Assembly: GCA_017456545.1 (NCBI GenBank)
Contig: JAFTJE010000007.1
Span: forward strand, 14,118 to 78,117
Source: Clostridia bacterium
GTDB taxonomy: Bacteria > Bacillota > Clostridia > Oscillospirales > CAG-272
DNA length: 64,000 nucleotides
Reading direction: 5' to 3'
Part shown: positions 1 to 64,000 of the stretch, piece by piece
Numbering within the stretch: the first letter of the stretch is position 1
How the letters are laid out: every line of letters begins with the position of its first letter
Translations under genes and position numbers: made by a program
The notes under the pieces: generated by a model
The model's input: the letters and a program-made list of their open reading frames with translations, nothing else
Told to the model about the DNA's origin: nothing
The model's database searches: none

Positions 1-2503
1 CAAGGAATACTCCGATTATATGGCTTCTCCCGAGAGAATAGAGGACTTTCCCTCCCGTGAGCAGGTTATACTGACGGACAGATATACAGTTGGCTACAGA
101 GGAAAATGCGGAGCAATCCTTGACTTTAAGATAAAATCTCTTTCCCTTCGTGACGGTTCGCTTAATTTTGCCATAGAGGAGCTGAAGGGACTCAGCTCCA
201 TTGGATACTCCTGTGTTCTCGTCTGCCGAACAGAAACCGAGCAAAGGGGGGCTGTCAAGGCACTGAACGAATATTCCGTTCCTGCCTTTGCCTACAAGGA
301 CGGCGACTCGGTAAGGTCGGGAGCTGTGTGCGTAATTTGCGATTCCTTCCCTGACGGATATGAGCTGACCCAGACAAAGTACGCATGTATTGTGCTTTCC
401 TCAAAGACGGATAAGCTTACCGTAAAGACAAAAAAGACAAAGAAATTTGCTAAAAATGCAGGAGAAAAAATACTCTCATACGCAGACCTCAATGTAGGAG
501 ATTATGTCGTTCACGCATCTTACGGAATAGGTCGTTATGTGGGTATAAAAAATATGTGTGCCCTGGGTGCCTACCGTGATTATATTGCTATTGAATACGC
601 AGGCACGGATAAGCTGTTTTTACCCGTTGACCAGCTTGATATGGTATCAAAATATATCGGTGCGAAGGGCGAGGACGGAGAGGTTAAGCTATCCAGAATG
701 GGTGGTGCGGATTGGAAGCGTGCCACCGCAAAAACAAAATCTGCTGTAAAGGATATGGCAAGGGAGCTTATAGACCTATATGCACGCAGACAGAGGATAA
801 ACGGCTTCTCCTTTATGCCGGACGGACTCCTTGAAAGAGAATTTGACTCCTCCTTTGAATTTGACGAAACAGATTGCCAACGGGAGGCAATAGATGAAAT
901 AAAGGCAGATATGGAAAAGCCCTGTCCTATGGACAGAGTTCTCTGCGGTGATGTGGGCTACGGCAAAACAGAGGTAGCACTCCGTGCAGCTATGAAGGCA
1001 GTTGCGAACAACAAGCAGGTAGCTATACTCGTACCCACAACCATTCTTTGCATGCAGCACTATCAGACTGCCCTTGCCCGATTTGCCGGTACGGGAGTAA
1101 ATATAGAAATGATATCACGCTTTGTCACCCCCTCCCGACAGAGTGTTATCCTCCGTAAGCTACGCAGGGGAGATGTGGATATTATTATCGGCACACATAA
1201 GCTACTGGGAGGCAGCGTGGAATTTAAGGACTTAGGACTCCTTATAGTTGACGAGGAGCAACGCTTCGGCGTAGCACAAAAGGAAAAAATAAAGAAGCTG
1301 TGCCCCGATGTGGATGTGCTCTCTCTCAGTGCCACACCTATACCGAGAACCCTTAGCATGGCTATCGGCGGTATCCGAGATATGTCCGTTCTCGATGAGG
1401 CACCGGGTGGCAGACAGGGTGTTCAATCCTATGTTCTGGAATATGATGAAAATATATTGAACGATGCCATAAGACGGGAGCTGCACCGTGGTGGTCAGAT
1501 ATTCTATCTTTACAATAATGTGGAATATATTTACAGAGTGGCAGACAGGCTTAACAAGGCTTTCCCCGATGCGAGAATCCGTGTTGCCCACGGACAGATG
1601 GACAGAGAGGATATTGAAAATATCTGGGCTGACCTTGTTAAGGGCGAGGTTGATATTCTTGTAAGCACCACCATCATAGAAACCGGAATAGATATTCCCA
1701 ATGCCAATACTCTGATTATTGAAAACGCCGATAAAATGGGACTCTCCCAACTGCATCAGATACGAGGCAGAGTCGGAAGAAGCCATAGGAGAGCCTACGC
1801 ATACTTTACCTTCAGACAGGGAAAGGCTCTTTCCGAAATTGCACAAAAGAGGCTGGATGCCATCCGTGACTTTGCCGAATTCGGAGCAGGCTTTAAGATT
1901 GCTATGCGTGACCTTGAGATACGAGGTGCGGGAAACCTTCTCGGTGCTGCCCAGCACGGACATATGGAGGCTGTAGGCTACGACCTTTATGTAAAGCTTC
2001 TTAACGAGGCTGTCCTTGAGGAAAAGGGAATCAAGCCTCCCGAAAAATTCGAGTCTGTAATCACTCTGTCCTCCGATGCATTTTTGCCGGAGGGCTATAT
2101 CCGTTCCTCTGCTCAGCGTATGGATATATACAAAAAAATAGCTCACATTGAAAACGAGGAGGATGCAAAGGATATCGAGGCAGAGCTTACCGACAGATTC
2201 GGTAAAATACCAAAAAGTGCCATAACCCTTATCCGGACGGCACTCGTAAAAGCCTATGCCTCCATAGCAAGGATGAAAAAGGTGGAGCAAATGCGTGACC
2301 AGATACGCTTTTACCCCGACAGAATTGATTTGGGTGTGTTGTACCTAATGTCAAAGGTGGATGCAAGTAAAATAAAGATTATGGGCGTTGGCAAAAACCC
2401 CTATATCTGCTTAATGACAAAATCCGGGGATCATCTACTCACGGGAGCTAAGGAGCTGCTTACAGCTTATATCAACATAGTAAAGGAATCGGAGGAAAAA
2501 TAA
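1..2503 (+). CDS. mfd: Transcription-repair coupling factor Mfd (5' partial; N-terminal ~340 aa lie upstream of the window)
   Basis: The frame is open from nt 2, with no stop before the first ATG at 20. Helicase motifs GDVGYGKTEVA and LIVDEEQRFG are present, as are SATPIPRTL and the TRCF-type C-terminal region. Stop codon at 2501-2503. Confidence 0.93.
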   Translation, partial: KEYSDYMASPERIEDFPSREQVILTDRYTVGYRGKCGAILDFKIKSLSLRDGSLNFAIEELKGLSSIGYSCVLVCRTETEQRGAVKALNEYSVPAFAYKDGDSVRSGAVCVICDSFPDGYELTQTKYACIVLSSKTDKLTVKTKKTKKFAKNAGEKILSYADLNVGDYVVHASYGIGRYVGIKNMCALGAYRDYIAIEYAGTDKLFLPVDQLDMVSKYIGAKGEDGEVKLSRMGGADWKRATAKTKSAVKDMARELIDLYARRQRINGFSFMPDGLLEREFDSSFEFDETDCQREAIDEIKADMEKPCPMDRVLCGDVGYGKTEVALRAAMKAVANNKQVAILVPTTILCMQHYQTALARFAGTGVNIEMISRFVTPSRQSVILRKLRRGDVDIIIGTHKLLGGSVEFKDLGLLIVDEEQRFGVAQKEKIKKLCPDVDVLSLSATPIPRTLSMAIGGIRDMSVLDEAPGGRQGVQSYVLEYDENILNDAIRRELHRGGQIFYLYNNVEYIYRVADRLNKAFPDARIRVAHGQMDREDIENIWADLVKGEVDILVSTTIIETGIDIPNANTLIIENADKMGLSQLHQIRGRVGRSHRRAYAYFTFRQGKALSEIAQKRLDAIRDFAEFGAGFKIAMRDLEIRGAGNLLGAAQHGHMEAVGYDLYVKLLNEAVLEEKGIKPPEKFESVITLSSDAFLPEGYIRSSAQRMDIYKKIAHIENEEDAKDIEAELTDRFGKIPKSAITLIRTALVKAYASIARMKKVEQMRDQIRFYPDRIDLGVLYLMSKVDASKIKIMGVGKNPYICLMTKSGDHLLTGAKELLTAYINIVKESEEK

Positions 2504-2504
2504 T

Positions 2505-4655
2505 ATGCTAAGAAACGCAAAATGGATATTGCACCCCGAAAACAAGCTTTATGAGGCTGTATGCTTCAAAAGAGAGCTTGATTTTGCGAAGAAAATTAAA
2601 AAAGCTACCCTTTATATCACCTCTCTCGGTGTATATTATGCCGAAATTGACGGTGTCCGTGTCGGAGATTTCATATTGGCACCGGGCTTTACATCAAGGA
2701 AAAGAGTCCAATATCAGACCTATGATATTACAAAAATGATAAATAAGGGCTCAGCTCTTTCCGTTTCTGTCGCCGAAGGCTGGTATAAGGGAAAAATAAA
2801 CTTCGGCACCGATGAGGGTGGACCGGAAAAGAAAAAGGCACTTAAGGCAAGAATAGATATTCTCTTTACAGACGGCACAGGTAAGACAATCGTAACCGAC
2901 GAGGGCTGGCTTGTCAAAAGAGATAAAATCCGTTATGCCGAGCTTTACGACGGAGAAACGGTGGATGCAAATTATGAGGATATCTATGTAAATGCAAAAA
3001 TTTACGGTAATCCTCCTGCCGTTACGGTGGTCAAGCAACAGGGTGTTTATGTAAAAGAGCAGGAAATTTTAAGACCGTTATGTATTTTTACTGCCAAAAA
3101 CGGTGATAAGCTTATAGATTTCGGTCAGAATATGACAGGATATTTTGAAATTGAGGCTGATGCACACCGTGGAGACAGAATTGCTCTTTCCGTGTGTGAG
3201 GTTCTTGACAGGGATGGCAATTTCTACAATGAGAACTACCGTGATGCCAAGGCTCGCTTCGAGTATATCTGTCACGAGGGACACAATGTATATAAGCCCA
3301 AGCTTGCCTTCTGGGGCTTCCGTTATATGAAGATAGAGGAGTTCCCCTGTGAGATAACAGCGTCAAATATTAAAGCAATTGTGCTCCACTCCGATATAAA
3401 AAGAACGGGCTACCTCGAAAGCTCCAGTCCCCTGCTCAACCAGCTTTTTTCCAATATAATATGGGGACAAAAGGGTAATTTTCTCGATGTACCCACAGAT
3501 TGCCCTCAAAGAGATGAAAGACAGGGATGGACAGGAGATGCTACCGTCTTTTCAAGGACTGCCACATTTAACTATGATGTGGAAAAATTCTTTATAAAAT
3601 GGCTTACCGACCTTAAGCTTGATCAGGAGAAAAACGGACACATACCCCACATTATCCCCCAGACAATATGCTGGGATTGGTCCACGGCTGAGCATAGCGG
3701 AGCCGTATGGGGAGATTCCTCTACTATTATTCCCTACCAGCTGTATCTGACCTACGGTAATAAGGAGATACTCGCCCGTCAGTACACCTCTATGTGCAGG
3801 TACATAAAATATATCACCGAGCACACCAAGGAAAAATACCTGTGGGCAGGATGTGAGCAATTCGGAGATTGGCTGGGACTTGACGCCCCGGCAGGAAGCT
3901 ACCGAGGTTCATCAAACGAGGATTTTATTGCCTCTGTTTTCTATGCCCATTCTACCCTTCTTGTTGCAAAAACAGGCAAAATACTGGGTAGGCGTGTAGA
4001 TAAATATGAAAAGCTGTATAAAAAAATAGTAGAAAAAATCCGTATGACCTTTACGGAATACAAAACACAGACCGAGTGTGCCTTGGCACTGTATTTTAAT
4101 ATAGCCGAGAATAAAAGTGCTGTTGCAAATCAGCTTGCCACCATGATAAAGGAAAACGGAAACAGGCTTAAAACAGGCTTTGTGGGTACTCCCTATCTTC
4201 TCCACGCCCTATCGCAAAACGGATATGCCGAGGTTGCCTACGACCTTCTTTTGCAGGAGGAATTTCCCTCCTGGCTCTACTCCGTTAAGCAGGGTGCCAC
4301 AACCATCTGGGAGCACTGGGACGGAAGGAACGATAAGGGTGAATTCTGGTCATACAGGATGAACTCCTTTAACCATTACGCCTACGGAAGTGTGGCAGAC
4401 TGGGTATATATGGAGGCCTGCGGTATCCACACCGTTGAGGAAAAGCCCGGCTTTGAGGAGGTTATTATTTCTCCCATTCCCACGGATAAGCTTGACTGCC
4501 TGAGTGCGAAAATAGAGACACGCCATGGCACTGTTTCATCAAAATGGTATCATTTTGACGGTAAAATACGCTATGAAATCATAACTCCCGTTCCTGCTAC
4601 AATTATAATTAACGGTAAGGAGCACAGAGTACCTAAGGGCACATACATATTCTGA
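2505..4655 (+). CDS. Alpha-L-rhamnosidase, glycoside hydrolase family 78
   Basis: 716 aa. Contains the hallmark GH78 motif VPTDCPQRDERQGWTGDA. GGAGGA RBS upstream; start is 1 nt after the mfd stop. Confidence 0.85.
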   Translation: MLRNAKWILHPENKLYEAVCFKRELDFAKKIKKATLYITSLGVYYAEIDGVRVGDFILAPGFTSRKRVQYQTYDITKMINKGSALSVSVAEGWYKGKINFGTDEGGPEKKKALKARIDILFTDGTGKTIVTDEGWLVKRDKIRYAELYDGETVDANYEDIYVNAKIYGNPPAVTVVKQQGVYVKEQEILRPLCIFTAKNGDKLIDFGQNMTGYFEIEADAHRGDRIALSVCEVLDRDGNFYNENYRDAKARFEYICHEGHNVYKPKLAFWGFRYMKIEEFPCEITASNIKAIVLHSDIKRTGYLESSSPLLNQLFSNIIWGQKGNFLDVPTDCPQRDERQGWTGDATVFSRTATFNYDVEKFFIKWLTDLKLDQEKNGHIPHIIPQTICWDWSTAEHSGAVWGDSSTIIPYQLYLTYGNKEILARQYTSMCRYIKYITEHTKEKYLWAGCEQFGDWLGLDAPAGSYRGSSNEDFIASVFYAHSTLLVAKTGKILGRRVDKYEKLYKKIVEKIRMTFTEYKTQTECALALYFNIAENKSAVANQLATMIKENGNRLKTGFVGTPYLLHALSQNGYAEVAYDLLLQEEFPSWLYSVKQGATTIWEHWDGRNDKGEFWSYRMNSFNHYAYGSVADWVYMEACGIHTVEEKPGFEEVIISPIPTDKLDCLSAKIETRHGTVSSKWYHFDGKIRYEIITPVPATIIINGKEHRVPKGTYIF

Positions 4656-4660
4656 GAATA

Positions 4661-4686
4661 CTCCCCCATTTCAGGGGGAGCTTTTC
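4661..4686 (+). terminator. Rho-independent terminator after the GH78 gene
   Basis: Stem CTCCCCC (4661-4667) pairs with GGGGGAG (4674-4680), loop ATTTCA, followed by CTTTTC. Confidence 0.7.
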
Positions 4687-4719
4687 ATCCTTGGGCACAG
4701 ACCGATATACCAAAATCAA

Positions 4720-4748
4720 AAAGGCTTTCGCAAAATGCGAAAGCCTTT
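4720..4748 (-). terminator. Hairpin terminator downstream of the GH94-like gene (palindromic, may act in both directions)
   Basis: Stem AAAGGCTTTCGC pairs with GCGAAAGCCTTT (12 bp), with T/A runs on both flanks. Lies 6 nt after the stop of the minus-strand gene. Confidence 0.7.
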
Positions 4749-4753
4749 TATTA

Positions 4754-7090
4754 TTACTTAATCACAACCTTAACATCGTGCTCTCCGTCTGCAAATGCAG
4801 GGATAATATTTCCGTCGATTGCCTTACCGTCAACCACCACGGATACTGTAATGTCCTTGTATTTAACATCGGGGTTCTCGATTGTAATATTGTATGTTGC
4901 TCCACGGAAGCTACGCTTCATAGTACCCTTTGCAAAGGGAAGATGAGGATCTACAACGAGTCCTTCATAGGTTGCACGGATACCCATCATATAGCTTTCC
5001 ATTGTGTTTGTATACCATGCAACAGAGCCTGTAATCCAGCTGTATTCCATCTGGAACGCACTGTTCTTATGCTCCGGACCGAGATAGCAGTTAGCAAACA
5101 TAAAGGGCAAACACTTATTCTTGATTTCTGCGTTGTCACCCTCGATATAGCCGGGAGCTATCTTCTTAAAGAGGTTGTAAGCAAGGTCTGCCTTACCGTA
5201 CTTAAGAAGTCCGAGAATCATCCAGATGTTTGTATGTGAGTAAATTGTACCGTTCTCACAGATGCCGGGCTCCATAGAGGAAATTCTACCGATTGTGGAA
5301 TCGAACTCCTTGTAGGAGGGTGTAAGAAGCATATATCCAACGGGTGTTGCCATATGCTCATCCATAGCATTGATAAGAGTAGCAGCTCTCTCCTCGCTTG
5401 CTACACCGGAAATAAGTGACCAGCACTGAGGCTCCATAAACATCTTGGCGTATTTATTTTCGTTGGAGCCGAGGGGCTTACCTGCGTCTGTGTAGCAACG
5501 GCGATACCATTCTCCATCCCAGGCATTTGCGTTAATTGCCTTAACGATAGCCTCCCGTCTTGCAAGGTAATCCTTTTCCTTAGCCTCATCCTTCATAAAC
5601 TTAGCAAGCTCTGCCATTTCAAGAAGTGCCTGTGCGTAAGCAATGGAAAGCCATACACTCTCGCCCTTACCCTCCTTACCTACACCGGTAAGGGAGTCAT
5701 TCCAGTCACCGAACTTGATAAGGAGAAGATCATGCTCACCCTTATTGGACTCAAGGAAGTTAAGTGCTCTGTCCATATGACCGAGAATTGTAGCCTCTCC
5801 CTCATCTCTGAAGGGAACTACCTCATTTAAGAAGTCGATATCCCCTGTCTCACGGAGATATGCTGTAAGTGTAAATTCAAGCCAGAGGGCTGAGTCGGAG
5901 TATGCCTTTGTATCAACAGGGTTCCAGCCACGAACAGCCATACCACTTGAATACTGATTAGCAACAGCCTCCTTAAGAATCTCTCTTGTTCTGTCTGTCT
6001 TGAAGGCAACTACACCGAAGCCGTGCTGTACGATATCACGGTATCCGTTATATCCCCAACGGCACCAGGTAGCACCGAAGTTGGTAGCATGCTTACCCCA
6101 GAAGTTGATAAGACGGTCAAGATGATTGTCCTCTGTTGTAATGTGGTTCTGTGTATAGAGTGCCTTGTAATAGGATTTAACCTCATCGAAGTACTTATCC
6201 TGATTTGCAAGATACTTTTCCTTATAATACTTAGAGTCATTCTCGCACTCGCCAATACCGAGAACGAGGCTGATATCCTGCTCCTCTCCTGCGTTAAGCT
6301 CGAGGTCAAACTGCATTGAGCAGATTGTTGCGTTGGCGGAGCCGATGGAATTTCTCGCCTTACCCTCTCTTACAACCTGGGGAGCAGAAAGTGTACCGTA
6401 ATCGCCGACAAACACATTCTGGCATCCGTCGGAGCCTACGATCTTTTTATCTGCAATCATAAACGCTGTAAGATAGTTATGAGGCTTGATAAAGGGATGC
6501 TTTGTCATATAGAAGGTATTTTCTCCCTCGTCAAAGCGTGTAGCACGGTAGAAGGTGTCACCGTAGCTGTCAAAGCCCCACTTGAACTTAAACTGAATCT
6601 GGCTGTATGTAAATATGGAATAAGAACGCTTCTTTGCTCCGTCGTTCTTAAAGGAAAGCTTCCAGATCTCGCAGGCATCCTTACCTACGGGAACGAAAAT
6701 TCTCATTTTTGCTGTTGTATCACAGGTCTTGTTTTCAATTTCTGTATAGCCCATACCCTGTACACACTTGTAGGACTGGTAGGGGTGACAAACAGGCTCC
6801 CAGTTCAATGTCCAGAACTCCCCTGTTTCGTTATCTCTTATGTAAACAAGTCTGTTGTAAAGATGATCCTTGCCAAATACATCATAGTCACAGATACGGC
6901 CAACGCCTGTATAAAGCTGGATACCCTCCTTACCGTCTATCTGGTAGTCAAAGCATCCTATACCTGTCTGATGAACATTTGCATAACAGGAATCGTTGAA
7001 AAGAAAATTGTCAAAGGGACGGGGTGTGGCGGGAGAAGTAATTATAAATTCATCGCCTGACGCATTAAAATAACCGTATTTATATTCCAT
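4754..7090 (-). CDS. GH94-like glycoside phosphorylase (cellobiose/chitobiose phosphorylase superfamily); specificity unknown
   Basis: 778 aa. The N-terminus MEYKYGYFNASGDEFIITSPATPRPFDNFLFN parallels the N-termini of cellobiose phosphorylases. A GDWNDSL motif sits where the GH94 catalytic ADWND segment is expected. Size and architecture fit the family. Confidence 0.6.
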   Translation of the reverse strand: MEYKYGYFNASGDEFIITSPATPRPFDNFLFNDSCYANVHQTGIGCFDYQIDGKEGIQLYTGVGRICDYDVFGKDHLYNRLVYIRDNETGEFWTLNWEPVCHPYQSYKCVQGMGYTEIENKTCDTTAKMRIFVPVGKDACEIWKLSFKNDGAKKRSYSIFTYSQIQFKFKWGFDSYGDTFYRATRFDEGENTFYMTKHPFIKPHNYLTAFMIADKKIVGSDGCQNVFVGDYGTLSAPQVVREGKARNSIGSANATICSMQFDLELNAGEEQDISLVLGIGECENDSKYYKEKYLANQDKYFDEVKSYYKALYTQNHITTEDNHLDRLINFWGKHATNFGATWCRWGYNGYRDIVQHGFGVVAFKTDRTREILKEAVANQYSSGMAVRGWNPVDTKAYSDSALWLEFTLTAYLRETGDIDFLNEVVPFRDEGEATILGHMDRALNFLESNKGEHDLLLIKFGDWNDSLTGVGKEGKGESVWLSIAYAQALLEMAELAKFMKDEAKEKDYLARREAIVKAINANAWDGEWYRRCYTDAGKPLGSNENKYAKMFMEPQCWSLISGVASEERAATLINAMDEHMATPVGYMLLTPSYKEFDSTIGRISSMEPGICENGTIYSHTNIWMILGLLKYGKADLAYNLFKKIAPGYIEGDNAEIKNKCLPFMFANCYLGPEHKNSAFQMEYSWITGSVAWYTNTMESYMMGIRATYEGLVVDPHLPFAKGTMKRSFRGATYNITIENPDVKYKDITVSVVVDGKAIDGNIIPAFADGEHDVKVVIK

Positions 7091-7203
7091 TTTTTCTCCT
7101 TTTCAAACCTATCGGTTTTCTATTTTTTTCTGTACCTTATTTACTTACCAATGATTGTATTTTACAAGCTCGGTGCGTTATATACACCGAGCTTGTTTTG
7201 AAA

Positions 7204-9009
7204 TTAAGCTACCTCAAGCTCACCCTTCATAAGAGCTACAAAATCTCTGTAAATATAGTCTGTTATCTGTGCTCTTGTGGTATCAAATACTGTCTTCTGT
7301 GACAGGGACTTCCTTGCTGAGTCCTCGGATTCAACAAATACACCGTTACTGTAATAGCCCTCTGTTACATGGAGTATAACATATTCGGAGCTGTATGCAT
7401 CGGATGCGTTGATCTTATAGTACTCAAATCTCTGCACCTTGCCTACGGTCTCTCCCTCTGCAGGGTTAAGTATTACCTCAAGGGTGTAGAGCATATTGTT
7501 GGGATTTGCCAAAATTTCTTCAATTGTATCATTATCAAGCTCATTGTATCTTGATGCAAGAGGATATGATACAAGAGTGAAGTAAAGCTGGTTAAAGGGC
7601 TTATGTCTTGCGTCGCCGGTATCTGTATATCTTCCACTCTTGGAGGTTACCTTAAGAATATCGGCATTTGCCTTTGTATCGTGTACATAGTTAATGTAGA
7701 AGGTCTCCTCGCCGTACTGATATACGGATGTGGGAACCTTTATAGTAACGGATGCAACACCGAGATACTTTGTTCCGTCGGGACGGAGTGCCTCACTAAG
7801 ACCTGCACCGATAGTATTTGTTGCAGCCCAGTTAATGGATTTACCGTCATCAAACACAACGGATTCAACATCCTTAAACTGATTCTGAGGGATAAATGCA
7901 GCCTCGGGGATTCTTATAAGAAGATTTGTATCGGACTGCTTTGCAACAGCATAATAGTAATTCTGCTCATCCTCTTCACTGTATATTGCCTGGCTGATGA
8001 AGAAGTAAGGAAGGTCAACTCCCGATGTATGAGAGTCAGCCGTTACCCAGAATACATCATCTGTCTTGCCCAAGCCGTACTCGTCAAGCATAGCCTCGTC
8101 GGGCTCTATAGCCACTACCTTGTCACCAAGGAAGTTGGTATAGAAAATTGCAAGAGCATTCTGAGAATATTCATAGTCTGCCGCTGTACTCTTAAGATAC
8201 TGTCCGTTCTTAATAATGTGGACTATGTAATCCGTGCTGAGCACTCCCTCATTATCCTCAATCTGCTCACCCTGGAGTGCGATAATGGGTCTCATTGTGC
8301 TCATGCTGTTCATCTTGCCCTCGGAGATATAGAAGGTTCTTATATCAATCATAGCCTCGGCAGATGAGGAGTATCCCATATAGATAATCGGGGAGATGTA
8401 ATCTGTAATGGGAATAAGGATGGAGCCCTCTGTTGCTGCGGAGAATCTGTATACATGATTTCTTCCGTCAAGAGCAACATAGAAGGTGGCACTGGCAGTA
8501 AAAGCCTTATGTCCGATTCTTAGGGTGTGTGTCTTTACAGCACCGTCAGCATCCTTATAGGTTACGGTCATTGTAGCCTGACAGGTGTCGGCTGTTACAC
8601 CGTATTCTGCCATCTGCTCGGGTGTACATTCTCTATATACCTGGTTCTGTACAGTAATAGGTGTCAGGGCGTAGTTACGAAGATATGCATAATAGGATTC
8701 GTCAAATATAAGGTCCTCATATCCGTCAATAACTGTTACCATTGTCTTTTTATTATCCACTGTTTTTTCTACACGCTTAAAGGTATATTCACCCTTGGCG
8801 TTTTTAACATTGATGGATACAAGCTGGCTCTCGCTGATCGGCTCGTAGATAGTAAGGCTGTTGTTAATAAGTCCCTCTCCGTCCTGAGGCTCCGGAACCG
8901 TTGTTTCGGGCTCAAGAAGAGGTGCAATCACAACGAAATATACTACCACTAACGCCACCAGAAGAACAGCCATGGTGATAAGTATTACTTTGTTATTCCT
9001 TTTTGTCAT
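7204..9009 (-). CDS. DUF4340-like membrane-anchored protein (last gene of the ABC/GldG-like cluster)
   Basis: 601 aa with one N-terminal TM helix (VILITMAVLLVALVVVYFVVIAPLL). Its start overlaps the stop of the upstream GldG-like gene by 4 nt. Position after a GldG-like gene is typical for DUF4340. Confidence 0.5.
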   Translation of the reverse strand: MTKRNNKVILITMAVLLVALVVVYFVVIAPLLEPETTVPEPQDGEGLINNSLTIYEPISESQLVSINVKNAKGEYTFKRVEKTVDNKKTMVTVIDGYEDLIFDESYYAYLRNYALTPITVQNQVYRECTPEQMAEYGVTADTCQATMTVTYKDADGAVKTHTLRIGHKAFTASATFYVALDGRNHVYRFSAATEGSILIPITDYISPIIYMGYSSSAEAMIDIRTFYISEGKMNSMSTMRPIIALQGEQIEDNEGVLSTDYIVHIIKNGQYLKSTAADYEYSQNALAIFYTNFLGDKVVAIEPDEAMLDEYGLGKTDDVFWVTADSHTSGVDLPYFFISQAIYSEEDEQNYYYAVAKQSDTNLLIRIPEAAFIPQNQFKDVESVVFDDGKSINWAATNTIGAGLSEALRPDGTKYLGVASVTIKVPTSVYQYGEETFYINYVHDTKANADILKVTSKSGRYTDTGDARHKPFNQLYFTLVSYPLASRYNELDNDTIEEILANPNNMLYTLEVILNPAEGETVGKVQRFEYYKINASDAYSSEYVILHVTEGYYSNGVFVESEDSARKSLSQKTVFDTTRAQITDYIYRDFVALMKGELEVA

Positions 9010-10658
9010 CTGAGTTTTCTCCTGCGTATTACTACCGCCCCACCGATTATAAACGCAACAGGAAGAACTGTGGAAATAATAACTGTCATCGCTGTAGCCT
9101 GATTTTTGGTAATATCGAGGTCATATTCAATAAATACCTTGAAATCAATATCAACAAGGGAGGGAGTGTCCTCTCTGGAGGAGAGTGTGTGTATCAAAGC
9201 AAGCATCATCTTCTTATTTGCGTTGGAGGAGCTGTTAAGACCCTCCTCGGAAACGAAGCTTGAGCTTGGACACATTACGAAATATGAATATTCATTCTTA
9301 TTCATTGTACCGTCGGTTGAATTGAGGATATCCTCTTTTACAGCCGATGTGATGGTCATAAGGTTGTATGTTCCCTTTGCTCCACCGAAATTAGCGTTTT
9401 CGCTGGTTACAAGAAGAGGCTTAACATACTTTACATATTCTCTCTCTACATATCCCTCGTCACTCTTGAACTCGTCCTTGATTGTTACAATATTGGCGTT
9501 GTTCATAAGAGCCTTGGCAGATGCCGCATTGCTGAGAGTTTTGAAGTATGAGAGTGCTGCCGCATTTTCGGGAACGAAGGCACGGAGCTTATAGGGTGTG
9601 GAGCTTGCAAGCAATGTATCGCTTACAGGATATTCGGAGGGGGAAACCTCGATACCGCAGTTAGCATCTGCAAATGCGTAAAGATTGGGGAGGTCCACAT
9701 CATAATCTGTAAAGCAGAAAATTGTTCCTGAGCTCTTGAAGTAGTCAGTAAGCTTCTTTGTCTCCTCGGGAGAAAAGTCACTTGTAGGATTATTGATAAC
9801 TATAGAACGGGCATCGGAGGGGATATTCTGTGTGGAAAGGTCAATGGGCTTAACGCTGTAGCCACTCTGTGCAAATATCTTGATAAGAGTCAATGCCTCG
9901 CTGTTAATATCCTTGGAGGTCTCAACGCTTTCAAAGTCTATTGCCTCACTGTCCTTATCCCAGTTTGTAAAGCATGTCTCTCCGTGCTGCCATGTGAAGT
10001 AAACTGTGGGGTTCTCATCCATTACAAGACCGAGAATAGCTGATGTAAATACCATTTCTCCGTTGTACGCATAGAGATTACCTGTATTGGTATCGTATGC
10101 ATAGAACGCCTGATAATGGAATACCTTATATTCATTGTAGGGCTTGTAGCCTGGAGTACCGGGAGTGCCGGGGTTGGGATTCTTTCTCGCTACTATAACT
10201 ACATTCTGAGAAAGTCTTGTTCCCGAATCTGTGTAGAAATTATCCTTATAGAAGGTGTATTCCTTTTCAATATCGTAGCAGTTTACCTCGATATTGTCGC
10301 CAAACTCCTTCTCAAGGTCGAGGGCTGTGGAATATACATATCCAATGGAGCCTGCTGTATCGGATCTTCCGTATGCATCCTCGATTTCGTCCTCGGGGGC
10401 TGCAAAAATAATTTCAATCTGTACATCCTTTTCGGTAAACATCTCACCGACAGTGGTCTTCATCTTGTCTGACATTGTGAAGATTCCCTCTTCTGTCATA
10501 TCAAGCTGCCATCTGAACTTATCGGAAAGAACGCCTATCATTGCGTTAAGTATAATAACCAATGCCACAACAAGGGCACAGAAGGCAAGATTAATGCCTG
10601 TATATTTAATGTTTTTCTTGTCAGAAAGTGACTTTAATGATCTTCTTTTCATTTCCAT
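9006..10658 (-). CDS. GldG-like ABC-transporter auxiliary protein (ABC-type uncharacterized transport system)
   Basis: 550 aa with N- and C-terminal TM helices flanking a large extracytoplasmic domain. Gene order ATPase-permease-auxiliary matches GldA/F/G-type clusters. Confidence 0.55.
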   Translation of the reverse strand: MEMKRRSLKSLSDKKNIKYTGINLAFCALVVALVIILNAMIGVLSDKFRWQLDMTEEGIFTMSDKMKTTVGEMFTEKDVQIEIIFAAPEDEIEDAYGRSDTAGSIGYVYSTALDLEKEFGDNIEVNCYDIEKEYTFYKDNFYTDSGTRLSQNVVIVARKNPNPGTPGTPGYKPYNEYKVFHYQAFYAYDTNTGNLYAYNGEMVFTSAILGLVMDENPTVYFTWQHGETCFTNWDKDSEAIDFESVETSKDINSEALTLIKIFAQSGYSVKPIDLSTQNIPSDARSIVINNPTSDFSPEETKKLTDYFKSSGTIFCFTDYDVDLPNLYAFADANCGIEVSPSEYPVSDTLLASSTPYKLRAFVPENAAALSYFKTLSNAASAKALMNNANIVTIKDEFKSDEGYVEREYVKYVKPLLVTSENANFGGAKGTYNLMTITSAVKEDILNSTDGTMNKNEYSYFVMCPSSSFVSEEGLNSSSNANKKMMLALIHTLSSREDTPSLVDIDFKVFIEYDLDITKNQATAMTVIISTVLPVAFIIGGAVVIRRRKLR

Positions 10659-10670
10659 TCTCCTTTCTGA

Positions 10671-11402
10671 TTAGCGGAATCTGCGTGCGATAAACACGCG
10701 AATTGTAAGGAATACAAACACTCCGGCTACGGAGATATAGTAAATAAGTGCTCCGAAATCAAAGAGTCCGTATGTGAAGTTGTAGAATCTGCTGTATACG
10801 CTGAACCAGTCAAGGATTGCTCTTACGGCAGAGGATGAGATAAAGCTGTTAAAAATGCTGATGCAAAGAAGTGCCGCAAGTACACCGAGTGTAATTACGA
10901 TAGCTGCAAACTGATTCTCTGTAAGGGAGGAAATGAACATACCGATAGCGATAAAGCACATACCTACCAATATAATAGCAAATGTAGAGCCGAGAATCAT
11001 TACAAAGTTGGGGGATGATGTTGAACCGTATGCATCCTCTACCGCATATGCAGAAAGGGGAATGTAGTTGAGCATGGACAAAAGAACAACTATCATAAAC
11101 ATTGCAAATGCCGCAAGGTACTTTCCGAGCACCATCTTAGTTACCGGAACGGGAGCTGTAAGAAGGAGCTGGTCGGTTTTTGTTCTTCTCTCCTCACTAA
11201 AGGTCTTCATTGTAAGGATGGGAAGAATTATAACGAGTATAGCAAGCATGAACAAGAAGTATGTACCTGCCTCGGAGGTAGCCTGAAGAAAGGTTGTTAC
11301 TCCGAACATAGCACCTAAAAGTGCCAAAGAAACTGCGAGGAAGATATATCCGGTAGCAGTTGTAAAATAAGAACGCATTTCGCGCTTAAATACTGCAAGC
11401 AT
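10671..11402 (-). CDS. ABC-2 type transporter permease (GldF-like)
   Basis: 243 aa, about 6 predicted hydrophobic helices, immediately downstream of the ABC ATPase. Confidence 0.7.
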   Translation of the reverse strand: MLAVFKREMRSYFTTATGYIFLAVSLALLGAMFGVTTFLQATSEAGTYFLFMLAILVIILPILTMKTFSEERRTKTDQLLLTAPVPVTKMVLGKYLAAFAMFMIVVLLSMLNYIPLSAYAVEDAYGSTSSPNFVMILGSTFAIILVGMCFIAIGMFISSLTENQFAAIVITLGVLAALLCISIFNSFISSSAVRAILDWFSVYSRFYNFTYGLFDFGALIYYISVAGVFVFLTIRVFIARRFR

Positions 11403-11407
11403 TCCTA

Positions 11408-12355
11408 TTATTCTCCTTTCTTTCCTGTTTTATCTGTGAGCTTAATAAAGATATCCTCAAGGTCGGCACCCACAGCCTCAAGACCGAGAATGGGCCAATC
11501 TCTTGATGCAAGAACTCTGAAGAGCTTCTTTCTGATATCGATATTGGGTGCCCCCTCAACAATGTAAACGAAGGCGTCTGCATCTCTTTCATTGAGGGAC
11601 TCTACCATAACAACTCCGGGAACATTGCGAAGTGCGGATGCAACCTCTCTCTGAGGACCGGAAATCTTTACACGGTAGCGTGAATTTTCGGAAATTGCCT
11701 TTGTAAGGTTCTCTGTCTTCTCGTCTGCAACAATCTTACCGCTGTTAATAACGATAATTCTGTTACACACGGACTGAACCTCTGAAAGGATGTGTGTTGA
11801 AAGAATAACTGTATGTGTCTTACCGAGATTTCTTATAAGGTTTCTCACCTCAATAATCTGCTTGGGGTCAAGACCTACAGTGGGCTCATCAAAGATAATA
11901 ATCGGGGGGTTGCCGATAAGAGCCTGAGCAATACCGACTCTCTGCTTGTAACCCTTGGAAAGATTACGGATAAGCCTGTTCTTTACTCCGAAGATTTTAG
12001 TGATCATACAGATCTCCTCAAGATGCTTCTCCTTATTGAGGTCGCAGCTCTTGAGGTCAAATACGAATCCGAGGTATTCCCATACTGTCATATCCACATA
12101 AAGCGGAGGCTGCTCGGGTAAGTAGCCAATCAGCTTCTTTGCCTCAATGGGATCATCCAAAATATCCTTACCGTCAATAACAACGGTTCCGGAGGTTGAA
12201 GCAAGATATCCGGTAACAATGTTCATAGTTGTGGTCTTACCTGCACCGTTAGGACCGAGAAAACCAACAATCTCTCCGCTGTTTATAGTAAAAGAAATAT
12301 CGTCAAGGGCATACTTTGAACCGTATTTTTTAACGAGATTTTTAATTTCTACCAT
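11408..12355 (-). CDS. ABC transporter ATP-binding protein (GldA-like)
   Basis: Walker A GPNGAGKTT, signature LSKGYKQR, Walker B IIIFDEPTVGLD. Confidence 0.9.
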   Translation of the reverse strand: MVEIKNLVKKYGSKYALDDISFTINSGEIVGFLGPNGAGKTTTMNIVTGYLASTSGTVVIDGKDILDDPIEAKKLIGYLPEQPPLYVDMTVWEYLGFVFDLKSCDLNKEKHLEEICMITKIFGVKNRLIRNLSKGYKQRVGIAQALIGNPPIIIFDEPTVGLDPKQIIEVRNLIRNLGKTHTVILSTHILSEVQSVCNRIIVINSGKIVADEKTENLTKAISENSRYRVKISGPQREVASALRNVPGVVMVESLNERDADAFVYIVEGAPNIDIRKKLFRVLASRDWPILGLEAVGADLEDIFIKLTDKTGKKGE

Positions 12356-12402
12356 TTAGTTTTCCTTTCTGTTTTGTATCATACGATTTTGTAGACTTCT
12401 AA

Positions 12403-12431
12403 AGTATAGCATACATTTCGAAATAAATCAA
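12403..12431 (-). promoter_or_regulatory. Predicted sigma-A promoter of the ABC/GldG/DUF4340 operon
   Basis: On the minus strand: TTGATT, 17 nt, TATACT, with a TG extension (TGCTATACT). Lies about 45 nt upstream of the ATG at 12355. Confidence 0.55.
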
Positions 12432-12716
12432 CATAGAAAATATATATTTTTACATTATTTTTATAGAAAATGCATAAAAATTTGGATATTTTGCCATACT
12501 CCATCATCAAATTTACCACATTTACTTTAATTGTACTTTAATTTATCCTTAAAGGGAGCAGAAACGCCGCAAAGCAATTTAACAGCATGGGCGTTAATGC
12601 CACAATGCCGATTTCTTATCTTTGACCCCATTTCATATTACCTGCTCCCACTGCCCTTTATGTACCGTCAGCCTGTGGTTTATAGTCGGTTTTTGCAAAA
12701 TACCCCTACCTGTGTC

Positions 12717-12756
12717 TGTAAAAGCAGTCAGGCGTCCTTACGGATGCCTGACTGCT
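12717..12756 (-). terminator. Rho-independent terminator after the 12774-13781 gene
   Basis: 11-bp stem AGCAGTCAGGC pairs with GCCTGACTGCT (12723-12733 with 12746-12756). It is followed on the minus strand by TTTT. Confidence 0.7.
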
Positions 12757-12773
12757 GCTTCTTATTTTAATCT

Positions 12774-13781
12774 TTATGCCATTTCATATGCCCATACTCT
12801 TCTGCCTGAGGTAAAGTTACCGAAGATATATTTTGAGCATGCGGACTCTGTCATTACATAAACCTCGCCGTCGATATAAATAATTTCCTCTGCCATAGGT
12901 GGCATTCTTACATCACGGACAAGACATTTGGAATCAAGGTATGTAAGTGGAACATTACTTCCTTCAAAATTAAATGCTCCCACAGAGGCAAGGGATATAT
13001 CATACTCGTAAAGGTGGGATGTGGAAAGGCCCCAGGATGTGGAAAGAAGAATGCTTCCCGTATCACTTATATACATGCCCTGAACCTTACCCGGTGTGGA
13101 ATATACGCACACAGGGGTCTCGCTTTTTGCAAGTCCCGTGTTTATATCAAGCTCAAAAACCGTTATCACAGCACTGTTCTTGTCCCCTGAGGGAGTTGTG
13201 AGCATATGCTCATCGGGGCTTACATATCCACCCTCTGCATAATGGAAGGACCCTGCGTAAAGCTTACCGTCAAAAACCTTGCAGTATGCCGGATTATTAC
13301 CTGTCTTTACCTCTCCTACCTTCGTTATTTTATTATCACCGTCAAAAAGGTCCTTCAAAAGAAATATATCGCATCCGTCTCCACCGGATACATACAAATA
13401 CATTCCGTAATATGTAATTCCACCTGTGTGACCCGTATAGTCGGAGCCGTCTGCCTCCTTCATCTCAACATAATAAAGCTCCTCTCCCGTTTCCTTTGCA
13501 AGAACATAAACTCTGGAGGCACTCTTGTCCTTCATATACCCGCAGGCAAGAAAGCCTGCCTGTCTTTCACGGGCGTTAATGCCACAGGGTACATAAAGCT
13601 CAAAGCCCTGGGGGACATATCCGTCGGAAATACCCGGAGTCGCAAATTTACTGTCGGCGTTATAGAAAAAGTGTGCGAAAATTATTTTTTCGCCCATATA
13701 CACTACAAAAAGAAGGAAAAACAGTATAGCCAGAATAAGTGCTATTGTCCTTACCGTTATTCTCAATGCTTTATTTTTCAT
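12774..13781 (-). CDS. Hypothetical membrane-anchored protein (N-terminal TM helix, Gly/Tyr-rich extracytoplasmic domain)
   Basis: 335-aa ORF with N-terminal TM helix TIALILAILFFLLFVVY. No family recognised by eye. Confidence 0.5.
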   Translation of the reverse strand: MKNKALRITVRTIALILAILFFLLFVVYMGEKIIFAHFFYNADSKFATPGISDGYVPQGFELYVPCGINARERQAGFLACGYMKDKSASRVYVLAKETGEELYYVEMKEADGSDYTGHTGGITYYGMYLYVSGGDGCDIFLLKDLFDGDNKITKVGEVKTGNNPAYCKVFDGKLYAGSFHYAEGGYVSPDEHMLTTPSGDKNSAVITVFELDINTGLAKSETPVCVYSTPGKVQGMYISDTGSILLSTSWGLSTSHLYEYDISLASVGAFNFEGSNVPLTYLDSKCLVRDVRMPPMAEEIIYIDGEVYVMTESACSKYIFGNFTSGRRVWAYEMA

Positions 13782-13920
13782 ATTTTTCTCCTATGTGCTG
13801 CGGTTTTATTTTTTCTATATTTTAACACTTAGTGATATAAATTGTCAATAGTTTATTGATTTTCAGGATTTCTTATGGTATACTTAAAGTAGATATTTTA
13901 TTATAACTCAGGAGTGCAAT

Positions 13921-15147
13921 ATGGATAGAGTAAAAATGGGTATTATAGGTCATGGCTGCCGTGGCTGGGGCCTTCTTGAAATACTACTTTCCCTTGAGGA
14001 TGTGGATGTTATCGCTGTGTGCGACAAGTATGACGACAGAGCCAAGGGTGCCTTTGACAAGGTAAAGGAAAAAAAGGGTAATGAGCCCTTTATGACAACA
14101 GATTACAAGGAGCTCCTTAAGGTAGAGGGGCTTGATGCTGTGCTTATTTCCACAGACTGGGAGATGCACTTCCCAATAGCTATCGATGCTATGAAGGCAG
14201 GTGTCGGAGTTGCCCTTGAGGTTGGCGGTGCTTACTGTCTTAAGGACTGCTATGACCTTGTTGACACATGGGAAAAGACCCGTGTTCCCTTTATGTTTAT
14301 GGAAAACTGCTGCTATAACAGAGATGAGCTTTTAGCCACAGCAATGGCAAGAAAGGGTCTTTTCGGCAGGATAGTATACTGCTCCGGCTCTTACTCCCAC
14401 GACCTTCGTTCCGAGGTTACAAGGGGTAAGGAAAACCGTCATTACAGGCTCCGTAACTATCTTACAAGAAACTGTGAGAACTATCCGACCCATGAGCTCG
14501 GTCCCATTGCCAAAATACTCAATATAAACAGAGGAAACAGAATGGTATCCTTAGTTTCCGTAGCCTCCGGCTCCTTCGGTATGGAGCAGTATGTTGAGGA
14601 CAACAGGGATAATATCAATTCCGAGCTTATCGGTGTCGATTTTGCACAGGGTGATGTTATAAATACCATTATCACCTGCGAAAACGGAGAGCAGATTCTC
14701 ATAAGACTGGACACCTCCCTCCCCCGTTCCTACAACAGAGAGTTTACCGTAAGGGGAACAAAGGGTATGTATGAGCAAAGCTCCAACTCTGTTTACTTTG
14801 ACGGTCAGAAGGAATTTTGGTCACCTCTTGAATACATAGACGAATACAAGAACTCAGCGGAAAAATTCAAGGATATGCTTCCCGACAGCTGGTTTAATAT
14901 AACACAGGAGCAGCTTGACGCAGGTCACGGTGGAATGGATTATATTGAATTCCGTGATTTTGTGGATAGACTGAAGTCGGGCGAGGAAATGCCCATAGAT
15001 GTATACGATGCAGCTGCCTGGATGTGTGTAACCTGTCTTTCCGAGGAGTCCATTAAGGAGGGCGGTATGCCCAAGGCTATCCCCGACTTTACAAAGGGTG
15101 CATATAAAACAAGACCGTCTCTTGATGTGGTAAAATTTAATTTTTAA
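13921..15147 (+). CDS. Gfo/Idh/MocA family NAD-dependent oxidoreductase (GH109-like fold)
   Basis: N-terminal Rossmann motif MGIIGHGCRGWG. 408 aa. AGGAG RBS 6 nt upstream. Confidence 0.7.
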   Translation: MDRVKMGIIGHGCRGWGLLEILLSLEDVDVIAVCDKYDDRAKGAFDKVKEKKGNEPFMTTDYKELLKVEGLDAVLISTDWEMHFPIAIDAMKAGVGVALEVGGAYCLKDCYDLVDTWEKTRVPFMFMENCCYNRDELLATAMARKGLFGRIVYCSGSYSHDLRSEVTRGKENRHYRLRNYLTRNCENYPTHELGPIAKILNINRGNRMVSLVSVASGSFGMEQYVEDNRDNINSELIGVDFAQGDVINTIITCENGEQILIRLDTSLPRSYNREFTVRGTKGMYEQSSNSVYFDGQKEFWSPLEYIDEYKNSAEKFKDMLPDSWFNITQEQLDAGHGGMDYIEFRDFVDRLKSGEEMPIDVYDAAAWMCVTCLSEESIKEGGMPKAIPDFTKGAYKTRPSLDVVKFNF

Positions 15148-15159
15148 TAAGGAGAAAAT

Positions 15160-15849
15160 ATGGATAACGAAAAGAAGACTCAAGCTGAATTAGAAGACGA
15201 AATGGCTGAAAAGGCCCTGCAGTCCTTCCTTGGCATGTCCGAAAAATCCGATGATGCCGAGAATGAAAAATACGAGGAGGCTGAGGAAGTCGAGGAGGCC
15301 GAGGACCCCGAGGAATCCTATGATTCCGATGACACCGATGCCTTAGCAAAGAAATACGAGGACTACGAGGACGAGTATGAGCCCAAGCCTATGAAGCTCG
15401 GCAAATTTGAAATCCTTATATGTGCTCTTGCGGTTTTTGCTCCTGCTCTTTGGACATTAAGTGCATACGGTACTGCCATGATGTGCGGTCTTGCACTTTT
15501 ACTGACGGTTCTTACAAAGCCCGGGAAGGACGCTGTACACTGTGTTGTAGCAAATGCTCTTACCCTCGGCACAATGATTTTTATAAGAATAACACTGAAT
15601 ATCTCAGCCATAATATTTGAGCTTATTATGAACGCATCCGAGCCCGAAAAAACCTTATACGGCTCTGCGTACAATGATTGGGCAGAAACAATTACCTCCT
15701 TCAACGATGTAATGAGTGTAATTAACTCCGTGCTTCACTTGTTGGTGTTTGTTGTATTTATTATAAATGTCTTCTGCCTCATATCCAAGAAGCGTACACC
15801 TATTTTCGGAAAAACTGCAGCTAAGCTTTCCGACAAGGAAGAGGAATAA
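15160..15849 (+). CDS. Hypothetical membrane protein with a highly acidic N-terminal tail
   Basis: 229 aa. The first ~75 aa are Glu/Asp-rich (EEAEEVEEAEDPEESYDSDDTD), followed by about 4 hydrophobic helices. Good RBS AAGGAGAA. Confidence 0.5.
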   Translation: MDNEKKTQAELEDEMAEKALQSFLGMSEKSDDAENEKYEEAEEVEEAEDPEESYDSDDTDALAKKYEDYEDEYEPKPMKLGKFEILICALAVFAPALWTLSAYGTAMMCGLALLLTVLTKPGKDAVHCVVANALTLGTMIFIRITLNISAIIFELIMNASEPEKTLYGSAYNDWAETITSFNDVMSVINSVLHLLVFVVFIINVFCLISKKRTPIFGKTAAKLSDKEEE

Positions 15850-15850
15850 T

Positions 15851-16492
15851 ATGGATAATATTTTTTCTTCCCTTATGGAGAGGCTTGCCGAAAGGCAAAT
15901 ATGCCCCTACTATGCAGAAAACCGTGCAGAGGCTGTAAGCACCGTGCTTTCCATTATTGAAAAATCAAGGATGGAAAAGGGTGTTGATTGCAAGGATATC
16001 CAAATATCCTCCGGTGGCTCCCGTACTCTTGCAGAAATAGATATATTCTCCTCCCTTGAAAAATACAATGTGCTCAATGCCTATGTATCCAAGGACCCGA
16101 AGGAGCAATATGAGGCAAAACGCAGAGCCCTTTTATCCGATGTTTTCCTTATGAGTGCTAATGCAATATGCGAGAGTGGAGAGATTGTAAATATCGACGG
16201 CAACGGCAATCGCCTGGGTGCCTTGATATACGGTCCCGACAAGGTTATTATAGTTGTGGGTAAAAATAAGCTTGTAAAGGACAAAACGGAGGCAATGGCG
16301 AGAATCAAATCCATCGCCTGTGTTAAAAATGCACAGCGTCTTTCCAGAAGGACTCCCTGTGCGGAAAAGGGCAAATGCGAAAGCTGTCTTATCCCCTCCC
16401 AGACTATCTGCGGACATACGGTATACACAAGATATTCCGCTATACCCAATAGAATCCATGTGGTTCTTGTTAATGAGGAGCTGGGATTTTAA
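15851..16492 (+). CDS. LUD-domain (DUF162, LutC/YkgG-like) protein
   Basis: The start at 15851 (MDNIFSSLMERL) has an RBS and lies 2 nt after the previous stop. The segment SANAICESGEIVNIDGNGNRLGALIYGPDKVIIVVGKNKLV is typical of LUD domains. Confidence 0.65.
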   Translation: MDNIFSSLMERLAERQICPYYAENRAEAVSTVLSIIEKSRMEKGVDCKDIQISSGGSRTLAEIDIFSSLEKYNVLNAYVSKDPKEQYEAKRRALLSDVFLMSANAICESGEIVNIDGNGNRLGALIYGPDKVIIVVGKNKLVKDKTEAMARIKSIACVKNAQRLSRRTPCAEKGKCESCLIPSQTICGHTVYTRYSAIPNRIHVVLVNEELGF

Positions 16493-16525
16493 TATTATAG
16501 CCTCCAAAATAAGCCTTATAAGATG

Positions 16526-16566
16526 AGAGATTTTGCACAGAATGGCAAAATCTCTCCTTTTATTAT
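16526..16566 (+). terminator. Rho-independent terminator after the LUD gene
   Basis: Stem GAGAGATTTTGC pairs with GCAAAATCTCTC, followed by CTTTT. Confidence 0.7.
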
Positions 16567-16703
16567 TAAAATATATATAAACATTTAATAAAAATATATA
16601 ATTATTTATTAATTTCATATTGCAATTTGTATAAAAGTGTGCTAAAATGTTGGAGGTAAGAGATGATTTAACTTCATCAAAAATATAACAGGGAGGATTA
16701 GAC

Positions 16704-16928
16704 ATGCCCGAATTCAAATTCAGCATCGTAAAAGAGCTCGGTGCCATTTCCGAGAGCAACAGCGGTTGGGTAAAGGAAGTTAATCTCGTTAGCTGGAACG
16801 ACCGTGACCCTATTTACGATATTCGTGCTTGGCAGGAAGGCCATGAGAAGCTCGGTAAGGGTATCACTCTTACAACAGAGGAGCTTAAGAATCTTAAGGA
16901 ATTGCTCAATACACTTGATATTGACTAA
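16704..16928 (+). CDS. Small YdbC/PC4-like (ssDNA-binding transcriptional-coactivator fold) protein
   Basis: 74 aa: MPEFKFSIVKELGAIS...WVKEVNLVSWNDRDPIYDIRAW. The pattern resembles the bacterial PC4-like YdbC family. It has its own promoter (TTGCAA-17-TAAAAT near 16620-16648) and its own terminator. Confidence 0.5.
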   Translation: MPEFKFSIVKELGAISESNSGWVKEVNLVSWNDRDPIYDIRAWQEGHEKLGKGITLTTEELKNLKELLNTLDID

Positions 16929-16935
16929 TACTTAT

Positions 16936-16965
16936 CGGGTGCCGATATCGGCACCCGTTTTATAT
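16936..16965 (+). terminator. Rho-independent terminator
   Basis: Palindrome CGGGTGCCGATATCGGCACCCG followed by TTTTAT. Confidence 0.75.
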
Positions 16966-17020
16966 TTCTGCGATTATAATCAAAAAAGGACCGTCACAGA
17001 CGGTCCCTTTGCCTTATGCA

Positions 17021-17473
17021 TTAAAACTTAAGATTTCTCTTCTTGATATTATATTCGGAACGGGGATTGATAAAGTTCCTGTAATCGAGCTCTCCCCTGT
17101 CAAGTGCAGTAACAATGATTTCTGCTGTAGCGATATTTGTAGCTACGGGAACATTGTGAACATCGCAAAGACGGAGTAAATTCTGCTCTATATCCATTCG
17201 GGTACCGGCATCCTTTTCCTTATAGGGATTGGCAGCACGGAAATAAAACAGCACATCTATCTCGTCAAAGGCAATCCTTGACGCTATCTGCTGTTCTCCA
17301 CCGTGAGTACCGGACAAAAGCTTTTCTATCTTAAGGCCTGTCGCCTCGGAGATATATGCACCGGTTGTGCTGGTGGCGCAAATAGAATGCTTACTCAAAA
17401 TACCGCAATATGCGATACAAAGCTGTGTTATCAATTCTTTTTTAGTGTCATCTGCAATAATGGCAATCTCCAT
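17021..17473 (-). CDS. Methylglyoxal-synthase-like (MGS domain) protein, probably non-canonical
   Basis: The start at 17473 (MEIAIIADD...) has a GGAGGG RBS 7 nt upstream. Overall similarity to MgsA includes ATSTTG, GLKIEKLLSG and LRLCDVHNVPVATN. Residues I recall as catalytic differ; see findings. Confidence 0.6.
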   Translation of the reverse strand: MEIAIIADDTKKELITQLCIAYCGILSKHSICATSTTGAYISEATGLKIEKLLSGTHGGEQQIASRIAFDEIDVLFYFRAANPYKEKDAGTRMDIEQNLLRLCDVHNVPVATNIATAEIIVTALDRGELDYRNFINPRSEYNIKKRNLKF

Positions 17474-17697
17474 AAAGCAACCCTCCTGAATTATCAATAT
17501 ATATTATCATACCACATATATAACGCCTTGTCAATAAATTTTTATCAATTTTTTGGCATTTTAGACAAAAGGTAGGTGTTTTTTTGCCCTTTTTACAAAT
17601 AAATTCGTGTTTTTGCACAACTGCATCTCCTTCAGGCAAAAAAAGGGCTGCCTCAATAGACAGCCCTTATGTTAATCTGTAGGATGCAAAATTTTTC

Positions 17698-18525
17698 TTA
17701 TGCCTCGTAGCATTCAAATATAATTCCACGGAAACCGTTTTTGTTTGCAGTCTTCTCCTCCTCGGCTGTACGAATGGTCCAGGCAAAAAGCACAGGACGG
17801 AAAACACGCTTTACAAATCTCAAGGTAAAGGACTTTTTATATTCCCAATGGTTAAAGGAAACAAAATCGGGTCTGCAAAGAAAATTAAGGAGCAGGTTTT
17901 TAAGCACAAAGTAAAGTGGCTTTCTCATTTCCTTTTTTCTCATGTAGTTATCCGAGAGAATGCCACGCACCACCCTTGGCATTTTTTTCTTAAATGTGGC
18001 TACTGCTAAAGGGTTGAAGGACTGTATCATATAGTCCCCCTTATAATTCTCCAGTACCTCAGCCGTGGCTGTGGCTACATCTCCCTCTCCCACATCCTGT
18101 TTTATCTCTATAAGCAGAGGGACTCTGCCGTCCACAAGGTCGAGAACCTCCTTGAAGGTTGGAATCGTATCCTCCGTTTTACCGAGCTTGATTTCCTTGA
18201 GCTCGGCACAGGTGAGGTCAACCACTCTTTTGTCAATATTGCATACACGGTTAAGGGTTGCATCGTGAAACACCATCAGCTCTCCGTCCTTGGAGAAACG
18301 GACATCTATCTCTATACCGTAGCCCTTTTTTATAGCTCTTTCAAAGGCTGGTACAGAGTTTTCCTCGGCTGTATCGTTGTGCAATCCACGGTGGGCATAC
18401 TTATATTTCAAAAACGGCTTTACTGCTTTTTTGTTAAATCTCGGCTTTATTGCGAACAAATAAAGAATAAACAGAAGAAGAAGCACAGAGCCGATAGCTA
18501 TAAGCACTATATAAATAGGGTCCAT
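17698..18525 (-). CDS. Glycerophosphodiester phosphodiesterase family protein, membrane-anchored
   Basis: AHRGLH...ENSVPAFERAI...GIEIDVRFSKDGELMVFHD motifs, plus an N-terminal TM helix. Confidence 0.8.
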   Translation of the reverse strand: MDPIYIVLIAIGSVLLLLFILYLFAIKPRFNKKAVKPFLKYKYAHRGLHNDTAEENSVPAFERAIKKGYGIEIDVRFSKDGELMVFHDATLNRVCNIDKRVVDLTCAELKEIKLGKTEDTIPTFKEVLDLVDGRVPLLIEIKQDVGEGDVATATAEVLENYKGDYMIQSFNPLAVATFKKKMPRVVRGILSDNYMRKKEMRKPLYFVLKNLLLNFLCRPDFVSFNHWEYKKSFTLRFVKRVFRPVLFAWTIRTAEEEKTANKNGFRGIIFECYEA

Positions 18526-19802
18526 TAATCGTCTGCTCCTCCTAAGCTCTCGAGAGCTCCAACCCTATCGGGTCTGGAGTCACCGTGCTTAACAAAGAAC
18601 ATTGTAACAAAGGCAAGTCCTGCAAATACAGCAGCATAGGGGAAGAATATCCACCAGCCACACAAGTCTACAAGAGCACCGGAAAAAATAGGTGTTACTA
18701 TCTGTGCCGACATAGACGCTGTGTAATAGAAGCCTGTATACTTACCTACATCTCCAACCTTGGCAAGCTCAACCACCATGGGGAATGAGTTTACATTGAT
18801 TGTAGCCCAGCCAATACCTGCAAGGGCGAAAAGAAGATACATTACAACCTCGGGGGTGCCTGCCTTAATAAAGGCTGCTGAGCCAAAGGCAGCAGTAAGC
18901 ATTATAACACCTGCAAGTATGGTCTTTTTTCTTCCTACCCTGGAGGCAATAAGTCCAACGGGGATATAGGATATAATCGCCGCACCCTGTGCCACCATAA
19001 GAGTTACGGTATAGGGTACCTCAAGAACCTCGGATGCATATACGGAATACTTACTTGTAACAGCGTTATAGCCGATATACCAAAGAACAACGGATGCAAG
19101 AATAAGAATCAAGGACTTAAGCTCTGCCGAGTTAAGATTTCTCTTAATACCGTCTATGGGCTCCTCATCCTCGTCAATACAGTACTTTACCGTATCTATC
19201 TCCATATCCTTAGCCCACTTGCGTTCCTTAACAGTAAGTAAGAATACCACAAGAGCAGCTATCATAAGCAACGCCACGATAATCATATAGATACCGAAAT
19301 CAGTCTTACCCTTTTCATTTGTCTTGAATACGATACCCAGACCAAGAACAATAATTCCTCCCGCTGTTCCCATAAGGTTAATAATTGCATTACCCTTGGA
19401 ACGAAGAGGCTTAACGGTTACATCAGGCATAAGTGCAACAGCAGGAGAACGGAAGGTAGCCATAGACAAAAGTGCAAAAAGCAATACGACTACAAAAATA
19501 CCAACATTGTTTACATATCCGAGGAGGGAGAAGAATACCGTTGCCGCTATTGTTCCGAAGAAAATAAACGGAGTTCTTCTACCGTATTTGGTGTTGATTC
19601 TGTCGGAAATCGCACCAAAAACCGGGAGCATAAACACAGCAAAAATATTGTCAAGGGACATAATAATTCCCGAGGACAGCTGTTTCATACCGAACTTATT
19701 TGTCAAAATAAGGGGAACAACCGTATCATACGCCTGCCAGAAGGCACTGATAAGGAAGAATGCGAAGCCTACAAGTATAGTTCGCTTGTAATTAAGTTTC
19801 AT
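18525..19802 (-). CDS. MFS transporter
   Basis: 425 aa, about 12 hydrophobic helices, GRRTPFIFFG loop motif. Its stop overlaps the GDPD start by 1 nt (18525), suggesting translational coupling. Confidence 0.75.
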   Translation of the reverse strand: MKLNYKRTILVGFAFFLISAFWQAYDTVVPLILTNKFGMKQLSSGIIMSLDNIFAVFMLPVFGAISDRINTKYGRRTPFIFFGTIAATVFFSLLGYVNNVGIFVVVLLFALLSMATFRSPAVALMPDVTVKPLRSKGNAIINLMGTAGGIIVLGLGIVFKTNEKGKTDFGIYMIIVALLMIAALVVFLLTVKERKWAKDMEIDTVKYCIDEDEEPIDGIKRNLNSAELKSLILILASVVLWYIGYNAVTSKYSVYASEVLEVPYTVTLMVAQGAAIISYIPVGLIASRVGRKKTILAGVIMLTAAFGSAAFIKAGTPEVVMYLLFALAGIGWATINVNSFPMVVELAKVGDVGKYTGFYYTASMSAQIVTPIFSGALVDLCGWWIFFPYAAVFAGLAFVTMFFVKHGDSRPDRVGALESLGGADD

Positions 19803-19843
19803 AGCTTTTCTCCAATCGATGATTTTTACGGGTCACTGTTTAC

Positions 19844-19872
19844 ATTATAGTATAAAAAATACCGTTTGTCAA
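19844..19872 (-). promoter_or_regulatory. Consensus sigma-A promoter for the MFS-GDPD operon
   Basis: On the minus strand: TTGACA (19872-19867), 17 nt, TATAAT (19849-19844). Confidence 0.7.
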
Positions 19873-19918
19873 ATAGAAGTCACAGATATATGTTTTTTTT
19901 GAAAAAATATCCGTTTAT

Positions 19919-20869
19919 TTATTTTTTTATTCCCTGATAGCTTCCTCTTAGGTACATTTCCTTGTCTATATCGTTTATTACCGTTGTCTTTTTCAAGCTC
20001 CACAGAGGGGCAACAAGGCTTTCCCTGAGTCCGTCTCCCGTTATGCGTTCCACCACTATGTCGGGAGAGAGGAGCTCCAGCTGGTCGCACACTATATTTA
20101 TGTATTCCTCCCTGTCAAGGGGTGTATATTTGCCCTGTCCGTACATTTTTGCCAGGGGAGTGTCTTTAATTATATGCAAAAGATGTATCTTGACAATGTC
20201 GGGGTGCAATTTGTCCACATCCCTGAGGGTTTTTATCATTTGCTCCCTGCCCTCCCCGGGCAAGCCATTTATAATATGCACGGCAATTTTCACCTTAGGG
20301 GCACCCAGTCGCAGTCTCGAAAAGCAATCGGTAAACTCCTCATAGGTGTGGCATCTGTTAATGAGCTTTGCCGTTTTATCGTCTGAGCTCTGAAGCCCTA
20401 ATTCTACGGTTACAGGTATTTTTTCAGACACATCCTTAAGGATTTTTATTTTTTCATCCTCAAGGCAATCGGCTCGGGTGGCAATATCTATCATTACGGC
20501 ACCGTCAAAGGAGGCTACCTCATTAAGGATTTTTTCAAAATTCTCTGTGCTTGTATAGGAATTTGTATATGCCTGTAAATAGGGGATAAATTTATTTACC
20601 GTCCATTTTTTTAATATCTGCTCCCTTTGGCTATCATACTGCTCCTTCAACGGGGTCAGTCCGTCACACCCACGGCTTCTGCTTCCTCCCGAGCAATAAA
20701 TACAGCCTCCGACTCCTCGGCTGCCGTCTATATTGGGGCAGGTAAAGCCTGCGTCAAGAGTTATTTTTGCACACTTTTCACCAAAGCTTTTGCGAAGATA
20801 ATAGTCGTAGGTATGGTATCTTTTATTTGTATCACTGTACTTAAATGGATTTTCGCTGACCTGTGACAT
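19919..20869 (-). CDS. TIGR01212-family radical SAM protein (YhcC-like)
   Basis: KITLDAGFTCPNIDGSRGVGGCIYCS cluster motif; 316 aa. Confidence 0.8.
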   Translation of the reverse strand: MSQVSENPFKYSDTNKRYHTYDYYLRKSFGEKCAKITLDAGFTCPNIDGSRGVGGCIYCSGGSRSRGCDGLTPLKEQYDSQREQILKKWTVNKFIPYLQAYTNSYTSTENFEKILNEVASFDGAVMIDIATRADCLEDEKIKILKDVSEKIPVTVELGLQSSDDKTAKLINRCHTYEEFTDCFSRLRLGAPKVKIAVHIINGLPGEGREQMIKTLRDVDKLHPDIVKIHLLHIIKDTPLAKMYGQGKYTPLDREEYINIVCDQLELLSPDIVVERITGDGLRESLVAPLWSLKKTTVINDIDKEMYLRGSYQGIKK

Positions 20870-20947
20870 ATTTTCTCCTCCTTTTCTCTGTTCTTATTTA
20901 TTTTACTATATTTTCTTTTTTTGTGCAATATAAAAACAAAAAAGAAC

Positions 20948-20976
20948 TTGACAAATAAAAAAGCTTCTGCTATAAT
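20948..20976 (+). promoter_or_regulatory. Consensus sigma-A promoter of tRNA-Thr
   Basis: TTGACA (20948-20953), 17 nt, TATAAT (20971-20976), 12 nt before the mature tRNA 5' end. Confidence 0.75.
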
Positions 20977-20988
20977 ACAATAGCAAAT

Positions 20989-21064
20989 GCTACTGTGGCT
21001 CAGTCGGTAGAGCACATCCTTGGTAAGGATGAGGTCACCGGTTCGATTCCGGTCAGTAGCTCCA
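20989..21064 (+). tRNA. tRNA-Thr (anticodon GGU), CCA encoded
   Basis: Manual cloverleaf: acceptor GCTACTG/CAGTAGC, D-stem GCTC/GAGC, anticodon stem CATCC/GGATG with loop TTGGTAA, T-arm ACCGG-TTCGATT-CCGGT, discriminator T plus CCA. 76 nt. Confidence 0.92.
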
Positions 21065-21068
21065 AAAC

Positions 21069-21096
21069 AAGCAATCCTGTCGGGTTGCTTTTTTTG
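21069..21096 (+). terminator. Rho-independent terminator after tRNA-Thr
   Basis: 9-bp stem AAGCAATCC pairs with GGGTTGCTT, loop TGTC, followed by TTTTT. Confidence 0.75.
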
Positions 21097-21292
21097 TTTA
21101 TACGGAAGCATATAAAAATCTGCAGGGCTTTTTTATTGTTAATTGCACACTGTATGCCTGATATTTTTAATTTGTTGACATCGCAACAATTGATTATACA
21201 GGTCTTGAAAAACGCTTTTTAATGTGATATACTTAAGCTGTAAATAATAAAAGCCTGCCAATTTTGGAAGTATATTGGCAGAAAGGAGATTT

Positions 21293-23368
21293 ATGGAAAG
21301 CTTAAACCCCAAATACGAGGCTCTCTTTACCCCTTGGAAAATAGGTAATGTAGAGATTAAAAACCGTATCGTCCTCTGCCCTATGGGAGGCACCTCCCTT
21401 TTCGGATGGATGGAGCATACGGGCAATCACTTCGATAAGGAGGCGGCAAAATTCTTTATCGAAAAGGCAAATAACAATGTAGGTCTTATCATCCCCGGTA
21501 TTGCCCCTATCAAGAGTACATTTATGGGTCAATGGCTCTACAAAAACAAAAAAATGTTTGCCGAGCTTAAGGAATTTATGAAGGAGATACATAAAACAGG
21601 AGCTAAGCTGTTTATACAGATTACGGCAGGTATGGGCCGTTCATGGGCTATACCCACTCCCCTTGTTATGCTCCATAATATGCCTGTTGTAAGAGATTTA
21701 ATAAAGCCTATTATTAACATTCCGTATCAGAGTGCATCACCCAGCCCACTCCCATCAAGATGGAGTGATAAGGTAACTACCCGTGCCATGAAGGAAAAGG
21801 AGATACTTGAAATTATTGACGCCTTTGCCAAGACTGCCGAGCTGTGTAAGTGGGCAGATGTTGACGGTGTCGAGGTCCATGCAGTCCATGAGGGATATCT
21901 CCTTGACCAGTTTACTCTGGAATATACAAATAAGCGTACCGACAAATGGGGTGGCTCCTTTGAAAACCGTTATCGCTTCCCCGTTGAGATAGTTAAGGCT
22001 ATAAAGGAACGCTGTGGCAAGGACTATCCCGTTTCTCTTCGCTACTCCGTAACCTCAAAGGTAAAGGACTTTTGCGTAGGTGCTGTTCCAGGTGAGGAAT
22101 TTACCGAGATAGGCAGAAATATGGAGGAGAGTGAAAGGGCGGCAAAATATCTCCAGGACGCAGGCTACGATATGCTTAACGCAGATAACGGAACATATGA
22201 CTCCTGGTATTGGGCACATCCCCCTATGTATATGCCCCTTAACTGTAATCTTGAGGATGTATCTCACATTAAGAAATTTGTTGATATTCCCGTTGTCTGT
22301 GCGGGAAGAATGGAGCCCGAGACAGGTGCTAAGGCTATTTCCGAGGGCAAAATCGATGCTATGGGTGTGGCAAGGCAGTTCCTTGCCGATGCGGAGTGGA
22401 TAACTAAGCTTATCGAAAACAGGACAGAGGATATAAGACCCTGTATATGCTGTCACAACGCTTGCTTTAATATGTCACACTATAAGGGCGTTGCAAATGC
22501 ACAGTCAATTTACGATGCCAGTCACATTGCACGCTGTGCACTTGACCCCAGGGTAATGCAGTCCGACAAATACAAAATAGAGCCTGCCAAAAGGGTAAAG
22601 AGGATTGCCGTAATCGGTGGTGGCATCGGTGGTATGGAGGCTGCACTCCTTTGCTCAAAGAGAGGACACAGGGTGACACTTTATGAAAAGAGTGACAAGC
22701 TTGGAGGAGTGTTTATAGCTGCTGCGGCTCCATCATATAAGGAAAAGGACAAGATGCTTATTGCCTGGTATGAAAGAGAAATGGCTAAGCATCCCGAAAT
22801 TGAAATAAAGCTAAATACGGAAATAAAGGATATTACCACTCTGGATGCAGACGAAATTATTGTGGCAACAGGTGCAAAGGCAAGAAAGCTCCCTGTAAAG
22901 GGCTATGACAAGGGTATTGAGGCTGTTGACTTCCTACTTAAAAAGAAGGAAATAAAGGGCGAGAATGCGGTTGTAATCGGTGGAGGTCTTACGGGCTGTG
23001 AGATAGCATACGAGCTTTATCTCGACGGCAAGAAGCCCGTTATTGTGGAAATGCAGAATGACCTTATCGTTGCAAAGGGCGTTTGTCTTGCAAACTCCTC
23101 CTACCTCCGTGACTTCTTTAACGCCAACAAGGTTCCCGTTCATCTTGAAACAAGGCTTACAGAAATTCTCGATGACGGAGTTACCGTTACAAATGCGAAG
23201 GGCGAGAGCTTCAAAATAGACGCAGACAGTGTTATTCTCTCCTGTGGATATATTCCCGACCCTGTGGCTAAAAAGAAAGGAAATGTACATATCATAGGAG
23301 ATGCCTCCTCTGTTGGCAACCTGCGTACTGTAATATGGGGTGCGTGGGATGTCTGCATGAAGCTTTAA
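21293..23368 (+). CDS. OYE-type flavin / 4Fe-4S / FAD-NAD(P) oxidoreductase (2-enoate reductase / 2,4-dienoyl-CoA reductase family)
   Basis: The start at 21293 (MESLNPKYEALFTPWKIGN) has an AGGAGA RBS. It has an OYE N-terminus (IKNRIVLCPMGG), the Cys motif RPCICCHNACF, and a dinucleotide fold RIAVIGGGIGGMEAA. Confidence 0.8.
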   Translation: MESLNPKYEALFTPWKIGNVEIKNRIVLCPMGGTSLFGWMEHTGNHFDKEAAKFFIEKANNNVGLIIPGIAPIKSTFMGQWLYKNKKMFAELKEFMKEIHKTGAKLFIQITAGMGRSWAIPTPLVMLHNMPVVRDLIKPIINIPYQSASPSPLPSRWSDKVTTRAMKEKEILEIIDAFAKTAELCKWADVDGVEVHAVHEGYLLDQFTLEYTNKRTDKWGGSFENRYRFPVEIVKAIKERCGKDYPVSLRYSVTSKVKDFCVGAVPGEEFTEIGRNMEESERAAKYLQDAGYDMLNADNGTYDSWYWAHPPMYMPLNCNLEDVSHIKKFVDIPVVCAGRMEPETGAKAISEGKIDAMGVARQFLADAEWITKLIENRTEDIRPCICCHNACFNMSHYKGVANAQSIYDASHIARCALDPRVMQSDKYKIEPAKRVKRIAVIGGGIGGMEAALLCSKRGHRVTLYEKSDKLGGVFIAAAAPSYKEKDKMLIAWYEREMAKHPEIEIKLNTEIKDITTLDADEIIVATGAKARKLPVKGYDKGIEAVDFLLKKKEIKGENAVVIGGGLTGCEIAYELYLDGKKPVIVEMQNDLIVAKGVCLANSSYLRDFFNANKVPVHLETRLTEILDDGVTVTNAKGESFKIDADSVILSCGYIPDPVAKKKGNVHIIGDASSVGNLRTVIWGAWDVCMKL

Positions 23369-23452
23369 TACAGCTTTTTACATATTTTTGACTGAAAATA
23401 CTTATACGCTACTGTTTTTTCGTTACATTAGCACACAAAAAGGAGTTTTACA

Positions 23453-24726
23453 ATGTTTTTAACAGAAGAGCAAAAAGCCATACTCAACGGCGAAAAGGGT
23501 GATACCCTTGCCAAGGTTATGGAATCGGTTGTACGCTACGGAGAGCTTTTCGGAGCTGATAAGCTGGTTCCCATTACAAGTAAATACAATCATCTTGTTA
23601 CCTCCTTCGGTCTTAAGATGATAGGTCCTATCTATGACCTTATGAACAAGCTCATAGAGGCAGGTGCCATCTCGGGACAAAAATTCTCCTGTGACCCCCG
23701 TCCCGTTGATAAAAATGTTCCCGCTAATTTCTTACAGAAGCTCGTTTTCAATAAGTTTATGTATTCCAAACAGGATTTTTATGAGGGTCAGCTCAACACC
23801 CTCGGACTTATGGAAAAGGATGCCTTCTCCTGTGCTTGCTACCTGGACGAGGTAGGAAATAAGCCGAATAAGGGCGATATCTCAGCTGGAGTGAATCAAG
23901 TGCTGTAGTATATGCTAACTCAGTCCTCGGTGCAAGATGCAACAGAAACTCAGGTATTATTGATATTATGGGCTCTGTTGTGGGATATGTTCCCCATTTC
24001 GGTCTTCTTACCGATGAGGGCAGAAGGGCTACATGGGTTATTGAAGTAAAAACCACAAAGAAGCCCGAGGCTCAGCTTCTCGGCTCTGCCATAGGTATGA
24101 AGGTAATGGAGGATGTACCCTACATTAAGGGACTGGACCACTGGATAGGCGACGAGCTTAATGATGAAAGCTGTGCTTACCTTAAGGACTTCGGTGCTGC
24201 CACAGCCTCCAACGGTGCTGTGGGTCTTTACCATGTTGACAATCTCACTCCCGAGGCAAAGGAGCTTGGTGAGGCTCTTATTTCCGAGGGTGCACAGGTA
24301 TATGTAATTGACGACGCCGAGCTTCAGAGAATATATGACTCCTATCCCGTTATCTGGAAAAAGCCCGATGCAACTCCCAAGCTTTGCTTTATGGGATGCC
24401 CGCATATGAGTCTTGAGCAGCTGAAATCCTGGACCGTCAAGGTGGAAAATGCCCTTAAGGCCACAGGTAATAAAAAGGTAGTTATTCCTACTGTTTTCAC
24501 AACTGCTCCAAAGGTTATGGAGGCGTTTAACAAAACAGAATTTGCAAAGCGTCTTGAGGCTACGGGAGTTATCGTATCCTATATCTGCCCTCTTATGTAT
24601 ATGAATAATCCTCTGTGCCGTAAGATGCCTGTTATCACTTCCTCAAACAAGCTTCGTACATATACAACGGCACGCTACTATACAGATGAGGAAATACTTG
24701 TTAAGATTACAGGAGGTAAGAAATAA
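23453..24726 (+). pseudogene. Aconitase X (AcnX, DUF521) catalytic/large subunit, interrupted by a 1-nt frameshift near 23881
   Basis: Two adjacent ORFs (23453-23908 and 23968-24726) belong to one DUF521 protein. The conserved segment SWSESSAVVYANSVLGARCNRNSG is encoded in the -1 frame from 23884. That is upstream of the second ORF's first ATG and overlaps the end of the first ORF. Confidence 0.8.
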
Positions 24727-25169
24727 TGAAGGTTTTTAACGGAAGAGTTGTTTCTCCCGGCACTGTAACTGCTGAGGCTCTTGTGTCCCACGGTGGACTT
24801 AATACATTGGCATCCTTCCAGAAGGCACTCCAGTTCGGAGATAAAAAGGCTACCTGTGGGGACCAGAACAACCCCGACCTCTACGGTCACGAAATGGCGG
24901 GAAAGGCACTCTGTCTCCCCCAGACAATCGGCTCCACTACCGGCGGTCTTGTTCTCTACTGTGCTTGTGCTATGGGCCGTCAGCCTGCTTGTATGCTCTT
25001 TTCACAGCCTATTGACTCCTTGGCAGGAGCAGGTGTTATCCTTGCCGATGTGTGGCTGGATGGTGTAAAGATGCCCGTTATCGACTCCCTCGGTGACGAG
25101 TTTCTTGATTTTGTAAAAACAGGAAACACAATTACAGTAAAGGAAAACGGTGTTGTAGAGGTTGAATAA
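24726..25169 (+). CDS. Aconitase X swivel-domain small subunit (DUF126)
   Basis: 147 aa, MKVFNGRVVSPGTVTAEALVS... Its start overlaps the stop of the large subunit (ATAATG). Confidence 0.75.
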   Translation: MKVFNGRVVSPGTVTAEALVSHGGLNTLASFQKALQFGDKKATCGDQNNPDLYGHEMAGKALCLPQTIGSTTGGLVLYCACAMGRQPACMLFSQPIDSLAGAGVILADVWLDGVKMPVIDSLGDEFLDFVKTGNTITVKENGVVEVE

Positions 25170-25218
25170 AATCACAATTGACTCCCGACTCCGATATTAA
25201 GGCAAGAAAGCATTTATA

Positions 25219-25246
25219 AAGAGCTGACACTGTCAGCTCTTTTTTA
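25219..25246 (+). terminator. Rho-independent terminator after the AcnX pair
   Basis: Stem GAGCTGAC pairs with GTCAGCTC, followed by TTTTTT. Confidence 0.7.
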
Positions 25247-25362
25247 TGTTGCAAGAAATACAAATATTTGATATAATGATAAAAAAATTCCCAACCCAAC
25301 GGCAGATGATGTTACCCAATTAGTGAAGCAACATGTTGAGTTCACAAAAGGAGGTGATAAAA

Positions 25363-26970
25363 ATGACAGAAAAGGAAGCATTACTCCACGCCCTTGAAAA
25401 CGAAATGGTATCCAAAATTTACGGTTTTTGCCGTACGAGGCTGAAATCCGTAAGTGACGCAGAGGATTTGTCCCAGGATATTTGCTTAGAGGTACTCAAA
25501 TCCATACATTCGGGTAAGAAAATAGATAATATTAACGCCTTTGTGTGGACGGTTTCCAATCATTTGTTCTTTAATTGGTTAAGGAAAAAAAGGTACGGGA
25601 CCGTAGCATATATAGATGATGCCACAATGTCCGAGGAGGATGTTGAAGAAGAATTTATCCTCTCGGAGCAGAAAAGCCTTTTAAGACGGGAGCTTTCCCT
25701 CATGTCATACAATTATCGCCGTGCCATCATTATGCATTACTTTGACAATATGTCCTGTGAGGAAATAGGAAAAGCCCTCGGAAAAAGCGAGGGTACAGTC
25801 AAATGGTGGCTATACGACGCAAGACAAGCTATTGAGAAAGGAATGAATACTATGAGAAATTACGGAGAAAGAAGCTACCGACCGGGAAATCTTTTTATTT
25901 CCTGTACAGGTAATCCCGGCTCTGATATGGAGCCTGTGTCCTGTGCCAAACGAAAATCCACACAAAACATTTTACTTTGTGCTTACAAGGAGCCTGTTAC
26001 CGTTACAGAGCTTTGCGAGGAGCTTGGCATTTCTGCTCCTTACATTGAGGACGAGATTGATTATCTCTGTAAAAATCAGCTTATGGAAGAGGTATCAAAG
26101 GGTAAATACCAGACGGATTTTGTAATACTTCCGGGCAGAAATCCCGATATTGGAAATAAAATTTACGCATACGCCTTCCCCGATTTTTACAAAAAGCTCA
26201 TAAATTATCTTGAAAGCAAAAGGGATATGCTTTCAAGCCCAGCATTTAATACCGCAGGCTTTGAATGGAGCCGTCTGCTTTGGGTATATATCCACATTTT
26301 TTCGGAATTCTGCGTAAAATACTACAGATACTATGGAGATATAAAATATATTAGATACGATGATATTCCACTTCGTCCCAACGGAGGCAAATGGATAGCC
26401 TTCGGATTTGATAACAGCGACACATCCCCCAAGGAATTTATGCCCTATCACGGTTGGGACGGTCCTATCCATAAGCTTGAGCCTGCATATACACAGGGCT
26501 TCTGCCACTATTGGAGTGGTATAGATTCTCAACCGTATCTTGATTTGCCATCAGATGTTTTTGCTCTGTGCAGACAGATAATCAAGGGGGAGATTAAGGT
26601 AGAGGAGCTTAACAATGAGCAGAAATATCTTTTCGGTATTGCCATTGAAAAGCAGCTTTTTGTAAATGAAAACGGTGTATTCAAGCAGAATTATTATTAT
26701 ATCAATAAGACTGAACGCAGAGAAATTGAAAAAATGGCACAGGAATTTGCAAAAAGCGTAAAAGATATTACAGACGGTGCGTATCAGCTTGTACTAAAGG
26801 AATACGAAAGCACCGTACCGAGGCACCTGCATTGGCAGATGGGAAATTTTCTTTCCAACGCATTAACTATATTTGTAACCTGCTCTCTTTACGAGGCTGA
26901 GAAGGAAGGCATTTTATCGGTGCCAACCGATAAGAATAAATACTGGTTAAGCCTTTTTGCATCCGAATAA
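25363..26970 (+). CDS. Sigma-70 family (ECF-like) RNA polymerase sigma factor with a ~350-aa C-terminal extension
   Basis: The start at 25363 has an AAAGGAGGTG RBS. Region 2-like segment DAEDLSQDICLEV and region 4 HTH SCEEIGKALGKSEGTVKWWLYDARQAIEK are present. The remaining ~350 aa were not recognised. Confidence 0.75.
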   Translation: MTEKEALLHALENEMVSKIYGFCRTRLKSVSDAEDLSQDICLEVLKSIHSGKKIDNINAFVWTVSNHLFFNWLRKKRYGTVAYIDDATMSEEDVEEEFILSEQKSLLRRELSLMSYNYRRAIIMHYFDNMSCEEIGKALGKSEGTVKWWLYDARQAIEKGMNTMRNYGERSYRPGNLFISCTGNPGSDMEPVSCAKRKSTQNILLCAYKEPVTVTELCEELGISAPYIEDEIDYLCKNQLMEEVSKGKYQTDFVILPGRNPDIGNKIYAYAFPDFYKKLINYLESKRDMLSSPAFNTAGFEWSRLLWVYIHIFSEFCVKYYRYYGDIKYIRYDDIPLRPNGGKWIAFGFDNSDTSPKEFMPYHGWDGPIHKLEPAYTQGFCHYWSGIDSQPYLDLPSDVFALCRQIIKGEIKVEELNNEQKYLFGIAIEKQLFVNENGVFKQNYYYINKTERREIEKMAQEFAKSVKDITDGAYQLVLKEYESTVPRHLHWQMGNFLSNALTIFVTCSLYEAEKEGILSVPTDKNKYWLSLFASE

Positions 26971-26975
26971 CCGTA

Positions 26976-27002
26976 AAAAGCCGACTCTTGTCGGCTTTTT
27001 AT
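26976..27002 (+). terminator. Rho-independent terminator
   Basis: Stem GCCGAC pairs with GTCGGC, flanked by an A-run and a T-run. Confidence 0.65.
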
Positions 27003-27065
27003 GTTGACTTTTTTGGTGTGTGGTGGTAAAATTGTATTACAAATATTTTATAACGAGGTAGTAAT

Positions 27066-27782
27066 ATGAAGGTATTATTTATCGGTAACAGCTTTTCTCA
27101 GGATGCTACCGTTTATCTACGCAGAGTGTCCGATGACAGTATTTTTGTAAGGAATCTGTATATTGGTGGCTGCCCTCTCGAATGGCACGCAAGCAATATT
27201 AAGGAAAACAAGGCTGCCTATGAATATCAGCTTGACGGACAGGGTCTGCGTATGGCATCAATTAACGACACTCTCACCGAGGAAAAGTGGGACTATGTGT
27301 CCATACAGCAGGTAAGCCATTATTCCGGAATGATTGAAACCTATGAGCCATATACAGAATTTGTGGTAGGATACATTAAGGAAAAATGCCCCGATGCAAG
27401 GATAGTCTTCCACAGAACCTGGGCATATGATGATGCCAGCACCCACGGTGGCTTTGCCAACTATGATTGGAACAGAACAAAAATGTATAACTGCATAGTT
27501 GACGCCAGCTCCAAAATAGCCGAAAAATATTCTCTGCCCATTATCCCCTCGGGAGACGCTATTGAAAAGGCACGCTACCTCCCCGAGTTTGACACCTCCA
27601 AGGGTGGAATGTCACTGAACCGTGACGGCTTCCATCTCTCTCTTGACTACGGCAGATACTTAGCTGCCCTTACCTGCTATAAATTCCTTACAGGAAAGGA
27701 TGCAACAGAGGTTACCTTTGAGCCCGAAAACACGGACCCCGTAATTTGCAAAAAGCTCAAGGACCTCGTAAATAACCTTTAA
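27066..27782 (+). CDS. DUF4886-like SGNH/GDSL-fold hydrolase
   Basis: N-terminus MKVLFIGNSFSQDA (GNSF block); 238 aa. Confidence 0.6.
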   Translation: MKVLFIGNSFSQDATVYLRRVSDDSIFVRNLYIGGCPLEWHASNIKENKAAYEYQLDGQGLRMASINDTLTEEKWDYVSIQQVSHYSGMIETYEPYTEFVVGYIKEKCPDARIVFHRTWAYDDASTHGGFANYDWNRTKMYNCIVDASSKIAEKYSLPIIPSGDAIEKARYLPEFDTSKGGMSLNRDGFHLSLDYGRYLAALTCYKFLTGKDATEVTFEPENTDPVICKKLKDLVNNL

Positions 27783-27790
27783 TAAAAAAC

Positions 27791-27822
27791 AAAATTCCCC
27801 GACACTGTGTCGGGGAATTTTT
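27791..27822. terminator. Bidirectional palindromic terminator
   Basis: AAAATTCCCCGACAC-TG-TGTCGGGGAATTTT between convergent genes. Confidence 0.75.
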
Positions 27823-27830
27823 ATTATTTA

Positions 27831-28775
27831 TTATATCTTCATTGAAAGGGCAAGCTTTACCTTTTCGCAAATGCCTGCAGCATTGAGCTTATAATACTCA
27901 AGAAGCTCCTTTGCAGGACCGGACTTACCAAACTCGTCCTCTATGCCGTGGCGAACAACGGGAACGGGACAAACTCCGGCAAGTGTCTCACAAACGGCAC
28001 TGCCCAGACCTCCGATTATATTATGCTCCTCTGTGGTTACAATAGCACCTGTCTGCTGTGCAGAGGAAATAAGAATCTCCTTGTCTATGGGCTTGATGGT
28101 GTGGATATTGATAACAGCTGCGGAAATGCCCTCTGCAAGAAGCATCTCACGGGCGATAAGTGCCTGCTCTACCATTATACCTGTGGCAACAATTGTAACA
28201 TCACTGCCCTCTGCCATGTGGATACCCTTACCAATCTCGAATTTATATTCGGGCTTATCGTTTATAACGGATACGGCAAGTCTGCCAAAACGCATATACA
28301 CGGGACCTACATACTTAACAGCTGCCTCAACAGCACATCTTGCCTCTATGGCGTCGGAGGGATTGATTATTACCATACCGGGGATAGTACGCATAAGTCC
28401 GATATCCTCGTTACACTGATGTGTAGCTCCGTCCTCACCTACAGTTATACCTGCGTGGGTTGCTCCTATCTTTACATTAAGATGGGGATAGCCGATGGAG
28501 TTTCTCACCTGGTCAAAGCTCCTGCCGGCTGCAAACATAGCGAAGGTAGATGCAAAGGGAATCTTACCTGTTGTGGCAAGACCTGCCGCAACACCCATCA
28601 TATTATTTTCTGCTATACCGCAATCGAAAAATCTATCGGGAAATTTTTTCTTAAAGGTTATTGTCTTTGTAGCCTCTGCAAGGTCGGCATCCAATACAAC
28701 AACATCCTTATTCAAAGCACCAATCTCTGCAAGAGCATTACCGTATGCTTCTCTTGTTGCAATCTTATCTGCCAT
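27831..28775 (-). CDS. Transketolase, C-terminal (pyrimidine-binding) subunit
   Basis: 314 aa. ATREAYGNAL...FDCGIAENNMMGVAAGLA motifs; split-tkt arrangement. Confidence 0.9.
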   Translation of the reverse strand: MADKIATREAYGNALAEIGALNKDVVVLDADLAEATKTITFKKKFPDRFFDCGIAENNMMGVAAGLATTGKIPFASTFAMFAAGRSFDQVRNSIGYPHLNVKIGATHAGITVGEDGATHQCNEDIGLMRTIPGMVIINPSDAIEARCAVEAAVKYVGPVYMRFGRLAVSVINDKPEYKFEIGKGIHMAEGSDVTIVATGIMVEQALIAREMLLAEGISAAVINIHTIKPIDKEILISSAQQTGAIVTTEEHNIIGGLGSAVCETLAGVCPVPVVRHGIEDEFGKSGPAKELLEYYKLNAAGICEKVKLALSMKI

Positions 28776-28785
28776 ATCTATCTCC

Positions 28786-29622
28786 TTAATTCAATCCGTT
28801 TTTGTATTCGTTAAGCTCGGAAACAGCCTGCTCGTACTGCTCCTCATTAGGTGCCTTACCGTGCCAGCCTGCCTGGTCCTCCATAAAGGAAACGCCCTTA
28901 CCCTTGGTTGTTTTTGCCACAATTGCTGTGGGCTTACCCTTACATTCCTTAGCCTTAGCAAGAGCAGAAAGAATTTCCTCGATATTGCTTCCGTCAATTG
29001 TGATTACATTCCAGCCGAATGCCTCCAGCTTACTTTCATAGGGCATAGTGTTCATAACATCTGACACCTTACCGTCTATCTGCAAGCCGTTATTGTCAAT
29101 GATAAGGCAAAGATTGTCAAGCTTGTAATGAGCTGCGAACATTACAGCCTCCCATATCTGACCCTCCTGGCTCTCACCGTCGCCGATAAGCACATAGGTA
29201 CGGTAATCCCTTTCACTGATTTTTGCGGAAAGTGCCATTCCACAGCCTGCGGAAAAGCCCTGTCCCAGGGAGCCTGCCGACATATCTACACCCTTTATCG
29301 CCTTCATATCGGGGTGACCCTGTAAAAGTGCACCTGTGTGACGGAAGGACTTAAGCTCCTTCCTGTCAAAATATCCCTTTAATGCAAGGGTTGCATAAAG
29401 TCCGGGACAGGAGTGTCCCTTGGAAAGAATAAAGCGATCTCTGTTAGGGTCATCGGGTATTGCAGGATTTACATTAAGCTCTGAAAAGTAAAGACAAGCA
29501 AGAATATCTGCCGATGAAAGTGCTCCACCGGGGTGTCCACTCTTAGCACTGTAAACTGCCTCCACTATTCCCAGTCTGATTTCTGTCGCTATTTTTTTAA
29601 GTTCTATAATTTTGTTGTCCAT
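28786..29622 (-). CDS. Transketolase, N-terminal (TPP-binding) subunit
   Basis: The start at 29622 (MDNKIIELKK) has a GGAGGC RBS. SGHPGGALS, GDGESQEGQIWEA and ILSKGH motifs are present. Confidence 0.9.
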   Translation of the reverse strand: MDNKIIELKKIATEIRLGIVEAVYSAKSGHPGGALSSADILACLYFSELNVNPAIPDDPNRDRFILSKGHSCPGLYATLALKGYFDRKELKSFRHTGALLQGHPDMKAIKGVDMSAGSLGQGFSAGCGMALSAKISERDYRTYVLIGDGESQEGQIWEAVMFAAHYKLDNLCLIIDNNGLQIDGKVSDVMNTMPYESKLEAFGWNVITIDGSNIEEILSALAKAKECKGKPTAIVAKTTKGKGVSFMEDQAGWHGKAPNEEQYEQAVSELNEYKNGLN

Positions 29623-29663
29623 TGATAGCCTCCGGATACATTTAATTATGTGTAAGTGAAAAT

Positions 29664-29692
29664 ATTTTATCACTAAATACTTCTTTTGTCAA
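29664..29692 (-). promoter_or_regulatory. Predicted sigma-A promoter of the split transketolase genes
   Basis: On the minus strand: TTGACA (29692-29687), 17 nt, TAAAAT (29669-29664), with a TG extension. Confidence 0.6.
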
Positions 29693-29737
29693 GTTTATAA
29701 GGAATATAAAATTGCTGTAAATTAATTATTTTCATTA

Positions 29738-29766
29738 TTGACAAATATTCCAAATTATAGTATAAT
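29738..29766 (+). promoter_or_regulatory. Consensus sigma-A promoter upstream of the oadB-like leader
   Basis: TTGACA (29738-29743), 17 nt, TATAAT (29761-29766). Confidence 0.7.
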
Positions 29767-29772
29767 GTATTT

Positions 29773-29930
29773 GGCTCTTTACCAAAACTAAATAGTATTA
29801 AAAGGGAGTAGTTTGCACGGTATCGTGTTGGTATGCCCGTCAGTACGGCTTATGCCCGGGTTTACCATAGACCTTTGGTTTATTACAAGACTTTTAACAG
29901 AAGTTTGCTTTTGTTAGGGGTCTTTTTTAT
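29773..29930 (+). promoter_or_regulatory. Long structured 5' leader ending in an intrinsic terminator (candidate riboswitch or attenuator)
   Basis: About 185 nt separate the predicted TSS from the ATG at 29958. A 17-bp hairpin (29887-29903 with 29908-29924; 13 Watson-Crick plus 4 G-U pairs; loop TTTG) is followed by TTTT. It ends 28 nt before the RBS/ATG. Confidence 0.6.
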
Positions 29931-29957
29931 TACGATCAAGAAAAGAAAGGATTTTTT

Positions 29958-31106
29958 ATGGACGCTTTATTCAAAAACCTAATAGAGCTTGACGGTGGGC
30001 TCTTTGCCAAGCAGCTCGTAATGTGGGTTATCGGTGGTATCCTCATTTTCCTTGCTATTAAGAAGAAAATGGAGCCTACTCTCCTCCTCCCCATGGGCTT
30101 TGGTGCCATACTTATGAACCTCCCCAATAACGGAGAGCTTGTTGAAATGGGAGGTAAATTAGTGCCCGAGGGAGTTGCTACGGTTCTCGGTACACTTTAT
30201 GAGGCAGGTATTGCCAATGAGCTGTTCCCCCTCATTCTCTTTATCGGTATCGGAGCTATGATAGACTTCGGTCCCATACTTTCCAACCCCAAGCTGATGA
30301 TATTCGGTGCAGCTGCACAGTTTGGTATTTTTATGACCCTTTCATTAGCTTCTCTCTTTAATTTTGATTTCAATCAGGCAGCGTCTATCGCTATTATCGG
30401 TGCGGCAGACGGTCCCACATCCATCGTAGTTGCAACTCAGCTTGCTCCCGGTCTGCTCGGTCCTATTACAGTTGCGGCATACTCCTATATGGCTCTTGTT
30501 CCCGTTGTACAGCCTCCTATTATCAAGCTCTGCACAACTAAAAAGGAACGCCGTATCAGAATGCCCTACAATCCCGCAAGCGTTTCTAAATTTACAAGAA
30601 TCCTGTTCCCCATTATTGTAACTGTTATCACAGGTCTTCTTGCACCCGGTGCAGTTGCTCTCGTTGGCTTCCTTATGTTCGGTAACCTCCTTCGTGAGTG
30701 TGGCGTTCTTGAATCCCTTTCCGAAACAGCACAGAAGGTTCTTGCAAATCTTGTAACCCTCTTCCTCGGTATTACCGTTGCCTTTACGATGACTGCAGAG
30801 CAGTTTGTAAACTGGGGCACAGTTCTTATCCTCGGTCTCGGTCTCTTTGCCTTCGTATTCGACACCTTCGGCGGTATTATGATTGCAAAGCTTATGAACC
30901 TGTTTCTCCCCGAGGGAAAGAAGATCAATCCCATGATCGGTGCTGCCGGCATTTCCGCATTCCCCATGTCTGCAAGAATAGTTAATAAGATAGGTCTTGA
31001 GGAGGACAACCAGAACTTCCTTCTCGTACACTCCATCGGTGCAAATGTATCGGGACAGATAGGCTCCGTTATTGCAGGTGGACTTATACTAAACTTCTTC
31101 TTATAA
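29958..31106 (+). CDS. Sodium ion-translocating decarboxylase, beta subunit (OadB/GcdB/MmdB family)
   Basis: 382 aa polytopic membrane protein. The segments GIGAMIDFGPILSNP, IIGAADGPTSI and IGAAGISAFPMSAR are typical of the OAD_beta family. Confidence 0.85.
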   Translation: MDALFKNLIELDGGLFAKQLVMWVIGGILIFLAIKKKMEPTLLLPMGFGAILMNLPNNGELVEMGGKLVPEGVATVLGTLYEAGIANELFPLILFIGIGAMIDFGPILSNPKLMIFGAAAQFGIFMTLSLASLFNFDFNQAASIAIIGAADGPTSIVVATQLAPGLLGPITVAAYSYMALVPVVQPPIIKLCTTKKERRIRMPYNPASVSKFTRILFPIIVTVITGLLAPGAVALVGFLMFGNLLRECGVLESLSETAQKVLANLVTLFLGITVAFTMTAEQFVNWGTVLILGLGLFAFVFDTFGGIMIAKLMNLFLPEGKKINPMIGAAGISAFPMSARIVNKIGLEEDNQNFLLVHSIGANVSGQIGSVIAGGLILNFFL

Positions 31107-31121
31107 TGAAAGGCGGTAAAT

Positions 31122-31268
31122 ATGGAAAATTACGAATTTGCTATAAATTTTGATAACTTTTTGAAATCCTTTGAATATATGGGCTTCGGTATGCTCGGTA
31201 TATTCCTTGTAATGGGTATTCTTATAGGCTTTATAGTTGCCCTTAACAGAATCAGATTCTTAAAATAA
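31122..31268 (+). CDS. Small OadG-like membrane protein (48 aa; below the ORF-track cutoff)
   Basis: ATG at 31122, 15 nt after the oadB stop, with an AAGGCGG RBS-like sequence upstream. Sequence MENYEFAINFDNFLKSFEYMGFGMLGIFLVMGILIGFIVALNRIRFLK has a single TM helix resembling the decarboxylase gamma/OadG family. Confidence 0.45.
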   Translation: MENYEFAINFDNFLKSFEYMGFGMLGIFLVMGILIGFIVALNRIRFLK

Positions 31269-31280
31269 TCCTGTAAAATG

Positions 31281-31312
31281 AAAAATCCCGACACAGTGTC
31301 GGGATTTTTTTG
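31281..31312. terminator. Bidirectional palindromic terminator
   Basis: AAAAATCCCGACAC-AG-TGTCGGGATTTTT between convergent genes. Confidence 0.75.
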
Positions 31313-31313
31313 T

Positions 31314-31913
31314 TTATTTATGTTTTTTTCTTCTGAAAAACAGCGAGGCAATCCATAAAATGTACAAGGAAAATGCAGGTATAAGTATCCAAAGAAGAAC
31401 GGGGGCATTTACCCTTATCTCGGTAATGGGCACGCTTGATGTCACATGGGAAAGAATAACGGCCTCTATCTCTATCTCTGCAGGGATGTAGCATTCCATA
31501 ACCGTATATTCATCCGTATCAAGTGTACAGTAGTATTCATCATACCCCTTTTTCATTGTCTTCGTTATAGGCTCATTGGAGGAAAGACCTGAATTTTTAC
31601 TACCGTACGCCAATTTTATGTCACAATCCTCGTCAAATGTATCCTTGAATATTATTCTTACATCGTTTATTTCCCTGTCCCTCGGTACGGGCAGAACAAG
31701 ATATGCATCCTCTTCCACGGGGGTAAGTATATTCCCGTTTTTTTCATATCCTACGGGATACACGCTGTTACCCGAAACGGTAACGGAGTAATCATGGGCT
31801 ATCTCTCTGCCCTCTACCTGATATATTCCCATGGGTAGAGCTATACAAATGCATAAAATCAGACACAGGGTAGGTATTATTACTTGTAAATTTTTCTTTA
31901 TAAGGCTTTTCAT
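31314..31913 (-). CDS. Hypothetical bitopic membrane protein
   Basis: 199 aa with N-terminal and C-terminal hydrophobic helices. A TTGACA-17-TATACT promoter lies upstream on the minus strand. Confidence 0.5.
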   Translation of the reverse strand: MKSLIKKNLQVIIPTLCLILCICIALPMGIYQVEGREIAHDYSVTVSGNSVYPVGYEKNGNILTPVEEDAYLVLPVPRDREINDVRIIFKDTFDEDCDIKLAYGSKNSGLSSNEPITKTMKKGYDEYYCTLDTDEYTVMECYIPAEIEIEAVILSHVTSSVPITEIRVNAPVLLWILIPAFSLYILWIASLFFRRKKHK

Positions 31914-32108
31914 AGAGTATTACTGCTGTCCTTCCTCTTTTTTCTATCTAAGTATATCATTTTTTTCGCCTTTTGTCAACAAACAGAATTTACGCATTTC
32001 TGTACGATGTGTTAAATATTATTAAATTATAATATTTTTCTTGAATAGATAAAAAAAGTGTGATACAATGATATAATAAGACAATTATGCTTGGCAGAAA
32101 GGATACTT

Positions 32109-33032
32109 ATGAAGGTTATCGGTATTGTGGGACCTACGGCTGTCGGCAAGACCTCCCTTGCTGTCAGATTGGCAAAAAAATATAACGGGGAGGTAATCTC
32201 CTGTGATTCTATGCAGGTTTACAGAGGTATGGATATCGGTACTGCAAAAATCACAAGGGAGGAGACCTGTGGTATTACCCATCACCTTATAGATATTTTA
32301 GACCCTGAGGAGTCCTTCTCCTGTGCTGACTATGCTATCTGTGCAAAAAGAATAGCAGACGATATAATTTCCCGAGGTAAGGTTCCGATTTTCTGTGGAG
32401 GCACCGGACTGTATCTTGACAGCGTATTGGAAATATCCTCCTTTGGTGAGGCTGAGATAGACGAGGAATACAGACACGCTATGGAGGAGCTTGCAAGGGA
32501 GCAGGGTCCGGAGGCTCTCCATAATATGCTGAGAGAGGTGGACCCCGTAAGTGCCGATGCCATCCACTGTAACAATGTGAAAAGAGTTATCCGTGCCTTG
32601 GAAATATACAAAAGCACAGGCAGACCCAAAAGCGAGATAGACAGGGAAAATAAAATGACCCCCCCTCCCTACGACTCCAAGGTATTCTTTCTTACCTGTG
32701 AGGACAAGGAGCTTCTCTACTCAAGAATAGAGAAACGGGTTGATATTATGATGGATACGGGTCTCCTTGACGAGGTGCGTAGGCTATACCTGTCAGGAGT
32801 CTTTGAAAGGTCGAAAACAGCATCGGGAGCTATCGGCTACAAGGAGCTTATTCCCTATATTAAGGGTGAGGCTACCCTTGAGGAGTGTATAAATCAGCTC
32901 AAATTATCCACCCGTCATTACGCAAAACGCCAGCTTACCTGGTTCAACAGAAAAAATAATTACATAAGGGTTTTTGTCGATAAGACAGACCCCTATGAGG
33001 AGGCAGCTTCCCACATTGGAGAATGGCTATGA
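32109..33032 (+). CDS. miaA: tRNA dimethylallyltransferase
   Basis: Start at 32109 (MKVIGIVGPTAVGKTSL P-loop). DSMQVYRGMDIGTAK motif. Confidence 0.92.
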   Translation: MKVIGIVGPTAVGKTSLAVRLAKKYNGEVISCDSMQVYRGMDIGTAKITREETCGITHHLIDILDPEESFSCADYAICAKRIADDIISRGKVPIFCGGTGLYLDSVLEISSFGEAEIDEEYRHAMEELAREQGPEALHNMLREVDPVSADAIHCNNVKRVIRALEIYKSTGRPKSEIDRENKMTPPPYDSKVFFLTCEDKELLYSRIEKRVDIMMDTGLLDEVRRLYLSGVFERSKTASGAIGYKELIPYIKGEATLEECINQLKLSTRHYAKRQLTWFNRKNNYIRVFVDKTDPYEEAASHIGEWL

Positions 33033-33703
33033 CAAAGGAACAGTTAAAAACAAATTACGAAAGCACCCTTGCCAAAATCAGAGAGCTTGATAAGGACGGC
33101 AGGGTAAGGCTTCTTATCGCTACAAAGACCCAGAGTGCCGAGGATATAAATTATCTTATTTCCTTGGGTGCCGACATAATCGGCGAGAACAGAGTAAATG
33201 AGGTCAGAGAAAAATATGACTCCCTTGACAAGAGTGCCTCTCTGCATCTTATAGGCACACTGCAGAAAAACAAGGTAAAATACATCTATGACAAGGTGGA
33301 TATGATACACTCCCTTGATTCTCTGTCCTTAGCAGAGGAGATAAACAGGCGTTGTGCCCCAATCGGCAAGGTTATGGATGTGCTGATAGAGGTAAACAGT
33401 GGAAGAGAGGCTGCCAAAGGCGGTATTTTGCCCGAGGATGTGGAGGAATTTTACGCTTCTCTCTCGGCTTATCCAAGCATCCGTGTAAGAGGTCTTATGA
33501 CCATGGCACCGAGATGCGAGACCAAGGCAGAATATATGAAATATTTTTCCTTAACCAAGGAAATTTTTGATAAATTATTTAAGAATGAAGATGACGCTAT
33601 CCTATCTATGGGTATGAGTGAAAGCTATCTGTACGCCATTGAGGCAGGAGCTAACCTTGTAAGAGTGGGCAGTGCCATTTTCGGAGAAAGGAAGTATTTA
33701 TAA
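33023..33703 (+). CDS. yggS: YggS-family pyridoxal-phosphate homeostasis protein
   Basis: 226 aa. LIATKTQS, HLIGTLQKNK and LSMGMS motifs. Confidence 0.88.
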   Translation: MAMTKEQLKTNYESTLAKIRELDKDGRVRLLIATKTQSAEDINYLISLGADIIGENRVNEVREKYDSLDKSASLHLIGTLQKNKVKYIYDKVDMIHSLDSLSLAEEINRRCAPIGKVMDVLIEVNSGREAAKGGILPEDVEEFYASLSAYPSIRVRGLMTMAPRCETKAEYMKYFSLTKEIFDKLFKNEDDAILSMGMSESYLYAIEAGANLVRVGSAIFGERKYL

Positions 33704-34092
33704 TGGGATTTTTTTCAAGATTCAAAAAATATGAAGAGGTCGATTACGACGACGAGATAATCGAGGAAGAGGAAATAACCAAGGATAATGCCAGCATTTC
33801 CTTAGGCGGTGGCAACATTGAGCTTAAGCTTATTAAGCCTGCTACCTTTGAGGACCTGCTCAAGGCTGTGGACTACCTCAAGGAGGGTAAGACAGTTCTT
33901 CTCAATCTCGAAACGACAGAAAAGGCTCTCCTTCGCAGAATGATAGACTTTATCAGCGGTGCGGCGTACGCCCTCGACGCCAATATCAAGCAGGCTACAA
34001 ACGACTCCTACTTCATCGCACCCTCCAAGGTGGATGTAGGTGGCGAAATATTCAACAAGCACCGTGACGAAGATATGTTCACGGATCTTTAA
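33703..34092 (+). CDS. sepF: Cell division protein SepF
   Basis: 129 aa. The C-terminal core is KEGKTVLLNLE...RRMIDFISGAAYALDANI. Located in a yggS-sepF-yggT context. Confidence 0.88.
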   Translation: MGFFSRFKKYEEVDYDDEIIEEEEITKDNASISLGGGNIELKLIKPATFEDLLKAVDYLKEGKTVLLNLETTEKALLRRMIDFISGAAYALDANIKQATNDSYFIAPSKVDVGGEIFNKHRDEDMFTDL

Positions 34093-34101
34093 GAGACAGC
34101 T

Positions 34102-34368
34102 ATGTTAATATTTGTATCAATAATTTTATCCCTTATATCTGTATACGAGCTTATTCTAATAGCCAGAGCTATCTGCTCCTGGGTTCCCTATTTTCAGGAA
34201 TCCCGAGTTTATGAATTTGCTTTTATGCTGACAGAGCCTGTTTTAAGGCCTATCCGTGATTTTCTTTTGAGATTTGACATATTCAGACGGTGCCCAATAG
34301 ATTTTTCTATGATTTTTCTGTTTATCTTAATGAGCATCGGCTCCCGTCTTTTGATATTTCTTGTTTAG
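34102..34368 (+). CDS. yggT: YggT family membrane protein
   Basis: 88 aa, two TM helices, conserved context after sepF. Confidence 0.8.
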   Translation: MLIFVSIILSLISVYELILIARAICSWVPYFQESRVYEFAFMLTEPVLRPIRDFLLRFDIFRRCPIDFSMIFLFILMSIGSRLLIFLV

Positions 34369-34376
34369 GAGGAGCT

Positions 34377-34907
34377 ATGAAATCGCTAATAATTTTAATA
34401 TCAACAATTGCGTCCTCCATAGGCGTCGACCAGCTTATCAAATGGCTTGTTCGCAGTAATATGCTGGTTGGACAGACAATTCCCGTTATTGACGATATTT
34501 TCCATATCACTTATATCAGAAACGAGGGGGCTGCCTTTGGTATTCTCTCCGAGCACAGATGGGTATTTATGACCTTTTCCACCATTGCAATCATTGCTAT
34601 CGGCGTGTACCTTTTCAAATTCTGTGAGGAGACCCTGTTCACAAAAATAGGTCTTGCCCTGATTGTGGGTGGGGGTATCGGAAATATGATAGACCGTATT
34701 ATCCTCAAATATGTGGTGGATATGATAGACTGTCGGTTTATAGATTTTTACATCTTCAATTTTGCAGACTGTTGCGTTTGTGTAGGCTCCGGAATGGTTA
34801 TTCTCGGACTTATACACTCCTTTGCCAAGGATATAAAGAAAAAGAGGGCAAAGGAAGCCAACGCCCCTGACGGAGAGCAGGAAAACAATGAAGATACAGG
34901 ATGCTGA
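34377..34907 (+). CDS. lspA: Lipoprotein signal peptidase II
   Basis: The start at 34377 has an AGGAGGAG RBS. NEGAAFG and FNFAD motifs. Confidence 0.88.
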   Translation: MKSLIILISTIASSIGVDQLIKWLVRSNMLVGQTIPVIDDIFHITYIRNEGAAFGILSEHRWVFMTFSTIAIIAIGVYLFKFCEETLFTKIGLALIVGGGIGNMIDRIILKYVVDMIDCRFIDFYIFNFADCCVCVGSGMVILGLIHSFAKDIKKKRAKEANAPDGEQENNEDTGC

Positions 34908-35805
34908 TGTAAAAAAACGCCTTGATGTGTTTGTTTCCGAGGCTCAGGGCGTTACCCGTTCCCATGCTCAGGGAATGATAGATGACGGGCTTGTCCTTGT
35001 AAACGGCAGGGTGGAGGCGAAGAATTACAAGCTCCGTGCAGGGGATGAAATCGAGACAATGGAGGAGGAGGCAGAGCTCCTCTCGGCAGAGGCAGAAAAT
35101 ATCCCCCTTGACATTGTTTATGAGGATGAGCATATAATAGTTGTAAATAAGCCCTCGGGTATGGTGGTTCACCCTGCTCCGGGCAATCCCAACGGAACGC
35201 TTGTAAACGCACTTATGTACCACTGTAAGGGCTCTCTTTCAGCAATTAACGGAATTATACGCCCGGGTATTGTCCATAGGATAGATAAGGACACCTCGGG
35301 GCTTCTTGTGGTAGCAAAAAACGATGACGCACATATTTTTTTGTCATCACTTCTCAAGGACCACGGTATAAAGAGGGTGTATCACGCTATTGTAACGGGT
35401 CATTTCAAAGCCGACACGGGTACTGTAAATGCACCTATTGGCAGATGTCCCTCCGACAGAAAAAGGATGGCTGTTATTGCAGGAGGCAGGGAGGCTGTTA
35501 CCCACTATTCCACAGTATGTGAGTATAAATCCTTTACCCACGCCAAAATGGAGCTTGAAACAGGCAGAACCCATCAGATAAGAGTGCATATGAGTCATAT
35601 AGGTCATCCGATTATCGGTGACACGGTCTACGGAGGAGGGAAAACCCCCTTTGAAAAGGCAAATGCCGGCCTTTTGAGTGGTCAGTGTCTCCACGCTAAG
35701 GAGCTTATTTTTCCACATCCCGTGACAAAGGAAATAATGCATTTTGAAACAGACCTGCCAAAGGAATTTATTTCTCTTATTGAAAAGCTGAAATGTCTTA
35801 GCTAA
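34888..35805 (+). CDS. rluD: RluA/RluD-family 23S rRNA pseudouridine synthase
   Basis: S4 domain followed by the HRIDKDTSGLLVVAKN catalytic motif. Confidence 0.88.
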   Translation: MKIQDADVKKRLDVFVSEAQGVTRSHAQGMIDDGLVLVNGRVEAKNYKLRAGDEIETMEEEAELLSAEAENIPLDIVYEDEHIIVVNKPSGMVVHPAPGNPNGTLVNALMYHCKGSLSAINGIIRPGIVHRIDKDTSGLLVVAKNDDAHIFLSSLLKDHGIKRVYHAIVTGHFKADTGTVNAPIGRCPSDRKRMAVIAGGREAVTHYSTVCEYKSFTHAKMELETGRTHQIRVHMSHIGHPIIGDTVYGGGKTPFEKANAGLLSGQCLHAKELIFPHPVTKEIMHFETDLPKEFISLIEKLKCLS

Positions 35806-35815
35806 GGAGGCTATC

Positions 35816-36544
35816 GTGACTGAATTTTCAAAAAAACTGATATCGGTAGCCGAGCTTAATGAGGCTACAAGGGGCTTAATTAACGAGGAAAGTGCCAATA
35901 AATTTATGGAGTTTACCTCCCATATGCTTAAGGTGAATGAGGTTATGAATCTCACTGCAATCCGTGACATAGACGGTGTTATTCTCAAGCACATTGTAGA
36001 CTCCTGTGCCATTGTCCCCTACATAAAGGAAAACGCAAAAATTGCAGATATCGGCTGTGGTGGTGGCTTTCCTACCTTCCCTATTGCTATTTTGAGGGGG
36101 GATGTGTCGATTTTAGCAGTTGACAGCGTTACAAAAAAGGTGGATTATGTAAAAAGCACAAAGGAGCTTTTTCACCTTGATAAAATATCTGTTTCCAACA
36201 GGCGTGCCGAGGACCTTGGCAAGGACAAGGCGTACCGTGAGAGCTTTGATACCGTTTGTGCCCGTGCTGTAGGAAGGCTCAATCTTCTTTGTGAGCTTTG
36301 TATCCCTCTTGTAAGACCGGGGGGCGTGTTTATCGCCATGAAATCAAAAACAACCGACAATGAGCTTGAGGAGGCAAAAAACGCTATCGAGCTTCTCGGT
36401 GGCTTTTGCGAAAGGGTAATAAATTACACCCTCACCGACGGAAACGAAACCCTTGAACGCACAATGATTATTATAAGAAAACAGACACTTACCCCGACAA
36501 AATATCCCAGAAACAACTCCCAGATTTCAAAAAAACCACTTTAA
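35816..36544 (+). CDS. rsmG: 16S rRNA (guanine527-N7)-methyltransferase
   Basis: GTG start with an AAGGAGG RBS. DIGCGGGFPTFPIAI SAM motif. Confidence 0.88.
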   Translation: MTEFSKKLISVAELNEATRGLINEESANKFMEFTSHMLKVNEVMNLTAIRDIDGVILKHIVDSCAIVPYIKENAKIADIGCGGGFPTFPIAILRGDVSILAVDSVTKKVDYVKSTKELFHLDKISVSNRRAEDLGKDKAYRESFDTVCARAVGRLNLLCELCIPLVRPGGVFIAMKSKTTDNELEEAKNAIELLGGFCERVINYTLTDGNETLERTMIIIRKQTLTPTKYPRNNSQISKKPL

Positions 36545-36553
36545 GGAGGCACA

Positions 36554-37222
36554 ATGAAGGAATATTTTATGAACCTTGACTGGACAACTGAGCTTACCTG
36601 TGTTTTCAGGCTTGTCCTTGCTGTGTTGCTTGGCTTTGCCATAGGCTATGAAAGAAAAAGAAGGTACAAGGAGGCAGGAATCCGTACCCACACAATTGTT
36701 TGTCTTGGCTCTGCCCTTATTATGATAGTATCACTATTCGGCTTTGGTAGTGGGGCAGATTCTGCCCGTGTGGCTGCACAGATTGTTTCCGGTGTCGGCT
36801 TCCTCGGTGCAGGTATCATAGTATACCGTAAGCATGAAACAAAGGGGCTTACAACTGCTGCGGGAGTTTGGGCAACTGCCGGCGTAGGTATGGCGTGTGG
36901 CGGTGGTCTCTACATACTTGCCGTAGTGGCAACGGTGCTTATGATTTCGGCACAGCTTCTTTTCCACACAAAGCTGAAAATATTTAAGCACAAGCTGAAA
37001 TTTACAATAGAAATAGTGTTTTACCAGACGGATGATGAAAACAATCTTATAAAAAAGGAATTTGGCGTTGACCGACTTAATTCCCTCCTTATTACAAGAC
37101 AGGGAGAACGCTTAATTTACAGTGCTACACTTCTTACGGAGAGAGAGCACCGTTCTGCCGAGCTTACCAAAATCATGCAGGACTATCCCTTTATTATTTC
37201 TCTTCGCCGTTGCGACGACTGA
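36554..37222 (+). CDS. MgtC/SapB family membrane protein
   Basis: GYERKRRYKEAGIRTHTIVCLGSA and AGVWATAGVGMACGGG motifs. Confidence 0.85.
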   Translation: MKEYFMNLDWTTELTCVFRLVLAVLLGFAIGYERKRRYKEAGIRTHTIVCLGSALIMIVSLFGFGSGADSARVAAQIVSGVGFLGAGIIVYRKHETKGLTTAAGVWATAGVGMACGGGLYILAVVATVLMISAQLLFHTKLKIFKHKLKFTIEIVFYQTDDENNLIKKEFGVDRLNSLLITRQGERLIYSATLLTEREHRSAELTKIMQDYPFIISLRRCDD

Positions 37223-37243
37223 TGTCATTTTCCCATAAGCATA

Positions 37244-37277
37244 AGAGCATAACGGAAAACCTGTTATGCTCTTTTTA
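37244..37277 (+). terminator. Rho-independent terminator
   Basis: Stem AGAGCATAAC pairs with GTTATGCTCT, followed by TTTT. Confidence 0.7.
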
Positions 37278-37324
37278 TTGCTCTGTTTTTAAGGAGTATG
37301 GGTGCAAGACAGACAAAACGGCTT

Positions 37325-38209
37325 TTATATTATCTCGTATCTTGTAAGAATGCTGTGTATTTTTTCCTTACGGGTGGAGGCACACATAGGCAGACGGAAA
37401 ATATCCTTGCATTTGCCCATAAGACAAAGGGCTGTTTTTATTGGAATGGGATTTACCTCTGCAAACATTTCCTCTATCAAATCATAAAGCTGCAGCTGAA
37501 CTTTTGCACTTTTTTCCGTATCCTTATCAAAAAACGCCCGACAGAGTGTGGACATTTCCCTAGGAACTATATTACCCACAGCAGAAATAACGCCAATGGC
37601 TCCTATGGACAGAAGAGGTAGGGTCAGCTCGTCGCAGCCGGAATAAACAGAATATCTGTCACCAAAGGTATTCAGTATTCTCTCAGCCCGTATAACGCTT
37701 CCACTCGCCTCCTTTACTCCCACTATATTTTTCACATCATAAAGCCCCTCTAAGGTTGGGGTACCCATATCAAGTCCCGTACGGGAGGGAACATTGTAAA
37801 GTATTATTGGCAGCTCGGTAGCAGCTGCCACCTCCCTATAATGCTCTATAAGTCCTTTAATAGACGCCTTGTTGTAATACGGAGTTACAGCCAAAATCCC
37901 GTCTGCTCCGTATTTTTCGGCATCCTGTGTCATTCTTTTTGTTTGCTTGGTATTATTGGAGCCGGTACCCACAATAAGCGGTACACGCCCACCTATCCTC
38001 TCCTTGGCATAGGCTATAAGCTCTCTGCGTTCTCCCTCGTCCACGGTTGGGCTCTCCCCTGTTGTACCTAAGGCAACTATACCCCCTGCTCCGTTGTCTA
38101 TCTGGAAATCTATAAGCTCCCCATAGGCATCAAGGTCTATACCGTCAGCTGTAAAGGGAGTTACAAGGGCAGTAATACAGCCACGGGGCAAATCTTTCTG
38201 GTTTTTCAT
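37325..38209 (-). CDS. dapA: 4-hydroxy-tetrahydrodipicolinate synthase
   Basis: 294 aa. GTTGESPT, YNVPSRTG and VGVKEASG motifs. Confidence 0.92.
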   Translation of the reverse strand: MKNQKDLPRGCITALVTPFTADGIDLDAYGELIDFQIDNGAGGIVALGTTGESPTVDEGERRELIAYAKERIGGRVPLIVGTGSNNTKQTKRMTQDAEKYGADGILAVTPYYNKASIKGLIEHYREVAAATELPIILYNVPSRTGLDMGTPTLEGLYDVKNIVGVKEASGSVIRAERILNTFGDRYSVYSGCDELTLPLLSIGAIGVISAVGNIVPREMSTLCRAFFDKDTEKSAKVQLQLYDLIEEMFAEVNPIPIKTALCLMGKCKDIFRLPMCASTRKEKIHSILTRYEII

Positions 38210-38336
38210 TTATTTAACCTCCGAAAAAGCAAAAATCGGTTGAAATCAAAAAAATATTATTGTATACTAAAAGAGAAATATACTCTCATTATAAAAATAT
38301 TCAAAATATTAGGTATTGACACAAAGAGGAAGCAAA

Positions 38337-39419
38337 ATGATAAAAAACGAACTGCCCGAGACCACCCTGTGTACAAGGGATTTTTACTATGATTTACCAG
38401 AGGAGCTTATTGCCCAGACTCCCATAGAGCCAAGAGACCATTCCCGTCTTATGGTGCTGGAGGGGGATACCATATGTCACAAGCATTTTTACGATATAAT
38501 CGATTATCTTAAAGAAGGCGACACTCTTGTAATAAATGATTCAAAGGTTATCCCTGCCCGTATATACGGAGAAAAAATCCGTCCACAGGGTGAGGAATTT
38601 GTACACGAGGCGTCTAAAATCGAAACTCTGCTCCTGAAGCAGATAGAATCTGACAGGTGGGAGGTTTTGCTCCGTCCTGCGAAAAAGGTAAAAATAGGTG
38701 GCTCCATCCGTTACGGAGATATCCTTACTGCCACCGTAGAGGGCGTGGTGGAGGACGGAAACCGTATTCTCTCCTTCAGCTACGATAAAACCAAATATAC
38801 AAATATTTATGAGGTGCTTAATATAATCGGCTCCATGCCTCTGCCTCCGTATATTACAAAGAAATTAGAGGACAAGGACAGGTATCAAACCGTATACGCA
38901 AGGGAAAACGGCTCTGCCGCCGCACCTACGGCAGGACTCCATTTTACTAAGGAGCTTATGGCAAAAATCGAGGCAAAGGGCGTAAAAATCGTACCTGTAA
39001 TGCTCCATGTGGGTCTTGGCACCTTCCGTCCCGTCAAGGCAGATAAGATAACCGACCATATAATGCACTCGGAGTTTATAACGGTTACCGAGGAGAGTGC
39101 GAGAATAATAAACGAACGCAAGGCTAAGGGTGGAAGAATCATAGCAGTGGGCACCACCTCCTGTCGCACCCTGGAGAGTGCCTCTGATGAGACGGGAGCT
39201 GTACACCCTATCGCTACCACGACGGGAATATTTATCTATCCCGGATACAAGTTCAAGGCTGTGGATGCACTTATTACAAATTTCCATCTGCCCGAGAGCA
39301 CACTGCTTATGCTTGTTTCTGCACTGGCAGGCAAGGAAAATATTATGAATGCTTATAAAACCGCTGTTTGCGAAAAATACAGATTCTTCTCCTTTGGAGA
39401 CGCAATGCTGATTCAATAG
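38337..39419 (+). CDS. queA: S-adenosylmethionine:tRNA ribosyltransferase-isomerase
   Basis: Start at 38337 ([10 protein letters not shown]). [23 protein letters not shown] and [10 protein letters not shown] motifs. Confidence 0.92.
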
Positions 39420-39459
39420 CGGGCAGAACATAACGCTGATAAACTGAAAGGAGAAAGAT

Positions 39460-41787
39460 ATGAAAAGAAGATACGGAGCCTGGATTGACCTCCCCGGAGT
39501 AAGCACAACTGAGGTTGCACAGATAAGAGAGGCAAGATACGATGAAAATCTCCTGTACCTATATACGGTAAATTACAATCAAGACAAAAGAGCCCTTGAG
39601 GATTCTATGATAGAGGTGTTTATATCCTCACCGAGAAAGGATATTATAAGACTGGAGTCACGCCATTTTTCGGGTAGCCGTGCAAAAATGCCGAAATTTG
39701 AGCTTGACCTTGCTCCTCAGCCAATAAATGTTACGGAAACAGACACAGCCCTTACCGTTATCAGTGGGAATATGCGTCTCGAAATAAATAAAAATCCTGC
39801 ATACTTTGATTTTTATTACAAGGATAAATATTTGACATCCATAGCAAAAAAATGGGACAGAAGCTATATTTCCTATGTTACGGCAGACGGTAAGCCTTAT
39901 ATGGACACCCATTTTTCCGTTGATGTGGCAGAGAAGCTCTACGGTCTCGGAGAACGCTTTACACCCTTTGTAAAGAACGGACAGAGTGTGGATATGTGGA
40001 ACGAGGACGGAGGCACCTGTACAGAGCTTGCATATAAAAACATACCCTTCTACATTTCAAATAAGGGCTACGGTGTATTTGCAAACGACCCCGGTCCTGT
40101 ATCCTTTGAGGTATGCTCCGAGCAGGTATCAAGAGTACAGATATCCGTACCCGGAGAGAAAACAGATATAATGGTAATCGGTGGCGAGAATATGAAGGGT
40201 GTGCTTTCCAATTACTGTGCACTCACAGGCTACCCTGCACTTCCCCCTGCCTGGACCTTCGGTCTTTGGCTTACCTCCTCCTTTACAACCTCCTATGACG
40301 AGGACACTGTAACAGGCTTTGTGGACGGAATGAGAGAAAGAGAAATTCCCCTCAGTGTTTTCCACTACGACTGCTTCTGGATGAAGGAAAACGAATGGTG
40401 TAATTTCCGTTGGGATACAGCTATGTTCCCCGACCCTGTGGCTATGCTTAAGCGTATGAAGGAGAAAAATCTCCATATCTGTGTATGGATAAATCCCTAT
40501 ATCGGTCAGAAATCCCCCCTCTTTGATGAGGCTATGGAGAAGAATTATCTGCTCAACCGTGAAAACGGTGATGTGTGGCAGTGGGACCGTTGGCAATCCG
40601 GAATGGGTCTTGTGGACTTTACCAATCCCGACGCATACAGGTGGTATAAGGATAAGCTCCGTGCCCTTGTTGAAATGGGAGTTGATTGCTTCAAAACCGA
40701 CTTTGGCGAAAGGATACCTACTGATGTAAAATACTTTGACGGCTCCGATGCCCTTCGTATGCACAACTACTACACATACTTATACAATAAATGCGTATTT
40801 GAGCTTCTTGAGGAATGTAAGGGCAAAAATCAAGCTGTTCTCTTTGCGAGAAGTGCAACCGCCGGAGGACAGAAATTCCCCGTGCATTGGGGTGGAGACT
40901 GTACAGCCGACTATCTGTCAATGGCAGAATCCCTCCGTGGTGGGCTTTCCCTTTGTATGTCGGGCTTTGGCTTCTGGAGTCACGATATAAGCGGATTTGC
41001 AAACACAGCCCCCCACCATTTGTTCAAGCGTTGGATAGCCTTCGGACTTTTGTCAACACACTCAAGACTCCACGGCGACACCTCCTACAGAGTTCCCTGG
41101 CTCTTTAACAAGGAGGGCGAGAAAAACGGCGAGGAGGCCTGTGCCGTTACAAAGCACTTTGCAGAGCTTAAATGCTCTCTTATGCCGTATATTTACGCAA
41201 AGGCTGTGGAGGCAAATAAAAAAGGCATACCCGTTATGCGTGCTATGACCCTTGAATTTGAAAATGAAATAACCTGCCATGACCTTGACAGACAGTATAT
41301 GCTTGGTGAAAGCCTCCTTGTTGCACCTGTATTTAAGGAGAACGGTGAGGTGGACTATTACCTCCCCGAGGGAAAATGGACACATCTTTTATCCAACGAG
41401 GTGCGTAAGGGTGGCAAGTGGCAGAGGGACACATACGACTTCTTCTCCCTGCCTCTCTATGTAAGGGAAAACACAATTCTTCCCATAGGCAGCGTTGCTT
41501 CCCGTCCCGATTACGACTACGGAAAGAATATTACATTACACATATTTGAGCTGAATGACAAGGCTGAGACTACCGTATACGGTACGGACAGCAATACTAT
41601 TTTTACAGTAAAATGTGAGAAAAACGGTAGTACGGTACGCATTTTACTTGACAAGCTACCCGAAAATGCAAAGATTATCCTTCGCAATATCCTCGATATT
41701 TCATATGTCTCGGGAGCTGAGGCACAATCCTGTGAGCTTGGTACACTCCTCACTGTCAGCAGTAAAGAAATTACAGTTCAGCTGTAA
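39460..41787 (+). CDS. GH31 alpha-xylosidase (YicI-like)
   Basis: 775 aa. Contains the nucleophile segment CFKTDFGE and the acid/base segment HWGGDC. Confidence 0.85.
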   Translation: MKRRYGAWIDLPGVSTTEVAQIREARYDENLLYLYTVNYNQDKRALEDSMIEVFISSPRKDIIRLESRHFSGSRAKMPKFELDLAPQPINVTETDTALTVISGNMRLEINKNPAYFDFYYKDKYLTSIAKKWDRSYISYVTADGKPYMDTHFSVDVAEKLYGLGERFTPFVKNGQSVDMWNEDGGTCTELAYKNIPFYISNKGYGVFANDPGPVSFEVCSEQVSRVQISVPGEKTDIMVIGGENMKGVLSNYCALTGYPALPPAWTFGLWLTSSFTTSYDEDTVTGFVDGMREREIPLSVFHYDCFWMKENEWCNFRWDTAMFPDPVAMLKRMKEKNLHICVWINPYIGQKSPLFDEAMEKNYLLNRENGDVWQWDRWQSGMGLVDFTNPDAYRWYKDKLRALVEMGVDCFKTDFGERIPTDVKYFDGSDALRMHNYYTYLYNKCVFELLEECKGKNQAVLFARSATAGGQKFPVHWGGDCTADYLSMAESLRGGLSLCMSGFGFWSHDISGFANTAPHHLFKRWIAFGLLSTHSRLHGDTSYRVPWLFNKEGEKNGEEACAVTKHFAELKCSLMPYIYAKAVEANKKGIPVMRAMTLEFENEITCHDLDRQYMLGESLLVAPVFKENGEVDYYLPEGKWTHLLSNEVRKGGKWQRDTYDFFSLPLYVRENTILPIGSVASRPDYDYGKNITLHIFELNDKAETTVYGTDSNTIFTVKCEKNGSTVRILLDKLPENAKIILRNILDISYVSGAEAQSCELGTLLTVSSKEITVQL

Positions 41788-41825
41788 TTTCCGAGATAAT
41801 ATTGAAAAATGTGAAAGATACTGCT

Positions 41826-43115
41826 ATGAACACTCATTTTGATATTATTGTAGTGGGTGGAGGCTTAAGCGGAGCTTCTGCCTCCATTACTGCGGCAAGA
41901 ATGGGAAAATCCGTTCTTCTTATTGAAAAATACAATTGCCTTGGGGGAGTGGCTTCATTTGGCCCTGTTATCCCCTTTATGGCAAATTACACTCACGACC
42001 CGATAACGGGTGAGAGGCTGGAGCTCAGTGGGGGGCTGTATCTGGAGATACTTGATTCACTTAATAAGGTGAGCAGACCCCAATCCCCTTGGCCCGAGTG
42101 CTTTAGTGAGGAATATCTTAAGCTGGTCCTTAACAGAATGGCACAGGAAAGCGGGGTCGAGCTCCTCTATCAAAGTGTGGTCACAGATGTAAAAAGGTCG
42201 GGGGAGTGGATAAAAAGCATTACTGTGCATAATGTATCCGGCAATACAGAATATACAGCCGACTGCTTTATCGATGCTACGGGAGACGGAAATCTATGCT
42301 ATATGGCAGGCTATCCCTTCCGTCTCGGCAGAGATAGTGACAAAAGATGTCAGCCGATGACCCTTTGCTTCCGCATAGGTAATGTCAATACGGACTCCTT
42401 CAAAAAGGAGCACCAAAGGATTAATACACTGTGGAGCAAAATGCAAGCCGAGGGAAAAATCAAAAACCCAAGAGAAAACCTGCTTATATTCCATACTGTG
42501 GGTGAGGGTGTCCTCCATTTCAATTCCACAAGGGTAATAGGTCTTGACCCTACAAACGCCGAGGAGGTTACAAGGGCTGAGATAGAGGCACGGGAGCAGG
42601 TCTTTGAAATTTATAATTTTCTTACCAATAATTTTTCTGCCTTTAAGGACTCTGTTCTTCTCTCCACGGGAATGCAGATAGGTGTGCGTGAAAGTCGAAA
42701 AATAATAGGCGAGTACACTATTACGGAGGAGGATATCAAGGACTGTAAAAGGTTTTACGATGGGATTGCCCTGTGCAACTATGATATGGATATACACAGC
42801 CCCGACGGTGGAGGAACAAGTCACTATTATCTGGAGAAGGGTGAGTATTACTCTATTCCCTATCGGTGCTTGATACCGAAGGGCAGTAAAAACCTTCTTG
42901 TAACGGGAAGATGCATAAGTGCCACTCACGAGGCACAGTCCTCTCTGAGAATAATGCCCTGCTGTATAGCTCTCGGGCAGGCATCTGGCGTTGCCTCTGC
43001 TCTTTTCGACAAAAGCACAGGGGGAGTATCGGATATTGATATAAACACACTTAAACAGTCGCTTATAGACATGGGTGCCTCCTTGGAGGACAGAATTATT
43101 AAGAAGCCACATTAA
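41826..43115 (+). CDS. FAD-dependent oxidoreductase (FAD_oxidored/GIDA-like fold)
   Basis: FDIIVVGGGLSGASA dinucleotide motif. The start is uncertain: ATG at 41826 or TTG at 41802. Confidence 0.7.
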   Translation: MNTHFDIIVVGGGLSGASASITAARMGKSVLLIEKYNCLGGVASFGPVIPFMANYTHDPITGERLELSGGLYLEILDSLNKVSRPQSPWPECFSEEYLKLVLNRMAQESGVELLYQSVVTDVKRSGEWIKSITVHNVSGNTEYTADCFIDATGDGNLCYMAGYPFRLGRDSDKRCQPMTLCFRIGNVNTDSFKKEHQRINTLWSKMQAEGKIKNPRENLLIFHTVGEGVLHFNSTRVIGLDPTNAEEVTRAEIEAREQVFEIYNFLTNNFSAFKDSVLLSTGMQIGVRESRKIIGEYTITEEDIKDCKRFYDGIALCNYDMDIHSPDGGGTSHYYLEKGEYYSIPYRCLIPKGSKNLLVTGRCISATHEAQSSLRIMPCCIALGQASGVASALFDKSTGGVSDIDINTLKQSLIDMGASLEDRIIKKPH

Positions 43116-43132
43116 CGGTGGCTTCTTTTTTA
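43101..43132 (+). terminator. Rho-independent terminator overlapping the stop codon
   Basis: Stem AAGAAGCCAC pairs with GTGGCTTCTT, followed by TTTTT. Confidence 0.7.
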
Positions 43133-43327
43133 CTTATGACAAATTTTCGTTTTTATTTCCGGTAAAGGGCAATACTACCGTATAGAAAAATACAGTCATG
43201 CCCGAATATAAAATATAAAGTAAATTTTTCTTTAATATTATTGACAAAAGCTTTTTTATAATTTATTATTAATATATGCAATAGGTCACAGCTATTACTG
43301 ATTATAGAAATAAAAGAGGTAATCATA

Positions 43328-43796
43328 TTGAAAAAAATAGATAAAACCGTCCTTAGGGAAACTAAATTTGTTGCCATATGGGTGATTATTTTTTCTGCTT
43401 TGATGCAGGCGGTGTTTTTAATTATTAACAAATGGGACTATACTGTTCTTCTCGGAAATCTGTTAAGCGGTTTTTGTGGAGTGGTCAGCTTTTTTGTTCT
43501 CGGACTGACTATTATAAAGGCAATATCCTCGGGAGACACTGCCTACGCAAAGAAGCTGATGAGAGCATCACAGGCTCTTCGCACCCTTTTTATGCTTGCT
43601 GTATGCCTTGCAGGTGCCCTGGCTCCCTGCTTTAATATCTGGGCAACGGTTATCCCCGTAATGTTCCCCAGACTCAGCCTGCTTATCCGTTCCTTTACGG
43701 TAAAACGGATGGGACCCTTTGACACTCCCACAACTGATACAGCTCCCGTAACAGAGGTAACGGAGGCTGAGCCCGCAGAGGATGAAAAGGAGGTGA

Positions 43797-43810
<14 letters not shown>
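43328..43810 (+). CDS. atpI: ATP synthase protein I-like membrane protein
   Basis: TTG start with an AGAGG RBS. 160 aa, about 4 hydrophobic helices, first gene of the atp operon. Confidence 0.55.
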
Positions 43811-45024
<1,214 letters not shown>

Positions 45025-45038
45025 TTCGGAGGCAGATA

Positions 45039-45551
45039 ATGCAAACATCGGAAATCATTTCAGTCAATATATGGCAAATTGTGGTTTCCCTGCTTAACCT
45101 TCTTATACTCTTTTTGATTATCAAAAAATTTCTTTTCAAGCCCGTCTCCAATGTTATAAGGTCCCGTGGTGAAAAGGTGGATGCTCAGTACGCAGATGCC
45201 GAACGGGCTCTTTCCTCAGCTAAGGAATCGGAGAGGGAGCTTACGGAAAAGCTGAACATCGCCCATATAACCGCTGACGAAATTGTCAAGGAGGCAACAG
45301 CCCAGGGCGAAAGGCGTAAGGATAATATAGTAGGCGAGGCAAGAGCCGAGGCAGACGCTATTATCCGACAGGCAAGAATAGCTGCCGAGCTTGAGAAGAA
45401 AAAGGCACAGGAGGAAATCAAGACCCAGATTGTGGAGGTCTCCTCTGCCCTTACAGAAAAGCTTATTGAAAGAGAGATGAAGGTGGAGGACCACCATAGG
45501 CTCATAGATTCGTTTATATCCGAAATGGAAGAGGTAAACGATGACAGATAA
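45039..45551 (+). CDS. atpF: F0F1 ATP synthase subunit b
   Basis: The start at 45039 has a GGAGGC RBS. N-terminal TM helix followed by a long charged helix. Confidence 0.85.
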   Translation: MQTSEIISVNIWQIVVSLLNLLILFLIIKKFLFKPVSNVIRSRGEKVDAQYADAERALSSAKESERELTEKLNIAHITADEIVKEATAQGERRKDNIVGEARAEADAIIRQARIAAELEKKKAQEEIKTQIVEVSSALTEKLIEREMKVEDHHRLIDSFISEMEEVNDDR

Positions 45552-46074
45552 TATAGTTAAAGAATACTCCCGGGCACTTTTTATGCTTGCCTGTGAGGAG
45601 GGTAAGGAAAAGGAATACCTGGACTGTCTTAATACAGCTAAGGACCTTTTTACGAAAAACCCCGAATATATTTTGCTCCTTTCCTCCCCGAACATTTCCA
45701 AGGAGGAAAGGCTCCTTGCAATAGACAGAGCATTTGGCTCCCGTATGTGTGAGAATGTTGTGTCCTTTATAAAGCTTTTATGCGAAAGGGACCGAATAGG
45801 TGGCTTCGGAACATGTGTGGAGGATTACACAAGGCTCTATAATGAAAAATGCCGTATAAGGGTAGTAACCGTTACTTCCTCTGTGAAATTAACAGAGGCA
45901 GAATGTGAAAAAATACGCAAAATGTTAGAAAAAAAGTATAGCGTAGGCGTAAATTTGATACTAAAGGTAGACCCATCCATATTGGGTGGTATCATAATAG
46001 AAGCAGAGGATACCGTTATTGACGGCAGTCTTAAATCAAAATTGCGTAATGTAAAGGATGTGATAAAGGCATGA
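45541..46074 (+). CDS. atpH: F0F1 ATP synthase subunit delta
   Basis: 177 aa, OSCP-like, in the expected operon position. C-terminal [17 protein letters not shown]. Confidence 0.85.
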
Positions 46075-47564
46075 ACGCAAGACCCGAAGAAATCAGCACT
46101 ATAATTAAGCAGCAAATAAAAAACTATAAATCCCGTATTGAAATGAAGGAAACAGGCACAGTTATTCTCGTTGGTGACGGTATAGCAAAGGTATACGGCC
46201 TTTCCGAATGTATGTCCAGTGAGCTCCTTGAATTCGAGGACGGAAGCTACGGTATGGCACAAAACCTTGAAACGGAGACTGTATCCGTTGCTATTCTTTC
46301 CGACTCCGGTAATATCCACGAGGGTACTGTCGTAAGAAGAACCGGCAGAGTTGTTTCCGTGCCTGTCGGCGAGGGAATGCTCGGCAGAGTTGTAGACGCA
46401 CTCGGTATGCCAATAGACGGAAAGGGCGACACAGGGTGCCGTGCAAGACGCCCGATTGAGTCCGATGCCCCCGGTATTATCGAAAGAAAAAGCGTATCTG
46501 TGCCCTTGCACACGGGTATTACTGCTATTGACAGCATGATACCGATAGGCAGAGGACAGCGTGAGCTTATAATCGGTGACAGACAAACAGGTAAAACCGA
46601 AATTGCCATTGATACAATAATCAACCAGAAGGGCAAGGATGTAATATGCATCTATGTAGCCATAGGTCAGAAAAACACCTCCGTTGTTCAGCTTGCCAAT
46701 GAGCTTGCAAAATCGGGAGCTATGGAATACACAATTATCGTTTCCGCATCTGCATCCCAGAGTGCCCCCTTGCAGTATATAGCACCCTATTCCGGCTGTG
46801 CTATGGCTGAGTATTTCAGAGAAAAGGGCAAGGATGTGTTGATAATTTACGATGACCTGTCCAAGCACGCTGTAGCTTACAGAGCACTGTCCCTTCTTAT
46901 AAGAAGACCTCCCGGCAGAGAGGCATACCCCGGTGATGTATTCTATCTCCACTCCCGTCTGCTTGAAAGAGCTGCCTGTGTGGATGAAAAATACGGTGGG
47001 GGCTCCATTACTGCCCTGCCAATTATCGAAACCCAGGCAGGTGATGTTTCTGCCTATATACCCACAAATGTAATTTCAATTACCGACGGACAGATATTCC
47101 TTGAGACTGAGCTGTTCAATGCGGGAATTATGCCTGCCATAAATCCCGGTATCTCCGTATCCCGTGTAGGTGGCTCTGCCCAGATAAAGGCAATGAAGAA
47201 GGTGTCAGGAGAGCTTAAGCTCCTCTACTCCCAGTACAGAGAGCTCCGTTCCTTTGCACAGTTCGGCTCCGACCTTGATGCCGATACAAAGAAGCGTCTT
47301 GCCCTCGGTGAACGAATTGTAGAGATACTTAAGCAAAACAGGAACTCGCCTATCCGAGCAGGTGCCCAGGTTGTAATCGTTTATGCGGTAATTAACGGAT
47401 ATTTTGACTCTGTTCCCGTGGCAGAGGTTAAAAAATATGAAAGGCTCCTTTGTGAAAAGCTGGAGCACGAGTACTCCTCCCTTCTTGCAAGGCTTGAGGG
47501 TGGAAGCTACGAAAAGACAGATATTGAAGAAATGAGGAAGGCTCTTTCTGAGCTTATGAGGTAA
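46071..47564 (+). CDS. atpA: F0F1 ATP synthase subunit alpha
   Basis: Walker A GDRQTGKT; [27 protein letters not shown]. Confidence 0.95.
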
Positions 47565-47566
47565 TT

Positions 47567-48370
47567 ATGGGAGCAGATATTAAAAGTCTACGCACCCGTA
47601 TTAAAAGTGTAAGCTCCACTTTACAGCTTACAAAGGCTATGGGGCTTGTAGCATCGTCAAAGATACGCAAGGCTCAGCTTGTCCGTTCCCGTGCTCTTGA
47701 ATATGCAAGGAGTCTGTCCTCAATCGTTGATGTGCTGACATCCTCAAGAGAATGTGAAAAAAGCCCCTATCTTAAGGTGGCTGAGGGAGAGACAAGGCTT
47801 ATTGTTATAGCCGGAGACCGTGGACTTGCAGGTGGATATAACGCAAATGTTTTTCGGTTTTTAAGAGAGCTGGAGGCTGATAAATTTACAGCCATAGGCA
47901 AAAAGGCGTGTGAAAAGCTGTCTGCATCCATTGTATCCTCCGAGCATTTTTCTCACTCTGATGCTATGACTCTGGCAATGGAGCTTTGCCGTGATTTTAA
48001 GGACGGGAAATGCACAAGGGTGGGCATAGTTTACACAAAATATGTGTCTATGATGACCCAGACACCGGATGTAAAATGGATACTCCCCCTTACAAAATCG
48101 GAAAATACACCCTCCTCTGCCTCAGCTATATTCGAGCCTGATGAGGAGACAATGCTGGAGACCTCCGTACCCCTTTATGTTGCGGGACTGCTCTATGCCT
48201 GTGTAAAGGAGAGCTTTGCCTGTGAGGTGGTAGCAAGAAGAAGTGCTATGGACTCGGCAGGAAAGAACGCCACAGCTATGATAGACGAGCTTATGCTTAA
48301 ATACAACCGTGCAAGACAGGGCACGATAACACAGGAAATTACGGAAATAGTTGCAGGAAGTAATACTTAA
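47567..48370 (+). CDS. atpG: F0F1 ATP synthase subunit gamma
   Basis: 267 aa. Opens IKSLRTRIKSVSSTLQLTKAM and ends NRARQGTITQEITEIVAG. Confidence 0.9.
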   Translation: MGADIKSLRTRIKSVSSTLQLTKAMGLVASSKIRKAQLVRSRALEYARSLSSIVDVLTSSRECEKSPYLKVAEGETRLIVIAGDRGLAGGYNANVFRFLRELEADKFTAIGKKACEKLSASIVSSEHFSHSDAMTLAMELCRDFKDGKCTRVGIVYTKYVSMMTQTPDVKWILPLTKSENTPSSASAIFEPDEETMLETSVPLYVAGLLYACVKESFACEVVARRSAMDSAGKNATAMIDELMLKYNRARQGTITQEITEIVAGSNT

Positions 48371-48401
48371 CTCTTAACAGTGACGCCACACAGGTACAGT
48401 A

Positions 48402-50322
<1,921 letters not shown>

Positions 50323-50323
<1 letters not shown>

Positions 50324-50362
50324 AAGGAAAAACAGCCACCCTGTGGCTGTTTTTCCTTTTTT
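50323..50362. terminator. Bidirectional terminator after the atp operon
   Basis: 16-bp stem AAGGAAAAACAGCCAC pairs with GTGGCTGTTTTTCCTT, followed by TTTT. Confidence 0.8.
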
Positions 50363-50369
50363 ATTGCTG

Positions 50370-50900
50370 TTATATGTGGTAAATTGCAAGTCCGCAGTTA
50401 TCCTGGGAGTAGTTAAAAAACTCCTCATTTGTCATATCCTCAAAGTAGGTTTTTATGACACGGCATACCCCGCCGTGGGTGACAAGGAGCACATTTTTAT
50501 CGGGGTATTTACTCCTTAGCTCATCAAGAAGGCTATATACTCTGTATGCCACTTGCATCATAGACTCGCCCCCGGGATACTTAAAGGCAAACTGACGCTT
50601 ATTACCGAGAAAGCCCTCGCTTTTTCTGTGTACTCCCTCGTAAACACCGTAATTCTGCTCTGTCAGACGGTTATCGATTTCCATTATGGCATTGCATTTT
50701 TCGTTTATGATTTCTGCTGTGTGTATTGCTCTTTTAAGCGGAGAGGCTATTACTATTTCTATATCCTCATTTTTCAAAATATCGGCAGCTGCCCTTGCCT
50801 GCTCTTTTCCTCTTTCGGTAAGCTCCACATCCGTAATTCCACTTACCTTCCATTCCACATTCCATGTGGTTTCTCCGTGTCTTGTAACATACAGCTTCAT
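50370..50900 (-). CDS. Histidine phosphatase family protein (phosphoglycerate mutase/CobC-like)
   Basis: The start at 50900 (MKLYVTRHGETTWN, RHG motif) has a GAGGAG RBS. LLVTHGGV motif. Confidence 0.8.
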   Translation of the reverse strand: MKLYVTRHGETTWNVEWKVSGITDVELTERGKEQARAAADILKNEDIEIVIASPLKRAIHTAEIINEKCNAIMEIDNRLTEQNYGVYEGVHRKSEGFLGNKRQFAFKYPGGESMMQVAYRVYSLLDELRSKYPDKNVLLVTHGGVCRVIKTYFEDMTNEEFFNYSQDNCGLAIYHI

Positions 50901-51046
50901 TTTTTTACTCCTCAAAAAACCCTTTGTATATTCTTGATTAGTTTTGACCGTTTTTATTTTATCATACAAAAACATGGCTGTCAATAAGCTGAAAAATGAA
51001 TATTTTTATACACTTTGTACAAAAATTTACAAAAAAATTTTTTCGC

Positions 51047-51075
51047 TTGTATTTTTATGCACAAGGTGTTATAAT
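51047..51075 (+). promoter_or_regulatory. Predicted extended -10 sigma-A promoter of the giant surface-protein gene
   Basis: TTGTAT (51047-51052), 17 nt, TATAAT (51070-51075), preceded by TGT (TG-extended). Confidence 0.6.
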
Positions 51076-51135
51076 TTAATTAATTATTTTATAATAATTA
51101 TAAACACAACGATGATTACATATTGGAGGACAGAT

Positions 51136-54100
51136 ATGGAAGAAAAAGCAACTACATTCATCAAATGCGAATGTGAAAACGGCGTATTTGTATGGAAGCA
51201 TCCGGCTGAAAGCTTCGATTCGTCTTGCGTTGTCGATGTTAAAAGTGACCAGGAGGCTGTATTTGCCGTTGGCAAGGAGATAGTAGATATTCTCCCCAGA
51301 GGCAGCTATCGCCTTACTCCTCAAGCAACACCCGGACTCACAAGGCGTTTTGGCCGAGTAGCAGGCATTAACGATCAGTTCCAGTGCCAGCTTTATTTTG
51401 TGAACAAGGCAACCCCCTCAGCAGCAGAGTGGGAGTTTGATGAGAAGATTCAGTATATGGATCCCAAGCTCTCAATCCCCGTGCTTCTCGGTGCTAAGGG
51501 TAGCGTAGCATTCAAGGTAGCCAACACCCCCAAGATTCTTATGGGTTCTATGGGAAATGACTGTATTGGAGATCAGGCTAAGCTTATGCAGATACTGACT
51601 GCATTTGCTTTGCCCAGAATCAAGGCGTATATCATGAGATATATTACCACAAACAAGACTCCCATTACAGAGCTCGAAAACAATATACAGACACTTACAC
51701 CCTTTGTATTCAATCTTTTGTACAATGACCTTATGGGTATCGGTGTTCAGCTGTTCGGCTTCCGTATAGCTTCATTTGACAAGCAGAGAGCAGGTGCATT
51801 CCCCCAGCAGGCTCCTCAGCAGGCACAGTCAGCTCAGCCCCAGGCAAGACCTGTAGCTCCCCAGCCTCAGCAGGCTCCTCAGCAGGCTCCTCAGCAGGCT
51901 GCTCCCTCTCCCGAGCAGATAGCAGAGGGCTTTTATATGAAGGCTATGGCTCTCGCTTCGCAGAACAAGTTTGACGAGGCGATAGAAATCCTTTCCAAGA
52001 TTCCCAAGTTCAAGGACAGCGAGGAAAAGATTGAGCTTATTAAGCAAAAGAAGGAGGATATGCAGAAGGAGATTACCTATACTCAGGCTATCCAGCATAT
52101 GAAGGCTAACTCCAACAATATCCCCGCACTCAAGAAAATAATCGAGATAATCACTCCCATTGCCGACTATAAGGATACAAAGAAGCTTATCTCCACCATC
52201 GAGGCCCGTTGCGAGGAGCTTAAGGTACTCGAGGAAAAGAAAAAGGCGGAGGCTGAGAAGCTTGCTGCCGAGAAGAAGGTAAAGCAGGAAAAGAGAAAGC
52301 GTGCTATGAAGCGTTTTTGCAAGATCGGTATTCCGATAATTGCTTTCGTTGTAGCAGCTGTTCTTACTACATTACTCTTCATTGTACCTACAGTTCAGAT
52401 CGGTAATGCAGACGATCTTCTTTTGCAGGGTAAGTACGACGAGGCTCTTAAAATATATAAGGACCTTGACGGCTTCTCCAACAGCGACCAGAGAATTTCT
52501 GTAGCTAAGGGTGCCAAGCAGATTGAAAACGGTAACTTCAAGGGTGGTATCAACGCTATCCTTTCAGCAGGCGTTCCCGTAACTCTTACATACAATATGG
52601 GTGGAGGCGACTTCTCCGGTAATGCTTACCTCAGTGCTAACGGCGGCTCCGTAGCTTCTACTCCCTCTCTCCTCTCCTCAACAGGAAATACTGTTGTGGT
52701 TCCTCTTGCAGATGCTCCCGCTACTGTAGTTGAAAGCTATGCGGCAGGCAGCTCCGTGAAGGATATTAAGACTCCCGGCAGACAGGGCTATACATTCGTT
52801 AAATGGAAGCTCGCATCCCAGTCCTTTACAATTGAGGGTGGCGAAAAGTACGCGGTAGTTCTCACAGCAGAATGGTCCTGCAACGATTACAGCATTTCCT
52901 ATACCCTCGACGGTGGAAAAATGAACGGTGCTGTATTTGCATATACAGCTGAAAGCGATGACATTGTTCTTCCCATTCCCACCAAAACAGGTTACACATT
53001 CCTTGGCTGGACAGGAACAGACCTTTCCACTCCTACAAAGAATGTTACAATTCCCACAGGCAGTGCAGGAAACAGATCCTACAAGGCTAACTGGAAGGTT
53101 AACGACTATACTATCACCTTCGATACTGAGGGTGGTACTCTCGCAAACGGAAATGAGCTTGGCGTTTTCTACGGCTCAACTTATATTCTTCCCACACCTG
53201 TAAAGGCAGGTCACACCTTCATTGGCTGGTTTGACAGCAATAATATGAAGTATATGAACGGCGTATGGTCAAGAACAGAGGATGTTACCCTTATCGCTAA
53301 GTGGGAGGTAAACACATACAGTATCTATTTCGCAGATACATATGTAGACAATACCTATTTACCCGGAAGCACATCTGCAAAGATAGATGTTGTGTACGGT
53401 AACACATACACCCTTATTACCAATGTAATAAGACCCGGTTACACATTTGCCGGCTGGTATGCAGATTCATCCCTTACAACTCCCTTCGTACCCGGTGAAT
53501 ACCTTACAGACGGCGATACAACACTGTATCCTAAGTTTACAGCCAACTCCTACACTGTAACTCTCGATCCCCAGGGTGGAGAATTTACAGAAGATACAGA
53601 GGTTACTGTAACCTTTGATGCATCCTATGACCTCGGTGAGCCCACAATGACCGGCTACGACTTCCTTGGCTGGTACTATATGAACGGCTCCGAGGAAACA
53701 TTTGTCGCTTCAAGCGGAACATGGGGAATAAGCAAGAATGTAGAGCTTTATGCTAAATGGGGTATATCAGAGTATGTACTCACACTCGAAAACATTGAGC
53801 ATATCAGCGGTGAGGATTATATCCACTCCACAACCTCCAACATCCAGGTGGATGTAATATTCTTCGAGGACTTTACTCTCCCCACACCCACAAGAACAGG
53901 TCACACCTTTGGTGGCTGGGTTGACAGTGAGGGTACTCCCTACGAAAGCGGAGAATGGCTCTATGCTTATAACCTTACTCTCTTCCCCGTATGGAATCCT
54001 ATTACATACACAGTAACACTCGAGCCCAATGAGGGAACAGTTGATCCCACAGCTATGGAGATTCCCTATGATGCCGAGTACCTGCTCCCCACACCTTACC

Positions 54101-57100
54101 GTCAGGGCTATGAGTTCCTCGGTTGGTACGACGAAAACGGCGATTTGGTTGATACAGAGGGTACATGGGCTATCGCAGAGGATTGCACTCTTACAGCAGA
54201 GTGGGAGGTAGGTGTTTACACAGGTATCCTTGACGATACAAACGGCGGATGCCATATAACCTACAATTACAATTACACAGGCTGTCCCGAGCCCGATGTT
54301 GTTTTCGTGGCTAACGGCGGAACACTTGCATATCCCGAGGTGCCTACAAGAGAAAATTATGTATTTGCAGGCTGGTACACAGATGCAGCTTGCACAAGTG
54401 AATATACATTCTCCGGAGATATTACATCAAACATTACACTTTATGCAAGATGGGTAAGCTATACCGTAACCTCCAACAGATGGACCGAGTACGACGGTAT
54501 ACTCTACTCTACAAACAAGGACCACAGCTCCAGCTCTGCATACCAGATAACAGCTGAAACCGATATGATAGTTTACTTCGATTACAAGGTATCCTCCGAG
54601 TCCGGTTGGGATAAGCTTTTCATCAGAAGAAACGGCTATAACCTGGTAGAAACCTCCGGTAACGGCTCTTATATCTCATACTCAGTATCACTTACAGCGG
54701 GCGATGTCCTCTCCTTTAACTATACAAAGGACGGAAGTGCAAGCAGCTATGATGACTGTGCATATATCAGAAATCTCAGATTCCACCGTTCTTATGTAAG
54801 CTCTGCTACCGTAACAAATGCAGGCTACACATACGACGACAATTCAACCTTCGAGTTCAATAATTACTACGGCTACGACTATGAGCTTCCCACACCTGTA
54901 CGCCCCGGCTACACATTCCTCGGCTGGACAGTTAACGGTGAGCCTGTAGAGAGCACAGGTACATGGACATACGAAACCGATGTAACCTTCGTTCCCACTT
55001 GGGAAATCACAACATACACCCTTACAATCGTTTATGCAGACGGCGTAACAGAGAATGAAACCATTACTCTCCACTACGGTGACGAGTTTACCCTTGATGA
55101 GCTTACAAGAGTAGGCTACGAATTCCTTGGCTGGTTCGACGAGGGCGGCACAGAGTACACAAGCGGTACATGGACAACAGAAAGCGATGTTACAGTTACT
55201 GCAAGCTGGGAGGCACACGAGCATACAATCACATTTGAGGATTCCGTTTATGTTCCCGGCTCACTCACAGTTACATACAATTTCAACGGTGGTAGCGGAA
55301 GCACATCCTCTGTAACTCTTAACGAGGGTGATACACTTTCATATCCCACAAAGCCCTGGAAGTCCGGTTATGTATTCCTTGGCTGGTTCACAGATTCTGC
55401 TTGCTCAACTCCCTTCAACTTCGATAAGGAATTGACAGAGGATACAACCCTCTACGCAGGCTGGCTTGACCTTAGCACAACATACGGCACAAGCTTCTCT
55501 AACCCCGACCCCACCGAGTATGCATCAGGCGTATATCTCACAGTTACCCCTGCTACAGCAACAAAATACATTATTGTAAGAGCTACAGAATCAGGAAGCC
55601 ACACTGTAAAGTGCTATTCAAGCTCCACCTACAACAGTGGCAGATTCTATGTAAGTGTTTACAATTACACCACAAGCACATCTATTTATTCCAGCTCTCT
55701 TGTAGATGAATATACAAGAACTATCAACTTCGACTGTGCCGAGGGCGATATTATCGTTATCAGCTACAGCCGTTACTCAGATAGCATCAGTGCTTACTTC
55801 TGGTTCTCAGGCTTTGAAAGCGTAACAAGCACAGCTACTGCTGCTCCTACTCCTTCTGTTAACTACGGCAGCGATTCCTCCTATGCAAAGGATGTTGAAT
55901 TCGGCGAGATTGTTACACTTCCCGTTCCTTACCGTCAGGGCTATACATTCCTCGGCTGGTACAACGGTGAGGACCTTGTAGAAAGCGGTGCATGGAGCAT
56001 TGACAGCGATGTCACACTTGTTCCTATGTGGGAGGTAACAGACTATGTTATCACTCTTGATCCCGCAGGAGGAACAGTAAGCCCTGAATCCATCACTCTT
56101 AACTACGGTGATTCCTACGAGCTTACAGACCCCGTAAGAACAGGCTATGACTTTGTAGGCTGGTTCGCAGAGGACGGTACACAGTACACATCCGGCACAT
56201 GGACACTTGAAAGCGACCTTACACTTACTGCCCGTTGGACTGCTCACACCCACTCCGTTACATTTGAAGATGTTTCCGGTGTTAAGGACAGTATAAGAGT
56301 AATGTACGACTATAACTATGCAGGAAGCATTCCTTCTATAGTTACAGTTGCAGACGGTGCTATTCTTTCATATCCCACAATGCCTACAAGATCCGGCTAT
56401 GTATTCACAGGCTGGTACAGAGATGCAGCTTGCACTGTTCCCTATGACTTTACAGGTGATATTAGAGCCAACATGACACTCTATGCAGGCTGGTATGCAA
56501 CATCATCCTTTAATGCAAGTGCTTACTACTACGGTCAGGTTGATCCTACTCAGTATACAACATCTGCATTCGCATGCAGCACATCAAGCACAAGCAGCTC
56601 CTATCCCTACCAGTTCTCTATTGTAGCTATGGAATCCGGAGAGCATACTATCTCCTACTATAACTACTACTCATCAACCAGCTACGGCTACTATCTTACA
56701 ATTACTAACCTCACCTCCGAGGAAACACTCCTGGAGAGCACAAGAATAACATCAACATCTGCTATTGACCTTGATTTTGAATGCGAGGCAGGAGATCTCA
56801 TTCTTGTATCCTTCTACAGAGCAAGCACAAGCTACACATCAACAGCTTACTTCCTCTTCGACGGCTTTGAGGCTGTAACAAGCACAGCAACAGCTGCTTC
56901 CGATTATTCATGCGTACAGCATAATGAAAGCTCATCCATTTCTACAACAGTATCCTTCGGTGATAATGTAGTTCTTCCTACTCCCAACCGTTACGGCTAC
57001 ACCTTCCTTGGCTGGTACAACGGTGAGGACCTTGTAGAAAGCGGTGCATGGAGCATCGACAGCGATGTTACACTTACTCCTATGTGGGAGGAATCCGAGT

Positions 57101-60100
57101 ATACCATTACTCTTGATGCTAACGGTGGAGTGTCCTCCGAGACATCCATCACAGTATCCATGTCAGATACAGTTACTCTTCCCACACCTACATGGGAGGG
57201 ACACACCTTCCTTGGCTGGTATAACGGCCGTACTCTCTATACAGGCGGCACATGGACCAACGACACAGATATAACTCTTGTTGCTAAGTGGTCCACCACA
57301 CAGCATACCGTTACATTTGATGATATCGCAGCAGATTCTGCTACTGTTACAATTGTATACGATCGCAATTATCCGGGCTGTCTCAAAGACGAGGTAAATT
57401 ATACAAACGGTCAGGATATTGCATATCCCTCTGCTCCTGTAAGACCCGGCTACACATTTACAGGCTGGTACACAGATGCAGATTGCACAGAGTTCTTTGA
57501 CTTCTCCGAGAATGTAACAGAGGATATTACTCTCTATGCAGGCTGGATTGTAGCTTCCTCTGCTCAGTTCATTGACCCTACGGAATATTCATACGGAACA
57601 CCTTACCAGAGATCTACAAGCGGTACTAACCAGCTTAGCCCCTATAAGTTCTACATTTTGGCTAATGAAGAAGGTACTCACGCTATTTACTACTCCAACT
57701 CTACATCAGCGGAGAGCAGCAAGTACTATCTCACAGTACGAAATGCTACAACAGGTGAGCTTATCATGGCTGAAACAGCTGTTAACCATGAGGTGTCTTC
57801 TTGGCTCTATTTCAACTGTGATGCAGGTACAGTTATCGAAATATCCTTCTACAGATATTCATCCAACTCCACAGCATCCTTCTACTTTACTGGCTTTACA
57901 GCCATGACAAGTATTGCTAAGGCAGAGATTTATACCTCCGACCTTGCACACGATACAGAGTCCACCTTCAGCGAAACTGTAAACTACGGTGAGGAATTTA
58001 CTCTTCCCACACCTGTACGCCCCGGCTACACCTTTACAGGCTGGTACAACGGTGAGACACTTATCGAGACAGAGACAATCACTGTCACAGGTGACATTAC
58101 TCTTACTCCCTCCTGGTCTGTAAACTCCTATGAGCTCACATTCGATACAGACTGTGATACAGTAAACCCCGAGGATATGACAGTAACCTACGATGCTCCC
58201 TTTACTCTCCCCGTAGTAACACGCACAGGCTATACATTTGCCGGCTGGTACAACGGTGAGACACTCATTGAGGATGGAACATGGAGCTATACAGAGGATA
58301 TGGAGCTTGTAGCTCATTGGACAGCCAATACCTACAATATCATATATAAGGATTTCCAGCCCGCTGTAACAATTACCTACGATTTCAACTACGAGGGCTC
58401 CACACCCTCATCGGTAGTTGTTAATGCCGGTGATACTCTCACATATCCCACAGTTCCCACAAGAACAAATTATGTATTTACAGGCTGGTACACAGATGCT
58501 GAGTGCACAAACGAGTACACATTCAGTAGTGAAATCACTGCTGATATGACCCTTTACGCAGGATGGGGATCTTATTCCGTATCCTACAATAAGTGGGCAA
58601 CATCCGACGGTCTCATTTATTCCACTAACCAATCAAGCTCCTCCACCTCTTACTATCTGATAACAGCAGGAAGCACCTTGAGAATAACCTTCAGTTACAG
58701 AGTATCCTCCGAGAGTGGTTATGATAAGCTGTCTATTCAGAAAAACGGCTCTAATTTAATTAGTCCAATTTCCGGAGAAACCAGCTATGTATCATACACT
58801 GTAATACTTAATGAGGGTGATACACTCAGATTCGGTTATGCAAAGGACGGCAGTGCAAACCGTGGTGATGACCGTGCATATATAAAGGATATCACCTTCC
58901 ACCAGACATATGAAAGCACAGCAACAGTGTCTGAAACCGCTACTGCTAATCAGGGTGTCTGCATAGGTGAAGCAACTTATAATGCAACCATCTCCTACGA
59001 CAGCCAGCTCAACCTGCCCACTATTACCCGACCCGGCTATACATTTACAGGCTGGTATATCAGTAACGATATTAACAGACCTATGGAGGACGGTATTACT
59101 TGGAATTACACTGAGGATATTACACTCTTCCCCATGTGGACTCCCAACATCTATAATGTAACATTTGATTATACAGACGGAGACGGTGCATCCCCCGAGG
59201 ATGCTACCGTATCCTTCGGTGCTCCCTTCGATTTTGTTGAAGTAACACGCACAGGCTACACCTTCGGTGGCTGGTCCTACAACGGAACAGTTCTCCATGA
59301 CGGTGATGAGTGGAATATCCCCTCCGATGTTACACTTACTCCCGTTTGGATTCCCAATACCTACAATGTAACCTTCAACGATACAACTCCCACAAGAGGA
59401 ACAGCTACCGTTATCTATGTGGATAACAACGGTTCAAGCAATACATCATATACTTACAATAACGGTGATGCATTCCCCGCTGACCGTGTTCCCACAAAGG
59501 CAGGCTACATTTTCAAGGGCTGGTGCATTGACGAGGAATGTACAATTCTCTTTGACAATACACAGCCTATTGACGGAGATACTATTCTCTACGCTAAATG
59601 GGAGGCATTCGCACCCTCTGATGCATATCAGACAATAGAGACCAATGCTCCCACCTACACCTCATCTAATACACTGACAATTTCAACTCACGGAACAAAC
59701 AGCACAAGAAAGCAGTACCGTGTAATTACAGCAAATGAGGCAGGCGAGCACAAAATCTACTTTACAGCAGGTAATGCAACCGGGTTGGAGCTCTTTAATC
59801 TCAGCATTGTAAACAATACAACAGGTGATGTTATAAGAGCAGATGCAGAGGTTCCCGCAGCTACAGTTGAGACTCCCTTTGAATCCGTAACCTTTAACTG
59901 CAATGCAGGTGATACCATTATCCTCTGCTTCTACAGCATTTACGACGGATATTCAACCAATGCACAGTTCTACTTCGAGGGCTTTGAAGCTCGTCCTGAG
60001 TCCACCTCCACAGTGCTTGGTAATGTTACAGGCTTTAACTTCTCCGTAGAGACCTTTACAATGGCTGTAGAGTACGATAGCACAATCGATATCCCCACAC

Positions 60101-60216
60101 CCGTTCGTGATGGCTACACCTTTGATGGCTGGTACATCGGTACAGAGCCCTTTACCTCTGAGACATGGACAATAACAGAGGATATCACTCTTACTCCCTA
60201 CTGGTCAGCTAACTGA
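51136..60216 (+). CDS. Giant (3026 aa) single-pass membrane protein: SPFH/Band-7-like head, Q/P linker, helical region, TM helix, 24 Listeria-Bacteroides (Flg_new-type) repeats plus 6 unassigned modules
   Basis: The ATG at 51136 has a GGAGGA RBS 5 nt upstream. There is no N-terminal signal peptide. A basic cluster KRKRAMKRFCK precedes the TM helix IGIPIIAFVVAAVLTTLLFIV (nt 52315-52386). The motif G[YH]xFxGW...TL[YT]A.W recurs 24 times. There is no LPXTG motif or C-terminal anchor. Confidence 0.85.
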   Translation: MEEKATTFIKCECENGVFVWKHPAESFDSSCVVDVKSDQEAVFAVGKEIVDILPRGSYRLTPQATPGLTRRFGRVAGINDQFQCQLYFVNKATPSAAEWEFDEKIQYMDPKLSIPVLLGAKGSVAFKVANTPKILMGSMGNDCIGDQAKLMQILTAFALPRIKAYIMRYITTNKTPITELENNIQTLTPFVFNLLYNDLMGIGVQLFGFRIASFDKQRAGAFPQQAPQQAQSAQPQARPVAPQPQQAPQQAPQQAAPSPEQIAEGFYMKAMALASQNKFDEAIEILSKIPKFKDSEEKIELIKQKKEDMQKEITYTQAIQHMKANSNNIPALKKIIEIITPIADYKDTKKLISTIEARCEELKVLEEKKKAEAEKLAAEKKVKQEKRKRAMKRFCKIGIPIIAFVVAAVLTTLLFIVPTVQIGNADDLLLQGKYDEALKIYKDLDGFSNSDQRISVAKGAKQIENGNFKGGINAILSAGVPVTLTYNMGGGDFSGNAYLSANGGSVASTPSLLSSTGNTVVVPLADAPATVVESYAAGSSVKDIKTPGRQGYTFVKWKLASQSFTIEGGEKYAVVLTAEWSCNDYSISYTLDGGKMNGAVFAYTAESDDIVLPIPTKTGYTFLGWTGTDLSTPTKNVTIPTGSAGNRSYKANWKVNDYTITFDTEGGTLANGNELGVFYGSTYILPTPVKAGHTFIGWFDSNNMKYMNGVWSRTEDVTLIAKWEVNTYSIYFADTYVDNTYLPGSTSAKIDVVYGNTYTLITNVIRPGYTFAGWYADSSLTTPFVPGEYLTDGDTTLYPKFTANSYTVTLDPQGGEFTEDTEVTVTFDASYDLGEPTMTGYDFLGWYYMNGSEETFVASSGTWGISKNVELYAKWGISEYVLTLENIEHISGEDYIHSTTSNIQVDVIFFEDFTLPTPTRTGHTFGGWVDSEGTPYESGEWLYAYNLTLFPVWNPITYTVTLEPNEGTVDPTAMEIPYDAEYLLPTPYRQGYEFLGWYDENGDLVDTEGTWAIAEDCTLTAEWEVGVYTGILDDTNGGCHITYNYNYTGCPEPDVVFVANGGTLAYPEVPTRENYVFAGWYTDAACTSEYTFSGDITSNITLYARWVSYTVTSNRWTEYDGILYSTNKDHSSSSAYQITAETDMIVYFDYKVSSESGWDKLFIRRNGYNLVETSGNGSYISYSVSLTAGDVLSFNYTKDGSASSYDDCAYIRNLRFHRSYVSSATVTNAGYTYDDNSTFEFNNYYGYDYELPTPVRPGYTFLGWTVNGEPVESTGTWTYETDVTFVPTWEITTYTLTIVYADGVTENETITLHYGDEFTLDELTRVGYEFLGWFDEGGTEYTSGTWTTESDVTVTASWEAHEHTITFEDSVYVPGSLTVTYNFNGGSGSTSSVTLNEGDTLSYPTKPWKSGYVFLGWFTDSACSTPFNFDKELTEDTTLYAGWLDLSTTYGTSFSNPDPTEYASGVYLTVTPATATKYIIVRATESGSHTVKCYSSSTYNSGRFYVSVYNYTTSTSIYSSSLVDEYTRTINFDCAEGDIIVISYSRYSDSISAYFWFSGFESVTSTATAAPTPSVNYGSDSSYAKDVEFGEIVTLPVPYRQGYTFLGWYNGEDLVESGAWSIDSDVTLVPMWEVTDYVITLDPAGGTVSPESITLNYGDSYELTDPVRTGYDFVGWFAEDGTQYTSGTWTLESDLTLTARWTAHTHSVTFEDVSGVKDSIRVMYDYNYAGSIPSIVTVADGAILSYPTMPTRSGYVFTGWYRDAACTVPYDFTGDIRANMTLYAGWYATSSFNASAYYYGQVDPTQYTTSAFACSTSSTSSSYPYQFSIVAMESGEHTISYYNYYSSTSYGYYLTITNLTSEETLLESTRITSTSAIDLDFECEAGDLILVSFYRASTSYTSTAYFLFDGFEAVTSTATAASDYSCVQHNESSSISTTVSFGDNVVLPTPNRYGYTFLGWYNGEDLVESGAWSIDSDVTLTPMWEESEYTITLDANGGVSSETSITVSMSDTVTLPTPTWEGHTFLGWYNGRTLYTGGTWTNDTDITLVAKWSTTQHTVTFDDIAADSATVTIVYDRNYPGCLKDEVNYTNGQDIAYPSAPVRPGYTFTGWYTDADCTEFFDFSENVTEDITLYAGWIVASSAQFIDPTEYSYGTPYQRSTSGTNQLSPYKFYILANEEGTHAIYYSNSTSAESSKYYLTVRNATTGELIMAETAVNHEVSSWLYFNCDAGTVIEISFYRYSSNSTASFYFTGFTAMTSIAKAEIYTSDLAHDTESTFSETVNYGEEFTLPTPVRPGYTFTGWYNGETLIETETITVTGDITLTPSWSVNSYELTFDTDCDTVNPEDMTVTYDAPFTLPVVTRTGYTFAGWYNGETLIEDGTWSYTEDMELVAHWTANTYNIIYKDFQPAVTITYDFNYEGSTPSSVVVNAGDTLTYPTVPTRTNYVFTGWYTDAECTNEYTFSSEITADMTLYAGWGSYSVSYNKWATSDGLIYSTNQSSSSTSYYLITAGSTLRITFSYRVSSESGYDKLSIQKNGSNLISPISGETSYVSYTVILNEGDTLRFGYAKDGSANRGDDRAYIKDITFHQTYESTATVSETATANQGVCIGEATYNATISYDSQLNLPTITRPGYTFTGWYISNDINRPMEDGITWNYTEDITLFPMWTPNIYNVTFDYTDGDGASPEDATVSFGAPFDFVEVTRTGYTFGGWSYNGTVLHDGDEWNIPSDVTLTPVWIPNTYNVTFNDTTPTRGTATVIYVDNNGSSNTSYTYNNGDAFPADRVPTKAGYIFKGWCIDEECTILFDNTQPIDGDTILYAKWEAFAPSDAYQTIETNAPTYTSSNTLTISTHGTNSTRKQYRVITANEAGEHKIYFTAGNATGLELFNLSIVNNTTGDVIRADAEVPAATVETPFESVTFNCNAGDTIILCFYSIYDGYSTNAQFYFEGFEARPESTSTVLGNVTGFNFSVETFTMAVEYDSTIDIPTPVRDGYTFDGWYIGTEPFTSETWTITEDITLTPYWSAN
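51796..51915 (+). repeat. Low-complexity Gln/Pro/Ala linker with CAGCAGGCTCCTCAG DNA repeats
   Basis: Encodes AFPQQAPQQAQSAQPQARPVAPQPQQAPQQAPQQAAPSPE. Confidence 0.8.
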
Positions 60217-60243
60217 TAAAGATAGCCAAAAATCCAAATAAAA

Positions 60244-60290
60244 AGAGAGAACTTTTCGGATTTTTCCGATTTGTTCTCTCTTTCTGCTTT
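60244..60290 (+). terminator. Terminator hairpin after the giant gene
   Basis: Outer stem AGAGAGAAC pairs with GTTCTCTCT, enclosing the inner stem TCGGA/TCCGA, followed by a T-rich tail. Confidence 0.65.
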
Positions 60291-60422
60291 ATAAGAACAT
60301 CACCCTTAGTGTCTGCTCTTTTTTGATAAATAAGCATCCACCCGCCTATCGGGTGGTATTATACCCAGAAACCAATAAGCATCCCCCGTGAAAATGGGGG
60401 ATGCTTACTACTTATTTAATTA

Positions 60423-61811
60423 TTACATTCTGAAATAGGATATGGAATTATTATAGCAAATATCCTTGATAACATTTCCCACAAGCTCAAGGTCCGTTGT
60501 CATTTCTCCGTTCTCCATAAGCTCACCTAGGTAGGAGCAAAGTATCCTACGGAAGTAGTGATGTCTGGGATAGGAGAGGAGGGAACGGCTGTCTGTAAGC
60601 ATACCCACAAAGGCTCCTATATGTCCTGTGGCTGTCAAATCCTCAAGATGCTTTTCCATTCCTACCTTATTATCAAGGAACCACCATGCAGGACCGTACT
60701 GTATCTTTCCCCTTGCCTCGTCGGACTGGAAGCATCCCATAAGTGTCATAATTTCGGCATTCATTTTGGGATTTAAGTTAAATATAATAAGTTTGGGGAG
60801 CTTGCCCTCAAGATTCAGCTTATCCATAAGACGGGAGAGCATGCCTATGCTGTTTGTATCCGAAATACTGTCGAAGCCTGTGTCAAGACCCAGCTTTTCC
60901 AGCATTACGGAGTTGTTATTCCTCATAGCACCTATATGGAGCTCTGTGGAGATATTATACTCGGCATACATCTTCATCAGGAAGTATGTGATATAGCCCT
61001 TGAATATTTTACTGTCCTCAGAGGAAGGAGCCTCTCCCCCTATAACCTTCTTAAGAACAGCATCTGCTTCCTCTCTTGTAGGTACGGCATATATCTGCTC
61101 CACAGCTATATCGCTGGCAGTGGTACCAACATCAATAAATGCCTTGAGCCTTTTTTCAAGAGCTGTCTCAAGGTCGGAAACAGACTCTATTTTATTTGTA
61201 AGTGCCTCTAATTTTCCGAGGAAGGAAAGATAACCCTTAGCCTCAATATTCATTATCTTATCGCCACGGAATGCGGGAATAACCTTGAAGGCGTAGTTCT
61301 TTTCCTTAATTTTTTCAAAGGTGGAAAGGTCGTCAAAGACCTCATTTGTAGTAAACACATGGGTTACATTGGAACCCTCTATAAGGGACTGGGGGGTAAT
61401 ACTGTTTTCCTTTATATAGGCGTTACACTGCTCCCAGATAGCCTCTGCATTTCTTCCGTTAATTTCAAGCTCACAGCCGAAGTATTCCTTAAGCTCCACC
61501 TGTGACCAGTGATAAAGAGGATTGCCAAAGGCTGTGCCGAGGACTGTGCAGTATGTAATAAACTTTTCCTTGTTGCTCTTATTACCTGTAATGTATTCCT
61601 CGCTGACACCGTAGTTTCTCATAAGACGCCATTTATAATGGTCGCCTGCAAGCCAGATTTCAAAAATATCGCCAAAGCACTTGTTCTCAAGTATCTGCTT
61701 CTCGGGTAGGTGGCAATGGTAGTCAAAAATAGGCATATCCTTAGCGTAGTCCCTGTAAAGAAGCTCCGCTGTTTTATTCTTTAATAAAAAATTATCCTTA
61801 ATGTAGCTCAT
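60423..61811 (-). CDS. uxaC: Glucuronate isomerase
   Basis: 462 aa. N-terminus FLLKNKTAELLYRDYAKDMPIFDYHCHL. Confidence 0.92.
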   Translation of the reverse strand: MSYIKDNFLLKNKTAELLYRDYAKDMPIFDYHCHLPEKQILENKCFGDIFEIWLAGDHYKWRLMRNYGVSEEYITGNKSNKEKFITYCTVLGTAFGNPLYHWSQVELKEYFGCELEINGRNAEAIWEQCNAYIKENSITPQSLIEGSNVTHVFTTNEVFDDLSTFEKIKEKNYAFKVIPAFRGDKIMNIEAKGYLSFLGKLEALTNKIESVSDLETALEKRLKAFIDVGTTASDIAVEQIYAVPTREEADAVLKKVIGGEAPSSEDSKIFKGYITYFLMKMYAEYNISTELHIGAMRNNNSVMLEKLGLDTGFDSISDTNSIGMLSRLMDKLNLEGKLPKLIIFNLNPKMNAEIMTLMGCFQSDEARGKIQYGPAWWFLDNKVGMEKHLEDLTATGHIGAFVGMLTDSRSLLSYPRHHYFRRILCSYLGELMENGEMTTDLELVGNVIKDICYNNSISYFRM

Positions 61812-61821
61812 ATTTATCTCC

Positions 61822-63198
61822 TTATAAGGTTACTCCATCCTTGAAAATTGCTATTTCCTCATAGCCGTTTATTTCGTTTTTTGTCTTCTCTCCCGATGCA
61901 ACTCTGCACACATAGTCGAGGAAACGGTCGGTTATTACATCCATCTCCTCACCCTCGAGAATGGGAGAGGCATCAAAATCTATCCATCCTCTCTTCCTCT
62001 CTGCAAGGGAACGGTTAGTGGATATTTTAACTGTGGGTACAGGTGCACCGAGGGGAGTGCCCCTGCCCGTGGTAAATAAAATCATATGCACGCCGGACGC
62101 CATAAGATTAGTTACTGCCACAATATCGTTACCCGGTCCTTTCAGAAGAGAAAGACCGTTTTTTGTAAGAACATCTCCGTAATCAAGCACATCAACCACG
62201 GGAGAAAGGCCTCCCTTTTGTACACATCCCAAGGATTTTTCCTCAAGGGTAGTAATTCCACCTGCCTTATTACCCGGGGATGGGTTTTCGTATATTACCT
62301 GGTTGTGCCTTGTAAAATAATCCTTGAAATTGTTTATTAAAGATACAGTTTTGTCAAATACCTCGGAGCTTACACACCTTTCCATTAAAAGATGCTCGGC
62401 ACCGAACATTTCGGGCACCTCTGTAAGCACACAGCTTCCTCCGTAGGAAACAAGCCTGTCACAAAGACTGCCCACTAAGGGATTGGCTGTAATACCGCTG
62501 TATCCGTCACTTCCTCCGCATTTTAAGCCGAGACGGAGCCTTGATATGCTTACTTTTTCCGGCTTAAAGGTATCTCTGTATGCCTTCAGCTTATTGATTA
62601 TAGCCACACCCTCGGCAATTTCGTCATCAAAATCCTGGCAATTCAAGAATTTTACACGGCTTTCGTTATACTCGCCGAGGACCTTCTTAATTTCTGAAAT
62701 ATTACTGTTCTCACAGCCCAGACCGAGGACAAGCACTCCACCTGCATTGGGATGTCTTATCATACCGCAGAGAATCCTTCTTGTTATATCCTGGTCATCT
62801 CCCAGCTGAGAGCATCCGTAGGGATGGGGAAAATACTTTGCTCCCGTTTTTTTCGCAAGTATTTCAGCAGTTTTATTGACACATCCCACGGTATTTACTA
62901 TCCAGATGTCATTTCTTATACCCACATCTCCGTTTTCTCTTACATATCCGTAAAAGAATTTATCCGTGGGTACAGCCCTTATTCCGTAGTCCTTATAGCT
63001 GTATGTATATTCAAGATTTCCCGAAAGATTGGTTTTCAGATTATGGGTGTGCACATGCTCTCCAACAGATATATCGGCTATGGCGTGACCGATGGGAGAG
63101 CCGTATTTAATTACATTTTCTCCACACTTAATTGGATATAGGGCATACTTATGACCGTCGTCACGCACCTCTACATTATCATTTGGATGAATCCGCAT
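61822..63198 (-). CDS. uxaA: Altronate dehydratase (UxaA family)
   Basis: SAF-like N-terminus (IHPNDNVEV...GENVIKYGSPIGHA...GEHVHTHN) plus the large UxaA C-terminal domain. Confidence 0.88.
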   Translation of the reverse strand: MRIHPNDNVEVRDDGHKYALYPIKCGENVIKYGSPIGHAIADISVGEHVHTHNLKTNLSGNLEYTYSYKDYGIRAVPTDKFFYGYVRENGDVGIRNDIWIVNTVGCVNKTAEILAKKTGAKYFPHPYGCSQLGDDQDITRRILCGMIRHPNAGGVLVLGLGCENSNISEIKKVLGEYNESRVKFLNCQDFDDEIAEGVAIINKLKAYRDTFKPEKVSISRLRLGLKCGGSDGYSGITANPLVGSLCDRLVSYGGSCVLTEVPEMFGAEHLLMERCVSSEVFDKTVSLINNFKDYFTRHNQVIYENPSPGNKAGGITTLEEKSLGCVQKGGLSPVVDVLDYGDVLTKNGLSLLKGPGNDIVAVTNLMASGVHMILFTTGRGTPLGAPVPTVKISTNRSLAERKRGWIDFDASPILEGEEMDVITDRFLDYVCRVASGEKTKNEINGYEEIAIFKDGVTL

Positions 63199-64000
63199 AC
63201 TTGCTTACCTCGTCTGCGTATTTAGATAAATCCTGTCCCCAAAGGGTAGAATCGGCTAAAATTTCTGCTACCGTACCTGTTTTTAGCTTACAGATAACCT
63301 CCTCTGCATCATCGGGAGTACCCTTTTTATAAAAGTCTAAAAGCTTGGCAAAGGAGAACATAAGGGTGCTTGGGGTCTTGCCGAGCTTTCTCTCATACTC
63401 CAATATGGAGGGGAGCACCCTTACCTTGAACTTACTAACGGAATTCAAGGCGATAGACTGACACTTGTGCCGGATATAAGGGTTGGCAAAGCGTGTCATT
63501 ACGGAGTCGGCATATTCAAGAGCCTCCTCTCTGTTCATATCAAGGGATTCCACAATCTCTGCCTGGCACGCCTTGAGATGAGCAGATATTACATCGTTTT
63601 TAAGACACTCTCCCACAGTTTCCACTCCACAGAGTAGGGCGTAGGGTATCATTGATGTGTGGGAGCCGTTTAAGATACGCACCTTTCTTGTTCTGTATCT
63701 TTCAAGCTCATTTGTCACAATTACATTGAGTCCGCATTTATCAAAGGGAAGCTCGTTAAAGAGCCCCTCATATCCGTCAATTACCCAGAGGTGAAAATAC
63801 TCAGAGGTATTTACCATCCTGTCATCAAAGTCAAGCTCCAGGGTCTCTCCCTTGGGATAGCCTGTATTTATTCTGTCAACTAAGGTGTTGCAAAAGATGT
63901 TTTTATTTTCTATCCAGTCTGCAAAGCCCTCTCCCAGCTCCCAAAGCTCAGCGTATCTGAGAACACAAGCCTTTAGCTGTGCTCCGTTTTTGTCAATAAG
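63179..64000 (-). CDS. uxaB: Tagaturonate reductase / altronate oxidoreductase (mannitol dehydrogenase family), 5' partial at the window edge
   Basis: The frame stays open upstream of the first Met (I translated 63818-63901 as ...NIFCNTLVDRINTGYPKGETLELDFDDR). Its stop overlaps the uxaA start by 20 nt. Located in a uxaCAB context. Confidence 0.8.
   Translation of the reverse strand, partial: LIDKNGAQLKACVLRYAELWELGEGFADWIENKNIFCNTLVDRINTGYPKGETLELDFDDRMVNTSEYFHLWVIDGYEGLFNELPFDKCGLNVIVTNELERYRTRKVRILNGSHTSMIPYALLCGVETVGECLKNDVISAHLKACQAEIVESLDMNREEALEYADSVMTRFANPYIRHKCQSIALNSVSKFKVRVLPSILEYERKLGKTPSTLMFSFAKLLDFYKKGTPDDAEEVICKLKTGTVAEILADSTLWGQDLSKYADEVSKYADSSK

Follow-up and report, generated by a model that had tools for sequence, protein, structure and literature searches.

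A single intact gene encodes a 3,026-residue protein

The window analyzed here is a 64,000-nucleotide stretch of DNA from an uncultured herbivore-gut Clostridia bacterium. Positions 51136-60216 of its forward strand form one open reading frame, translated without an internal stop into a protein of 3,026 amino acids (the giant protein below). Around it lie the atp operon, a gene for a histidine phosphatase, and the uxaC/altronate dehydratase genes. The features of the locus, in window positions with the supporting evidence in parentheses, are as follows.

51047..51075, + strand: putative promoter, with a weak -35 element (TTGTAT), a 17-nt spacer, and a TGtTATAAT extended -10 element (consensus match only)
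51125..51138, + strand: Shine-Dalgarno GGAGG (51125-51129), 6-nt spacer, and ATG start (read from the sequence)
51136..51780, + strand: SPFH head, aa 1-215, Band_7_1, PF13421 (Pfam, Foldseek, family identity)
51781..51921, + strand: Gln/Ala/Pro-rich disordered linker, aa 216-262 (composition; AF2 pLDDT <50)
51922..52323, + strand: pre-TM juxtamembrane module, aa 263-396 (AF2 helices; homology to TIR proteins)
52324..52392, + strand: single TM helix, aa 397-419, IGIPIIAFVVAAVLTTLLFIVPT (Kyte-Doolittle; ortholog conservation)
52393..52581, + strand: post-TM extracellular hairpin (YDEALKIYKDLDGFSNS at aa 434) and spacer, aa 420-482 (layout shared with type II proteins)
52582..54453, + strand: Flg_new (InlB B-repeat) domains 1-8, aa 483-1106 (Pfam PF09479, motif anchors)
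54454..54810, + strand: cassette A1, aa 1107-1225, predicted beta-sandwich (AF2 pLDDT ~88, all-beta)
54811..55467, + strand: Flg_new domains 9-11 (Pfam, motif count)
55468..55860, + strand: cassette B1, aa 1445-1575, predicted beta-sandwich (AF2 pLDDT 70-90; no Pfam match)
55861..56502, + strand: Flg_new domains 12-14 (Pfam, motif count)
56503..56910, + strand: cassette B2, aa 1790-1925 (similarity to other B cassettes)
56911..57552, + strand: Flg_new domains 15-17 (Pfam, motif count)
57553..57939, + strand: cassette B3, aa 2140-2268 (similarity to other B cassettes)
57940..58566, + strand: Flg_new domains 18-20 (Pfam, motif count)
58567..58935, + strand: cassette A2, aa 2478-2600 (53% identical to A1)
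58936..59607, + strand: Flg_new domains 21-23 (Pfam, motif count)
59608..60021, + strand: cassette B4, aa 2825-2962 (similarity to other B cassettes)
60022..60216, + strand: Flg_new domain 24 and stop codon, with no sorting signal (Pfam, motif count)
60376..60407, no strand assigned: GC-rich hairpin, candidate bidirectional terminator separating the giant gene from the convergent uxaC (pattern match only)

The first-pass annotation of this DNA had described one uninterrupted reading frame with a good ribosome-binding site and a TG-extended promoter. The GGAGG motif does lie 6 nt 5' of the ATG, and the extended -10 element is present at 51067-51075, but the upstream half of the promoter is weak. 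TTGTAT agrees with the consensus -35 element at only three of six positions, which is why a consensus promoter scan did not call it.

The reading frame is a single, intact, and selectively maintained gene that encodes a type II (N-in/C-out) membrane protein. Three contigs carry the identical protein, and a syntenic ortholog of 3,017 aa with 92% identity is present in an independent MAG, RGIG3999 (roe-deer caecum, a separate sample), where the SPFH-repeat junction has the same layout. All parts of the gene, junction included, are under purifying selection (dN/dS of 0.05 to 0.3 against the ortholog; head 0.12, anchor 0.05 [0.054 pre-TM], ectodomain ~0.22). The source is metagenome derived and repeat rich, as would suit an artefact of assembly or sequencing, a chimera in which an SPFH gene and a gene for a repeat protein had been joined. 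However, the repeats share only 60 to 82% identity at the DNA level, making assembly collapse unlikely, and together with the three contigs, the ortholog, and the purifying selection this led us to reject both the pseudogene and the chimera readings; the latter retains a probability close to zero.

The N-terminal domain is a divergent Band_7_1 SPFH domain

The assignment of the N terminus to the Band_7_1 type of SPFH domain is well supported. Pfam places Band_7_1 at aa 35-211 with an E value of 4.5e-14 (53 bits, against a gathering cutoff of 24), in the family to which B. subtilis YdjI presumably also belongs. Foldseek comparison of an AF2 model of the head, itself of moderate confidence (pLDDT 50-80), returned SPFH proteins of the stomatin, flotillin, HflK/C, prohibitin, and QmcA class as all of the top 36 PDB matches (E values of 1.8e-5 to 1e-3, probability 1.0). 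Sequence searches of the PDB, by single sequence or by profile, found nothing significant; fold comparison alone gave matches. The head is 29 to 33% identical to standalone Band_7_1 proteins across ~208 aa, and its best identity to any relative that aligns over nearly the full length does not exceed 33%, with partial matches reaching 40%. Thirty-seven alignment columns are invariant across the giant protein and 27 relatives, and the head keeps most family-invariant residues, among them FxWKHP, QEA, F.C..YF.NK, W99, and G119/G122; the family motif WGT reads WEF.

Alignment with the relatives after aa 215 shows that the post-SPFH helical segment, the Gly-rich segment, and the SHOCT/Zn-ribbon tail are absent from the giant protein, in which Pfam likewise finds no SHOCT domain or Zn-ribbon. 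A candidate SHOCT remnant at aa 238-289 was rejected as unproven, its sole support being a pairwise E value of 0.009 that Pfam does not see. In solved SPFH assemblies, a coiled-coil extension forms the cage. Since the head lacks this extension, canonical cage formation is doubtful. PADLOC v2 assigns the giant protein to no defense system; its only match, to the coiled-coil-type LmuB (E value of 3.8e-4), covers aa 278-398.

A juxtamembrane module and a single TM helix support a type II topology

The head is followed by the Gln/Pro linker that had been proposed at aa 221-260. Residues 216-262 are 34% Gln, 23% Ala, and 21% Pro, and the length of this segment differs between the orthologs. The next segment, aa 262-390, had been described as helical or charged, with a TPR-like motif and a K/E coiled coil. 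Its helical nature and K/E-rich helix are borne out by AF2, which predicts aa 259-419 to be helical, with one unbroken helix at 348-419 that includes the TM segment. The TPR-like and coiled-coil labels gave way to a different identity, an anchor module common to Zn-ribbon-TIR proteins (see below). The module consists of two "YKDS"-type helical hairpins (FDEAIEILSKIPKFKDS at aa 279 and IADYKDT at aa 342), then the K/E-rich helix and a basic cluster; Pfam at an E value of ≤10 gave no credible family for the juxtamembrane segment.

A 23-residue hydrophobic helix had been placed after the basic cluster at nt 52315-52386, and our position agrees to within three residues. It is the sole hydrophobicity peak, with a Kyte-Doolittle maximum of 2.85 at aa ~397-419 against 1.15 for the next best in 3,026 aa, and the ortholog conserves it at 100%. 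Ten Lys/Arg fall within the 20 residues that precede it, compared with 3 in the 21-residue window after it (aa 422-442). The presence of one TM helix, a charge distribution that follows the positive-inside rule, and the fact that Flg_new arrays are extracellular together support the type II topology proposed earlier, with the head inside and the repeats outside.

The ectodomain alternates Flg_new repeats with two types of cassette

The part beyond the membrane had been described simply as repeats. Indeed, Pfam identifies 24 Flg_new stretches (E value of 1e-227), a motif count likewise gives 24, and TIGR02543 (Listeria-Bacteroides repeat) matches with an E value of 1e-124. That description, however, overlooked six ~120-aa cassettes predicted to be beta-sandwiches, of two types, A (two copies) and B (four copies). 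The layout is eight Flg_new domains, five units of one cassette plus three Flg_new domains, and a final cassette plus one Flg_new domain. B1 is 30 to 43% identical to B2 through B4.

Pfam at an E value of ≤10 gave no credible family for the six cassettes or for the replacement cassette of the ortholog described below. Foldseek with A1 returned jelly-roll/CUB/CBM-like matches, the best compact one being 6bqm (110 columns, rmsd of 2.0 Å). The cassette folds resemble lectin, CUB, CBM, and collagen-binding domains, but as generic beta-sandwich matches, and our impression is that cassette B, like the replacement cassette of the ortholog, may resemble PPC/collagen-binding domains. At the position of A1, the 92% ortholog carries a cassette that is not related to it. 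Further, A2 differs from its counterpart with a dS of 1.5, compared with ~0.2 in its flanks, suggesting recombinational replacement. Cassettes therefore appear to have been swapped between the two orthologs at at least one position and probably at two.

No conventional surface anchor was detected, in line with the first-pass annotation: the motif check found neither LPXTG nor a hydrophobic tail at the C terminus, and Pfam at an E value of ≤0.1 found no S-layer homology, dockerin, or choline-binding domain. Pfam also found no LRR. The internalin models of NCBIfam match the B-repeats alone, reaching 205 and 160 bits where the cutoffs are 1600 and 1050.

Fusion to a giant repeat array is rare, but smaller fusions exist

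We obtained homologs by an exhaustive phmmer search and a profile query. Among 1.84 billion protein representatives, the giant fusion occurs in a single 50%-identity cluster, and only two genomes carry this form; the earlier suspicion that a head-to-array fusion is rare thus holds. The JGI metagenome contigs scanned contain no close relatives of the giant protein. A word-indexed homolog search returned two matches for aa 1-430, dominated by low-complexity words, and none for the head alone.

The architecture class is nevertheless not unique, because three smaller SPFH-TM-ectodomain fusions exist: P0026, with a DUF6273 ectodomain; P0032, with RCC1; and P0028, whose ectodomain is of unknown type. 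The head of P0032 is 91% identical to a non-fused relative. Such fusions make up 4 of 150 cluster representatives.

Standalone relatives are encoded beside type II surface proteins with a homologous anchor

In all five cases examined, the gene for a standalone Band_7_1 relative has a gene for a ~230-aa 4TM protein 14 to 170 nt downstream. Next come type II proteins with a basic cluster-TM-YKDS-hairpin anchor. These are Zn-ribbon-TIR proteins, which in related Clostridia are encoded downstream of the SPFH gene in the same operon as Band_7_1-SHOCT. The operons also have a tyrosine recombinase and 23- to 28-nt inverted repeats flanking a ~220- to 240-bp segment upstream of the SPFH gene. One of them, that of L013/L014, lies after an atp operon, a position it shares with the giant gene of the window; this adjacency occurs in only one of the five contexts and may be coincidence.

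The giant protein contains a region, aa 263-455, homologous to the anchor module of these Zn-ribbon-TIR surface proteins. Residues 268-394 are collinear with the pre-TM regions of the TIR proteins L012 and L010 (E values of 3e-8 and 1e-5), with z scores of 12 to 13 in a shuffle control. An alignment of the pre-TM region with the cytoplasmic domain of a 4TM partner (L009 aa 114-246; BLAST E value of 9e-7) is anchored on the TM helix and hairpin and was not relied on. We define here a type II "head-TM-YKDS hairpin-ectodomain" grouping, some members of which also have pre-TM hairpins and a K/E helix. In a TM-centered comparison and a motif scan, the basic cluster, TM, and post-TM hairpin recur in this order in P0028, P0032, and the type II proteins L009/L012/L013, and the giant protein has the basic cluster, the single TM helix, and a post-TM Y..A...F..LG.YKDS-like hairpin.

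Because its anchor is homologous to that of proteins encoded beside its standalone relatives, the giant protein looks like a Rosetta-stone fusion that arose by joining an SPFH gene to an adjacent type II surface-protein gene. Such a fusion would imply that SPFH scaffolds and these surface proteins normally work together.

Alternatively, the fusion may have occurred by chance, leaving a folded head with no SPFH-specific activity that is at most a stopper for a signal-anchored adhesin. The sequence M391-KRFCK plus the hydrophobic stretch resembles the former N terminus of a signal-anchored protein, and the divergence of the head, the loss of the family's oligomerization-associated extension, and the rarity of such fusions point the same way. 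The sequence upstream of M391, a possible internal start (ATG 52306), is purine rich, which its K/E codons explain. Against a passive head, the domain has a dN/dS equal to or below that of the ectodomain and retains the family-invariant residues, and SPFH has been fused to a TM helix and ectodomain independently in at least three other cases, alongside the conserved gene adjacency. We consider a passive head possible but unlikely.

The TIR proteins, recombinase, and inverted repeats of the relatives' operons also raise the idea of a phase-variable surface-sensing or antiphage component, in which the fiber would sense phages or other cells, or serve as a decoy for them. One relative's TIR_2 domain matches the PADLOC candidate PDC-S66 (6.8e-10), this candidate TIR model being the only PADLOC match among the operon partners. 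The giant protein itself lacks a TIR or other effector domain, and no PADLOC family matches its head or the relatives' SPFH proteins. By tblastn, none of three L013 proteins (the recombinase, the 4TM partner, and the TIR protein) has a homolog in the window, and neither a recombinase nor flanking inverted repeats were found there. A defense role is therefore highly unlikely.

A third possibility is outside-in coupling: the fiber would act as a mechanical or ligand sensor, and the head would recruit PspA/ESCRT-III-type stress machinery or other partners, as YdjI/SamI does with PspA. Relatives in the head's family (P0002) have the YdjI-type layout of Band_7_1, low-complexity segment, and Zn-ribbon, and the sister type II proteins that share the anchor have a TIR domain in the cytoplasm, a signaling/effector module. 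Yet nothing similar to PspA, YdjG, or YdjH turned up among the window genes examined (part of the ORFs of the 64 kb) or in the relatives' operons, and the C-terminal parts of YdjI-like proteins are missing from the head. The connection to a PspA-type module drawn in the first-pass annotation gained no support, and we regard such coupling as quite unlikely.

Comparison with known systems

YdjI/SamI and the clostridial Band_7_1-SHOCT proteins (~375 aa) have a globular SPFH domain homologous to that of the giant protein, cytoplasmic and N-terminal to any membrane element. Beyond it they have a helical extension, a segment of low complexity, and a Zn-ribbon/SHOCT tail, all missing from the giant protein, whose SPFH domain is instead joined covalently to a TM helix and an ectodomain of 2,600 aa. 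The YdjI operon includes PspA and the recruiters YdjG/YdjH, unlike the part of the window examined. YdjI-type proteins are soluble and are brought to the membrane by separate membrane proteins (PMC8581546).

Band-7 proteins with two C-terminal TM helices and a SHOCT domain have the SPFH domain followed by a C-terminal membrane anchor (Ravi et al. 2024, PMC11237479). The tail-anchored Band_7_1 proteins P0016, P0040, and P0005 likewise share with the giant protein a TM segment C-terminal to SPFH, which puts the SPFH domain on the cytoplasmic face. Both groups end at or just past the membrane, whereas the giant protein has a large extracellular domain. Flotillin, stomatin, HflK/C, prohibitin, and QmcA share the SPFH fold of the head, but these canonical scaffolds have an N-terminal TM segment or hairpin and form cages of long coiled coils C-terminal to SPFH. 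The giant protein reverses this order, with no N-terminal hydrophobic segment, a C-terminal TM helix, and a Q/P linker in place of the coiled coil.

On the extracellular side, gut bacteria and archaea have giant InlB-B-repeat proteins, termed "adhesin-like," with similarly long Flg_new arrays. Unlike them, the giant protein has no signal peptide, LPXTG, GW, or LRR; it is anchored by an internal signal-anchor after a 390-aa cytoplasmic region and has cassettes inserted at regular intervals. The internalins InlA/InlB/InlH have an N-terminal LRR plus inter-repeat region and an LPXTG or GW anchor, and the giant protein lacks both LRR and LPXTG.

We found no published description of the Zn-ribbon-TIR_2-TM-"YKDS"-ectodomain type II proteins (L009, L010, L012, L013). 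They share with the giant protein a cytoplasmic head, one TM helix, and a variable ectodomain. In place of SPFH, their heads have a Zn-ribbon plus TIR; the ectodomains (DUF6273 or unknown) span 200 to 400 aa rather than 2,600, and they sit in recombinase/inverted-repeat-flanked operons, which the giant gene does not.

A proposed fusion of SPFH scaffold and adhesin-like surface fiber

The best overall explanation, to which we assign a probability of roughly 0.55, is that the giant protein is an SPFH scaffold fused to an adhesin-like surface fiber and clustered by its head. An SPFH gene would have fused to a neighboring type II surface-protein gene. Flg_new domains 1-8 would span the cell wall as a stalk, and the distal cassette-bearing part would form a fiber of the order of 100 nm whose external ligands are probably glycans or particles, making the protein in effect an adhesin. 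The SPFH head would rest on the inner leaflet, where it may self-associate or bind partner scaffold proteins and so cluster, immobilize, and mechanically secure fibers that have only a single TM helix to hold them.

The adhesion factors of gut microbes include proteins with Listeria-Bacteroides repeats (PMC7883539). Together with the predicted beta-sandwich cassettes and their exchange between orthologs, this makes an adhesin-like fiber a reasonable inference. Consistent with clustering, the solved SPFH proteins among the PDB matches are oligomeric membrane scaffolds, and YdjI/SamI forms membrane foci (PMC8581546; bioRxiv 10.64898/2026.02.06.704340). That the head might organize or signal to a microdomain, as proposed in the first-pass annotation, is speculation.

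In a broader scheme, which we advance only tentatively and think improbable as a whole, Band_7_1 scaffolds would be physically coupled to a family of type II surface proteins in an undescribed system of gut Clostridia, with TIR effectors in some members and operons apparently controlled by invertible promoters. The giant protein would be the covalently fused extreme, self-organizing into adhesive platforms and passing force or ligand information across the membrane.

The fusion, the gene adjacency, and the smaller fusions together name a candidate class of SPFH clients: single-pass type II surface proteins with one anchor module. The public annotation of the ortholog, "InlB B-repeat-containing protein," is taken from the repeats only and hides the SPFH head; other giant surface proteins may likewise conceal heads under repeat-based annotation. 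A side finding is a candidate new membrane system, the recombinase/inverted-repeat-flanked operon encoding SPFH-SHOCT, the 4TM partner, and Zn-ribbon-TIR proteins. If the broader scheme is true, the giant protein would be the bacterial counterpart of a receptor that is bound to a flotillin-type microdomain.

Architecture and topology of the giant protein

The gene for the giant protein (window 51136-60216, forward strand) is one open reading frame of 3,026 codons. The following signals were identified, the first two read from the sequence:

51067-75 (+), extended -10 element, TGtTATAAT
6 nt ahead of the ATG (+), Shine-Dalgarno sequence, GGAGG
60376-60407, hairpin between the giant gene and uxaC

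The putative promoter has a weak -35, and a consensus scanner made no call there. The gene is solitary, with a divergent histidine-phosphatase gene upstream and a convergent uxaC downstream.

Pfam places a Band_7_1 domain (PF13421) at aa 35 to 211 (E = 4.5e-14, 53 bits versus a cutoff of 24) and 24 stretches of Flg_new (PF09479, E = 1e-227) within the C-terminal 2,596 aa. NCBIfam TIGR02543 also matches the repeats. Although its ectodomain is a Flg_new array, the protein does not belong to the internalins; NCBIfam internalin models score far under their cutoffs. Residues 216 to 262 are Q/A/P-rich and predicted to be disordered. The sole TM-like segment is aa ~397 to 419 (Kyte-Doolittle 2.85, next peak 1.15), with 10 Lys/Arg in the 20 residues before it and 3 in aa 422 to 442 (a 21-residue window) after it. 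There is no LPXTG motif or C-terminal anchor, and Pfam detects no SLH, dockerin, or choline-binding domain. These features establish the architecture and the logic of the topology, and bear out the overall description in the first-pass annotation. Its statement that everything after the TM helix is repeats was incomplete, as it overlooked a set of cassettes. The ectodomain comprises 8 Flg_new domains, five units of a ~120-aa cassette plus 3 Flg_new, and a last cassette with 1 Flg_new, giving a super-period of ~1,008 to 1,056 nt. Cassettes are of type A (two copies, 53% identical) or type B (four copies, 30 to 43% identical), neither with a Pfam family.

Three metagenome contigs encode the identical protein. 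A 3,017-aa ortholog (92% identical, same synteny) occurs in the roe-deer caecum MAG "Clostridia bacterium RGIG3999", where public annotation calls it simply "InlB B-repeat-containing protein" (MBQ8392437.1). Assembly collapse is unlikely because the DNA repeats inside the gene are too diverged (60 to 82% identical). Relative to the ortholog, the head has a dN/dS of 0.12, the helical region 0.054, the TM and juxtamembrane segment 0.048, and the ectodomain ~0.22; purifying selection acts on all parts of the protein, head and junction included. On these combined grounds we rejected the readings of the gene as a chimera or a pseudogene.

Many genes of plant-polysaccharide and uronate metabolism lie at window 2505-7090, 39460-41787, and 60423-63198 (alpha-L-rhamnosidase, GH94 phosphorylase, GH31, glucuronate isomerase, altronate dehydratase), surroundings that fit a fibre-degrading herbivore-gut organism. 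Elsewhere in the window, a 545-aa protein (25333-26970, forward strand) has ECF-type sigma-70 regions 2 and 4 confined to aa 27 to 166 and, beyond them, ~370 aa that match nothing in Pfam; this may be a sigma factor joined to a regulatory or anti-sigma-like domain of its own. Pfam assigns no family (E <= 1e-5) to a 601-aa open reading frame (7204-9009, reverse strand), which overlaps a 550-aa protein (9006-10658, reverse strand) at the latter's start; that protein has a below-threshold ABC_transp_aux match.

The SPFH head and the rarity of the fusion

The head is a member of the Band_7_1/SPFH family, 29 to 33% identical to standalone Band_7_1 proteins over ~208 aa, and retains 37 columns invariant across 27 relatives. 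An AF2 model including the head, derived from 28 aligned sequences, reaches moderate quality (mean pLDDT 65; 50 to 80 in the head). Its best 36 PDB matches are SPFH proteins throughout (E down to 1.8e-5), among them stomatin, flotillin, HflK/C, prohibitin, and QmcA. The parts that follow the globular domain in the family (a conserved helical segment, a Gly-rich segment, and a SHOCT or Zn-ribbon tail) are missing, with the Q/P linker in their place; the head differs from the YdjI module in tail domains and operon.

An exhaustive phmmer search of aa 1 to 220 against 1.84 billion cluster representatives returned 741 hits. Among the 150 listed, the giant form appears once, as the ortholog's cluster; the other listed relatives are 150 to 670 aa long and at most 40% identical. 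JGI metagenome contigs yielded no relative, and we found no paper bringing together SPFH and Listeria-Bacteroides repeats. Band-7 proteins with C-terminal 2TM and SHOCT are already described (PMC11237479). The SPFH-TM-ectodomain class is not unique to the giant: Band_7_1 and a TM are followed by DUF6273 in P0026, by RCC1 repeats in P0032, and by 240 aa of unknown type in P0028, and P0016 and P0040 are tail-anchored forms. Such fusions look independent in origin, because each fused head is nearer to non-fused relatives than to other fused heads (P0032 and the non-fused P0006 have heads that are 91% identical). This recurrence, together with the head's low dN/dS, disfavours a reading of the head as a passive passenger.

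Operons of standalone relatives and proposed origin of the anchor

The main new result comes from the genomic context of five standalone relatives (P0245, P0001, P0155, P0222, and P0272). In all five, a gene for a ~230-aa four-TM (4TM) protein lies 14 to 170 nt downstream of the SPFH gene; the protein belongs to no Pfam family and has a helical tail with a conserved "RYSDPMS" motif. In four of the five, genes for single-pass type II proteins come next. These consist of a cytoplasmic Zn-ribbon and TIR_2, a basic cluster, a TM, a "Y..A...F..LG.YKDS" hairpin, and an ectodomain (DUF6273 or unknown). At locus L009, the 4TM partner is itself joined to a TM-hairpin-DUF6273 unit.

Conserved operon downstream of Band_7_1-SHOCT, by locus
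L013, 6169-11032
L012, 6151-9549
L010, 2937-9348
L009, 6147-9927

PADLOC matched the operon TIR domains to a candidate model alone, for one TIR domain (PDC-S66, 6.8e-10), and our literature search found no paper on the anchor module or the SPFH/4TM/TIR operon. The operon could be an undescribed membrane system. One L010 TIR type II protein is apparently split in two (6995-8644 and 8644-9348): a 549-aa frame stops right past the basic cluster and a 234-aa frame opens with the TM helix, which may reflect a frameshift, a pseudogene, or a gene that is truly split.

Upstream of the standalone Band_7_1-SHOCT gene in relatives is a gene for a 280-aa Xer-like tyrosine recombinase. The gap between the two genes contains 23- to 28-nt inverted repeats (ACATAATC..CATTATGTTGTA; 82 to 100% complementary) around a ~220- to 240-bp segment.

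Inverted repeats, by locus
L013, 4681-4708 / 4949-4976
L005, 4700-4722 / 4959-4981
L012, 4704-4731 / 4950-4977

The operon may be phase-variable, since this segment looks like an invertible promoter.

A TM-centred comparison reveals a basic cluster-TM-hairpin arrangement common to the giant, P0028, P0032, and the relatives' type II proteins. The region first annotated as TPR-like and coiled-coil can be redefined: aa 268 to 394 align collinearly with the stretch ahead of the TM in the TIR proteins of L012 and L010, comprising two hairpins, a K/E helix, and the basic cluster (27% identity over 130 aa, E = 3e-8; second alignment, E = 1e-5), with scores 12 to 13 SD over composition-preserving shuffles. 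At L013/L014 the operon directly follows atpA-G-D-C, the position of the giant gene in the window; the two organisms show moderate relatedness (83% identity in atpD, 53% in atpG). Anchor homology and gene adjacency in relatives are established. By tblastn, the window contains no homolog of the L013 recombinase, 4TM partner, or TIR protein. Most simply, the giant can be read as a Rosetta-stone product in which an SPFH gene was joined to an adjoining type II surface-protein gene. Met391-KRFCK and the hydrophobic helix (window 52306-52392) resemble the N terminus of a signal-anchored protein, a start-like sequence that would fit a fusion origin. As to a possible internal start at Met391, the purine-rich upstream sequence is no guide, being dictated by K/E codons.

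Ectodomain cassettes

AF2 modelling of aa 1107 to 1575, using an alignment of four internal repeats, gave confident all-beta cassettes (type A, pLDDT ~88; type B, 70 to 90). In Foldseek they matched beta-sandwich proteins of the lectin, CUB, CBM, discoidin, or collagen-binding type (YwfG, Elapor1, neuropilin, cubilin, CDTb, ColG s3), and the best compact superposition is with Vibrio VesC (6bqm; 110 columns, 2.0 A). As these matches are generic, we term the cassettes binding-module-like and make no assignment.

Cassette A1 (54454-54810, aa 1107 to 1225) is replaced in the ortholog (locus L002) by an unrelated ~115-aa cassette ("DTYGFLYNSNGDQLIYNDDGG..."), with flanks >90% identical. Cassette A2 (58567-58935) has a dS of 1.5 versus ~0.2 in its flanks. 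Both patterns indicate cassette exchange through recombination, as expected of a surface that faces a ligand or host. Gut-microbe adhesion factors are considered to include Listeria-Bacteroides repeat proteins (PMC7883539). The ~690 aa between the membrane and the first cassette would suit a wall-spanning stalk, and the fibre may reach ~100 nm.

Possible function and significance

We infer that the SPFH head would lie under the membrane, clustering and securing fibres otherwise held by one helix, with the distal cassettes binding external ligands. SPFH proteins are generally oligomeric membrane scaffolds, as in the structures matched by the head model, and YdjI/SamI forms membrane foci (PMC8581546; bioRxiv 10.64898/2026.02.06.704340); both support a scaffold role. 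Loss of the coiled-coil extension counts against a canonical cage. Coupling of the head to PspA-type repair finds no contextual support in the window genes examined. The TIR-bearing neighbours suggest that the relatives may serve in defence or sensing, but the giant has no effector domain, recombinase, or inverted-repeat switch. The giant fusion is genuine and rare, and it is informative in pointing to a candidate client class for a bacterial SPFH family.
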